Origin: Candidatus Eiseniibacteriota bacterium
GTDB lineage: Bacteria; Arandabacterota; Arandabacteria; Arandabacterales; Arandabacteraceae
Direction: 5' to 3'
Length of the DNA stretch: 46,626 nucleotides
NCBI GenBank assembly: GCA_043810925.1
Contig: JBDRNT010000128.1
Location: forward strand, 1 to 46,626
Both the position numbers and the translations under genes were made by a program. Positions 1-46,626 of this stretch are shown piece by piece. Numbering within the stretch: position 1 is the stretch's first letter; every line of letters starts with the position of its first letter. The notes beneath the pieces are model-generated. The model was not told the DNA's origin, ran no database searches, and worked only from the letters and a program-made list of their open reading frames with translations.

Positions 1-68
1 GGATTCCGGACATAATCTTCTGCGGAGTGTCATGAATAGGCGGACAGGGCGAGCTCCTCGACATCCTG

Positions 69-1499
69 CTAAAAACAGCGCCCGATGACCTTCGCAATGG
101 CGAAGTGCTTACCGTTGTCTTCATTCCCACCAGTCACCACCAGGATCAGATCTTTCTCGGGAAACCAGGCGATAAACTGGCTGCCGTGCCCGCTGGCGAA
201 AACCACGGGCTGCGTGCTATCCCGGCCGGGGAACTCCCCCAGCCACCAAAGGTATCCGTACTTCTCGGGCCCGTCCGTGGCAATGTGAGGGGTCGTGGAC
301 TGCCGGATCCAATCGGCGGAAACCACCTCCTGGCCCTGCCAGCGCCCCTCGTCGCGTAGCAGCATGCCCAGCTTGGCCATGTCGCGGGGGCGCAGATGGA
401 GGCTGCCGTCCATGAGGCGATACCCATCCTTCGCAAGGTAGGACCAGTCGTATTCGGTTATGCCCAAAGGGCGGAACAGGTGCTGCTCAGCGAAGACGTC
501 GGCGTGTTGGCCCGTCGCCTCCTTGATGACCCCCGCCAAGAGGTTCACATTGGCGCTTTGGTAAGCCCAGTGAGTGCCTGGTTCATGAGCGACCTCCCGC
601 TCCAGGACCTGCTGGAAGAATTCGGGGCCAGTGCCATGCGAATCGCCCCCGGAACCCCAGTCCAGACCCATGGACATGCTCAGCAGGTGATGCAGGGTCT
701 GAACCCGCCAGCGGTTGTCGACCGGCTGCTCGAGGGCCGGAAAGAAACTCAGCACCGATGCGTCTACACCCGAAATCTTGCCCTGATCGATGGCCACTCC
801 CACAAGCAACGACGACACGCTCTTGGTCACCGACGCGAGCCGATGCAAGTCATCACGCTCATAGCCGTGGAAATATTCCTCGACCACCAGATCTCCGCCG
901 GCTACCAGCAAAAGCGAATGAATCACACCCGCATCACCCGCGCTGATGGCGTTTACCATGTCGGTCACGACTGAATCCGGTAGCCCGGCTTCCTTGCAGT
1001 AGGCGGTGGTCCAACCGTCGTCGGTGACTGGCGGCCGGGCGTAAACATAGGCCCCAGCGTCTGCAGGGCGCGCGCGGAGACCGGGGACCCGGTCAGGATC
1101 CGTCAGGCGTAGCTCCATCTCCGGTCCTTCCTTCTCGCCGTAGAAAAGCCGCCCGCTGATGATGCCCTTGCCGAAGTCCACCTTGCCCCGATACACGACC
1201 CCGGTGGCATCCATGTGCATTTCCAGCTCAGGATAGTGCCAGGTCACGCGGTCGACAGGGAGCTCGGTTTGTTTCTTGTTGTCTCTGACGGTGTGGACGA
1301 CGACGCCAAAATCATCGCCGTCCCGCCACAACTCCCAGTAGAAGTCCTCCGGCCCGCCGGAAGCGACCCAGACACCGGCGGTGATGTCGCCTTCGGTTTC
1401 CGGGGACGAGCTGCTGCCACTGCAGAAGATCAGGGGCATCAAGACAACTAGGGCCGCGCCTACGAAGGCGGTTGGCCCAACTCGATTACATATGTGCAT
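69..1499 (-). CDS. Secreted serine hydrolase, beta-lactamase class C/AmpC-like family, with N-terminal extension
   Basis: SxxK motif (ASVTKS), YxS-N (WAYQSANVN), LRPRDMAKLG, YGYLWW, ASGHGSQ; hydrophobic N-terminus. Start moved to ATG 1499, 6 nt after AGGAG. Confidence 0.9.
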   Translation of the reverse strand: MHICNRVGPTAFVGAALVVLMPLIFCSGSSSSPETEGDITAGVWVASGGPEDFYWELWRDGDDFGVVVHTVRDNKKQTELPVDRVTWHYPELEMHMDATGVVYRGKVDFGKGIISGRLFYGEKEGPEMELRLTDPDRVPGLRARPADAGAYVYARPPVTDDGWTTAYCKEAGLPDSVVTDMVNAISAGDAGVIHSLLLVAGGDLVVEEYFHGYERDDLHRLASVTKSVSSLLVGVAIDQGKISGVDASVLSFFPALEQPVDNRWRVQTLHHLLSMSMGLDWGSGGDSHGTGPEFFQQVLEREVAHEPGTHWAYQSANVNLLAGVIKEATGQHADVFAEQHLFRPLGITEYDWSYLAKDGYRLMDGSLHLRPRDMAKLGMLLRDEGRWQGQEVVSADWIRQSTTPHIATDGPEKYGYLWWLGEFPGRDSTQPVVFASGHGSQFIAWFPEKDLILVVTGGNEDNGKHFAIAKVIGRCF

Positions 1500-1894
1500 G
1501 TCCAACTCCTCTCAGCAGGACGAGAACCAACCTCGTATGCTTTCTCTGTACTGAATTCTCAGGTATTCGTCAAGAGACCTGCCATCTGTTTTTCGTCTTA
1601 TGGAATTTCCACTCAGCGGCGCACTGCTTCGGGTCAAACTGAGCAATAGATCACACCCGTTGATATATTCCGCTCGGCTCTCCAAACTGCACCATAGGCA
1701 GAACTTTCAGGGTTGTGTTGCGGCTGTAATCTGACTCCTCCAGGCGAATGATCTTCACAGCCTTCTGATGAGTGAGGATTGTCTCGTGCTTGGGCAACTC
1801 GTTGCGAATACGTCATAGGGCAATAGTTGTCAGACTGAAAAACAATCGTGAGGAGAAGCGGCCGCGATGGTGCACGCAGACCATACACCAGGAA

Positions 1895-2335
1895 TCACCG
1901 GATTACCGTGCGGACGATCTTCAGGAAGGATTCAGCCGTCATCAGCGCGTGCTCTGCCTCGATCTTGGAACATGGGATTTGCGGCTCGTAGAAGAAGGAG
2001 TGCCGCTTCCTTCGGATTTGATCGAAGTCGTTGACAAGGGATTCATGATCCTGGCCCAGAACGACGCCGGTGAACTGAACCACTGTCTTGTGCTTGTTCT
2101 TGATATCGGGCCGATACCCTTTGCTCAGCATCAGAGCTTGGCCTGAGCGCAGCATTGCCCTGTAAGCAAAGGTGTGAGCACATTCAGGGTCATCGTCCAG
2201 ATTCCTTCTGGCCGTCTTGAGGTCTATCTCAGCGCGCCCCAAGAGGTTCTCTATTGCCTTTCGATCCACCGGACATCTCTTGATCAAGCCCTGTCTCTGC
2301 AGAACCTCCTCTGATTGTCTATAGATCATCTTCAC
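1895..2335 (-). CDS. HEPN domain protein (putative toxin)
   Basis: 146 aa helical protein; AYRAML...ALMLSKGYR, H-x-x-V and basic R..H motif (RRKRHSFFY); overlaps the upstream MNT gene by 17 nt. Confidence 0.85.
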   Translation of the reverse strand: MKMIYRQSEEVLQRQGLIKRCPVDRKAIENLLGRAEIDLKTARRNLDDDPECAHTFAYRAMLRSGQALMLSKGYRPDIKNKHKTVVQFTGVVLGQDHESLVNDFDQIRRKRHSFFYEPQIPCSKIEAEHALMTAESFLKIVRTVIR

Positions 2336-2894
2336 TTCCGACCACGATCATCTTTGGACTCCTCAGAAGGTCCTCTATGAAACCGCTCTTATCTCGCTTT
2401 CTGGAACGATACTCATCAGGGGAATACACTGTATGGTTGATCTCGCGGCTGAGCTTGGTTTCGAGTCCTTGAATAGCCTTGTTCAGTGCAGACATGTTTG
2501 GACGACCAATGACCATTAGGTCTATGTCGCTCGCAGGCTTCTCGCGGTGTTTGGCGAAGGACCCATAAACAAAAGCGATCTTGATTCCATCTATGGATAA
2601 TAGCGCCGCGCGCAGGCTGCCCTCAACACCCACCGTTTTGGAGATGATCGACTTGAGCTCGTTGTGAAGAGGGTGTTGGGTGTTCAGAGAATATTGGACG
2701 GTGTTCCCTACGCGATTCGTCTTGAGCAAACTATCTCCCAGAAACTTGAGAAGCTCTCGTCGTATGCTCGCGGCAGAGTAACCCAACATGCGCTCGAGCT
2801 GCCTCAGATAGTACGCCTCCGAAGGGTTGGTGAAGAAGAGGGCCAGAAGGTCTCGCCGGGTTCTTGATCTCGTTATGTAGAGGCTATCCAGCAC
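2319..2894 (-). CDS. wHTH-fused minimal nucleotidyltransferase (MNT, putative antitoxin)
   Basis: N-terminal HTH (YYLRQLERMLGYSAASIRREL); GS-x10-DxD motif (YGSFAKHREKPASDIDL); GGGGAG RBS before a GTG start. Confidence 0.88.
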   Translation of the reverse strand: MLDSLYITRSRTRRDLLALFFTNPSEAYYLRQLERMLGYSAASIRRELLKFLGDSLLKTNRVGNTVQYSLNTQHPLHNELKSIISKTVGVEGSLRAALLSIDGIKIAFVYGSFAKHREKPASDIDLMVIGRPNMSALNKAIQGLETKLSREINHTVYSPDEYRSRKRDKSGFIEDLLRSPKMIVVGSEDDL

Positions 2895-2912
2895 GATGAC
2901 TCCCCATTGAAT

Positions 2913-2962
2913 TTGTAATCAATCCAGCTAACAATTGTAAGCGGACTAGCTTACAATGTCAA
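2913..2962 (-). promoter_or_regulatory. Sigma70 promoter of the MNT-HEPN operon with two tandem palindromic operators
   Basis: Minus strand TTGACA (2962-2957), 17 nt, TACAAT (2939-2934); dyads TTGTAAGC-N6-GCTTACAA (2935-2956) and degenerate TTGTAATC-N6-GCTAACAA (2913-2934). Confidence 0.8.
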
Positions 2963-3050
2963 GCGGAATCCACATACAGTTTCACCTGGATAACCTCAGC
3001 GACAGCCTGCTGAGGGGCATTGACCGCTTTCACCGACATGTTCCGCACGC

Positions 3051-3071
3051 CTCCCCAAACAGGATTCGAAC
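3051..3071 (-). other. tRNA 3'-end-like fragment (possible att scar)
   Basis: Minus strand GTTCGAATCCTGTTTGGGGAG resembles T-loop + 3' T-stem + 3' acceptor strand + G discriminator; no 5' half and no CCA. Confidence 0.35.
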
Positions 3072-3220
3072 TCGGTTCAGAGCGGAAGACGTGCACAGCG
3101 CCCCAACTAACTCTTGAAGGAGTGGCACGAGATGTGCTATACTAGTCGCAGCTGCATTGGAATGGCGAGATGACATTGCCCAACCGCTGTAATCTGAGTA
3201 TTGCACAAGGAGGATCTTCG

Positions 3221-4168
3221 ATGATTCTCATTTGCTCCTGTCAGCGCGTATTTAGTCCAGTGATCCGCACTCTGCTTCTCTGCGCTGTGCTTATTGCGAC
3301 ACTCCCAATCACATCAGTTGTCATGGCGGATGAGTGCCCGGAGGAACCCCCGCTTCAGAACTACACAGGAAGCGGGACCACAGTGTGCCCATGTTTCGTA
3401 CCGGGAGAACAGGGCGGAGCTGTGCTGGATGCACCATCTGAGCACTATCCCATTGAGATCCTGCGCGTCGGTATCGGCTGGGGATCCTTGTACGGGGGAA
3501 CGCCGCAGTCGCTCGAGCAGGCCATACACGTTTACGATGCGGGTCTTCCCAACCCCGGGACACCGATAGCAAGTCTCGAAGGTCCTGCTCTCACGGACGG
3601 CTATATCAACGAATTCGATCTCGAACCTCTTCCCGGTGACATAATCGTCAATTCGGGACCGTTCACGGTGACACTCGAATTCCTGAACAGCAACGCCGGC
3701 GACCCATACGCGCCCAGCATGGTTCATGACGGCAACGGCTGTCAGGCAGGCAAGAACGTGGTTTTCGCGATACCCGGTGGCTGGTATAGTGCCTGTGCTC
3801 TTGGAGTTACCGGTGACTGGATCGTTTACGCCGTCTATCGTCAGGTTGAATGCGGCGCAGGTGTCGGTGAGGAGATGATTGCATCCAGCCATCCTGCCTT
3901 TCTCATGAGACCGGAGCCCAACCCGTTTACGCATGAGACACGGTTTGACTTCGTCGTGAGCGAACACCGGCACGTCGATCTATCCGTCTACGATGTCCAT
4001 GGACAACTGGTTACCACCCTGGCAAGCGGCATGTTTCCGCAGGGACGCCACACGGCAGGGTGGACCGGTACGGAATCCGACGGAAGTCAGGTGGCTCCGG
4101 GAATCTATTTCGTCACAATGAAGGCAGGGTCTTTCCACACCACCCAAAGGGTGGTCTTCAGCAAGTGA
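3221..4168 (+). CDS. Secreted Cys-containing protein with C-terminal FlgD-Ig/T9SS-like domain
   Basis: AAGGAGG RBS 3207-3213 before ATG 3221; signal peptide; C-terminal PNPF...LSVYDVHGQLV...W.G...PGIYFV; upstream TTGAAG-18-TATACT. Confidence 0.85.
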   Translation: MILICSCQRVFSPVIRTLLLCAVLIATLPITSVVMADECPEEPPLQNYTGSGTTVCPCFVPGEQGGAVLDAPSEHYPIEILRVGIGWGSLYGGTPQSLEQAIHVYDAGLPNPGTPIASLEGPALTDGYINEFDLEPLPGDIIVNSGPFTVTLEFLNSNAGDPYAPSMVHDGNGCQAGKNVVFAIPGGWYSACALGVTGDWIVYAVYRQVECGAGVGEEMIASSHPAFLMRPEPNPFTHETRFDFVVSEHRHVDLSVYDVHGQLVTTLASGMFPQGRHTAGWTGTESDGSQVAPGIYFVTMKAGSFHTTQRVVFSK

Positions 4169-4169
4169 G

Positions 4170-4269
4170 CATAATTCGGTACCAGCTTACAAATTATCAC
4201 GGGCGGTGCCCCGACCCGGTAGTCGAGCTATTCAAGAACCAGTAATTTGTAAGCTGGTACCGAATTATG
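4170..4269. repeat. Long inverted repeat (27 bp perfect arms, 46 nt spacer), REP/REPIN-like
   Basis: CATAATTCGGTACCAGCTTACAAATTA (4170-4196) and its exact reverse complement (4243-4269); fills almost the whole gap between convergent genes. Confidence 0.92.
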
Positions 4270-5121
4270 TTAGGGGATTATGTCACCCAGGGGGGTGAGT
4301 TTCATGGCCTCCTTCTTCTTCATCAACTCCTTGTACTCACCGGGTTCCACGAAAGCGACGATACGGCATATGCACGACTCGCCATTTACGAAGCGCCACG
4401 GATAGCAGCCGATGGTCACGCGCTGATTGAGCACAAGGTCGATATCGCCGCCGAGATTCTCCGCATGCACGATCGGAATACCGAAGAGTGCTATGTGCAT
4501 GAGCTGGTAGTGCTCCGGCGGGAAGAGATCATCAAGGCCTTTCTTGTACTTCGACTTGAGATAGGCATCGGCCTTCTTGGCCTCCGCCGGCATCCAGTCA
4601 CGTATCTTGGTGTTGAAGGGATGGTCCGCGGAGCCGCAGTCAACACCGAGCCACTTGAGGTTCTTCTTCTTGCACCAGTTGGCGAACTCCATCTGGGGTC
4701 CGGGGTGACGGATCATGTACCGGATCTCGTCGGCTTCCGGCTGTTCCCAGGCATACTTGTGATACCCGGTGTTTATGATGAGGATGTCGCCATCGCGGAC
4801 CTCAACGCGGTCTTCGATGTCTTTGGATGAATAGATGTCGTAGTCCTCGGCCATGTCGCTTAAGTCCACGACGGCCCCGGGGCCGCAAAGATAATCGTTG
4901 AGAGGCAGGCTGGCGATATCACCCCCGTGCGTGCAGAAGTGAACCGGCCCATCGAGATGAGTACCCACGTGGTTACTGGTCGTTATCAGCTGGCCGTTGG
5001 CACCGTTGGGGGCGAGCCGCTTGAAGAACTTCAGCTGGAGCGGCTCATATGTCGGCCATGGAGGCGTCATCACGCTCAAGGGCTGGGTGAGATCGATCAT
5101 TCCGAATTCAACCGGCTTCAT
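4270..5121 (-). CDS. Cyclase family metal-dependent amidohydrolase (kynurenine formamidase-like)
   Basis: DLTQPL, HxGTHxDxPxH (HVGTHLDGPVHF), GVDCGSADHP, HAENLGGD motifs. Confidence 0.92.
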   Translation of the reverse strand: MKPVEFGMIDLTQPLSVMTPPWPTYEPLQLKFFKRLAPNGANGQLITTSNHVGTHLDGPVHFCTHGGDIASLPLNDYLCGPGAVVDLSDMAEDYDIYSSKDIEDRVEVRDGDILIINTGYHKYAWEQPEADEIRYMIRHPGPQMEFANWCKKKNLKWLGVDCGSADHPFNTKIRDWMPAEAKKADAYLKSKYKKGLDDLFPPEHYQLMHIALFGIPIVHAENLGGDIDLVLNQRVTIGCYPWRFVNGESCICRIVAFVEPGEYKELMKKKEAMKLTPLGDIIP

Positions 5122-6584
5122 GGTTGCTTCCTCCTTCGCGTAAGAGACTGATGAAATGCTCTGAATGCATCCTCAAAACATGCAAGGGGCGGCTCGACGA
5201 GGCCTGCTCCGATCTGTCCGATGCCGGGATCCTTATGTGCAATGCCCGTGTTTACTGCAGGCACAATGCCTTTTTCAACAATTTCCGTCACATCTATTCC
5301 GGTCGGCGTTCCCCGGAAACCGAGGGACGGGATCCTGAAGTTCGTGCTCTCACCCACCGTTATGTCATACATGGAAAGCGTGAAGTTGATCGCATCCTGA
5401 GGCGTGCCGCCCACAAACTCGACGATCGCGGGTGCGGCGGCCATGGCGAAGCCGCCTATACCATAAGTTTCGCAGATCGTACTGTCGCCGATATCTGGAT
5501 TCGCATCCTTAGCACCGTAACCCGGGAAGTAAAGCCCTTCGACCTCTGGTGCGGGTGCGGTAAACCACGTATCGGGAAGCGAGCTTAGGCGGATTCCGAA
5601 GTCCGTCCCGTTTCGCGCCATGGCTACGATAACACTGCTGTTCGCGATACCACTGGCCGAATCGAGGCAGCTCTTCCCGGCCGGCATCGTAAGATTCAAG
5701 AAGAAGTGATCGTTCATGTGCATGAACTTAAGGACATCGCTCTTATCCTTGGCATCGGCCGGACCCTCGGCAATCGATGGGGCCAGCTCACGGATAAGAA
5801 GCGACGTACCCGCCTTGTTCCTGTTGTGGCCTTCATCCCCCATCTGGAGAGCCTGGGCAATGATCGTTCTGAGGTCGGTCTCTCCATGGATCTTAAGTGC
5901 CGCCTTAAGAACAGGCGCAAGCACGTCTTCCATCCACTTGAGCCGCTCAATTACCTCGGCGCTGAAGGCACCGTAACGAAGGACTTTGCCAAGTCCCTCG
6001 TTCAGCGTACAGAATGCTCTGTTGCCCGAGTGTCTGTTCTCGACAATCCAGACAGGCATAGAGGGTGATATGATTCCGGCCATGGGCCCCACGGCTGCAT
6101 GGTGGTGACAGGGCTCGAACGTCACGTCGCCGGAGGCGGCCATCTTCCGCGCACTGCTCTCATCCCTGGCAAGTCCTTCGTAAATCAGCGCGCCGATCAC
6201 GGCGCCCTGCATGGGTCCGCACATTCTATCCCACTCTACGGGCGGCCCTGCATGCAGGATGAGGCCCTCCCTCATCCCCGGGATTTCGTCTGCGGCCTTC
6301 CCGATCCCGACGATAAAGGGGTGTGACAGGTTTATTCGCTCGAGGGCCTCGGCGTTCGCGCGATCCACCAGGTCCTGGAGTGCAACCTTCTTCCCCCCGG
6401 CCTCAACCTCACCCGTACGGATCATCTTGAGAATTGAGATCAGCCCCTCATCGCCCGAGCACGGCACGGTCCAGCCAACCTGTATACCCCGTCTGCCCTG
6501 GAGATGGAGTGCGTCCGTAAAGATCCGGCTTCCGAGATTGGCCACAACGATATCGCTCGTAAAGAGCTCTGCGATCCTACTCAC
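5118..6584 (-). CDS. DUF1116 family protein (YahG/YlbE-AllG-like) with N-terminal FdrA-tail module
   Basis: ILHAGPP, PCHHHAAVGPMAG, LNEGLGKVLRYGA, MGDEGHNRN, NPDIGDS, NTGIAHK; GGAGGAG RBS before GTG 6584. Confidence 0.92.
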   Translation of the reverse strand: MSRIAELFTSDIVVANLGSRIFTDALHLQGRRGIQVGWTVPCSGDEGLISILKMIRTGEVEAGGKKVALQDLVDRANAEALERINLSHPFIVGIGKAADEIPGMREGLILHAGPPVEWDRMCGPMQGAVIGALIYEGLARDESSARKMAASGDVTFEPCHHHAAVGPMAGIISPSMPVWIVENRHSGNRAFCTLNEGLGKVLRYGAFSAEVIERLKWMEDVLAPVLKAALKIHGETDLRTIIAQALQMGDEGHNRNKAGTSLLIRELAPSIAEGPADAKDKSDVLKFMHMNDHFFLNLTMPAGKSCLDSASGIANSSVIVAMARNGTDFGIRLSSLPDTWFTAPAPEVEGLYFPGYGAKDANPDIGDSTICETYGIGGFAMAAAPAIVEFVGGTPQDAINFTLSMYDITVGESTNFRIPSLGFRGTPTGIDVTEIVEKGIVPAVNTGIAHKDPGIGQIGAGLVEPPLACFEDAFRAFHQSLTRRRKQP

Positions 6585-8127
6585 CGGACTCTCCTCCAAG
6601 GGCTTTACGTGCAAGTTCACATGCCTGCGCGTTGGTCTCCGCTACAAGAACACCCGCCGACAGGAGAGCCTGGCGCTGGCGATCGTAGCCCTGGGGATCC
6701 TGATGCGTCCCGCAGATGCTCGCGATCACAATCGGACCGCCCGGGCCCCGGCGGTTTTCACCGGACTCCCCGGCCAGGCAACCGGCGATCTCACCGGCAG
6801 GATCGGCACTGCAGCCATAGCCAAGCACCACATCGAGGAGGATGACCGCCGTCTCGCCGTCCGATACTTCCTTTGCAAGTCTCGTGAGCCGGTACGATTG
6901 ATCGATCATGGGGTGGGCCCTGCCCCGGGTAAAGACATCATCACCCAAGTCCACAATCGTGTGAGCGGTACTTGTCCCGGGATCGTCAAGCATCACGAGT
7001 CCGGGCAACTTGAGATTTGTATGAATCGTATCCAGCGACCGGCCGAGTATGAACGCGGCCTCCTGGGCAAGCGTTCCACCGCTGAAGAGCCCCCTAAGAT
7101 ATTTCCGTGATGGATCGAGCGTGCATCTGAGCTCCAGGAGATTCTCATCCGTGCCGGTGTTGTCAGGCCGTGTGGACCCGGAGACTCGTCCACCGGCTGC
7201 GAGCGCGGCCTCGGCCGCCGTCTCAGCCAGAGTACGTGTGAAGACAAGGTTGGCGTCACGCCGGGATTCACTCTGGCCCGCGAAGTAGATAATGCAGGGC
7301 TTGCCGGTGCCGCGTGCCACTTTGAGAATCTTCTTGGCCACCTTCTCATCCGGGAGCTTCGATACGACAGCGATGACCTCGGTTTCCGGATCATCAATCA
7401 GGGCCTTAAGCCCCATTATGGTCGTCACTCCACCGATTGTCCCGGCGACATCCCGCCCGCCGGTCCCGATGAGTTGCGATATCCCAAGGCCGTTCCTCGC
7501 AAGGATCGCCGAGACTTCCTGCGCCCCCGTGCCGGAGGCGGCAACCATTCCGATCTTCCCCGCGGGCACGCTGTTGGCGAAACCGAGCCCGGCCCCGTTT
7601 ATTATCGCGGTCCCGCAGTCGGGTCCCATGAGAAGCAGTCCCCGCTTGGACGCCACGGTCTTCAGTTCACGTTCGTCCTCAATGGACACGTTATCGCTGA
7701 AGATCATCACATGCTTGTTGCTGCGTAGCGCCTTCATAGCTTCGTAAGCTGCGAACTGACCGGGGACCGATATCAGGACGAGATTGATTTCAGGGTATTC
7801 CCTCATTGCACTTTCAAGACTTCCGGGTGCACGGGATTCTTCGGAGCCTGTTGGAGCACCGCCTTTAAGTTCTCCTCGTACCATCTCGAGCGCAGCTCCG
7901 AGCGTGGCTTCGTCTTCGGCGTCAAGTGCTATCATGAGATCATTGGCTGTTACATCCTGCACCTCTGATGCATCAAAGCCCACCTCGGCCATCAGGGCGA
8001 GATTGGTGTCGGTCGCCATCGCAACCATGGCATTCGCGACACCTGCGGCCTCACTCGCCTTCTTTGAGATCCGCATCAGCGATACGGAATCAAGATATGT
8101 CGATTTCTCAATGACAATGCGTTTCAT
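6577..8127 (-). CDS. fdrA: FdrA/YahF (AllF)-like acyl-CoA synthetase-like protein
   Basis: YLDSVSLM, ISVPGQFAA, FSDNV, MGPDCGT, ASGTGAQE, GTGGRD, GLFSGGTL, DLGDDVFTRGRAHPMID; start taken at MKRIVI (8127). Confidence 0.92.
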   Translation of the reverse strand: MKRIVIEKSTYLDSVSLMRISKKASEAAGVANAMVAMATDTNLALMAEVGFDASEVQDVTANDLMIALDAEDEATLGAALEMVRGELKGGAPTGSEESRAPGSLESAMREYPEINLVLISVPGQFAAYEAMKALRSNKHVMIFSDNVSIEDERELKTVASKRGLLLMGPDCGTAIINGAGLGFANSVPAGKIGMVAASGTGAQEVSAILARNGLGISQLIGTGGRDVAGTIGGVTTIMGLKALIDDPETEVIAVVSKLPDEKVAKKILKVARGTGKPCIIYFAGQSESRRDANLVFTRTLAETAAEAALAAGGRVSGSTRPDNTGTDENLLELRCTLDPSRKYLRGLFSGGTLAQEAAFILGRSLDTIHTNLKLPGLVMLDDPGTSTAHTIVDLGDDVFTRGRAHPMIDQSYRLTRLAKEVSDGETAVILLDVVLGYGCSADPAGEIAGCLAGESGENRRGPGGPIVIASICGTHQDPQGYDRQRQALLSAGVLVAETNAQACELARKALGGESGE

Positions 8128-9037
8128 GCGTAACTCCACATAAGCCGGCGGCCTCAAACCAGGCCAGGACACCGGCAAGCATATCATGGCCGGATGTCGC
8201 TCCGAGCCCACTGAGCCTGTTTACCGCCGATTTCACAACGTACGTATCGCTGTCACCCAGAGCATGAAGCAAATCCGCCAGGGACTCGGGATAGTGTCCG
8301 GCCAGTGCCGCCTTAAGCATGAAGAAGGCAGGCAGACTCGTACGACCGAGCGGTGAGGCGATGTTACAGAAAACCGCCTCCCTGAACTTATCATCATGTG
8401 CAAAGCAGTAGGACGCACCCAGGAATCCGGTAAGGAAATCATCCCCGCCTGGAGTAAGTCCCAGGCCCAGACCCATTATCAAGCCCATTGCCTCAAGCGT
8501 CCGGTCAAGTCCGCCCGAAATCCATGAGTCATGCAGCTGTGATACGGCCCCGGAGATCTTGGTGCGGATCAATGTGTCCAGCGGCTCGCGTAGCGGTCTT
8601 GATTGACCGTCCACTACTCCAAGAAACCATGACTCGGTCGATACCTCTCCCAGGAGACCTCTCAGGATACGTCCCATCCGTACAAGGCGCGCAGGTTCCA
8701 GGCCGTACACCGGGTCAAGCCTGGATTGCCAGACCTCGGTCTTCTCAAGGTCGATGCTTGCCTTGGCTTTGCCCAACATGATCCGGGTGTGATCCACGGA
8801 TACGCTTTCCCCGACGCAAGCGCCGAGAAAGCCGTCGTCACCGGATGAGCTCCAACCTTCTATTGCAACACAATATGCATGAAGCGGGACGTCCGCCGGG
8901 TGGAGACTCACCCATGTCATATCGTCACAGAGGACATTGACTGTGCGCCGGTAAACAGAATGGACCCTCCCACGACGCTCGCGGCCATTCAGAGTCGAAA
9001 GGACCAGGGAACTTGCTTTCGTGGCTTTTAACGTCAT
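8108..9037 (-). CDS. DUF2877 family protein (YahE/YlbF-AllH-like)
   Basis: GRVHSVYRRTVN, GLGLGLTPGGDDFLTG and GATSGHDMLAG signatures. Confidence 0.9.
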   Translation of the reverse strand: MTLKATKASSLVLSTLNGRERRGRVHSVYRRTVNVLCDDMTWVSLHPADVPLHAYCVAIEGWSSSGDDGFLGACVGESVSVDHTRIMLGKAKASIDLEKTEVWQSRLDPVYGLEPARLVRMGRILRGLLGEVSTESWFLGVVDGQSRPLREPLDTLIRTKISGAVSQLHDSWISGGLDRTLEAMGLIMGLGLGLTPGGDDFLTGFLGASYCFAHDDKFREAVFCNIASPLGRTSLPAFFMLKAALAGHYPESLADLLHALGDSDTYVVKSAVNRLSGLGATSGHDMLAGVLAWFEAAGLCGVTHETHCH

Positions 9038-11376
9038 GGCTTCTTCAGGTCTTCGTGGAGAGCGAGAAACACGTTTTCGGGACTCAGGGGGAGTGCCTTT
9101 ATCCGCTTACCCGTTCCATTGAAGAGCGCGTTGGCAATCGCCGGGGGCACCGATATCATGGGATGCTCGGCAACACCCCGTGCGCCTAGCGGGCCTTTAT
9201 CATGCGGGGTCTCAACGAAGATCTGTCTCATCTCCCGCGGGACGTCCCTTACGGTCGGGATCTTGTAGTCCGTCAGTGAGTCGTTAAGCAGGTGACCTTC
9301 GCTGTCGTACACATACTGTTCGATAAGAGCGGTCCCGACTCCCTGGACTCCCCCGCCAATCACCTGTCCCCTGCACAGTCCCTCGTTTATTATGCGACCG
9401 ACATCAAAAGCGGATATGAGCTTCGTAACTTCAATCTCACCCGTCCGCGTGTCGACTTCGATCTCGACCGCATGGGCTCCGTAAGTCCAGCAAAGCGCGG
9501 GCAGACCCTGGCCGGTTTCGAGATCAAGGTTGGTGAGCCCCTCGGCCACGTAACTGCCTCTTCCTATGACCGGGCCGCCGATCGAGTTGCCGTTGGGGAA
9601 CATGTAACCCATGACCACCTTCTTGTAGTCGAGCCCCCTGGCCGTGTCGCCCTTGACAAAGACACGCCCGTCTTCGACATCGAGATCGTCCTTATCCACA
9701 CCAAGCGCCTTGGATGCAGTCGTCTTGATCTGATCGATCGCATCCTCGGCGGCTCTTAAGATACAGAGTCCTCCCATAACCGTAAGGCGGCTTGCCACCG
9801 TCTGCCAGTCATAGGGGTTGTAGTCGGTGTCCTTAGCCCAGATGAAGTGAATCTTCTCAAACGGGAGTTTGAGCGCGTGGGCCGCTATCTGGCTTAAGGA
9901 AGTCGCGGTACCCTGACCGTAGTCGACACCGCTTACGAGTAAATCGACAGTTGTATCCTCATTGAACTTCATGATCGCCGCTGAAGCCGTATTGGGGGGC
10001 ATCGCCGGGGCCTTGTGTAGCACCGCAATCCCCTTTGCCCTCACCTTGCCGTCAGCCCTCTTTGCGGGAGCGGTCTCCTTGCTCCATCCTATCTCCCTCG
10101 TCACCTCCTCGAGACACTTCCGCACACTGCCCGTATGCTCAGTTATCTTCTCACCCGTTATGGTCGTTGATCCTATATCGAGAAGGTTCTTCATTCTGAA
10201 GTCGACGGGATCCATGTCGAGCTCCCTTGCAACAATGTCCATCTGGGATTCGATGGCCCAGAAGAGCTCGACATGACCGAAACCTCTGTAGGCGGTACCG
10301 AAGGGTTTGGAGGTGTAGACGGTGTATGAATCGAGTTTGACGTTATCTATATCATATGGACCTGCACCCGAATAACCCGACGCCCTGCCGATGTTGACCC
10401 CGTAGTCGGCATAGGCACCCGCATCCCAGATGTACTCGATCTCTTGCGCCACGATCCGCCCTTCGCGCGACACACCCGTCTTTATCTTCGCATGAAGTCC
10501 CTGGCGGCACGGAAGGGTGATAAACTCCTCCGTCCGTGTCGCGGTCACTTTGACCGGTTTAAAACCTGCGGCCTTGGAGAGAAGTGCAACAAGCGGCTCA
10601 AGATGGATACCGGCCTTGCCGCCGAATGCACCACCGAGATACGGCACCACCACGCGTATGCGGGCATGCGATATACCGAGCGCCACGCTCAGGAGGTTCC
10701 TCACAGCAAACGGTGACTGTGCGGATGTCCATATCTGGATATTTCCGGTCGGCTTCCAGTGGGCGATACTCGAATGGGTCTCGAGCGGGACATGCTGGAC
10801 CTGGGGCGCGTAGAACTCGTTTTCTACAATCTTGTGGCTTTCCTTAAAACCGGCTTCGACATCGCCTTTTCGCAGTTGGAACCGGTTGGCTATGTTGGTG
10901 CCTCCCATGGGGCAGAACACACCCTTCACGCATTCGTAGGTGTGAAGCTGTTCGTGGACAAGTGGAGCATCGGGCTCAAGCGCCTTCTTCGCATCGAGCA
11001 CCGGTTCGAGCATCTCGTACTCCACATCGATAAGACCCGCGGCCTCATGCGCGATCTCCTCACTCACAGCAGCAACGGCCGCCACAGGCTCTCCGAAGTA
11101 ACGCACCTTCTCTGAAGCGAGGATGGGCTTATCGATCATGTAAAGACCGACACGATACGGGAGTTCCGCGCCGGTGAGCACCGCCTTGACACCCGGGAGG
11201 CTTCGTGCCCTGTCGACATTGATGCCGACGATCTTTGCATGGGCGTGGGGACTTAGGAGCATCCTTGCATAGAGCATACCCGGCAACTTCATGTCGGCCG
11301 TATAGACGGCACATCCCGTCACTTTCTCAAGCCCGTCTATTCTCGGTATCGACTTACCGATCAGATCATCTGCCAC
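9034..11376 (-). CDS. Xanthine dehydrogenase family molybdopterin-binding large subunit
   Basis: KVTG.A.Y..D, SPHAHA, GGAFGGK, AYRGFG, GQGT, DYKIPT, RGVAEHP; GTG 11376 after GGGAGA. Confidence 0.95.
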   Translation of the reverse strand: MADDLIGKSIPRIDGLEKVTGCAVYTADMKLPGMLYARMLLSPHAHAKIVGINVDRARSLPGVKAVLTGAELPYRVGLYMIDKPILASEKVRYFGEPVAAVAAVSEEIAHEAAGLIDVEYEMLEPVLDAKKALEPDAPLVHEQLHTYECVKGVFCPMGGTNIANRFQLRKGDVEAGFKESHKIVENEFYAPQVQHVPLETHSSIAHWKPTGNIQIWTSAQSPFAVRNLLSVALGISHARIRVVVPYLGGAFGGKAGIHLEPLVALLSKAAGFKPVKVTATRTEEFITLPCRQGLHAKIKTGVSREGRIVAQEIEYIWDAGAYADYGVNIGRASGYSGAGPYDIDNVKLDSYTVYTSKPFGTAYRGFGHVELFWAIESQMDIVARELDMDPVDFRMKNLLDIGSTTITGEKITEHTGSVRKCLEEVTREIGWSKETAPAKRADGKVRAKGIAVLHKAPAMPPNTASAAIMKFNEDTTVDLLVSGVDYGQGTATSLSQIAAHALKLPFEKIHFIWAKDTDYNPYDWQTVASRLTVMGGLCILRAAEDAIDQIKTTASKALGVDKDDLDVEDGRVFVKGDTARGLDYKKVVMGYMFPNGNSIGGPVIGRGSYVAEGLTNLDLETGQGLPALCWTYGAHAVEIEVDTRTGEIEVTKLISAFDVGRIINEGLCRGQVIGGGVQGVGTALIEQYVYDSEGHLLNDSLTDYKIPTVRDVPREMRQIFVETPHDKGPLGARGVAEHPMISVPPAIANALFNGTGKRIKALPLSPENVFLALHEDLKKP

Positions 11377-11842
11377 GTTGCTTCTCCCGGGAGGCGGCAT
11401 CAAGGACCGCCGCCACTATGGGTTTGTAGCCCGTGCACCGGCACAGGTTGCCGCAAATCGCCTCGGTGACGTCCTCCTCGGTCGGGTCGGGGTTTCTCAT
11501 GAGGAGCGCGCGGGCGGACATGAGCATACCGGCCGTACAGAACCCGCACTGGATCGCCCCATTGTCTAGGAAGGCCTGCTGAAGTGGGCTTAGCTCACCA
11601 CCGGGTGCTTCACCCTCGATGGTCCTCACCTGCCGGCCGTCGATCTCGCGCGCAAGCACCAGACATGAATTTACCGGGATACCGTCTAGTAAGACCGTAC
11701 AGGCGCCGCATTCACCCTTGCCGCAACCTTCCTTGGTCCCCGTGAGCGCAAGATCCTCACGGAGCACCTTAAGGAGCGACCAGTTATCCTCAACACTGAC
11801 TGATATGCTCTCGCCGTTAACCTTGAACGTGATTACCTGCAC
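11366..11842 (-). CDS. Xanthine dehydrogenase family 2x[2Fe-2S] small subunit
   Basis: GTKEGCGKGECGACTV, NSC, QCGFCT, NLCRCTGY. Confidence 0.96.
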   Translation of the reverse strand: MQVITFKVNGESISVSVEDNWSLLKVLREDLALTGTKEGCGKGECGACTVLLDGIPVNSCLVLAREIDGRQVRTIEGEAPGGELSPLQQAFLDNGAIQCGFCTAGMLMSARALLMRNPDPTEEDVTEAICGNLCRCTGYKPIVAAVLDAASREKQRGR

Positions 11843-12687
11843 TACGTACCACCCTGCTTGAGTCTTCGTTTCAAGAGATCAAGAATCTCGCCCGTCATAA
11901 ACTCGGCCATACGTTTCCTGTAAAGACCCGAACCTCTTACATCATCTATGGGAGCTATTGCCCGGAGAACTGTATCGATCACCTGCTGCCTGTCATCGAC
12001 ACCTGCTCCCTTGAGGCCGTCTATAAGAAGCGGTGTTGTCCCGACGGCGCCTAAGGCCAGCCTCAGGCCCCCACCGTTTCCGATTGCCCCGGCAGCATTC
12101 ACGACTGAAAGATCGTGACCGCGGATTCGGCCCTGCTTAAGAAACGCCGACACCGTACCGGACGAGGGTGGGATCACGACTTCGGTTACGACTTCACTCA
12201 CTTCGCAGCAGGTCGTCTTGACCCCGCTGAAGAAGTCCTTGAGTGAGACAAGCCGCGCGCCCTGCTTCGACACGAGCCTGAGCTGAGCGTCAAGCACGAG
12301 GAGCGGTGGACCCAGATCGCAGGCAGGCGACGCATTACACAGGTTACCGCCCACCGTAGCCCGGTTTCGTATCTGGTAGGTCGCAAGCACCGATGCGGCC
12401 TCATGAATCGCCTGCATGGGGCCCGTCATTGTGTCGGATTCTGTGAGCTGGTTCACAGTAACACATGCACCAATAAGTAGAATGCCGTCTTCGGTAAATC
12501 CGATAGTGTGGAGCTGAGCGATGCCCTTGATATCTACCAGGCACTCGGGCGCATGCACACCTTCGTGCATACCGATCAGGAGATCCGTCCCTCCGGCAAG
12601 GATACGCGTGCTGTCATCGCAGTCCCTAAGAAGACCAAGCGCTTCATCGAGAGTCCCGGGCCTTAGATAGCGAAACTTGGGAAGCAT
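11842..12687 (-). CDS. Xanthine dehydrogenase family FAD-binding medium subunit
   Basis: AGGTDL, QIRNRATVGGNLCNASPACD, PIDDVRGS..YR. Confidence 0.95.
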   Translation of the reverse strand: MLPKFRYLRPGTLDEALGLLRDCDDSTRILAGGTDLLIGMHEGVHAPECLVDIKGIAQLHTIGFTEDGILLIGACVTVNQLTESDTMTGPMQAIHEAASVLATYQIRNRATVGGNLCNASPACDLGPPLLVLDAQLRLVSKQGARLVSLKDFFSGVKTTCCEVSEVVTEVVIPPSSGTVSAFLKQGRIRGHDLSVVNAAGAIGNGGGLRLALGAVGTTPLLIDGLKGAGVDDRQQVIDTVLRAIAPIDDVRGSGLYRKRMAEFMTGEILDLLKRRLKQGGT

Positions 12688-12813
12688 GCCTCTCCACCGT
12701 ATGCATGACCAATAACTTGCAAATGCGTTTCGAATAGCGTAAACTTTATTCCCTCAAGTTTCAAGGGATTTTACGATGGATAAGGGTTTGATAGCCAATA
12801 AGGAGACAGTGAA

Positions 12814-13488
12814 ATGGACCCGAAAGAAGCCATGCTGAGACCCCCGGAGAAGGCGCTCCCGCCGTATCCGGCCAAGTTCGTGAACCTCAAGAACGGTGAG
12901 AAGATGGTGATCCGCCAGGCCTCGCGTGAAGAGGTACCGGCCCTGCTCAAGGCCGTCTCTCCGCTCATTAAGGTCGAGCGCGATTTCTACGACATCGTGG
13001 GGGCCCGGACCTACGCGGAGCTTCTCGGGTGGAAGCTCTACAGGGTGCGGGATGAGTACTGCCTGGTGGGTCTCATCGACGGTGTTATTGTCGGGCAGGT
13101 AAACGGCCGGACAATGAACGATGATATCGGGGTCAGCTATCATACGATCGCGATGAGACGGGGACTGCGTATCGGAAGCCTCCTCTTCGCCGCTAAGATG
13201 GAGTACCACCTGGAACACCTGGGGCAGAAAGAGGTCTACATCGTGGCCGAAAGCCCCATAGGTTTCCAGAGATGGATGACCGAGTACGGTCTTGAAGAAC
13301 GCCCCGACGTCCAGCACGAACTCGGCGGGGTCATGTCCTGGTCGCTTACGAAGGAACTTTACTTGAAGGCCAAGGACCGGCTGGTTCTGGGCGAGCGCCC
13401 GGTTCCTGAGGAGTTGCTTGAAACTTCTAAGAAGATCACGGTGCCCGATGCTGATACACTTGTTATGCAGATAACCGGGAAGGTATAA
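12814..13488 (+). CDS. GNAT-like N-acetyltransferase, divergent from the XDH operon
   Basis: AAGGAG RBS; motif-A-like RRGLRIGSLL with GNAT-type strand/helix pattern (MVIRQAS, LVGLIDGVIVG, EVYIVAES). Confidence 0.7.
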   Translation: MDPKEAMLRPPEKALPPYPAKFVNLKNGEKMVIRQASREEVPALLKAVSPLIKVERDFYDIVGARTYAELLGWKLYRVRDEYCLVGLIDGVIVGQVNGRTMNDDIGVSYHTIAMRRGLRIGSLLFAAKMEYHLEHLGQKEVYIVAESPIGFQRWMTEYGLEERPDVQHELGGVMSWSLTKELYLKAKDRLVLGERPVPEELLETSKKITVPDADTLVMQITGKV

Positions 13489-13492
13489 GCAT

Positions 13493-13864
13493 ATGGTATC
13501 GATGATTTACGGTATGTCGCGGGTCGTAATGTGTTTTCTGCTTTCGATACTCGTCTCCACGATCGTGATCAGAGCGGGACTCAGCCGCATGGCAGAGATC
13601 AAACACAAACCGTTTCCGACAACGGGATTCTGGATAGGTTTCTTCGAGACCATACTCGTCTTCGCCTTCGTGCTTGAACGCGAGATGACGGGACTGGCAA
13701 TCATTGTGGCTGCCAAGCAGTTCCTGGGACCCAGGACGGATACGACCGAGCAGGACCGCATACGCTATCGGCTGGGGTCGCTGATGAGCGTGGCGATTGC
13801 GGTGATCTTCGCCATCATCGCAAGGGCGTGGGTCTCCCACCTTTTGTGGGTCCTGATGGCCTAG
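13493..13864 (+). CDS. Small membrane protein (DUF3307 C-terminal-like)
   Basis: 3-4 hydrophobic segments; G.WIG.FE.IL...AAK...Y.LGSL.S pattern. Confidence 0.65.
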   Translation: MVSMIYGMSRVVMCFLLSILVSTIVIRAGLSRMAEIKHKPFPTTGFWIGFFETILVFAFVLEREMTGLAIIVAAKQFLGPRTDTTEQDRIRYRLGSLMSVAIAVIFAIIARAWVSHLLWVLMA

Positions 13865-13880
13865 AGGCTGGGGTAAAACC

Positions 13881-14013
13881 TGGGGTCAGGCTTTGAATTC
13901 TGGAATCAGACTTCTTCAGCACTGCTGATATGGGATTCCTGAATTCAAGACCCGGTCAGGCCAGCTGAGCATTCTCCCCACGACCTGATTCCAGAATTCA
14001 AAGCCTGACCCCA
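13881..14013. repeat. Long inverted repeat (29 bp perfect arms), REP/REPIN-like
   Basis: TGGGGTCAGGCTTTGAATTCTGGAATCAG (13881-13909) and exact reverse complement (13985-14013); degenerate internal copy GATTCCTGAATTCAAGACC at about 13934-13952. Confidence 0.92.
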
Positions 14014-17000
14014 TTACCGCAATACCAGCATTTTGCGCGTCGCGGTGAAGGTGCCGGCCTCTATCTTGTAAAAGTAAACGCCGCTACTTGCGCGTTCACC
14101 TGATGAGTTAAGGCCATCCCAATGGGCTGAGTGCAAACCGGGTCCCCTCGTCCCGTCTTCCAAAACCCGCACCATCTGCCCGAGGGCGTTATAGACCTTG
14201 AGATCGACGCGGCAGGCCCGTCCTACCTCATAGCTTATGCTTGTAGGTCCCAGGCAGGGATTGGGTACATTCTGGGCCAGCATCCACTTATAGATTTCAT
14301 CCGGGCCCACAACATCGGCTGGACCACCCCCCGAAGATGGCAGACCGAAGATATCTTCGAGAATCACCCGCATCAACTCGACCCGGCCGTCATAAGTGCC
14401 TGCATCGAAATCAGGAGCCGCAGCCGGAGCATCACCACTACAGTAGGTCCGTTCATGGTTCGCAGTCGCGCAGAGATCGAAGTCGACAAACACACACTGA
14501 CCCACGCCCTGAGACTCAACGTAGATCGCCGCATCCGAAGGATCATACGCCGGGGCCGGATTGAGTAAACGGAGCAGTGTCTGGGCCGTGTAGCCCGTCG
14601 GAGGCGAGCTATTCGCAACGACATAGGACATGTCCTTGAAATACGGGCACTCCCGGTAAAATAGAAGCGTGTCAAGATCGATCCCGACGGGACCGCCAAG
14701 CACCTGAAGCGTTTCGACACCGGCCGCATAAAGATGTGGCTTCTCGAATGCGCCTTCCATTTCCCCAAGATATGTGCAACCCATGATGCCGTCGAGGAAC
14801 TCACCACCAAGCGAATCCTCACCGACGCCACCCTGTGCCGGATCGGCCATGTTATATGCTATCCTGTCCCCGCAAAGCACCACCTTACCGCCAACGGCCA
14901 GATAGTCCCTTATGGCCTCCTGCGCTTCCGCATCAAAGAGGTAATTCGAGAAGTACGGCCCGCAGAACCAGACAATCGCATCATAGTGAGCACCGAACTC
15001 GATCGGATGTACATGAACGTTGCTGCCCGCTCCGCTGATGTCATACTTATCATAACAGTAGCCGGCATCGGTAAGTGTCTCCTCATATATGTCCTCAAGC
15101 GGCTTCTTGTCGGACAGTTCGGTCACGCACGGTGCGTAATCGTAGTTCTTCCTGCCGTAGCCATCCACCAGAAGTACCCTCGGGCCGGTATAGGTCACAG
15201 GATACATCGGAAGGATCGAGAAATCGTGGTAGTCTCCTACCTTACCCGTGTGGTAGGGGCTCGATGGGTCCGCTGTTCCCGGGAAGTATCCTTCATTACT
15301 CAACTCATCCGTGGCCTTTACGTAGTACCACACCTCGGTACCCGCTACCCAGGTATCGAGACCGAAGTCATCCGGGCAGAGCGTACCGTAGTACTCGCCT
15401 CCAAGTTCGGGTCGGGTCGGGTAAAACGGTACATTCATTTCCATGCTCACGGATACCCAGCCGGCACCGCCATCGACGCTGCCGTAGAGCTCCACGCTTG
15501 TGAGGCTATCCTTGTCCGACACATCCAGGTAGAGTTGATCGGTCTTCCGGATTCGCACATCGTCATAAGGCGGACCCGAATAGTGATCGATCGTATCAGG
15601 ATTATAAACATCAAAGGACGAGTTGTAGCCGCAGAGATTATCGCAGAACGTATCCTGGAGCATATCGATTGTGCGTGCGCTGAAGAGTGTCGCATGAGCG
15701 TCGTAGAATCCTATGGATACGTTGTCCACAATGAACTCCGTACTCGTATGTTTGCCGCGGCAGAAGTCAGTCGGCGCCGACACGTCCTGAAGGTCCCAGG
15801 CAAACTGCATCGAGTCGGGGGTCGAGGTGTACCAGTAGCTCACATCCTCGGTGCGATTGAAGTTCCAGAAGAAGCAGCCGCCACAGATCCAATAGTCATA
15901 GCTCTTCCAAGGGCACCATCTCGCGAAGTCGCTGTCATAGAAGCGGACCCTGACGGCGCTATAGTCGCAGGTGTATTCCAGGGTGCATCTATAATCATCA
16001 TACTGAACGACACAGCCGCTGTTTGCCATGGGCATACTCGGGGACATCAGTCTGTAATACCATCCGTTCCTCCATGGTGCGCCGCCGGTATAGCCGCTCT
16101 CAGGTCGTCCTCGGAAGGTGGTTGATGAATCAAGCGTGCATGTTGTCCGATTGCCACCATCACCACCTTCGTATGGCGGGTCGGCATCATGTACCATATG
16201 CCACAGGTCTATCACGCCATCCGGATCGGGTAGGCTCCAGTAGGCCGGATCCAGGATGCCGGTTTCGAAATCCTCGGCATAACGTTCACTGTCACCCCAT
16301 ACCCAGACATTATCGATGAAGGCGCCACCGTCGGTGTTGCCTCTCCCGTCTTGATCACTCCAGGCCCCGTCCGACACAAACCTCCATCTGAACCTAGGTC
16401 CCGAATCCAGAACGAGCGTATCTGGAGTTACCACTCTGTAGAAGGCGGGCTCCGCGGGAATGGGCCGCTCCTGCCAATTCGCATTATTGGGCTGCCCCCC
16501 ATCGGTGTTACCCCAGTAGTCGGGATTGCCACCCCCGGGAGCACCACACTCGCCGCCGGGGTTGTTGCTTGTAGCGTTAAACGTCGCAAGTGTTACCCAC
16601 ACCGAATCATTCCATATATCGAGATAGAAGTAGTCGTACTTGCACTCCATATCGTACCGGGGATCGAAAAGCAGCGTACAACCGTTGGCGACGTTAAAAG
16701 TGTCCGGAAGCGTGAGTTGGACAATACAGTTCCACTGATTGCCATAGCCGGGGGTCTTGCCGGGAGACCAGGTGCCGCACTCAACGGGATAGCCGTCCGT
16801 CCAGAGTGAATCGGATCCACACCAGAGCGCGCAATCCCCGCAGTAGGCACGCTGGTCGGCGCGATAGGTATCAAGATGCCAGAAGTTTATGTCCGTCGGG
16901 GATGACTGCGCCCTTACATCCGTGTGTGAGAAGCATCTCGAATCCCACGGCGGGTTGGTCCCGCAGGAGTCGCCTCCCTCGAAACACCAGGTCTCAAGCG

Positions 17001-17253
17001 GTCCCGGACCTCCGGTTGCCTCTCCACCGTGACCCCACCACGGATCACCGGGACAGTAAGTGGAACCTGTGTGCACCTGCACCCAGGCCGTATCACCACT
17101 CGAGGAGAGGACAAACGGGGCGGCGATTTGAGCGGATGCGAGTGGTTTTATCGGTGGATTGGTGTGCCACACGCACTCCGATCTTGCGAGAGCCACTGCG
17201 CAGGCTATAAGAATGCAAACCAAACTGATTCCAATTACCCTGATTGCTCCCAT
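14014..17253 (-). CDS. Large secreted Cys/Trp/Asp-rich multidomain protein with C-terminal FlgD-Ig/T9SS-like domain
   Basis: AGGAGGTG RBS before ATG 17253; signal peptide; jelly-roll-like segments (FRWRFVSDGAWSD, FIDNV); alpha/beta domain (VLLVDG...YLAVGGKVVLCG); C-terminal QNVPNP...VYNALGQ...SGVYFYKI...KMLVLR. Confidence 0.88.
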   Translation of the reverse strand: MGAIRVIGISLVCILIACAVALARSECVWHTNPPIKPLASAQIAAPFVLSSSGDTAWVQVHTGSTYCPGDPWWGHGGEATGGPGPLETWCFEGGDSCGTNPPWDSRCFSHTDVRAQSSPTDINFWHLDTYRADQRAYCGDCALWCGSDSLWTDGYPVECGTWSPGKTPGYGNQWNCIVQLTLPDTFNVANGCTLLFDPRYDMECKYDYFYLDIWNDSVWVTLATFNATSNNPGGECGAPGGGNPDYWGNTDGGQPNNANWQERPIPAEPAFYRVVTPDTLVLDSGPRFRWRFVSDGAWSDQDGRGNTDGGAFIDNVWVWGDSERYAEDFETGILDPAYWSLPDPDGVIDLWHMVHDADPPYEGGDGGNRTTCTLDSSTTFRGRPESGYTGGAPWRNGWYYRLMSPSMPMANSGCVVQYDDYRCTLEYTCDYSAVRVRFYDSDFARWCPWKSYDYWICGGCFFWNFNRTEDVSYWYTSTPDSMQFAWDLQDVSAPTDFCRGKHTSTEFIVDNVSIGFYDAHATLFSARTIDMLQDTFCDNLCGYNSSFDVYNPDTIDHYSGPPYDDVRIRKTDQLYLDVSDKDSLTSVELYGSVDGGAGWVSVSMEMNVPFYPTRPELGGEYYGTLCPDDFGLDTWVAGTEVWYYVKATDELSNEGYFPGTADPSSPYHTGKVGDYHDFSILPMYPVTYTGPRVLLVDGYGRKNYDYAPCVTELSDKKPLEDIYEETLTDAGYCYDKYDISGAGSNVHVHPIEFGAHYDAIVWFCGPYFSNYLFDAEAQEAIRDYLAVGGKVVLCGDRIAYNMADPAQGGVGEDSLGGEFLDGIMGCTYLGEMEGAFEKPHLYAAGVETLQVLGGPVGIDLDTLLFYRECPYFKDMSYVVANSSPPTGYTAQTLLRLLNPAPAYDPSDAAIYVESQGVGQCVFVDFDLCATANHERTYCSGDAPAAAPDFDAGTYDGRVELMRVILEDIFGLPSSGGGPADVVGPDEIYKWMLAQNVPNPCLGPTSISYEVGRACRVDLKVYNALGQMVRVLEDGTRGPGLHSAHWDGLNSSGERASSGVYFYKIEAGTFTATRKMLVLR

Positions 17254-17321
17254 GGCGTGCCACCTCCTGACCATCCGGGCATAAGGCCTGTAGAAAACCC
17301 GCACATGTACCTACGATATTG

Positions 17322-17350
17322 ATTATACCATATAGTCCGCAAAACGTAAA
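17322..17350 (-). promoter_or_regulatory. Putative sigma70 promoter for the 14014-17253 gene
   Basis: Minus strand TTTACG, 17 nt, TATAAT with TG extended -10. Confidence 0.6.
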
Positions 17351-17357
17351 CACAGCG

Positions 17358-17376
17358 ATTTGCGCGAAGCGCAAAT
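17358..17376. terminator. Short hairpin, possible terminator of the DUF3160 gene
   Basis: ATTTGCGC-GAA-GCGCAAAT; followed on the minus strand by an imperfect T-rich tract. Confidence 0.4.
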
Positions 17377-17381
17377 GCGTT

Positions 17382-17450
17382 GGGGTCAGAGCTAAAAAGG
17401 TGACATCTTGGGGTCTGACCCCAAGATGTCACCTTTTTAGCTCTGACCCC
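17382..17450. repeat. 69 bp perfect palindrome (34 bp arms, 1 nt centre), REP-like
   Basis: GGGGTCAGAGCTAAAAAGGTGACATCTTGGGGTC-T-GACCCCAAGATGTCACCTTTTTAGCTCTGACCCC. Confidence 0.95.
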
Positions 17451-19781
17451 CTAGGGGGTGGTGTAGGAAGCGGTCCACGACGGCGGCGCGGGTGGATCGC
17501 TCTCGAGGAGCTCCCTCCAGGCCTCATCGGTCAGACGATTTCCCATCGGCTGCTTGAACTCATAGTAGGAGAGCTCAGGTCCCCCACCGACGTAGATATT
17601 GCCATCGGGTGACTTCCAGGCCGCCACCAGGAGATCGACATAGCCTACCGCTTCCTCAAGCACCATACCGCTATTCCCATCGGTATGAACGTCCGCGACA
17701 AGCGTCGTCTTCCTTGATTTATCCTCGAGGCCTCCGAAGAGGTCATCCAGGGTGCCCCCAAAGCCATGGATGTAGTTGAGGTCCTCCTCCCCGAGCGGCT
17801 GACCCTGGAGTTCAACCGTGCTTATCGATATGAGCCTCTCAAGAACGTTCTCAAGACCCGTGACGGTCCGAACATCCTGAGAACCGATCACACCCATTGC
17901 CGTAAGACCCTCACGCATCATTCTTGTTAGGCTTAAGAGCCTCGTATAAGTTTCGATCACAGGCTCGACATAGCCGGGCGGCGGTCCCACCGGCTCCTGG
18001 GGCGGCAAGTTGATGGCGGTAAGCATCGCGGTATAGCTCTGCTTTACATAGAGGATCGTATCGTGCCTGAGTTCCGACCATGATGCGAGGGCCTGCGTGA
18101 TCACTCTGTCCCGCCAGGCATCACTCTGCATAAATGCGGGATAGCCCGCGTCTGCTTCTCCGACATAGGCCTTGAGCATCCATATCCAGTTCCAGTATAG
18201 ATTCTGGTTCCACTCCGGGCCCTGGATCGCATCTATCTCCTGCTTGATGCTTGCAAACGCCCGGTCGTATCCTGAATAGTCCGCATCGCCTGTCTCATCA
18301 AGGATCTCCCTCGCACGCTCGGACCCGAGAACCGCCATCACATCCAGCCCTCGCGGGAACACGCGCTCTATACCCACTCCCGGAACCGGAAAGGCCGTAA
18401 ACGGCATCTCGCCGCCTGTGAACTCACCGGTGTGTGGTGCCACAAGCTGGGAAAGCATGTGAGAATCCGGAACGTAGCGCTGGCCCATCAACCTGAAACC
18501 GCGGGTGACATCCAGGATCTCATCGGCCTGCTCAGGTGTGAAGGGCGGAAAGATGATCGGGTTACCTGTTCCACCGTAGATGCGCGGAGAATGGTATTCC
18601 GCCAGCCTGGCCTTGAGCTCCCCGTGATGCTCCGCTGTGAAGGTCCCGAGATCGGGCTCGCCCCCAAAAACGTCTTTCATGGCCTCGATGTACTCATAAG
18701 GCCCGAGGTCGTCAGAGAAGCCGACGAAGAAGGAAGTCACCCTGTACATGGTCTCCCACCGGGCCAGCAACTCCTGATCGGAGTCCATGGCTGAAGCTAT
18801 CATGAGGGCCTCAAGGGTCTGAATCCGGGCGTCGTATTCTGAGATAAGGCCATCACGCGTGCGGCTCGACTCGCCCACATCTACCGTCCCGCTTCCCTTA
18901 AGTAGCATTGTCATCCGGCCGTACCACATCATCGCCTTGAAGTACTTCTTGAGTTTCTCCGAATAGGTGTAGTGCCCCCTCGGGACATACTGTGAGTAGT
19001 CTTCGTCGTATATAAAAAGCGGTGAGCCGAAAAAGCCCGCGTGTTTCGCTATGAGCTCGACTTCCTTCCCGACTTCTTCGGCAAGCTCAGCCGGCACCTC
19101 AAACCGGTACCCCGTCTCACCGGTCTCCCCGAGCGCCGACGGCCAACCGGATCTTCTCGTCTCTTCCTCTTCATGAGTGAGTAGTGTCAGACCAACGGCG
19201 AAGAAGACCGCATTCCGCCTTGCTGCCTCCGCCAGATCGCCGTCTGACTGGCGATACGTCTTAAGGTTGCTATTGTGAAGACTCAGACTCAGATTCCAGA
19301 GTTCATCATAAAGTCTCTCGCTTTCAATCCTTCGCAGGAGATCATCGAAGAGAACATGAAACACGTGAAGTAGTGAACCCGATGTCACGATCACAGGAAC
19401 ACCTGCACGCGTGACCACGTTATAGGCATCGACAACATCCTCGTACTTACTACTCCGGGGCAGATCCGTGACCACAAAGCCCAGATCGAGAAGCCGCTTC
19501 GTGGCTTCAGGGCCAAGTTCCAGACTGGATACGACAGGTTCGAAATCGGTGATCCGGCCCTTTTCAAGCGGGAGGCCGTACTGCGGAGCATTGGGTTTCA
19601 CAACGGCAGGCTCGTATGAGAACCACTCGCTGAAATCGAATCTCTGTATCTGTCCGGCCCCAGCCGGATTGACCGCCGCCTTCGCGTTCGCCGATTTGGC
19701 ACGCTGAGCCCCGCATCCCGAGACGCAAAGGGTGATGCCCAAAACCAGAACGAGAGTCAATCCAATAACGAACTTGCTCAT
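17451..19781 (-). CDS. DUF3160 family lipoprotein
   Basis: Lipobox VSGC; EDYSQYVPRGHYT, YFKAMMWYGR, FRLMGQRYVPDS, SWSELRHDTILYVKQ, GYVEP, VADVHT, SYYEF. Confidence 0.9.
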   Translation of the reverse strand: MSKFVIGLTLVLVLGITLCVSGCGAQRAKSANAKAAVNPAGAGQIQRFDFSEWFSYEPAVVKPNAPQYGLPLEKGRITDFEPVVSSLELGPEATKRLLDLGFVVTDLPRSSKYEDVVDAYNVVTRAGVPVIVTSGSLLHVFHVLFDDLLRRIESERLYDELWNLSLSLHNSNLKTYRQSDGDLAEAARRNAVFFAVGLTLLTHEEEETRRSGWPSALGETGETGYRFEVPAELAEEVGKEVELIAKHAGFFGSPLFIYDEDYSQYVPRGHYTYSEKLKKYFKAMMWYGRMTMLLKGSGTVDVGESSRTRDGLISEYDARIQTLEALMIASAMDSDQELLARWETMYRVTSFFVGFSDDLGPYEYIEAMKDVFGGEPDLGTFTAEHHGELKARLAEYHSPRIYGGTGNPIIFPPFTPEQADEILDVTRGFRLMGQRYVPDSHMLSQLVAPHTGEFTGGEMPFTAFPVPGVGIERVFPRGLDVMAVLGSERAREILDETGDADYSGYDRAFASIKQEIDAIQGPEWNQNLYWNWIWMLKAYVGEADAGYPAFMQSDAWRDRVITQALASWSELRHDTILYVKQSYTAMLTAINLPPQEPVGPPPGYVEPVIETYTRLLSLTRMMREGLTAMGVIGSQDVRTVTGLENVLERLISISTVELQGQPLGEEDLNYIHGFGGTLDDLFGGLEDKSRKTTLVADVHTDGNSGMVLEEAVGYVDLLVAAWKSPDGNIYVGGGPELSYYEFKQPMGNRLTDEAWRELLESDPPAPPSWTASYTTP

Positions 19782-19866
19782 CACGTCTGCCCCCATCGTC
19801 AGATTTGACCGGCCAGCTGGAAGCTGGTCTGCTCCATGGATTTGTTCGAAAGAACATTCCCAGCGT

Positions 19867-20241
19867 TCAGGAAGCCCTTAACCACTTAACCGACTCTTCT
19901 CGTTCCCAAAAGACTCTCAGCTGAGCCGCTCTATTTACGGCTGCATTTTCAAGATGTCCGCTTGCAGCGTCTTTCATATGTGGTGGAGCCAGCACTGCGA
20001 TTTTAGTCCCTGGAGGAATTACTCGCGCAATATGCAGCGCCAAACGATGTTCACCGAATACATCTATTCTCCCCGAGATTTCACTGAAATCGAGAAGTGC
20101 ATTTGGACACTTGGTTTCCCTATACGCTTTGAGGATGCGCAGTGTGTTTTCGATCATCTTGGCAAGGTTTCCAAACTCGCCCTCAAATCGACAATCCAAG
20201 TAATGACCTTCGAGTGATATCTTTTTCAGCTCTACGGCCAT
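19867..20241 (-). CDS. Small STAS/SpoIIAA-like hypothetical protein
   Basis: 124 aa; LLDFS, KIAVL, ENAAVNR..LRVF...E...WL pattern; GGGGG RBS. Confidence 0.65.
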   Translation of the reverse strand: MAVELKKISLEGHYLDCRFEGEFGNLAKMIENTLRILKAYRETKCPNALLDFSEISGRIDVFGEHRLALHIARVIPPGTKIAVLAPPHMKDAASGHLENAAVNRAAQLRVFWEREESVKWLRAS

Positions 20242-20513
20242 ATTTCCCCCTGTACTCTTCTACCGTCAGGCTTTCTAACAGAGACGACAAACAAGGTTAC
20301 TCAAGGATACCGCCGGTAGCTCCGGGACACAAGTAAAACCCCCAGGGGAATTCTCAAGAAAGAGCTTGCAATGGTTCCGTGATGTGGGGTATAGCCAAGA
20401 TGGAAACCGTAGCGAAGTATGAAGTATGCGGTTGTCGCGGCGTACATATCGCCTCTGCCCAGAGGCTCACTATAACTCTGCTTCGTTGGATGGCCAACGA
20501 AAGGAGGTATGCC

Positions 20514-21125
20514 GTGAAGAGAGTCTCCTTGATCATGTTCCTCGTCTCCGTTTTGTTCGCAGCCGCCGGACCATGTCGGGCTGATTCCACGTACTATGAC
20601 GCGACAAACAGCATCATCGACCTGTCTAATCCGGTTGGAACCCAGTGGCATGAGCTCTACCCCGTCTACTGTCAGGGACCATATGAGATCGTCGGTTGGC
20701 GGGATAACGGAGACAGCATTCTGAGCTTCTGTGACACCGTCGACATGCAGCCACCGGGAGGCGGGGAGCCTGAGCCCCAGCATATCCTGGTGGTCACCTA
20801 CACCCTTGAATTGACACCGCTCCTTCCGCCGGACATCGTCAATTACTGGGACTTCACCTACCACCAGGACGGAGGCGATCCTCTTCTGGAACCGGTTTGT
20901 TCATGGTGGCACGAGGTGTATCCGGAGTACTGCACCGAAAGACACATAGGCGCGTGGGAGGATAACGGAAGCGGGGACCTCGACTCGTGTGACGTGATCG
21001 TCGACGATGTGTCGGGATTGTCCTATCACGTCGAGGGCGTACATACAGACATCATAACCGAACCCGTGCCGGGAACAGCAACGGATCAGTCGACATGGGG
21101 TAAGATAAAAGCCTTGTTCCGTTAG
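20514..21125 (+). CDS. Secreted protein with two WHE(L/V)YP repeats and C-terminal WGKIKALFR motif
   Basis: AAGGAGGT RBS before GTG 20514; signal peptide MKRVSLIMFLVSVLFAAAGPCRA. Confidence 0.85.
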   Translation: MKRVSLIMFLVSVLFAAAGPCRADSTYYDATNSIIDLSNPVGTQWHELYPVYCQGPYEIVGWRDNGDSILSFCDTVDMQPPGGGEPEPQHILVVTYTLELTPLLPPDIVNYWDFTYHQDGGDPLLEPVCSWWHEVYPEYCTERHIGAWEDNGSGDLDSCDVIVDDVSGLSYHVEGVHTDIITEPVPGTATDQSTWGKIKALFR

Positions 21126-21180
21126 CGGACAGACTTATACGGTTCCTTGCATCCGGGCTGGCGATCCGGCCCGGAAAAAC

Positions 21181-21732
21181 TCATTTCCTGCTCACCATCG
21201 TAATGCAGTCCTCAGGGCAAACGTCTGCACAGAGACCGCAGCCAAAGCACTTGTCACGGTCAACCTTCAACTCGCCGTCTGCCATCTCCCTTGCTCCGAA
21301 GCGGCAGACATCCGCACACAGTCCACAGTGTATACATGCGTCCGTATCCGTGCTTTCGATGAGACTGCCGGCATCACACGCGTTGTCCTCGGGATCGGTG
21401 AAGTAGCCGCAGCAGTCGTCGCAGCAGAAGCAGATCCCTTCGGTCTTTGTCTTCGTTGCCTCATCCCGGAACGGTCTTGTGACGAGATGCTTGTCCTGAG
21501 CTTCCTTAAGGATCTCCTCCACCACATCCCGCGTGACTCTCCTTATGCCCGAACCGTCCGCTGCCGTCGATTCGCAGAACTGCAGACATACGTCCATGCG
21601 CGAGCGGTCGCATTTCCCTCGCAATTCACGACAGCCGCAGTTGGATACCCAGAACTTGCTCTTGCTGTCTACGATCTTTCTGGCTTCCTCAAGTGTACAC
21701 ACGAAGTGTAGCGGTGGGGTCTCATCACTCAC
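21181..21732 (-). CDS. 4Fe-4S dicluster (ferredoxin) domain protein with Cys-rich N-terminal domain
   Basis: Two CxxCxxCxxxC motifs (CIHCGLCADVC, CFGCGLCADVCP) plus CGCR and CFCCDDCC; GAGGAGG RBS before GTG 21732. Confidence 0.9.
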   Translation of the reverse strand: MSDETPPLHFVCTLEEARKIVDSKSKFWVSNCGCRELRGKCDRSRMDVCLQFCESTAADGSGIRRVTRDVVEEILKEAQDKHLVTRPFRDEATKTKTEGICFCCDDCCGYFTDPEDNACDAGSLIESTDTDACIHCGLCADVCRFGAREMADGELKVDRDKCFGCGLCADVCPEDCITMVSRK

Positions 21733-21943
21733 GTTGTCCTCCTCAATTGGGGTCTTCGGTCTCAATCAGTCTACACCGGCGCCACCGAGAACGCAACAGT
21801 CAGACAGTCAAGTAGTTAGTGTGCAGACAGTTACAGCAGGTTGGGCATCATGCAGGTGCTTCACTATGAAGACCCGCGGACCGGGACACGCGGGGAAAAC
21901 CACGCGTTACCATGACATTCGCGTCATATGCGAAACTTATGGC

Positions 21944-21972
21944 TTGACTTTCCTGTTAGCGCATGATAAGCT
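21944..21972 (+). promoter_or_regulatory. Putative sigma70 promoter for the 22048 gene
   Basis: TTGACT, 17 nt, TAAGCT with TG extended -10. Confidence 0.55.
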
Positions 21973-22047
21973 GCCACCGCTAGGAGTTCAAGAACACCCG
22001 GTAAGCATGGCCACCAAGGCGTATTATTTCACAAGGAGAGCCAAAGC

Positions 22048-22647
22048 ATGTCAAAGGTTATTGAGGTTCTGGCACTGACTGCTGTATGCGTAACGTTGCT
22101 TGCTATCCCGGCACTTGCCAGCCCTGATCTCTGGGGGACCAGCAGTGCCTGGGAGGCGACCGAGCCCGAATATGAAGGCTACTGGAAATACTGCCTTACC
22201 GTCAACTGGATCGACCTGCCGCACGGCGTAAGCCATGTCGATCTTCTTGTCATGCTCGAGTCATGTGCGTGTGCATGCACTCCGGGATACTTCGCTTTTG
22301 CCGACACGGTCGGTAGCGGCCCGGGGACCAATAGTGTGCCTTGCACAGTCTACTATTATGGCCTCTTTGAGTGCCACGGTGACCCGTCGATCGGCATTAC
22401 CGATCCACTTGTCAAGTTCGAACCCTATGAAAACTGCTGTGAGCCGGATAAGGACGGGTATGCTACTGTGTGCTTCTACTCGGTTGCGTCGCCAACTGAG
22501 GCCGGTCTTTACGAGGATGTCATTGTCCTGAAGTATTCCACAGAGTACGCAACGGGTGATCTTGATGGGGTACTCCCGATATGTGACCCGGCATACAGTG
22601 CAACCGAACCGACGGCATGGGGGCAGATAAAGGCGCTCTATCGCTGA
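22048..22647 (+). CDS. Secreted Cys-rich protein with C-terminal WGQIKALYR motif
   Basis: AAGGAG RBS; signal peptide ending PALA; about 10 Cys in the mature chain. Confidence 0.85.
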   Translation: MSKVIEVLALTAVCVTLLAIPALASPDLWGTSSAWEATEPEYEGYWKYCLTVNWIDLPHGVSHVDLLVMLESCACACTPGYFAFADTVGSGPGTNSVPCTVYYYGLFECHGDPSIGITDPLVKFEPYENCCEPDKDGYATVCFYSVASPTEAGLYEDVIVLKYSTEYATGDLDGVLPICDPAYSATEPTAWGQIKALYR

Positions 22648-22682
22648 GGAGCACGAACGCCGGCCACCATCCTGAACAACAC

Positions 22683-23927
22683 CTATGGTTCAAGGTGCTT
22701 CGCAATCTCCACGCTGAGCGAATCCATGTGATCCGTGTAGGACCCGGCAGCAAGGATTCGGGAGTCGTAGTCCCTTGCCCCGGCAAGGGCCGAGCTCGCC
22801 TCGTCCCACCGTTCCTCTCCGGCAAGGTGCTCGACATACCTGAGCATAGCCGCAGTGACATTTGTAGCGATCCGGTGAGTTCCCGATCTCCTTACAGGGC
22901 TCCTGTCAACGATGGTCGCAAATGCCCCTTCGAAGCTCGCCGCATCTATGGCTGCGAGGCTTTGCTCAAGCCTGGCCACATCGGTCTCAGCCTCAACCAG
23001 AGTGGGCATGATTTCATAGTATGACCCGCAGTAGACCGTACGCTCCCCGACGCCCGGCGCGAAATCAAGATCAGCGACGGTTATTGCCGCACACAAAGGT
23101 CGCGAGAGCTCTCCGCGCTGCTGCATCTCTATCCAGCCCCGTACGATCTGTCTGCCTACCGGTTCGATCGTACCCTTATCCCCTCTCCGTGGTGCCATTG
23201 ACTCGAGTTGATCCGGCCCAACCGGAAGCGGAACGCCATACTTCTTTGCAGTTCGAGCCACGTAGGGGGCCACATTCAGCAGGCTGAGATTCGCTACGAC
23301 AACATCCTGTCTTAAGCCTTCCTTCTCCTGGAGGGCGACGGAGGGATACGTGTCCATGTCCCCATTTGTCAGGAATATCGCATTCGGCGGAAGGTGTTCG
23401 AGCTGCCACCGGTTGTAGGCAAGGACGGGCGCAGAGAGAAAACCCGAATCGATCATGTTGACAGCAGCGGTGTGGGCCATCTCTTCGTCCTGCCTCTCGA
23501 CCGCCTGGACCCATAGCGAGGACCATGCATTCCCGTCACCCGGGTCGTACCTGACGGCTTCCTGGAGATGGAACCATGTGCTCTCGGCATCCACCCTTTG
23601 CCAGGTGCTGTACTGAGGGTTGAAAACATCCGCAAGGACGGTGTGCGCGAAGGCATGCTCCGGATCGAGGTCGAGCGCCATGTAGGCGGCGTCGGCCGCA
23701 TCGTCGAATTTCTTAAGACGCCTCAGGCACTCGGCGTACCAGGCATGCGCATCCGGGTTCTCAGCTGAGATCTTTGCCGAGGCATCGAGCACCTTAAGTG
23801 CCTCCTCCAGCTCGCCGGCCATAAAGAGATCGATCCCCCGCTCCAGCGCGGCTTCTTTGACCTTGCTACAGCTCGCAACAGCAACGATGACGAGCAGCCC
23901 GACCGCAATAGGCTTCAACAACTTCAT
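22683..23927 (-). CDS. TPR lipoprotein with DUF2723-like C-terminal soluble region
   Basis: GGAGGGTGG RBS before MKLLK; lipobox VASC; TPR-like helices; LPPNAIFLTNGDMDTYP...RQDVVVANLSLLN. Confidence 0.8.
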   Translation of the reverse strand: MKLLKPIAVGLLVIVAVASCSKVKEAALERGIDLFMAGELEEALKVLDASAKISAENPDAHAWYAECLRRLKKFDDAADAAYMALDLDPEHAFAHTVLADVFNPQYSTWQRVDAESTWFHLQEAVRYDPGDGNAWSSLWVQAVERQDEEMAHTAAVNMIDSGFLSAPVLAYNRWQLEHLPPNAIFLTNGDMDTYPSVALQEKEGLRQDVVVANLSLLNVAPYVARTAKKYGVPLPVGPDQLESMAPRRGDKGTIEPVGRQIVRGWIEMQQRGELSRPLCAAITVADLDFAPGVGERTVYCGSYYEIMPTLVEAETDVARLEQSLAAIDAASFEGAFATIVDRSPVRRSGTHRIATNVTAAMLRYVEHLAGEERWDEASSALAGARDYDSRILAAGSYTDHMDSLSVEIAKHLEP

Positions 23928-24079
23928 GGTCCACCCTCCTCTGTTCGCCACATGAGCGCCGGACGTATGACACCGCCGGGCAATGTGGTCTTTGCTCGAC
24001 CAGGTTGGTCTCCGAGTCCAGCCCATTAGACTGTTTCCGAAGCTGAGCAGTTCCCGTGTCTTCACTGTGACAGCACGGG

Positions 24080-24862
24080 CTATGATCCCTCAAGTCGCTT
24101 GAGTATGAGATCGGCCACCTTCTTACCGCTCAGCAGCATACCACCGAAAATCGGGCCCATGCGCGGCCCGCCGAAAACGGCATTGCAGGACATCCCGGAT
24201 ACATAGACGTGTGGATAGATCTCTTTGGTGTTCTCAACGGTAAGCGTCTCTGCCACCTCTGCCCACATCGGCTTCTCCCCGATCACACCACCGGTTGGAG
24301 TAAGAAGCTTTGTGCCCACCTTCCGCTCTATGATACGGGCGATCTCGGCGGCATGACCCGTGGCATCGACAACGAAATCCGCGTGCATCGTAACGGGGTC
24401 GACATGAAGCCCGGCGATCTCCACCGAACTCCAGTTGATCACAAGACCGTTCACCATTTCATCCCTGAAAAGCACATCTTCAACGCTGAAGAGGTTCATG
24501 ACGGTTGCACCGGCATCACAGGCCGCAGCACTGAGTTTCGTCACCGCCTCAACGGAATCGCTCGTAAAGTAACCATCCCCGGCATCAACAGATCTTATGC
24601 CCAGTTCATCGAAGATCTTCCTGCCCTCTTCCTGTACGACGATCTGGTTGAACATGATCCCGCCGCCCCACATACCGCCACCAAGCGACAGCTTGCGCTC
24701 AAAGAGCACCACGTGCTTACCTGCTTTTGCCAGGTTGTAGGCCGCGCAGAGACCGGCTGGGCCCCCACCGACTATCGCGACATCGCTTGAGAGGATACCG
24801 AGCAGTTTCTCTGAAAAGGACTTGATTATGATTTCCGAGATCTTGACATCATCAAGTGCCAT
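24080..24862 (-). CDS. thi4: Sulfide-dependent (non-Cys) adenosine diphosphate thiazole synthase
   Basis: DVAIVGGGPAGL, GGGMWGGG, LHVDP, DATGH, GPRMGPIFGGMLLSG; GGAGGAGG RBS. Confidence 0.96.
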   Translation of the reverse strand: MALDDVKISEIIIKSFSEKLLGILSSDVAIVGGGPAGLCAAYNLAKAGKHVVLFERKLSLGGGMWGGGIMFNQIVVQEEGRKIFDELGIRSVDAGDGYFTSDSVEAVTKLSAAACDAGATVMNLFSVEDVLFRDEMVNGLVINWSSVEIAGLHVDPVTMHADFVVDATGHAAEIARIIERKVGTKLLTPTGGVIGEKPMWAEVAETLTVENTKEIYPHVYVSGMSCNAVFGGPRMGPIFGGMLLSGKKVADLILKRLEGS

Positions 24863-25031
24863 CTTTCCTCCTCCACCTCATACATGTCAGAAGGGCCGCT
24901 CGAGCCTGCGGCATCAGCGTAACATACGGATGATGTTAAATCCAGCAAGGAGGATCATGCAACATCGTTCTTGCTTGACCCGTATCCTCGCGGAATGTTT
25001 CACTGTGACTGGTCCACCCTGGAGGTTCGGG

Positions 25032-27635
25032 ATGCTTAGAGTCTGCCTGCTGGTACTTCTGCTCACCCTCCCCGAATTTGGTGACAGTTTACAAATTACG
25101 GAGTGCCACGCCTCGGAATTCGGTACCAGCTTACAAATTACGGATTCGCAGCCCCCGGAATTCGGTGGCACGGAATTCGGTGACAGTCTGACAATTGCGG
25201 AGTGGCATTATCTAGGCCCCTTTTCGATAGGTCCCCGGGAAGGTGTCATTGGCATAACGGACGAACCTGGAGCGCTCGAGCCCTGCGACGGTGATCGCTA
25301 CATCAGCACCCTCACTCAGGGGGGGATCGTCAGCTGGAAACAAGCGGCGCCGGACTCCACAGGCTGGGTTGAGATCGGATTCGAGAACGTCTTATGGGAT
25401 ACGCTGATGGATATCTACGGCTATGCCGGGATTGTAAACGGCGCGTACGCCTACAGCGAGTTCATGGTGCCTGCGGAGCGGCATGCCCTCGTGATCGCCG
25501 AACGCATCGGGTCGTTCTATCTCAATGGCGATCTTCACAATGGTGACCCTTACGGCCACGACTTCATGCGTATTCCTGTTGTCCTTCGGGAAGGTATCAA
25601 TAGAGTGGTCTTAAATCTCAGCGGATACGCCGACCACCGCTTCCGGTTCGAAATCGTGCCTCCGCCGGCTCCCGTTATTACGCTTGAAGACTTCACGGTC
25701 CCCGACATCCGCGAGGGCGAAAAGGGCTTGTTCTGGATCGGGGTTCCGCTTCTGAATACAACCTCTGAGAGATTCCACGAGGTGGTCGTATCAATCGGTG
25801 ATGGGAGATCGGTGGACCTGACACATCACACGGTCCGCAATCTCGCGCCGCTTTGTGTTAAGAAAGTGCCTCTGGAGATACAGGTAGCGGACGTGCCTTC
25901 CGCCACCGAGGAGATCACCATACCCGTTGAGGTGACCTGCCAGGGAACATGTTACACAGACTCCGTCACCTTAAGAATCAGAGGCAGCGACCAATCCTAC
26001 AAGCGAACCTTCATATCATCAATTGACAGTTCGTGCCAGTACTACGCGGTCCTCCCGCCGGAGGATTATGATCCCGCGGAGACGTACGCCCTGATATTCA
26101 CAACTCACGGTGCGGGTGTTAAGGCCGAAGGCCAGGTCGATGCGTACAAGCCCAAGTCCTGGGCTTTTGTCGTCGCCCCGACCAACAGGCGGCCCTTCGG
26201 GTTTGACTGGCAGGACTGGGGCCGGCTCGATGCTCTTGAGGTGCTCGAGATCGCCGAGGCCACTCTCCCCATCGAGCCCAACCGGATCTATCTTACGGGG
26301 CACTCTATGGGCGGCCACGGCGCCTGGCACATCGGCCTCACACACCCCGATCGCTTTGCCGCAATGGCCCCGGCTGCGGGCTGGACATCATTTGAGCTCT
26401 ATGTGCCCTGGTTCCTGCAGAAAGCTCGCATCTTCGGCGAACCCGGGCAGTGTGCCATAAGGGATATGAGTCTAAGACAGGACCAGCCGCACAACTTCGT
26501 TGAGAACGCTTTGAACCTTCCTGTCTTCATCCTACAGGGAGGGGCAGACGATAACGTCCCACCCGTTCACGCCCGCCTCTTCGCACGCCGCCTCGATGAA
26601 CTCGGTTACAGATACCGCTACAAGGAAGATCCGGGCAGGGGTCACTGGTATAGCATCGATAGTCTCGACGTATCTTGCGTCGACGATCCGGACCTCATGG
26701 GTTACTTCACCGGTAAGGCCCGGAATCCCTTTCCTCACCATGTCGTCTTTAAGACCACAAATGTCGGTCACAGTAACAGCGCCTACTGGCTCAAGATCAA
26801 GAGACAGGAGAAGTGCTACCACGAATCCAGAATCGAAGGACATGTGGCGGGTGATACCGTCACCGTCACAACGGCCAATGTCGATGAGTTCGAGGTCTCG
26901 CTGTCCGAGTATCTGCTTCCCACCGACCGGGTAACGCTATCCGTCGACGGGAAGTCCCGGCACTTGGATCTTAACGCCGGTCGAAGCATCACGCTTTCAA
27001 AGCGAGCAGGTGAGTTCAGGCTGGGAGGTTTGGCTCCGGGCGGTCTTGCCAAGCGGCCGGAGCTCCATGGACCTATAAAGCAAGCGTACTTCTCACCGTT
27101 TGTGCTCGTCTATGGCACACGGGGAGACAGCATCACCACCGATCTTCTCCTTCACCAGGCAAGACTTGAAGCCTTCGAGTGGTGGCGGCGCGGAAACGGG
27201 TTCGCAGAGGTGCTTCCCGATACCGAGGTCACAGCAGGCATCATAGACAAGTTCAATCTCATGCTCTTTGGCGGGCCAGGTGAAAACCACATCACTTCAC
27301 GCATAGACCGCTTCCTTCCCATAAGGCTCGACGAGGGCTCGTTCTTCCTCGGAGGCAAGCGGCTTGAAGGTGAATGCCTTGCCGCCAAGTTCATCTATCC
27401 CAACCCGCTCAATGAGGAAAGACTCGTGGTCGTTCATGAAGGGCTGGGTGTGGACGGCTTAAGGCTTTCGACCTTTTTCCGGACGATCTACGCTGGTGCA
27501 GGCCTTCCCGATTTCATGATCTTCGATAAGAGCGTGACACGAAAAGGCTGGGGCGGCATGATCTCCACCGGGTTCTTCGACTCCTCCTGGCAGCTCGATC
27601 CGGGTCTCATGTACGAAAGGACGGGACATGAATAG
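25032..27635 (+). CDS. Secreted alpha/beta hydrolase (S9/prolyl oligopeptidase-like or esterase)
   Basis: GGAGG RBS before ATG 25032; signal peptide; THGAG, nucleophile elbow GHSMGG, GGADDNVP, GRGHW triad motifs. Confidence 0.88.
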   Translation: MLRVCLLVLLLTLPEFGDSLQITECHASEFGTSLQITDSQPPEFGGTEFGDSLTIAEWHYLGPFSIGPREGVIGITDEPGALEPCDGDRYISTLTQGGIVSWKQAAPDSTGWVEIGFENVLWDTLMDIYGYAGIVNGAYAYSEFMVPAERHALVIAERIGSFYLNGDLHNGDPYGHDFMRIPVVLREGINRVVLNLSGYADHRFRFEIVPPPAPVITLEDFTVPDIREGEKGLFWIGVPLLNTTSERFHEVVVSIGDGRSVDLTHHTVRNLAPLCVKKVPLEIQVADVPSATEEITIPVEVTCQGTCYTDSVTLRIRGSDQSYKRTFISSIDSSCQYYAVLPPEDYDPAETYALIFTTHGAGVKAEGQVDAYKPKSWAFVVAPTNRRPFGFDWQDWGRLDALEVLEIAEATLPIEPNRIYLTGHSMGGHGAWHIGLTHPDRFAAMAPAAGWTSFELYVPWFLQKARIFGEPGQCAIRDMSLRQDQPHNFVENALNLPVFILQGGADDNVPPVHARLFARRLDELGYRYRYKEDPGRGHWYSIDSLDVSCVDDPDLMGYFTGKARNPFPHHVVFKTTNVGHSNSAYWLKIKRQEKCYHESRIEGHVAGDTVTVTTANVDEFEVSLSEYLLPTDRVTLSVDGKSRHLDLNAGRSITLSKRAGEFRLGGLAPGGLAKRPELHGPIKQAYFSPFVLVYGTRGDSITTDLLLHQARLEAFEWWRRGNGFAEVLPDTEVTAGIIDKFNLMLFGGPGENHITSRIDRFLPIRLDEGSFFLGGKRLEGECLAAKFIYPNPLNEERLVVVHEGLGVDGLRLSTFFRTIYAGAGLPDFMIFDKSVTRKGWGGMISTGFFDSSWQLDPGLMYERTGHE
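25074..25201 (+). repeat. In-frame tandem direct copies of the 4170 IR arm (3 full, 1 partial)
   Basis: Copies start at 25074, 25116, 25158 (partial) and 25173; encode EFGDSLQITE / EFGTSLQITD / EFGGT / EFGDSLTIAE. Confidence 0.88.
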
Positions 27636-28482
27636 AACACGCACTTTTCTGCTGATGCTTACGCTCACCGGGTTGTTTGTGCTGGTCGGTGGTCTTCTTG
27701 GTGGACGACAGGGTGCAGTGATTGCTTTTGGATTCGCCGCCATCATGAATTTCATAACTTACTGGTTCAGCGATAAAATCGTGCTTAAGCGTTACGGGGC
27801 TTCCGAGGTAGGCCCCGACGATAGGACGGGGTTGTATTCCACCGTGGCTCAACTCGCCCAGACCGGCAACCTGCCGATGCCGCGTGTCTTTCTGATTCCC
27901 CAGCGAAGCCCCAACGCGTTTGCCACGGGGCGCGATCCTCAGCACGCCGCAGTCGCAGCCACTCAGGGCTTGGTGGATATCCTCAACCGTGAGGAGCTTG
28001 CGGGTGTGATGGCCCACGAGCTTACTCATGTTAAGAATCGGGACATCCTCACGGGGACCATTGCAGCCACACTCGCTGGAGCAATAGCTGTCCTCGGACA
28101 GTTCGCCTACTTCGGGGCGGCAGGCCGTGGCCGCCGCGGAAACCAGCTCGGCCTTCTTCTTGTTGTAATAGGAGCACCACTCGCTGCCATGTTTATTAGA
28201 ATGGCCGTCTCGCGTGTCAGGGAATACGCCGCGGATGAGGGAGGAGCAAAACTAAGTGGCAAACCCCTGGCGCTGGCCGCCGCGCTGGCGAAGTTACAGA
28301 GAGGTGCTAAGCAGGTACCTCTGGCCAACGGCAATCCCGCTCATTCACACATGTTCATTGTCAATCCATTCCTTGGGGGCGGACTTACAAGGCTCTTCGC
28401 AACCCACCCACCGATGGAAGAGCGGATCAAGCGGCTTCAAAGTCTGTCACAGGAGATAACCGGAGTTCATTCCCAGGTCTAA
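27628..28482 (+). CDS. htpX: Zinc metalloprotease HtpX (M48)
   Basis: PNAFATGRDP, HELTH, SRVREYAAD, LFATHPPMEERI. Confidence 0.96.
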   Translation: MNRTRTFLLMLTLTGLFVLVGGLLGGRQGAVIAFGFAAIMNFITYWFSDKIVLKRYGASEVGPDDRTGLYSTVAQLAQTGNLPMPRVFLIPQRSPNAFATGRDPQHAAVAATQGLVDILNREELAGVMAHELTHVKNRDILTGTIAATLAGAIAVLGQFAYFGAAGRGRRGNQLGLLLVVIGAPLAAMFIRMAVSRVREYAADEGGAKLSGKPLALAAALAKLQRGAKQVPLANGNPAHSHMFIVNPFLGGGLTRLFATHPPMEERIKRLQSLSQEITGVHSQV

Positions 28483-28486
28483 CCCG

Positions 28487-29758
28487 CTATCCTTCTCGCA
28501 CCGCGGATCGACCGGCGACCCAACCGGTAGAAAACGCGGCTTGTAGGTTATAGCCGCCAGTGTCCGCATCCACATCTAACACCTCCCCGGCGAAATAGCA
28601 CGCCTCCACCAGGCGCGACTCCATCGTGCGTGGGTCAACTTCTCGTGTATCTACGCCACCGGCGGTGATAATCGCCTCTGCGAAAGACCGGTATCCAATC
28701 ACCTCTATGCGGAAATTCTTCAACCACATCCGTAGCCGCTTACGCTCCTCAGCCGTTATCTGGTGCGCTTCCTTATCCGGAGAGATGCCTGTCAAGGTCG
28801 CGCACACCTGGATGAGTTTTCTGGGTAACAAGCCCTTGAGCAACGTGCGGAACTTCTGCTTGCCGCTCGCGGCCAGGTCGCGCAAAAGCCGTGTCTCCAG
28901 CTCACGCTCATCAATAGCAGGCTTGAGATCAATGGAGAGAATCACCCTATGCCCCAAGCGCAGCGCGTCCACCACCTGTCTGCTCAAGGAGAGGATGGTC
29001 GGCCCGGAAAGACCAAAGTGCGTGAAAAGCATTTCCCCAAAGGTCTTGGCCTGCCTCTTCCTACCGACCCACATCCGGACGGTCACATTGCGCAGACTCA
29101 GACCCTGCAACTTCGGAGCAATATCGCCGGCCGCCTCCAGAGGGACCAGTGCGGGTCGAATCGGCACAATGGTGTGGCCCACCGATTCGGCCAGCCGGTA
29201 CCCGTCTCCCGTTGACCCGGTGGCAGGGTAAGACGCCCCACCGGTAGCGATGATCACTGCGCGGCCTCGATAGATCCGCCCGTGGGACAGCTGCACACCA
29301 ACCACTCGTCCTCGCTCGACAACCAATTGCTCTACCGGCGATCGAGTCAGCAAGGTCACCCCACACTTTCCAGCCCACCGAACCAGGGCATCCACCACGT
29401 CCTGCGCCTCACCACTAGATGGAAACACCCGCCCCCCCCGCTCCGTCACAATGGGGACCTGCAGATCTTCAAAAAAACCTACCAGTTCGTCGGTGAAAAA
29501 TCGCGAGAAGGCCTGACGAAGGAAACGTCCGTTGCGCCCGAAGTGTGCGATGAACTCAGGCAGGAGGGCTACGTTCGTGAGGTTGCAGCGTCCCTTGCCG
29601 GCTATACGCAGCTTGCGCCCCGGGCGACTCATCTTCTCGAGAAGCAGCGTCTCGGCCCCGAGCTGCGCAGCCTGCCCTGCCGCCATCAGACCGGCTGCCC
29701 CTCCTCCGACGACTATCACCCGACGCTCTGTCAAATGAGCCTCACTGCGCTGAATCAC
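28487..29758 (-). CDS. HI0933/YhiN (BaiN) family FAD-dependent oxidoreductase
   Basis: GGGAAG, GKGRCNLTN, GRVFP, ATGGASYPATGSTGDG, GEMLFTHFGLSGP, TGGYNLQAA; true start may be TTG 29734. Confidence 0.94.
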   Translation of the reverse strand: MIQRSEAHLTERRVIVVGGGAAGLMAAGQAAQLGAETLLLEKMSRPGRKLRIAGKGRCNLTNVALLPEFIAHFGRNGRFLRQAFSRFFTDELVGFFEDLQVPIVTERGGRVFPSSGEAQDVVDALVRWAGKCGVTLLTRSPVEQLVVERGRVVGVQLSHGRIYRGRAVIIATGGASYPATGSTGDGYRLAESVGHTIVPIRPALVPLEAAGDIAPKLQGLSLRNVTVRMWVGRKRQAKTFGEMLFTHFGLSGPTILSLSRQVVDALRLGHRVILSIDLKPAIDERELETRLLRDLAASGKQKFRTLLKGLLPRKLIQVCATLTGISPDKEAHQITAEERKRLRMWLKNFRIEVIGYRSFAEAIITAGGVDTREVDPRTMESRLVEACYFAGEVLDVDADTGGYNLQAAFSTGWVAGRSAVREG

Positions 29759-30122
29759 TTAGAGTCCGGTACGCAACTACGGTTCATGTACTTCATGTCG
29801 TTGCACCGAGAACAATGAGATGGTGATCCCCTCGCACCTTAAGTCCCATGACCTTCTTGACATGCCTCCTACGACGGTAACACACAGCCACACAGCTGTT
29901 CAATCACCGAGGCGCACCCATCTTGACGATCTTTCTCATAATTGGTGTGTGTAGCGGGCCCCCGCTACCAACCTACGACTCGCCGTAGCACGAGAGCGAC
30001 TCCTCACGGCCCGGGTTCTCAGTTCGGCCGGATGTGGGTATAGTAAGTGACAGATGCTGGCCGGGGTGGGAAGTGAAGCCGCCAGGGCATTGACTCTGGC
30101 GATTTGCTGAAGGGAAAAACCT

Positions 30123-32438
30123 ATGAGAATCGACATTCATCCGAGGTTACTCATCCTGGTCGGCACTATCATCCTCTTGATCGCCGCGCAGTCCATCTGT
30201 GCCACCAGGGACTACGCCGTGGAGGTGAGCGCCACGGTTCAGGAATCACCTCCGCAGATCGACTTCTCCTGGGTCGCCGATCTAACGGCCACCGAATACC
30301 GGATCTTTAAGAAGTCGATAGCCGATACTGTCTGGACCGGGCCCATCGCCGTCCTTGGCGGAGGCACGACAACCTTCACTGACACGGACGTCGCCGTCGG
30401 TGAGGCTTACGAATACAGCTTTCGAAAGACCAGGGGAACAATCATCGATACGGTTGAGATCGCAAGCGGTACTTCCGTCACCTTCACAATATATGATTCC
30501 TGGGGAGATGGTATCTGCTGCGACCAGGGCCTTGGCTTCTACGATGTTACAGGTTGTGATACGCTTTACGCCTCGGGCGGCTCATTCGGCTCGTACGAAT
30601 CCACATCCTTCACGATAGGCAGCCCGGAAAGTCCATGCAGCGCACTGGTAGTCTCCATCACACTCGATACCTTCGGGGCGGAGACCTCATGGCAACTGAC
30701 CGTTGATGAAACGGGAGACACGCTTGCCCAGGGTGGGCCGTACTCGGCTCCGAGGTTCGGACACATCCTCGCAGGCATCCGCTACACCCCACCCGAAGAC
30801 GTGGGCACTGTTCTCCTCCTCGTGGATGAGCCCGTGGCCGATTCACTCGAAAACGAACTCACCCGGCTTGAGCTTGATATGATACGTGATGGCTACCGGG
30901 TCCGCCGCTGTGATGTGCCTGACGGCACTCCAGTTCCGACGGTGAAGAGCCTGATCATGGCCCGGTGCCAGAGCGATCCCACCATCTCAACGCTCTTCCT
31001 CTTCGGGAACATAGCCGTCCCCTACTCAGGCGATGTTCACGGAGCACACGCCAACCACCAGGGTGCATGGCCGGCCGACCTATACTACGGGGAACTGGAC
31101 GGTGCGTGGACGGATTCGATTGTCAACAACACGAGCGCCTCACGGCCGGCGAACCACAATATCCCGGGGGACGGCAAGTTCGATCAGACATTCCTCCCCT
31201 CCGATGTCGACCTTCAGGTTGGACGGGTTGACCTCAGTCGCCTGCCCGCCTTCGCCGAGAGCGAGGTGGGCCTACTCAGGCGCTACCTCGATAAGGACCA
31301 CGCCTTCAGGACCGGGGAGATAAGCCTGCCCCGCCGCGGGCTTATCGATGATAATGTTGGGGTAGGCGGTGGCACTGCTTATGCCTGCACAGGTTGGCGC
31401 AACTTCACAGCCATGTTTGGATCCCCCGCGACAAGGGCGAGGAGCTGGCTCCCCACCCTCGAGACCGACGGTTATCTTTGCGCTTATGGCTGCGGTCCGG
31501 GAAGTTACTCAAGCTGTGGTGGCGTGGCCACGACAGCTGATTTCGCCACGCTGACCATGCAGACCGTCTTCACCATGCTCATGGGAAGCTACTTCGGCGA
31601 CTGGGACAATTCCAACAATGTGCTTCGCGCACCCCTGGGCTCGGCCAACTACCCGCTCGTCTGCTTCTGGGCGGGCCGCCCGGCCTGGCATCTTCACCAC
31701 ATGGCTATGGGTTACCCTATCGGGTACAGTGCCCGCATCACCCAGAACAACCACACGCTCTACATGATCGCTTATGGCGGGCGCCAGATTCACACCGCAC
31801 TGATGGGGGATCCGACTCTGAGGCTCCATGCGGTCAAACCGCCGCCGGCCTTAAGCCTTGAGTGCGCTGAGGTCGGCGAGATACGGCTTACCTGGTCGGC
31901 GCCCGGCGATTCCGCTGTCGCCGGCTATCATGTGTACCGCTCCGAGAGTCTCCACGGAGGCTTCACGCGCTTGAGCCCGGCTCTTATCGAAGACACAACC
32001 TACGTTGACAGCGCACCTGTTTCGGGCCGGAACATCTACATGGTGAGGGCTGTTAAGACCGAAAGCACGGCCAGCGGAACCTACTTAAACCCGAGTCCCG
32101 GTATCATCGACTCGATAGAAGCAGTTGCGGGTGTAGAACCTCCCGGGCATGGCACTCTGCCGGAGGCCACCTTCTTAGGGAGTTCTCCCAATCCCTTCCT
32201 CGCGGGTACTAAAATCACCTTCCACCTGGCTGGCCCGGGCCGGGCAGACTTGAGGATTCATGACGTGACCGGCCGCCTGGTCCACGTGATCACTTCCGGG
32301 CCGCTCCCGGCGGGCAAGCACACCCTGAAGTGGGATGGGTGTGATCGTGACGGGCACCACGTCACAAGCGGGATCTACTTCGTCTCCCTCAAGACCGGCC
32401 GCTCAGTGATTTCGAGCAAAGTGGTGAAAGTCGAGTAG
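30123..32438 (+). CDS. Secreted FN3 + gingipain/C25-like + FN3 + FlgD-Ig/T9SS-like protein
   Basis: Signal peptide; FN3-type W...YRIFK...FTD...YEY; LFGNIAVP, ADLYY, VGRVD, LMGDPTL (C25-like); C-terminal PNPF...DVTGRLV...SGIYFV...KVVKVE. Confidence 0.82.
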   Translation: MRIDIHPRLLILVGTIILLIAAQSICATRDYAVEVSATVQESPPQIDFSWVADLTATEYRIFKKSIADTVWTGPIAVLGGGTTTFTDTDVAVGEAYEYSFRKTRGTIIDTVEIASGTSVTFTIYDSWGDGICCDQGLGFYDVTGCDTLYASGGSFGSYESTSFTIGSPESPCSALVVSITLDTFGAETSWQLTVDETGDTLAQGGPYSAPRFGHILAGIRYTPPEDVGTVLLLVDEPVADSLENELTRLELDMIRDGYRVRRCDVPDGTPVPTVKSLIMARCQSDPTISTLFLFGNIAVPYSGDVHGAHANHQGAWPADLYYGELDGAWTDSIVNNTSASRPANHNIPGDGKFDQTFLPSDVDLQVGRVDLSRLPAFAESEVGLLRRYLDKDHAFRTGEISLPRRGLIDDNVGVGGGTAYACTGWRNFTAMFGSPATRARSWLPTLETDGYLCAYGCGPGSYSSCGGVATTADFATLTMQTVFTMLMGSYFGDWDNSNNVLRAPLGSANYPLVCFWAGRPAWHLHHMAMGYPIGYSARITQNNHTLYMIAYGGRQIHTALMGDPTLRLHAVKPPPALSLECAEVGEIRLTWSAPGDSAVAGYHVYRSESLHGGFTRLSPALIEDTTYVDSAPVSGRNIYMVRAVKTESTASGTYLNPSPGIIDSIEAVAGVEPPGHGTLPEATFLGSSPNPFLAGTKITFHLAGPGRADLRIHDVTGRLVHVITSGPLPAGKHTLKWDGCDRDGHHVTSGIYFVSLKTGRSVISSKVVKVE

Positions 32439-32590
32439 TACTCCCCAAGCCCCAATCCCGCGATGACATGCCTCATGACCGGACCTGCATTTTCTTATGC
32501 GTATGCCGATCCGATATTGTTAAGATTGAGGGAGATGGAACTATCGAACACGTTGGATTGTCTAAGGGACAAAGAGGCGGAATTACGTAC

Positions 32591-33790
32591 ATGAAGCGAA
32601 AACACATTGTATGGGCGGGGGGCGCTGTCTTCCTGGCCATACTGATCTGGCGGATTGCGGTACTGATCATAGGGGACGGCGGGGGCTCGCCGGGCGGCTT
32701 TGCCCGGCCTCCGGTCGCAGTTGAGGTCGACAGCGTACGCATTGAGCCGATTGAAGAAACGCGCCAGCTCACCGGCACGATTTATCCCTTGTACCAGTAC
32801 ATCCTCGCCCCCAAGGTCTCCGGCAGGATCATCAGACTCAACAAGAGGATCGGCGACTGGGTCAAGCGGGGTGAGGTCATTGCAAAGATCGATGATGGCG
32901 AGTACCAGCAGATGGTGCTCGAGTCCGATGCAAACCTCAGGATCTCTTATGCCAATATGGCGGAGACGCAGAGCGAGCTTGAACTGGCAAGACAGGAGCT
33001 AGAGCGCATTGAGTCGCTTGAAGAGAAGCGGATTGCCTCATTGGCCGACCTGGAAACCGCCAGGACCAGGTTCGACGCTCTCGAGTCACGGATAGAGCTG
33101 GCCAAAGCCCAGGTCGAGCAGCGTCAGGCGGCACTGAATTCGGCCAAGATCCGTTTGAGTTACACCACACTCCTTGCATCTGAACCCGGATTCATCGGTG
33201 AGCGCTTCGTGGATGAAGGCAGTATGCTGGCTCCCAGCTCGCCGGTCGTGTCGGTAATCGGTATCGATACGGTCATCGTCCGGACAACGGTGATTGAACG
33301 TGTGTACGGCCTGGTCCGGATAGATCAGTCTGCGGATATCGCAGTAGATGCTTATCCCGGCAGGATCTTTGCGGGCCGGGTATCCCGCATCGCACCCATG
33401 CTCGAGGAGGCATCACGGGTGGCGAAGATGGAAGTCGAGGTGGTCAACGATTCGCTGCTCTTAAAGCCCGGGATGTTCTGCAAGGTGACGCTTGTACTTG
33501 CAGAGAAAGCCTCCGCTCAGGTCGTCCCCACGCAGGCCGTCGTCACGCGCAACGGCACCAACGGCGTCTTTGTGATCGGAAGCGGCGAGACCGCTGCCCG
33601 TTTTGTCCCCGTTGAGCTGGGCATAACCACACCTGCCAGAACGGAAGTTCTCACACCAAGGATAGAGGGCCTGGTCATCTCGCTTGGACAGCACCTCCTG
33701 GAGGACGGGAGCACGGTGATTCTGCCCGACCGGCCCGGCGGGCAGGGCGGCCCGGAGGCTTCGAAGGAGATGGGTCAGCCTGCCGGGTAG
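32591..33790 (+). CDS. RND efflux periplasmic adaptor (membrane fusion protein)
   Basis: N-terminal TM; PKVSGRI...GDWVKRGEVIAKID lipoyl half-motif; coiled hairpin; LKPGMF, VVPTQAV. Confidence 0.93.
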   Translation: MKRKHIVWAGGAVFLAILIWRIAVLIIGDGGGSPGGFARPPVAVEVDSVRIEPIEETRQLTGTIYPLYQYILAPKVSGRIIRLNKRIGDWVKRGEVIAKIDDGEYQQMVLESDANLRISYANMAETQSELELARQELERIESLEEKRIASLADLETARTRFDALESRIELAKAQVEQRQAALNSAKIRLSYTTLLASEPGFIGERFVDEGSMLAPSSPVVSVIGIDTVIVRTTVIERVYGLVRIDQSADIAVDAYPGRIFAGRVSRIAPMLEEASRVAKMEVEVVNDSLLLKPGMFCKVTLVLAEKASAQVVPTQAVVTRNGTNGVFVIGSGETAARFVPVELGITTPARTEVLTPRIEGLVISLGQHLLEDGSTVILPDRPGGQGGPEASKEMGQPAG

Positions 33791-33810
33791 GCAGGAAGGG
33801 AATCAAGCAT

Positions 33811-36800
33811 ATGAACACTGCCGGGGGACCGATCCGACGCCCCGTCTTAACTTCAGTCATGTTTGTCATCATAATCGTCCTTGGCCTGGTGTCGCTTTCG
33901 AGGCTCTCGATCGACCTCATGCCAGAGGTCACCTATCCCACCATCTCCGTCGTCACGAGCTACGGCAATGTAGGTCCGCAGGAGATGGAGGAGCTGGTTA
34001 CGCGGCCCATTGAGGAGGCAGTGGCGGCAGTTCAGGGCGTGGAGGAAATCACATCGACATCGACCGAGGGGCGGAGCATGGTCAGGGTGGCATTCGGTTG
34101 GGGCACAGACCTCGATGTCGCTGCGAACGATATCCGCGACCGTATCGACCGGACATTAGGGCGACTGCCGGAAGACATCGAAAGACCGATGATCCGTAAG
34201 TTCGACCTCTCGGCCTTCCCAATTCTGATAATGGGTGTATCGGGCAGCATGAACCCGCTCGATCTGCGCCAGATTGTTGAAGACCAGGTCAAGTACCGAC
34301 TGGAGCGCGTGCCCGGTGTGGCCGCCGTGGACATCTGGGGCGGTCTGATGCGGGAGATTCACGTCGATCTCCGGGCCGCACACCTTAAGGCCCTCGGTCT
34401 TTCCACGGACAATATCCTTGCAGCCCTGCAAAATGAAAACCGGAATATACCCGCGGGACTATTTGAGAAGGGCAACTCGGAGGTTCTGGTAAGGACACAG
34501 GGTGAATTCAGCTCGCTGGAGGAAATCGAGAATACGGTTGTCGCGATGCGCGAGGGAACACCCATCCAGGTCCGGGACATTGCCGACGTCGTAGATTCCT
34601 GGGAGGAAGTGCGACAGATCATACGCATCGACGGCGAGCCGGGAGTTCGGGTCTCGATCAACAAACAGTCGGGTGCAAATACGGTCAAGGTAGCTCAGGC
34701 CGTCAATGCCGAGATCGACCGGATCAACCGTGATCTGCCCCAACTCAGATTGATCCCGCTCATCGACACATCCAAATACATTAAACAGTCTATCAATAAC
34801 GTGGGCAGGGCCCTGGTCTTAGGTGGCATACTGGCAATCATCGTTCTTTTCCTGTTCCTGCGAAGCGTCTCCAGTACGGCCATTATCGCCACTGCCATTC
34901 CCATTTGCCTGCTCGCAACTTTCGGGCTCATGTATTTCAGCGGTTTCACGCTGAATATCATGACCTTCGGGGGCTTGGCCCTCGGCATCGGTATGCTCTT
35001 AGACAGCGCTATCGTTGTGCTTGAAAACATCTATCGCCACAGGGAGCAGGGGACCTCGGCCGAGAAAAGCGCCCTCGATGGGACGGGCGAGGTATCCTCG
35101 GCGATTCTGGCAAGCGTGCTTACCACAATCGTCGTTTTCCTGCCGGTCGTCTTCATGCGCGGTATCGCCGGCATAATGTACCAGCAGCTGGCCTACGTGG
35201 TGAGTTTCGCGCTGCTCTGCTCGCTCGTCGTCGCGCTCACGTTGATCCCCATGCTTTCGTCAAGGTTCCTCCGCCACAGACCGTCAGGTCAGACGAATAC
35301 CGGCGGGCCGCTGAGGAAACTCTATGCCACGAGCGAGAATGCACTTCGCACAATCGAGCAGAGGTATGCCGGTCTCCTTAAGTGGGCGCTCGGTCATCGA
35401 AGGAGCGTGGTCACGGTTTCTGCTCTCCTGTTTGGTGTTTCCGTCGTGTTGATCCGGTTGATCGGCGTCGAGCTGATACCAACCGCCGACGAGGGTGAGG
35501 TCCGCATCGACCTGGAAATGGCGGTCGGGACCCGCCTTGAGATCATCAATGAAACCACACGGGCTGTGGAGAATGTCGTACGAAGCGAGGTGCCCGAAAT
35601 GGTTTCCATACTGACCCGGGCCGGTGGTGGGGGCTGGGGTTCAAGCGGCGGCCATACAGCCCAGGTTCGGGTGACTCTGGTGCCCAAGGGCGACCGCAGC
35701 CGGAGCAGTGAACAGGTGGCCAACGATCTCAGGAAATCGTTACAGGGCTTCCCCGGGCTGACGGCCCGGACGCGTGCCGGTCAGGGACTCTTTATGCTGC
35801 GGCTGGGATCATCGAGTGACGACAACGTAAGCGTGGACGTGCGCGGCTACGACCTCAGGGCCGCTCACGAACTCGCGGTAAGAGTGGAACAGGTGGTCCG
35901 TGATGTCCCCGGAATCACCGATACGAGGGTCAGCCGTGAGGAGGGTAACCCCGAGCAGGTTATCCAGATCGACCGGCAAAAAGCAGCTGACTTAGGCCTC
36001 ACCGTGTCGCGTATCGGCGAGACGCTGGAGACCGCGGTCGGGGGGACCCACGCGTCATACTTCCGCGAGCGCGGCAAGCAGTATCGCATCCTTGTTCGAC
36101 TCAGCGAGGAAGATCGTCGAGAGCTTGATGATCTTCTGGATCTTACGGTCGTCAACAACCGTGGGGAATCGGTTATCCTGAGGAACGTCGTCAATACCGT
36201 CCCAAGAGAGGGCCCGGTCAGGCTGGAACGAAAAGACCAGGAGCGAACGATCACGATAAGTGCCAACTTCACAGGCCGGGACATGGGCTCTGTGATCGCA
36301 GATATTCGAAATGGACTTCGATCCGTACCCGTGCCCAAGGATTTCGCAATCCTCTTCGGCGGCGATTATGAAGAGCAGCAGAAGGCGTTTCGCGAACTGA
36401 TGCTCGGGCTGGTGCTTGCGATCCTGCTTGTCTATCTTGTGATGGCAGGCCAGTTCGAGTCCCTGAGGGATCCCTTCGTAGTTCTCTTCTCTATCCCGAT
36501 GGCAATAACCGGGATCGTAGTGATAATGATTCTGACTAAAACGATCTTCAGCATGCAGGCTTTTATCGGGTGTATCATGCTCGCAGGCATAGTCGTGAAC
36601 AATGCCATCCTTCTGGTGGATTATACCAACCGGTTGCGCAGAGAGGCAGGGATGGATCTCATGAGTGCCATCAGTCTGGCCGGTTCGCGCCGTCTGCGGC
36701 CCATCCTTATGACCGCATCAACCACCGTCCTGGGGCTGCTTCCGCTTTCCCTGGGCCTGGGCGAAGGCGGTGAGGCGCAGGCCCCCTTGGCCAGAGTCGT

Positions 36801-36927
36801 AATCGGAGGGCTCATAAGCTCCACACTGATAACCCTTGTGCTCATACCGGTCGTATATAGCATCTTCGAGCGGAAATCGAAAACCACCCGGCGAGGAGGT
36901 GACGAAAGTGCCCGAGCATCCACTTAA
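33811..36927 (+). CDS. RND efflux permease (AcrB/AcrD/AcrF family)
   Basis: [48 protein letters not shown]; 1038 aa. Confidence 0.96.
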
Positions 36928-37210
36928 GGTCTTTGAGGACCTCGATCCGGAGCTCCTGAAGCTCGTTCGGGAGACCGGTGAGTTTGCGATGGCCGACGGG
37001 GCCCTGCCCAAGAAGTTCAAACTCCTTATCGCAATGGCCCTTGATGCGGCTCATGGTGCAGTCGGAGGAGTTGAAGCCCTGGCCCGGGAAGCAATGACAG
37101 CCGGTGCCACGAAGGCAGAGGTCGCAGAGGCGCTGAGAGTAGCCCAGTACGTATGCGGGGTTGGAAGCATCTACACTGCGGCCCATGCACTGAAGGGAAT
37201 ACTGAAATAG
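36908..37210 (+). CDS. Carboxymuconolactone decarboxylase/AhpD-like protein
   Basis: [41 protein letters not shown] before GTG 36908; no CxxC. Confidence 0.85.
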
Positions 37211-37219
37211 AGATCAAAT

Positions 37220-37256
37220 GAGGGGGACAGCCACCGGAAACGGCGGCTGCCCCCTC
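37220..37256. terminator. GC-rich hairpin between convergent genes (terminator or REP-like element)
   Basis: GAGGGGGACAGCCACCG-GAAA-CGGCGGCTGCCCCCTC followed by GTTTCT. Confidence 0.7.
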
Positions 37257-37278
37257 GTTTCTATCCGCTGCCTGTCAG

Positions 37279-39507
37279 CTACCTCAGAAGCAACATCTTG
37301 TGCGTGATCTGGCGGTTACCCTTGGTCAGGCGGTAGAAGTAAACGCCTGCGGGTAGATCGCGACCTGCGCGATCCTGTCCCGACCACGTAGCGCTGTGCG
37401 TTCCTGCATGTTCCACCGCGTCAACCAGCGTGCTGACCGAGCGGCCCGTAACGTCGAAGATCTCAAGCGTCACATGGCCCTGCGTGGCCAGGTTAAACCG
37501 GATGTTCGTCGATGAGCTGAACGGATTCGGCACATTCTGGTGAAGTCCGAACGACTCGGGAGCAACATCTTCACTCCGCGTTCCGCTTGTCGGCTCGTTC
37601 ATCAGCGCGAACGCCAGGTCGATCGAGTGCGGGTACAACCCATGATCCGGCGGGTATCTGAGCTCGAACCATGGACCGAAATAGGGCTCCGGTCCGTTTC
37701 CCCACACGGCGTCATCGTTCCAGTGCTCATCCGAGGTCTTCCAGCCGAAACTGGCTCCAGGATCATGCGGATATGCCTGGACATCCAGCCAGTAGGTTAT
37801 CGGATTGGCCTCCGTCCCCTGCTGGAAGTACGCTTCCTCAACAGGCACATAGAACCTGTAGAGCCAGCATGTCCAGTCGGCCGGCCACCAGTATTCGTCC
37901 GGCGGATTCATCCAGCCCTCGAAGATGCTGTCGGCGTAGACCGACACGTCGAAGTCCCCGGCGGCAAAGTACCGAAACCACTCAAAGTCTCCGGGCATAC
38001 TGTACCCGGTTGAGCTCTCGCTATCGGGAATGTCCTTGTGAATGCTCAGGACAAAATCCACGGCCGCAGGATCATCCCCGAATGGGTACCAGTCATCGAC
38101 CCAGGATCCCCAGACCCAGATTTCGGTGATTCTCCCGGGCTCGGTGCAGCGGTAGTCGTCTGCGAGGATGTACGGACTAGTCGCATTGACATCTATACCG
38201 TAGTCCGAGAGATCGGGGCGCTGTATCCACTTAAACGCCTGCCACTCCTCGATGTAGACCTCGTGGTCCTCAACCTCGCCATCGCTGGCGGGTCCGACCG
38301 GCGGGAGGCCGCCTATGCTGCTGATACGGAAGCGTGCGAAGGTCTGGCCAATAACCGCAGTACCGGGGGTTGTTACATTAACCATATGCATACCGGCGGC
38401 GAACCAGCCGGCCACGATAAGCTCGGCGGCATCCCAGGTCCGGCTGCCGTCAAAATCGATCCAGGCCTCGACGACACCACCGGTACCGGCACCCCCATCG
38501 TTGACCTCGAACGTTATGGCCGAGGTTCCACCCTGCATGAGGATGGGAATCATAACGCCGTCTTCATCGTCGTTGAGATCGAAGACATCATCACCAAGAC
38601 CGTTGGGATCGGGCTGGCCGTCAGGCTCCCCATCCGGAGAGTCGGCCGCGTCACCGAGCCACGGGCCGGAAATCACGTGCCTGGCGCCATTGTGGATCGC
38701 AAGCGTGGGATAGCCCGGAACCAACGGTGAATCGGGTGCATCACCCCAGTCCTCTTCCTGCGATTCCTCTCCGACAATCACGAATGCCAGATCGATCGTG
38801 TCCGGGTATAAGTCATGATCGGGCGGATAATAGAGCGGCCACCACGGGCCGGGATAGGGTTCCATTCCAAAACCATAAACTGCGGCATCGTTCCAGTGCT
38901 GGTATGAGGTCTTCCAGCCGAAGTGCGTCTGGTCATCAAATGGATGGGCCTGTACATCCAGCCAGTAGACGATCGGATCTTCCGGAGTGCCCTGCTGGTA
39001 GAACTGCTCGCCCGCAGGAATAGGGAAGTTGTATTGCCAGATGACCCAGTCCGCGGGAAACAGGTATTCTTCAGGCGGATTCAGCCAGCCTTCCCATGTT
39101 GTATCGCTATAGACCCTCCATGTAAACTCCCCCGGCCTAAAGGTGTGTACCCAGCGATCCGGGCCCGGCATACTGTATCCTTGGGGATTCAATGAGTCGG
39201 GAATGTCATCATGGATGCTCAGCGTAAAGATCACTGAATCGGGCACTCCCATCGGGAGATAGTCATTGAACCATGACCCCCAAATGTGGATATTGGTTAT
39301 GTAACCACTCTCCGTACACTCGAAGTCGTCAGCAAGAATGTACATGGTCCCATTCCAATCCAACCCGGCACACACATCGATGCCAAGGTTGGTCCCATCC
39401 GGAAGCTGAACCCACTTGGCCGGCTGACTTGGATCCCAGTCGGCCGACACCACCCCGACACACGCCAACACCACAATTGCAGATATCACTGCTATCTTCC
39501 TTGCCAT
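37279..39507 (-). CDS. Secreted protein: two copies of a KWxQxPD beta-domain flanking a GEVED domain, C-terminal FlgD-Ig/T9SS-like domain
   Basis: Signal peptide; DWGDAP...DEDG...AWIDF...ARFR...GEVEDH; duplicated ~215 aa domain; QNVPNPF...DVTGR...AGVYFYRL...KMLLLR. Confidence 0.88.
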   Translation of the reverse strand: MARKIAVISAIVVLACVGVVSADWDPSQPAKWVQLPDGTNLGIDVCAGLDWNGTMYILADDFECTESGYITNIHIWGSWFNDYLPMGVPDSVIFTLSIHDDIPDSLNPQGYSMPGPDRWVHTFRPGEFTWRVYSDTTWEGWLNPPEEYLFPADWVIWQYNFPIPAGEQFYQQGTPEDPIVYWLDVQAHPFDDQTHFGWKTSYQHWNDAAVYGFGMEPYPGPWWPLYYPPDHDLYPDTIDLAFVIVGEESQEEDWGDAPDSPLVPGYPTLAIHNGARHVISGPWLGDAADSPDGEPDGQPDPNGLGDDVFDLNDDEDGVMIPILMQGGTSAITFEVNDGGAGTGGVVEAWIDFDGSRTWDAAELIVAGWFAAGMHMVNVTTPGTAVIGQTFARFRISSIGGLPPVGPASDGEVEDHEVYIEEWQAFKWIQRPDLSDYGIDVNATSPYILADDYRCTEPGRITEIWVWGSWVDDWYPFGDDPAAVDFVLSIHKDIPDSESSTGYSMPGDFEWFRYFAAGDFDVSVYADSIFEGWMNPPDEYWWPADWTCWLYRFYVPVEEAYFQQGTEANPITYWLDVQAYPHDPGASFGWKTSDEHWNDDAVWGNGPEPYFGPWFELRYPPDHGLYPHSIDLAFALMNEPTSGTRSEDVAPESFGLHQNVPNPFSSSTNIRFNLATQGHVTLEIFDVTGRSVSTLVDAVEHAGTHSATWSGQDRAGRDLPAGVYFYRLTKGNRQITHKMLLLR

Positions 39508-39720
39508 GCTCTCCCCCTTCCTGCGTCCTTCGACGACCTCGCATCCGGCCTGAGCCACCGTAGCTCCATATCCAACCGGAAACGCGGCTTGAATCCAGAG
39601 CATCAGATGAGAGCAATTGCGAACTCACCGACCCGCAAGGGCACCGAGGGTTTGTGTTCTGACCTGGTGGTGCTCCTCCCCAGGTCGGTATGGGTCGCGT
39701 CTTGCTCTAACTCCGCGGAG

Positions 39721-39748
39721 ATTATACCACAGGAAACGCTCCAGTCAA
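39721..39748 (-). promoter_or_regulatory. Putative sigma70 promoter for the GEVED gene, implying a ~200 nt leader
   Basis: Minus strand TTGACT, 16 nt, TATAAT with TG extended -10. Confidence 0.65.
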
Positions 39749-39802
39749 GCCATAACAGGGCTATCCGGCGACTATCCTCTGGAAATTCACGCCATTCCTG
39801 CT

Positions 39803-40519
39803 ATGATCTGGCGACAATCGGAACAGGCAACCGGGCGACGTGGAGGAATAACCCTGAAAACCGTCCTTGGGATCATCTCCGTTATAGGGTCCATCGCCTA
39901 CGGTTTGACTGTGATCCTCATGTATCAGACCGGGATGTTTGAGATCCCCCACTTTAAGGCCGCATTCATCGGGTTTATCGCAGGTGCCGTGCTCTGGCTG
40001 GTACTGGGACGGCGACTCAACTTCTTCGGCGTCTTCGAACACGAGCTCACACATCTTGTCTTCAGCCTCCTCATGTTCCAAAAGCCGTCGAGCTTCTACG
40101 CATCAGAAAGACGCGGCCACGTAGCCTGCGACAGGGGCAATTTCATCGATGGGTTGGCCCCTTACTTCTTCCCGACGTTTTCATATGTCCTTCTTGCGCT
40201 CTATCCGCTCCTAAAGCCGTCGGCGCATGGAGTCTTCTTTCCGCTCCTGGGCTTCCTTACCGGTTACCACATCATCTCAAACATCGCCGAGTTTAAGCCG
40301 CGGGAATCCGACATAAGGAAATGCGGCACACTCTTTTCCTTTGTGTTCTGCCTGTTCGCCGGTATCGTAACGTTCGGTTTTCTGCTGGCGTTTGTGATTG
40401 GGGGCTTCGGTGGAGGGTTGAGGTTTCTCTTAACAGGAGTGATTCAAGTCGGTACCATGGTTCTCTTCGTCGCCGGATCCATTCAGAACCTGATCTCGGG
40501 TCCATCCACGCCTCCGTAG
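39803..40519 (+). CDS. Membrane zinc metallopeptidase-like protein (M50-like)
   Basis: Several TM segments, HELTH, APYFFP, SD; start uncertain (ATG 39803 or CTG 39854 after GGAGG). Confidence 0.75.
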   Translation: MIWRQSEQATGRRGGITLKTVLGIISVIGSIAYGLTVILMYQTGMFEIPHFKAAFIGFIAGAVLWLVLGRRLNFFGVFEHELTHLVFSLLMFQKPSSFYASERRGHVACDRGNFIDGLAPYFFPTFSYVLLALYPLLKPSAHGVFFPLLGFLTGYHIISNIAEFKPRESDIRKCGTLFSFVFCLFAGIVTFGFLLAFVIGGFGGGLRFLLTGVIQVGTMVLFVAGSIQNLISGPSTPP

Positions 40520-40597
40520 ATAGGGCGTCGCTTAAGCCTTCACTTGATACTGCGGAGTTCCTGAGTTATTGTGGTTTCATTGAAAAAGGAGGATACG

Positions 40598-41173
40598 ATG
40601 AAGGTACTCACCATCATGGGAAGCCCGAGAGAGGGCGGCAGCACCGCTACGATGCTCGGGTGGCTCGAAGAGGAACTGCACAAACTGGGTCACGAGGTTG
40701 ATCATGTCAGTGTCATAGGCAAGAAGATCGGCGGTTGTGTCGAGTGCTATGCCTGCCAGGCTCCGGGAGCCGGTTTCGCCTGCGCCCAGAGGGATGACGC
40801 AAATGCCATTCTTGATAAGATGGAATCATCGGATGCGGTTGTGGTTGCCACGCCGCTTTTCTGCTGGGGCTTCTCGGGCCAGATCAAGCCCCTGATTGAC
40901 CGGATGCTGAGCCAGGTAAACGGTTTTGGCACACCCGAGCAGACCTCTTCCGTTAAAGGCAAGCCGCTCGCACTTCTTTCAACCTGTGGAGGTCCCATTG
41001 AGGGAAATGCGGAGCTCTTGATTGAAACCTTCAAACGTATAGGGGCGTTCGTCAAGGGGAATACCGTCGGCACGCTTGTCATCCCGGGCTGTAACCCGGC
41101 TAACCCTCCCGGCGATGCCGCCAAACAGCAAGTCTGCGAGCTTGCCCGGGCAATCACAGGCGGCTCGGCATAG
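40598..41173 (+). CDS. Flavodoxin family / iron-sulfur flavoprotein (Isf-like)
   Basis: GSPREGGST, CxxCxxC-x7-C, ATPLFCWG, K.LIDR; AGGAGG RBS before ATG 40598. Confidence 0.92.
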   Translation: MKVLTIMGSPREGGSTATMLGWLEEELHKLGHEVDHVSVIGKKIGGCVECYACQAPGAGFACAQRDDANAILDKMESSDAVVVATPLFCWGFSGQIKPLIDRMLSQVNGFGTPEQTSSVKGKPLALLSTCGGPIEGNAELLIETFKRIGAFVKGNTVGTLVIPGCNPANPPGDAAKQQVCELARAITGGSA

Positions 41174-41205
41174 GGTGACTATCCTGGCACCGGAGGGCAG
41201 TTCCC

Positions 41206-44181
41206 ATGTTTCCGGAAGACAACGACCGGCTGGACGAGACCAGGTCATTTAAGACCCTCTCCCCCGGCACCTTGATTTCTCACTACAAGATCATCGAGAA
41301 GATCGGTGCGGGCGGCATGGGCGTGGTCTACAAGGCCGAGGACACCAAACTCAGGCGAACCGTTGCGCTTAAGTTCCTGCCACCCCGGTTCCTGTCCGAC
41401 AGCGAGGCCAGGGCGCGGTTCGAGCAGGAAGCCCAATCGGCATCGGCCTTGAACCATCCCAATATCACCACGATCTACGAGATTGATGAGGCCGGCGGAC
41501 GGAGCTTTATAGCGATGGAGTGCGTGGATGGAAAGTCTATAAGAACCCTCATTACGGAAGGCGCCCTCTCGCTTGATGAGATTATGGACATATGCGTTCA
41601 GATCGGGAAGGGTATCGATGCAGCCCATGCGAAGGGCGTCGTCCACCGGGACATAAAGTCGGACAACATCAAGGTGGGCACCGATGGTGTTGTCAAGATC
41701 ATGGATTTCGGTCTTGCGAAGCTTAAAGGTGTCACCAAGCTCACCCAGGAAGGTACAACCGTGGGCACACTCCAGTACATGTCACCTGAACAGGTACAGG
41801 CCAAGGAGGTCGACCGGAGAAGTGATATCTTCTCCTTCGGTGTGGTCTTGTACGAGATGATAACCGGACGGCTGCCTTTCAAGGGTGAGGATGAGGCTGC
41901 AGTTCTTAATTCGATCCTGAACGAAACTCCTGAACCGCTTGCGAGGTACAAGGCGGATGTCCCCGACGGTCTTCAGAGGATCGTCGATAAGGCCCTGGCA
42001 AAGGACAGGGAAGAGCGATACCAGCATGCCGACGAGCTGGTGGCCGATCTTAAGCGGGACCGGCGTGTTTCAGACCACACGGCTCCGCGAACCGCCACCC
42101 GCATGCAACCTGTTGCCAAGCCTAAGAAAAGGACTCTCCGGCTTGCAGCGCTTTTCGCAGTCATCGCCGCCATAATCATCCTCTATTTCGTATTCGAACC
42201 TTTCCGGATCGAGATGGGTCCCGACAGGGCCGCGATTGCACAAGAGAACTCACTTGCGATCATGTATTTCGAGAACATGACCGATCCCGAGGATACTGAC
42301 CGAACCGGCCAGATGGTAACGGCACTCCTCATAACCGACCTCTCCGAATCTGAGTACATGCGCGTCGTAAGCCGCCAGCGGCTCTATGACATTCTGGTGC
42401 GACTCGGTAAAGAGGGCCAGAAAACCATAGACAAATCCGTTGCTTCCCGGGTCGCGACCGAGGCAGGTGTTAAGTGGATACTTACCGGGACGGTGCTCCA
42501 GCTCGAACCTCACATTATTCTGACTTCTGAGATTTCAGAGGCCGAGACGGGTGAGATCCTTGCAACCCAGCGCGTGACAGGTGACAGTGGCGAAGACCTG
42601 TTTGCCGTAATCGACAGGCTCACGGCGGAAGTCCGCAAAGACATGACGCTTCCCGAAGAGGCAAGAACGGAGGTGGACAGACCAATCGCTGAATTCACCA
42701 CCCACTCCGAGGAAGCGTACCGCTACTTTCTCGAGGGTCGGGTTCTCCATGACAAGTATTACGTCAACGAAGCTAAAGTGAGTTACAGGAAGGCCGTCGA
42801 GCACGACTCCACTTTCGCCATGGCACTTTACTTCCTGTCGACACTTACCGTGGGCGAGGAGAGTCGTGATCTGGCCGATAGAGCTCTCAAGTACTCAGCC
42901 GATGCCAGTAGGATGGAACGTTTATACATAGAATCCTATCATACATTTCTGGCCCATGACTACGAGGAGACGATTCGAAAGCTCCAGCAGATAATCGACC
43001 GCTGGCCGGACGAGAAGATGACGCATTTCACAATGGCAGTGATTTACAACGGGATGCTCGGGAAGCCCGAGCTGGCCATAAAGCACTGCAAGCGAACACT
43101 TGAAATCGACCCGTTTTATAAGCGGGCGTATAACCAGATGGCATACGCTTATGACAGGATAGGTGATCGTGACAGCTCGCTCTGGGCCATCAACAACTAC
43201 ATCGACCTCGCACCCGATGAAGCCAACCCTTACGACACCCGGGGCGATCTCTATGGTTACTGCGGCCGGCTCGATGAGGCTCTGGCATCATACAAGAAAG
43301 CAGATGAGATCAAGCCCGGTTTCTCAACCTTGAAGATCGGGCACACCTACCTTTTCAAGCGCCAGTATGCCCAGGCCGAGAGCTGTTACAAGGTAGTCGC
43401 ATCCGGAGACGACAAGTGGGACCGCAGTGAGGCCAGGACCTACCTTGCGGTTGTGCCGCTTTACCAGGGCAAGTTTGATGAGGCCATTAGAGTTCTGGAT
43501 AACGGAATCGCTGCCGACCAGATGGAGCAAACGCTGAGAATTTCAAATGCCGACAAGCATCGTCTTGCAGCCACTATTTATGTAGAACGCGGGGATTATG
43601 CCAGGGCCATTGAGGAAGCTGAGCGCCGAAGACAGGTCTTGATGTCTGCTAATCCCGAGAACCCAGCCTACGTAGCAGATTTCTCCGCATACGTGCTGGC
43701 ACAGGCCGGCAGAATAGAAGAAGCCGAGGAGGTGCTGGAAGCCCTCGAGAGCCGGCTCGAGAGAGATGGCATAAAGCCGTCACATTCCTTCTGGCTGGAA
43801 CAGGGTAACGTTGCCAGGGCGAGGCAGGAACTGGGACAGGCAATTACTCACTTCGAGAAGGCTCTCGATCTGGCTATCGACCCATACTTCCACGTTCGCT
43901 CGATCCTCGGCGAAGCCTACCTCGAAGCCGGAGAACTTGACCAGGCGGTGGCTGTTCTCAGTCAAGCGCTCCTTAGATATGACGAAAGCCGTGCGTTGGT
44001 ACCGATCCAGGCAGTGAAAACCCACTACATCCTCGGACTTGCCTACGAGAAATCGGGCTGGAAGAGCAAAGCCATAGAACAGTATGAGACCTTCCTCGAC
44101 ATTTGGAAGGACGCCGATCCGGGAATCCCTATCATCGAGGAGGCTCGTCAGAGAGTCGCTCGTCTTAAGAGCGGAGCGTAA
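41206..44181 (+). CDS. Hanks-type Ser/Thr kinase with TM segment, TolB-N/CsgG-like domain and TPRs
   Basis: IGAGGMGVVY, VALKFL, HRDIKSDN, DFG, YMSPEQ, SDIFSFG; TM; SLAIMYFEN; TPR repeats. Confidence 0.93.
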   Translation: MFPEDNDRLDETRSFKTLSPGTLISHYKIIEKIGAGGMGVVYKAEDTKLRRTVALKFLPPRFLSDSEARARFEQEAQSASALNHPNITTIYEIDEAGGRSFIAMECVDGKSIRTLITEGALSLDEIMDICVQIGKGIDAAHAKGVVHRDIKSDNIKVGTDGVVKIMDFGLAKLKGVTKLTQEGTTVGTLQYMSPEQVQAKEVDRRSDIFSFGVVLYEMITGRLPFKGEDEAAVLNSILNETPEPLARYKADVPDGLQRIVDKALAKDREERYQHADELVADLKRDRRVSDHTAPRTATRMQPVAKPKKRTLRLAALFAVIAAIIILYFVFEPFRIEMGPDRAAIAQENSLAIMYFENMTDPEDTDRTGQMVTALLITDLSESEYMRVVSRQRLYDILVRLGKEGQKTIDKSVASRVATEAGVKWILTGTVLQLEPHIILTSEISEAETGEILATQRVTGDSGEDLFAVIDRLTAEVRKDMTLPEEARTEVDRPIAEFTTHSEEAYRYFLEGRVLHDKYYVNEAKVSYRKAVEHDSTFAMALYFLSTLTVGEESRDLADRALKYSADASRMERLYIESYHTFLAHDYEETIRKLQQIIDRWPDEKMTHFTMAVIYNGMLGKPELAIKHCKRTLEIDPFYKRAYNQMAYAYDRIGDRDSSLWAINNYIDLAPDEANPYDTRGDLYGYCGRLDEALASYKKADEIKPGFSTLKIGHTYLFKRQYAQAESCYKVVASGDDKWDRSEARTYLAVVPLYQGKFDEAIRVLDNGIAADQMEQTLRISNADKHRLAATIYVERGDYARAIEEAERRRQVLMSANPENPAYVADFSAYVLAQAGRIEEAEEVLEALESRLERDGIKPSHSFWLEQGNVARARQELGQAITHFEKALDLAIDPYFHVRSILGEAYLEAGELDQAVAVLSQALLRYDESRALVPIQAVKTHYILGLAYEKSGWKSKAIEQYETFLDIWKDADPGIPIIEEARQRVARLKSGA

Positions 44182-44227
44182 GCCCCGGAGTCCGCTTTCC
44201 CGACCTGGTGCTCCCGTCCCGCCGTGC

Positions 44228-46378
44228 TTACCTCGTTTGCTCCTCGAATTCATCCAGCAGCGCCCTTATCATGGTCTTGATCCTGGCGTGATCGAACCAG
44301 ACCTCGGGAAATCCGATAAAGGCCGCATATCCCCGGCGTTCGTTACCCGGCACGTAGACAGCGATGTAGTTGGGGTTTCCTCCCCGCCGTGAGTCGATCC
44401 ACTCACCGGCGGTGTCCCTGACAGCAGTACTCAACAACGGCCTCACATCCATGTCTTCCCTGAGGGCAGTAATGTAACTCGCGCTTTCGAACACACCATA
44501 GATGTGGCTCGCCTGGGGACCGAGCTCGATCGTATCGCGAAACACCTCATGGCACTCCGGGCATGGCCAGACCGCGGTGAAGGGAACAGTCATCCCGCTT
44601 GAGAGCCGCATGTTCTTGATCCCGAAGACTTCCCACATGAAATTGGTCGTATCCCCGGGGGCCGATCCGGAAGCCGGATCGAAATTCCAGTTGCTTTGCC
44701 AGCCCCTCAAAGCCGGATCGGGGGTGCCGCCCGGCCAGTAACCGCAGGCGTAGACAGGATTTCTGCCCAGGATGATAAGATTGCCGCCCGCTCTGACGTA
44801 GGAGAAAAGGTAGTTCCCCAGCTTCGTACAACACTCGAGGAGTGCAGTTGGGGGTATGGTCGTATCATCCTGATCCACGAGCCAGATCACTGTGGTCGCA
44901 TTGCCGATCGACCATACAGGCACCGTTTCTCGGTAGCCAGGTCCGGTGTCAAACTCTTCCCATGCGTAGCCGTCAAGAATATCAGCCCAGAGTGCGTCCT
45001 GAGTCTCACCAAAGTCCTTCCACCGCTCGTCCGGCCAGTACGCTTCGTTGTCGTCGACCAGCAGGATGCTCTCTTCCAGCAAGGCTTCCGGGCCCGGTAG
45101 AACCTCAACCCTGAACTCGCATTCGGTTTCAATGTTGTTTCGATCCTTGAGCCTCACTACCAGGGTATGCTGGCCGAGGGTTGGAATGAACGTACTCCCA
45201 TCTATGGGGAAACTCACCGACCATTCGGGTGTCTCCGCCGGCTCTCTTATCGGTTCGGTGCTCGTCCAGTAATCCCAGGCGGAAGATGGAAGATTCGGAC
45301 TGTCCCAGAAGTACTTGTACGCGTCGACAACCTCACCCCGCCACTTGTTCTCCTTACCCCAGAACTCGAAGGAAATCTCGGAACCTTCGAAGATGTTTGT
45401 AAACCTGGTCCGATTGTCTCCCGGGTTGTTACTCATGCGGGTGCCCAGATAGTCCCCATCGATGACACAGGTAACCCCGGTGGCCGTTCTCACGACCAGA
45501 AGCCGCAACCAGTTCATGCCGTTGTTGTACGATCCGTAGATCTGCTCAGGCAGGTACGCGTTGGCTTCGTCTTTGACCGTGACATATACCATGATCGGCT
45601 CACCGGTGGCCCTGTAGGCAGTCAGGTCGAGATCCCACACATAGGTGCAGTCAGCCGGTACCCATTCGCTCCAGTACCCGATCGGGGCGGCAGCGTGACT
45701 TCCAGCCGGCTCGTTGGGTTTCACTCTGTCAAGCGGAGGCAACCTTGGATATACCGGACTGAGATCTGCTTCGGGGAGGATCATGTACTTATACCGTAAC
45801 TTGCTCTCATCACCATCCGGGTCCAGCCCCTCCCAGGCGACAAATGGGTGAGGAGGAACGGTCCGGAAGTCGGTAGGGAGCTTGACCGGCGTGACGATTC
45901 TTACACGGGGAATAATGTTGCTGGCCTGAAAGAAGACGGTCGCGGGCTCCTCTGATACTGCCCCCTCGTTGTCCACCGCCCTGACCATGATCCCCCAGGG
46001 CGAGAGCGCCGAGACCGCAGATCCGGAACCCACGCAGCAGGAATCAGCAAGAAGCGTGAAGGTGCTTTCCCTCGCTGTTGTTCTATTCCAGTCTCCAAGT
46101 GAGTCCCAATCCGTCCCACCGGGAAAATCGGCCCGCGCGGCATCCTTGATTGTCTTAAGCAGAAAGTGGTCGACATACCCATCATGGTCGGTGCCGTACC
46201 AGAACAAACTCACCCTGAAATCTGTCGGCGTGCCCTCCGCCGGCCCTGATGTTATGAACGTCTCGGGAGGCATATTGACGCTCCTGGAACCCGACCCCTT
46301 CTCACTGCAAGCAGAAAGGAGGATGATGCACAGCAACGGGATGATCCCTGCTGTCATATGCCGTCTATGGGGCGTCAT
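44228..46378 (-). CDS. Hypothetical lipoprotein with Ig-like repeats and C-terminal alpha/beta domain
   Basis: GGAGGT RBS; lipobox LLSAC; PPETFI, WYGTDHDG, VRAVDNEG, WEGLDPDG; C-terminal ILLVDD...YVRAGGNLIILG. Confidence 0.82.
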   Translation of the reverse strand: MTPHRRHMTAGIIPLLCIILLSACSEKGSGSRSVNMPPETFITSGPAEGTPTDFRVSLFWYGTDHDGYVDHFLLKTIKDAARADFPGGTDWDSLGDWNRTTARESTFTLLADSCCVGSGSAVSALSPWGIMVRAVDNEGAVSEEPATVFFQASNIIPRVRIVTPVKLPTDFRTVPPHPFVAWEGLDPDGDESKLRYKYMILPEADLSPVYPRLPPLDRVKPNEPAGSHAAAPIGYWSEWVPADCTYVWDLDLTAYRATGEPIMVYVTVKDEANAYLPEQIYGSYNNGMNWLRLLVVRTATGVTCVIDGDYLGTRMSNNPGDNRTRFTNIFEGSEISFEFWGKENKWRGEVVDAYKYFWDSPNLPSSAWDYWTSTEPIREPAETPEWSVSFPIDGSTFIPTLGQHTLVVRLKDRNNIETECEFRVEVLPGPEALLEESILLVDDNEAYWPDERWKDFGETQDALWADILDGYAWEEFDTGPGYRETVPVWSIGNATTVIWLVDQDDTTIPPTALLECCTKLGNYLFSYVRAGGNLIILGRNPVYACGYWPGGTPDPALRGWQSNWNFDPASGSAPGDTTNFMWEVFGIKNMRLSSGMTVPFTAVWPCPECHEVFRDTIELGPQASHIYGVFESASYITALREDMDVRPLLSTAVRDTAGEWIDSRRGGNPNYIAVYVPGNERRGYAAFIGFPEVWFDHARIKTMIRALLDEFEEQTR

Positions 46379-46494
46379 AGCCGGTACCTCCACCATTGAT
46401 TCTTATCAATGACATGAGGAGGGTCAACCCCTTTTAGCACAACCCGGTCTGCGCACTTTCAGAGTTCCGGCCCTCGCAGGCCCACCCTGTTGCG

Positions 46495-46589
46495 TCAAAA
46501 TAAAAAGTATCTGAAATGGCATTCGTTGCCTCAGAAATAAATGTATCTGAAACGGGTGGTGGGGATTTGGGGTTGTCAGGAGTATCTGA
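46495..46589. repeat. Three GTATCTGA-containing repeats (operator-like)
   Basis: GTATCTGA at 46507, 46543 and 46582; the first two lie in 25 nt direct repeats (20/25 identical) 36 nt apart. Confidence 0.6.
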
Positions 46590-46626
46590 CGAGTGTGGAG
46601 ACTTCTTTTAGAAGGTAGCGGCATAG

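Follow-up and report, generated by a model that had tools for sequence, protein, structure and literature searches.

What would a bacterium do with an operon that joins a xanthine dehydrogenase (XDH)-family molybdoenzyme to a carbamoyltransferase-like trimer and a cyclase-family amidohydrolase? Such an operon lies in a 46,626-nucleotide stretch of a Candidatus Eiseniibacteriota genome (hereafter the window; GCA_043810925.1, contig JBDRNT010000128.1), and our literature search found no description of this cluster. The sequence-only reading had described seven overlapping minus-strand genes and a divergent GNAT; all seven were recovered as open reading frames in those places and belong by Pfam to the families it named, and the GNAT was borne out at the level of fold. 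The features are as follows.

11842..12687, minus strand: FAD-binding subunit of the XDH-family molybdoenzyme, 281 aa, operon gene 1 (Pfam FAD_binding_5, 1.4e-46, and CO_deh_flav_C)
11366..11842, minus strand: [2Fe-2S] subunit, 158 aa (Pfam Fer2_2, 1.6e-30, and Fer2)
9034..11403, minus strand: molybdopterin-binding catalytic (Mo) subunit, 789 aa (Pfam Ald_Xan_dh_C, MoCoBD_1 and MoCoBD_2)
8108..9037, minus strand: AllH/YahE-like DUF2877 subunit, 309 aa (Pfam PF11392, AllH, 1e-19)
6577..8211, minus strand: FdrA/YahF-like subunit, succinyl-CoA-synthetase-alpha-like, 544 aa as the longest ORF (Pfam Ligase_CoA and CoA_binding)
5118..6620, minus strand: AllG/YahG-like DUF1116 subunit, 500 aa (Pfam PF06545, AllG, 1.7e-101)
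4270..5121, minus strand: cyclase-family metal-dependent amidohydrolase, 283 aa, last gene (Pfam PF04199, 5.5e-33)
12688..12813, no strand: divergent intergenic region of 126 bp separating the operon from the GNAT-fold gene, presumed by position to hold the promoters
12814..13488, plus strand: GNAT-fold protein, 224 aa, divergent gene (ORF and predicted fold)
13493..13864, plus strand: small hydrophobic protein, 123 aa, 3' of the GNAT gene, membership uncertain (ORF and hydrophobic sequence)

With the longest ORFs taken as genes, the six junctions overlap by 4 (cyclase and DUF1116 genes), 44, 104, 4, 38 and 1 bp; since alignments of FdrA homologues begin only near residue 29, the 104-bp overlap would shrink to about 20 bp. 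In the divergent region, a consensus promoter scan gave nothing above shuffled sequences and no Rfam match was found. The small hydrophobic ORF recurs among the 39 loci of the cyclase survey below only in the 96%-related L002, and a thiolase and a DUF35 gene occupy its place in other Eisenbacteria-like loci.

Gene neighbourhoods were surveyed from the cyclase (39 loci) and, independently, from a DUF1116 protein (57 metagenome loci). In the cyclase-seeded set, 34 loci had one or both partners: the DUF1116 gene and the Mo subunit occurred in 29 loci each and together in 24, and loci with all three genes span Eisenbacteria, Synergistota, Bacillota and Chloroflexia. In the DUF1116-seeded set, 20 loci carried the cyclase, each directly downstream of the DUF1116 gene (12-250 bp); these also held the Mo subunit (10), GNAT (9), an NCS2 permease (7), OadB (6) and carbamate kinase (6). 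The arrangement is far beyond chance; it recurs across phyla and unites both partners in so many loci. The sequence-only reading had made its proposal depend on conserved linkage, and the linkage is kept across phyla. That these are unrelated genes, neighbours by accident with no shared pathway, is hardly credible: nothing specific speaks for it except three well-flanked loci (L023, L035, L040) with a cyclase and no partners nearby, whereas adjacency persists in at least four phyla although gene order is rearranged among the Eisenbacteria, Bacillota, Synergistota and Chloroflexia loci, junctions overlap by 4 bp, and four of five genomes whose cyclase locus lacks a DUF1116 gene carry one elsewhere. 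With 24/39 and 20/57 loci linked, the surveys effectively refute chance adjacency.

The Mo subunit reached the cut-off of no NCBIfam equivalog, and all equivalogs of the FAD subunit also stayed below theirs (XdhB, 154.9 against 287 bits; 4-hydroxybenzoyl-CoA reductase (4-HBCR) beta, 131.9 against 404.55). Identity to the E. coli counterparts is 32% for the FAD subunit (XdhB) and 47% for the [2Fe-2S] subunit (XdhC). The Mo subunit contains the motifs GGAFGGKA, AYRGFG and GVAEHP, whose positions we equate, as an assumption of ours, with residues of bovine XOR. The catalytic Glu and Arg are kept in 30/30 orthologues, making a hydroxylase plausible, and the Mo subunit is, judged by its sequence, probably an N-heterocycle hydroxylase. 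Its top PDB match was 4-HBCR alpha (1rm6, 360 bits; next match 295), a CoA-ester reductase and no nucleobase hydroxylase, which counts against a pyrimidine substrate.

The same match would suit a very doubtful alternative, in which the FdrA trimer activates a heteroaromatic acid as an NDP-forming CoA ligase, the XDH-family enzyme (de)hydroxylates the CoA thioester like 4-HBCR or furoyl-CoA dehydrogenase, and further CoA-ester chemistry falls to a thiolase/DUF35 pair and the GNAT. FdrA keeps its CoA_binding and Ligase_CoA domains, and many partners depend on CoA (GNAT fold, thiolase/DUF35, CoA-transferase III, acyl-CoA carboxyltransferase). However, the 4-HBCR equivalogs lie far under their cut-offs (best for the Mo subunit, 543.5/994.55; also 171.7/257.8 and 131.9/404.55), the carbamate kinase found in seven related clusters would have no role, nucleobase permeases and a cytosine-deaminase-like gene indicate free bases, and the one member of the trimer family with a characterised function is a carbamoyltransferase.

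For that member, E. coli AllFGH, PMC11326118 gives the reaction of the purified enzyme as oxalurate + Pi <-> oxamate + carbamoyl phosphate. The window shares with it three protein families (FdrA, DUF1116, DUF2877; 34-48% identity) and, by analogy, presumably the reaction type, in which an acyl-urea and phosphate give carbamoyl phosphate and an amide. ATP would likewise come through carbamate kinase (AllK in E. coli), and both hosts are urease-negative. The gene order differs, being FdrA-DUF1116-DUF2877 in E. coli and DUF2877-FdrA-DUF1116 in the window; the window cluster and genome lack allantoin genes, no carbamate kinase adjoins, the trimer shares one operon with the XDH enzyme and cyclase, and in the tree E. 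coli AllG lies apart from the cyclase-linked groups. Standard allantoin genes elsewhere in the genome were a concern of the sequence-only reading, and allantoinase, AllC and AllD were not found in this 91.7%-complete assembly, where the DUF1116 gene is the sole AllG-family gene.

E. coli YahEFG has the gene order of the window and outscores its All counterparts throughout. Over 468 aa the DUF1116 subunit shares 49% identity with YahG (459 bits), aligning from near the N-terminus, compared with 48% over 412 aa for AllG (397 bits); for FdrA the values are 41% with YahF (363 bits) and 40% with AllF (292 bits); the DUF2877 subunit scores 60 against 39 bits, with 24% identity to YahE over 221 aa. 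Identity to YahEFG is only 24-49%, and the yah cluster lacks XDH, cyclase and GNAT genes but has YahI (carbamate kinase-like) and YahJ (amidohydrolase), neither type adjoining the window cluster. FdrA also exceeded its NCBIfam subfamily cut-off (468.2 against 433 bits), matched PDB 3dmy FdrA (256 bits) and has a motif, GDDxFTxG+xHPMID, invariant across 8 aligned homologues. The AF2 model of the DUF2877 subunit (pLDDT 76.5) had no PDB fold match, with no Foldseek hit at E<=0.001 (best VIA Z 4.5).

Twenty cyclase orthologues all share the HxGTHxDxPxH motif, along with other invariant His/Asp/Glu residues, and identity between phyla is 64-96%. Scoring 51.5 bits with TIGR03035 (cut-off 223), the cyclase is no kynurenine formamidase equivalog, which speaks against the plain formamidase that the sequence-only reading had named as a refutation. 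The operon might instead degrade some other cyclic ureide or imide, such as a hydantoin or imidazolone converted through parabanate to oxalurate, or a barbiturate-like compound from the environment; the trimer would then be a true oxamate carbamoyltransferase or act on another acyl-urea. The likeness to AllFGH, whose substrate is oxalurate, fits this, as does an oxalate-CoA-transferase-like family-III CoA-transferase in L019 and L083 (370.5 bits against a cut-off of 522). Four related loci (L075, L080, L081, L094) hold trimer, cyclase, GNAT and decarboxylase genes but lack an XDH within range, and the substrate shared by the clusters may therefore be a ring that is oxidised beforehand; the same loci sit uneasily with a pyrimidine substrate. 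We nevertheless regard such a compound as quite unlikely, as it leaves the nucleobase-family permeases and the MmdA-type decarboxylase module without explanation, and no known natural source would account for the cyclase gene in 16 of the 18 species genomes of the phylum.

The gene families, the cross-phylum linkage and the identities of the accessory genes are directly established here, and the accessory genes of relatives point to the chemistry. Among 15 linked NCS2 permeases, two are UraA orthologues (58-61% identity to E. coli UraA) and nine reach about 200 bits with UraA/RutG but <105 bits with UacT/XanQ, making 11 of UraA/RutG type; the end gene of the Clostridium rhizosphaerae cluster is a uracil-permease equivalog (639 bits, cut-off 477). 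Carbamate kinase lies within seven clusters (1/39 cyclase-seeded loci, 6/20 DUF1116-seeded loci with cyclase), directly after the Mo gene in L033 (369.7 bits, cut-off 358.25) and between the cyclase and XDH genes in L071 and L072. The pyrimidine and carbamoyl-phosphate parts of the sequence-only reading are thereby strengthened, although the kinase is missing from 38/39 cyclase-seeded loci. We propose tentatively, at a probability of roughly 45%, that the system breaks down uracil or thymine anaerobically via barbiturate and ureidomalonate to carbamoyl phosphate, yielding ATP, and a malonyl-type CoA ester. The molybdo-flavoenzyme and water would hydroxylate uracil to barbiturate, or thymine to 5-methylbarbiturate, freeing two reducing equivalents; the metal-dependent cyclase would turn the cyclic ureide into the acyl-urea ureidomalonate; the trimer and phosphate would convert this into carbamoyl phosphate and an amide (malonamate); and an unlinked carbamate kinase may form ATP, NH3 and CO2 from the carbamoyl phosphate. 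If so, the operon would let anaerobic bacteria take apart a pyrimidine ring, such as that of uracil, and gain ATP.

A purine or oxopurine (xanthine, urate), or a ring-opened ureide of one, could pass through the same enzyme logic, and we judge this unlikely. The Synergistota versions look the more purine-like: they have PucR regulators and a second XDH, and their permeases score best to the urate transporter UacT (137 bits, slightly above about 120). Regulators of the PucR 'purine catabolism' family occur in L017, L018, L036, L070 and L072, XdhA_XDHase is the second-best NCBIfam match of the Mo subunit (531.5 bits, cut-off 780), and XDH homologues take part in anaerobic urate degradation according to PMC12507026. 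On the other hand, 11/15 linked permeases are of pyrimidine type, the Mo subunit is under every xanthine dehydrogenase cut-off, PucR-family regulators carry no purine specificity, and purine rings yield no malonyl or methylmalonyl unit, which an MmdA-like biotin-dependent decarboxylase fits. In 30/30 orthologues, Ala or Ser stands at the Mo-subunit position that we take to be the xanthine-binding Glu802. On the pyrimidine side, four Synergistota loci contain a cytosine-deaminase-like amidohydrolase.

An oxidative pyrimidine pathway is known from aerobic actinobacteria, with uracil/thymine dehydrogenase, barbiturase and ureidomalonase, its first enzyme being reported to be a molybdo-iron-sulfur flavoprotein. 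The proposed pyrimidine route would share its intermediates uracil, barbiturate and ureidomalonate, but its hosts are anaerobes, its ring opening would use a PF04199 enzyme instead of the AtzD/barbiturase fold, and its acyl-urea would undergo phosphorolysis rather than hydrolysis to urea and malonate. Barbiturase-type PF09663 had no match in the window genome, nor in the control. PMC12507026 includes the oxidative pathway among known routes and describes a reductive uric acid pathway in E. coli and C. difficile (XdhD-YgfM, YgfK, SsnA, HyuA, YgeW, YqeA, YgeY, YgeX). This is also anaerobic, with an XDH-family enzyme, ring amidohydrolases, a carbamoyltransferase and carbamate kinase; YgeW, however, is of OTCase type, unlike the window trimer, XdhD works reductively, and cyclase, DUF1116/DUF2877 and GNAT genes are absent from that pathway. 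Between the window Mo subunit and XdhD, identity is only 30%.

The window genome itself limits the support for the uracil-to-carbamoyl-phosphate route. No NCS2 permease homologue was found in it (tblastn at 1e-5). The genome search for carbamate kinase that the sequence-only reading had proposed found one (357.4 bits; 49% identical to YahI, 37% to AllK) on another contig, beside two OTCase-family genes, and it may therefore serve another pathway. In favour of the route, no urease was found in the window genome, and in other cluster genomes carbamate kinase exceeded its cut-off in 5/5, while urease was found in 0/5. The window genome also encodes a bona fide dihydropyrimidinase/hydantoinase (604.5 bits), so a reductive route may already exist.

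The 12814-13488 product gave no Pfam, NCBIfam or PDB sequence match; its AlphaFold (AF2) model (pLDDT 87.6) matched GNAT acetyltransferases in Foldseek (best E 7.9e-7, probability 1.0, TM about 0.5), so it is a predicted GNAT at the level of fold only. Orthologues with 55-95% identity occur in 16/39 cyclase-seeded and 11/57 DUF1116-seeded loci. The sequence-only reading had treated it as a mere neighbour; it is instead conserved as part of the cluster, its gene usually adjoined by a thiolase/DUF35 pair or a decarboxylase module, so that CoA chemistry, which that reading had not foreseen, belongs to the system. Archaea possess a thiolase/HMG-CoA synthase/DUF35 complex, and some relatives carry an archaeal-type thiolase with DUF35, the GNAT-fold protein standing in place of HMG-CoA synthase. 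Na+-translocating methylmalonyl-CoA and malonate decarboxylases are of MmdABCD type, and a carboxyltransferase of the MmdA subfamily (752 bits) lies with a biotin carrier, OadG and OadB inside the clusters of L034, L072, L075 and L080, as would suit a malonyl or methylmalonyl product. With help from the GNAT-fold protein, the C3 or C4 unit left over might become a CoA thioester, a step estimated to be energetically uphill from malonamate, and be decarboxylated in some relatives by a Na+-pumping (methyl)malonyl-CoA-decarboxylase-like complex or passed in others to the thiolase/DUF35 pair. Neither module adjoins the window cluster; an oxaloacetate-decarboxylase-type OadA/OadB pair and thiolase/DUF35 pairs lie elsewhere in that genome. 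Linkage to Na+-decarboxylase and carbamate kinase genes implies that the pathway conserves energy, and a BioY biotin transporter gene adjoins L075.

The seven minus-strand ORFs named in the sequence-only reading were present at exactly the coordinates claimed, and the family of each was upheld by Pfam and NCBIfam. The operon lies on contig C128 of a genome of 3.85 Mb (185 contigs, 91.7% complete), and its closest public relatives are MAGs labelled Candidatus Eisenbacteria. The genes, with the two plus-strand ORFs beside them, are:

4270-5121, minus strand: cyclase, PF04199 (Pfam)
5118-6620, minus strand: AllG/DUF1116 subunit (Pfam)
6577-8211, minus strand: FdrA subunit (NCBIfam FdrA subfamily, 468 bits, cut-off 433)
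8108-9037, minus strand: AllH/DUF2877 subunit (Pfam)
9034-11403, minus strand: Mo subunit, XDH family (Pfam)
11366-11842, minus strand: 2Fe-2S subunit, XDH family (Pfam)
11842-12687, minus strand: FAD subunit, XDH family (Pfam)
12814-13488, plus strand, divergent: GNAT-fold ORF (fold of the AlphaFold model)
13493-13864, plus strand: small membrane protein, orf123 (ORF)

All six operon junctions overlapped, by 4, 44, 104, 4, 38 and 1 bp for the longest ORFs with predicted starts; the true start of FdrA probably lies about 28 codons further in than its longest ORF. At Rfam gathering thresholds we could not detect any riboswitch or leader in the window, nor in seven related loci, where one tRNA was the sole match. 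Between 3900 and 14100, neither promoter-like sites (6, shuffle mean 4.9) nor terminator-like sites (6, shuffle mean 6.6) rose above the shuffles.

The linkage of these genes, on which the sequence-only reading depended, was conserved in other genomes. Scanning with the cyclase, one genome per species, gave 39 loci at 64-96% identity, in which partners were called by tblastn (E<=1e-8, query coverage of 50% or more), the window's proteins and those of accessory genes serving as queries. Most surveyed genomes were MAGs with short contigs, and taxon names are those of the database records. The loci came from Eisenbacteria-like MAGs, the Synergistales/Synergistaceae/Thermovirgaceae group (including the complete genome 'Bacterium M3-1'), many Bacillota MAGs, one Endomicrobia MAG, one Chloroflexia MAG and the cultured isolate Clostridium rhizosphaerae. 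DUF1116 and the Mo subunit occurred together in 24/39 loci, and at least one partner was found in 34/39. Counted singly, the partners were DUF1116 (29/39), FdrA (28), Mo (29), Fe-S (29), FAD (26), DUF2877 (20, an undercount since this protein is divergent at the tblastn thresholds), GNAT (16), NCS2 permease (15), thiolase (14), DUF35 (12), CdaR-like regulator (7), OadB (5), cytosine-deaminase-like protein (4), PucR (3) and carbamate kinase (1). Five loci were partnerless: L003 and L021, with the cyclase at a contig end or on a 2.6-kb contig, and the well-flanked L023, L035 and L040, whose neighbours were unrelated (TPR proteins, kinases, beta-Ala-His dipeptidase, ornithine carbamoyltransferase). 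A pyrB/pyrC identity for the neighbour in L040 was ruled out, as it is an ornithine carbamoyltransferase equivalog.

Gene order differed among lineages. Eisenbacteria-like loci run DUF35<thiolase<GNAT, divergent from FAD>FeS>Mo>DUF2877>FdrA>DUF1116>cyclase, and Bacillota loci GNAT>thiolase>DUF35>DUF2877>FdrA>DUF1116>cyclase>FAD>FeS>Mo>NCS2. In Synergistota, a second Mo/Fe-S pair and the cytosine-deaminase-like gene stand at the front, and the NCS2 permease and PucR at the rear. The cluster was kept despite this rearrangement, indicating a functional unit; chance adjacency, by which the genes would be neighbours without a shared function, has a negligible probability and was excluded. The gene families, their linkage across phyla and the accessory repertoire are direct observations.

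A second survey was seeded with a Spirochaete-MAG DUF1116, 60% identical to that of the window, and yielded 57 loci on metagenome contigs. A cyclase orthologue (53-69% identity) was present in 20/57, always as the next gene after DUF1116, with gaps of 12-250 bp. These 20 loci also held Mo (10), FAD (11), Fe-S (11), GNAT (9), NCS2 (7), OadB (6), carbamate kinase (6), carboxyltransferase (4), biotin carrier (4), thiolase (4) and DUF35 (4). The 37 loci without a cyclase had carbamate kinase in 17, Mo in 1 and GNAT in 2, and represent the plain allFGHK/yahEFGI-like arrangement. A rapid maximum-likelihood tree was built from 90 DUF1116 sequences, with SH-aLRT as its sole support measure. On this tree 6 changes account for the 'cyclase-linked' label, where shuffled labels took 29.0 on average and 0/500 shuffles came as low; since relatives share labels, this result measures clustering and not independence. 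AllG and YahG of E. coli sat on long branches outside all well-supported groups.

The most complete relative of the window cluster was L072, with the order NCS2-PucR-DUF2877-carboxyltransferase-OadG-biotin carrier-OadB-GNAT-FdrA-DUF1116-cyclase-carbamate kinase-FAD-FeS-Mo. Furthermore, a Chloroflexia contig (locus L064, G021:C8:64000-83000, joined to L034) carried two paralogous modules in tandem. Module 1, FdrA-DUF1116-cyclase(47%)-cyclase(41%)-FAD-FeS-Mo, lies directly upstream of module 2 (L034), which reads CoxG-like-NCS2-FAD-FeS-Mo-carboxyltransferase-biotin carrier-OadB-cyclase(64%). This tandem implies that the trio of trimer, cyclase and XDH enzyme was itself duplicated and diversified, and suggests a family of such modules, each possibly for a different heterocycle. 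One more DUF1116-cyclase pair was seen on contig C17 of the same genome. A metagenome locus, L102:4940-11386, has GNAT-thiolase-DUF35 followed by FdrA-DUF1116; within 10 kb downstream no cyclase or XDH gene was found, an exception to the rule that a cyclase follows DUF1116.

The trimer was compared with the annotated allFGHK and yahEFGIJ regions of E. coli K-12. The window DUF1116 was 49% identical to YahG (459 bits) over nearly its full length (window residues 19-486) and 48% identical to AllG (397 bits), where the alignment begins at residue 85. FdrA gave 41% and 363 bits with YahF, and 40% and 292 bits with AllF; DUF2877 was 24% identical to YahE over 221 aa and 34% identical to AllH over only 104 aa. 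By homology, the window trimer is a distant relative of both complexes. As for AllFGH, the FdrA, DUF1116 and DUF2877 subunits are encoded together. The long-form DUF1116 and the DUF2877-FdrA-DUF1116 order are both present, and since this order is that of yahEFG, 'YahEFG-like' is the better label. However, carbamate kinase YahI and amidohydrolase YahJ adjoin YahEFG in E. coli and neither adjoins the trimer here; likewise, AllFGH is associated with allB, allC, allD and allK, and the window cluster has none of them. FdrA motifs such as GDDxFTxG+xHPMID were invariant in 8/8 aligned homologues, those of E. coli included; the FdrA sequence alone does not tell a carbamoyltransferase from another activity. 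An AF2 model of DUF2877 (pLDDT 76.5) combined an N-terminal beta-barrel with a C-terminal helical domain bearing an invariant GxGxGxTPxGDD motif. No solved structure was a convincing relative of this fold: Foldseek matched none in the PDB at E<=0.001, and the top Z score of VIA-align over 48,161 chains was 4.5. A complex prediction for the DUF1116 subunit and the cyclase scored 0.00 (mark 0.32), which speaks neither for nor against binding.

To our knowledge, E. coli AllFGH is the sole member of the DUF1116/DUF2877/FdrA family with a known function. The DUF1116 family holds at least 8000 sequence clusters at E<=1e-30. The AllFGH report (PMC11326118) describes that the purified enzyme interconverts oxamate plus carbamoyl phosphate and oxalurate plus Pi. 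In addition, a 2025 survey places allFGHK beside triuret/biuret genes in nitrifiers (PMC12625717), which fits a general acyl-urea role of the trimer family.

The cyclase scored 114.6 bits on PF04199 (cut-off 23.1). Its HxGTHxDxPxH metal-binding motif was seen in the alignment to KynB structures and was invariant in 20 orthologues. A plain kynurenine formamidase, the identity raised beforehand as an objection to a new pathway, was rejected: the KynB model TIGR03035 gave 51.5 bits against a cut-off of 223.05, and the closest KynB match in the PDB reached 41.8 bits. The cyclase gene was found in 16/18 species genomes of the window's phylum, including 10/10 high-quality ones. If the pathway reading set out below is true, nearly all Candidatus Eisenbacteria-like bacteria would share the trait.

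The molybdoenzyme belongs to the three-subunit XDH/aldehyde-oxidase family, with adjacent genes for the Mo-cofactor, two [2Fe-2S] and FAD domains (Pfam E 1e-29 to 1e-75). Near the C-terminus, a G/A-E-H-P/S motif, in which we take the glutamate to be the equivalent of the catalytic Glu1261 of bovine XOR, was kept in 30/30 cluster-linked Mo orthologues, as was AYRGFG, whose arginine presumably matches Arg880. The residue after GGxFGGK, assumed to correspond to the xanthine-binding Glu802, was Ala or Ser in 30/30 and Glu in none. On this assumed residue mapping, the Mo subunit reads as a competent hydroxylase that lacks the xanthine-specific glutamate. A strict xanthine dehydrogenase was rejected on that position and on XdhA_XDHase (531.5, cut-off 780), PucD (433.2, cut-off 783.65) and the XdhB-type model (302.8, cut-off 849.5); no curated NCBIfam equivalog cut-off was reached by the XDH-type subunits. 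The nearest solved structures to the Mo subunit were 4-hydroxybenzoyl-CoA reductase (360 bits), CoxL (295) and quinoline 2-oxidoreductase (279), with the bovine (204) and Rhodobacter (178) xanthine dehydrogenases far behind; the subunit was 30% identical to XdhA and to XdhD of E. coli. The similarity to 4-hydroxybenzoyl-CoA reductase, together with the CoA-dependent partners, would accord with a CoA ligase acting ahead of a heteroaryl-CoA enzyme. Neither carbamate kinase nor the nucleobase permeases would have a role in such a scheme, which we consider improbable. 4-Hydroxybenzoyl-CoA reductase itself was rejected, as the alpha (543.5/994.55), beta (131.9/404.55, in two stretches) and gamma (171.7/257.8) models all remained below cut-off. 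Its beta subunit has an extra Fe-S insertion; the FAD subunit of the window is 281 aa long.

Accessory genes in the relatives gave clues to substrate and product. The linked permeases were typed by BLASTP against UraA, RutG, XanQ, UacT, GhxQ and YbbY of E. coli. Two of the 15 linked NCS2 permeases were UraA orthologues (58-61% identity), nine matched UraA/RutG at about 180-210 bits and UacT/XanQ at <105 bits, and four, all from Synergistota, were ambiguous (UacT 137 bits, RutG about 120). In C. rhizosphaerae, the Mo gene is followed by a permease that classes as a uracil-permease equivalog (639 bits, cut-off 477). A purine-type substrate would suit the PucR regulators, the second XDHs and the UacT-leaning permeases of Synergistota, but the permeases of other lineages, the absent Glu and the decarboxylase module make it unlikely. 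Somewhat less likely still is another cyclic ureide, such as one of the hydantoin/parabanate/oxalurate line, which accords with the loci that lack an XDH enzyme. The cytosine-deaminase-like amidohydrolase of Synergistota scored 277 bits, below its cut-off of 438, and was 25% identical to YahJ.

Carbamate kinase was adjacent in seven related loci. It stands directly 3' of the Mo gene in L033 (equivalog, 369.7 bits, cut-off 358.25), separates the cyclase from the FAD subunit in L071 and L072, and lies inside the cluster in L067, L068, L083 and L101. In clusters with this kinase, the trimer is the sole carbamoyltransferase candidate. Furthermore, some related clusters had a decarboxylase module built in, made up of a carboxyltransferase of the MmdA subfamily (752 bits), a biotin carrier, OadG and the Na+ pump OadB. 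In L034 the module lies between the XDH enzyme and the cyclase, and in L072, L075 and L080 it precedes the trimer; L075 also carries a BioY biotin transporter. Biotin-dependent complexes of this kind decarboxylate malonyl-, methylmalonyl- or glutaconyl-CoA, and the malonyl and methylmalonyl units correspond to C4-C5-C6 of uracil and thymine.

The divergent gene had been called a GNAT from the sequence alone. Its fold agreed (AF2 model pLDDT 87.6; best Foldseek E 7.9e-7, TM about 0.45-0.55), with 248 PDB matches at E<=0.001, those listed being GNAT acetyltransferases, and protein-language-model neighbours were named N-acetyltransferase. Membership by sequence profile did not stand, as the product had no Pfam, NCBIfam or PDB sequence match. 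In relatives, the GNAT-fold gene usually comes with either the decarboxylase module or an archaeal-type thiolase (PRK06064, 395 bits) paired with DUF35, and in L019 and L083 a family-III CoA-transferase replaces either set. The window and L002, its 96% relative, keep the GNAT-fold gene, with the small membrane protein at the site of the relatives' thiolase/DUF35. In the window's genome, contigs C45 and C106 carry thiolase/DUF35 pairs, and C160 ends with a DUF35 gene on its own.

Taking these data as a whole, we propose, with a probability of roughly 0.4, that uracil or thymine is fermented anaerobically by an 'oxidative' route that conserves energy. This would be a fifth, so far undescribed pyrimidine route in which the cyclase would replace barbiturase, a YahEFG-type trimer would phosphorolyse ureidomalonate to carbamoyl phosphate, from which carbamate kinase would make ATP, and the new GNAT-fold enzyme would feed a malonyl or methylmalonyl CoA ester to the Na+-pumping decarboxylase or the thiolase. 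All functional statements here rest on homology and neighbourhood. The base would enter, in relatives, through the UraA/RutG-like permease, and the XDH-type enzyme would hydroxylate C6 with water to give barbiturate or 5-methylbarbiturate. The cyclase, a predicted metal-dependent amidohydrolase with an intact HxGTHxDxPxH site, would open the ring to ureidomalonate; being the sole partner that always adjoins the trimer, it probably makes the trimer's substrate. By analogy with AllFGH, the trimer would phosphorolyse this acyl-urea to carbamoyl phosphate and malonamate, and carbamate kinase would turn carbamoyl phosphate into ATP. The C3/C4 amide or acid would become a CoA ester and then either lose CO2 in a step coupled to Na+ export or enter a condensation catalysed by the thiolase. 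More speculatively, the four reducing equivalents that hydroxylation of two uracils yields would balance the reduction of two acetyl-CoA to butyrate, and the thiolase may be the entry to that electron sink. In an alternative order, CoA thiolysis of the imide ring by the GNAT-fold enzyme would come first; the trimer would then act on ureidomalonyl-CoA and the cyclase would hydrolyse malonamoyl-CoA. This order would give the CoA-binding domain of FdrA a role; it is less parsimonious because many clusters have no GNAT gene.

Elsewhere in the window's genome, the search for a carbamate kinase found one, on C65 and away from the operon contig (357.4 bits, cut-off 358.25; 49% identical to YahI). At C65:428-5225 (L044) it is accompanied by a PLP-dependent enzyme and two carbamoyltransferases of the OTCase family, which resemble YgeW weakly (103 bits), and these neighbours imply that it may primarily serve another pathway. 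A DDE transposase adjoins these genes. A D-hydantoinase/dihydropyrimidinase equivalog (604.5 bits) lies at C70:13296-14654 (L051), and the C65 and C70 genes together resemble ygeW/ygeX/yqeA/hyuA of the reductive urate pathway (PMC12507026). That pathway is a different one and uses XdhD, YgeW and YqeA (PMC12507026). Urease was not found in this genome (best 19.8 bits); in five other cluster-bearing genomes, carbamate kinase exceeded its cut-off in 5/5 and urease was present in 0/5. The authors of the E. coli study argued that oxamate carbamoyltransferase is the way in which urease-negative bacteria recover ureide nitrogen (PMC11326118), and this reasoning also fits here.

The absence of allantoin genes, first noted for the window, extended to the 91.7%-complete genome, in which no allantoinase equivalog (best 264.8, cut-off 357.85) and no match to AllC or Ldh_2/AllD was detected. 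AtzD/TrzD barbiturase (PF09663) had no match, while the control search was silent in 14/14 genomes as well. Most other lineages place an NCS2 permease in the cluster, whereas the window's genome had no NCS2 homologue (tblastn 1e-5, three NCS2 queries), nor one of PucR by tblastn. For import of the base, the sole candidate nearby is the small membrane protein (13493-13864).

Full-text searches of the literature outside subscription titles turned up no account of this set of genes. Known routes of pyrimidine degradation are the oxidative, reductive, Rut and URC pathways, according to a 2025 paper (PMC12507026). If true, our proposal would add a fifth route, anaerobic and oxidative, that conserves energy twice, as carbamoyl phosphate and as a Na+ gradient, and would account for the ability of fermenters to subsist on nucleobases set free as biomass decays. 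The YahEFG branch of DUF1116/DUF2877, a new subfamily of PF04199 and a GNAT family that has no Pfam model would each gain a first function, and the large DUF1116/DUF2877/FdrA family would gain candidate substrates. The pathway would also occur in Synergistota, Clostridia, Chloroflexia and metagenome relatives, and would be a core metabolic trait of a candidate phylum known from MAGs only (cyclase in 16/18 genomes). The cultured carriers C. rhizosphaerae YIM B02515 (locus L020) and 'Bacterium M3-1' make the hypothesis directly testable.

Several features outside the operon were also observed. A perfect 29-nt inverted repeat, with arms at 13881-13909 and 13985-14013 (75 nt apart), separates orf123 from the gene that converges on it (14014-17304). 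The 20-base cores of its arms recur in 33 copies on >20 contigs of the genome, mostly paired at 80-175 bp, and several sit where a contig ends. The repeat resembles a dispersed element of the MITE or REP kind. The proteins encoded at 3170-4168 (plus strand) and C160:21-2705 carry C-terminal T9SS sorting domains (Por_Secre_tail/FlgD_ig), which points to a T9SS in this organism. A nucleotidyltransferase gene at 2319-2894 (minus strand), with weak MntA-antitoxin similarity (27 bits, cut-off 60), overlaps a downstream 146-aa ORF at 1895-2335 (minus strand), and the two may form a candidate MntA/HepT-type toxin-antitoxin pair.
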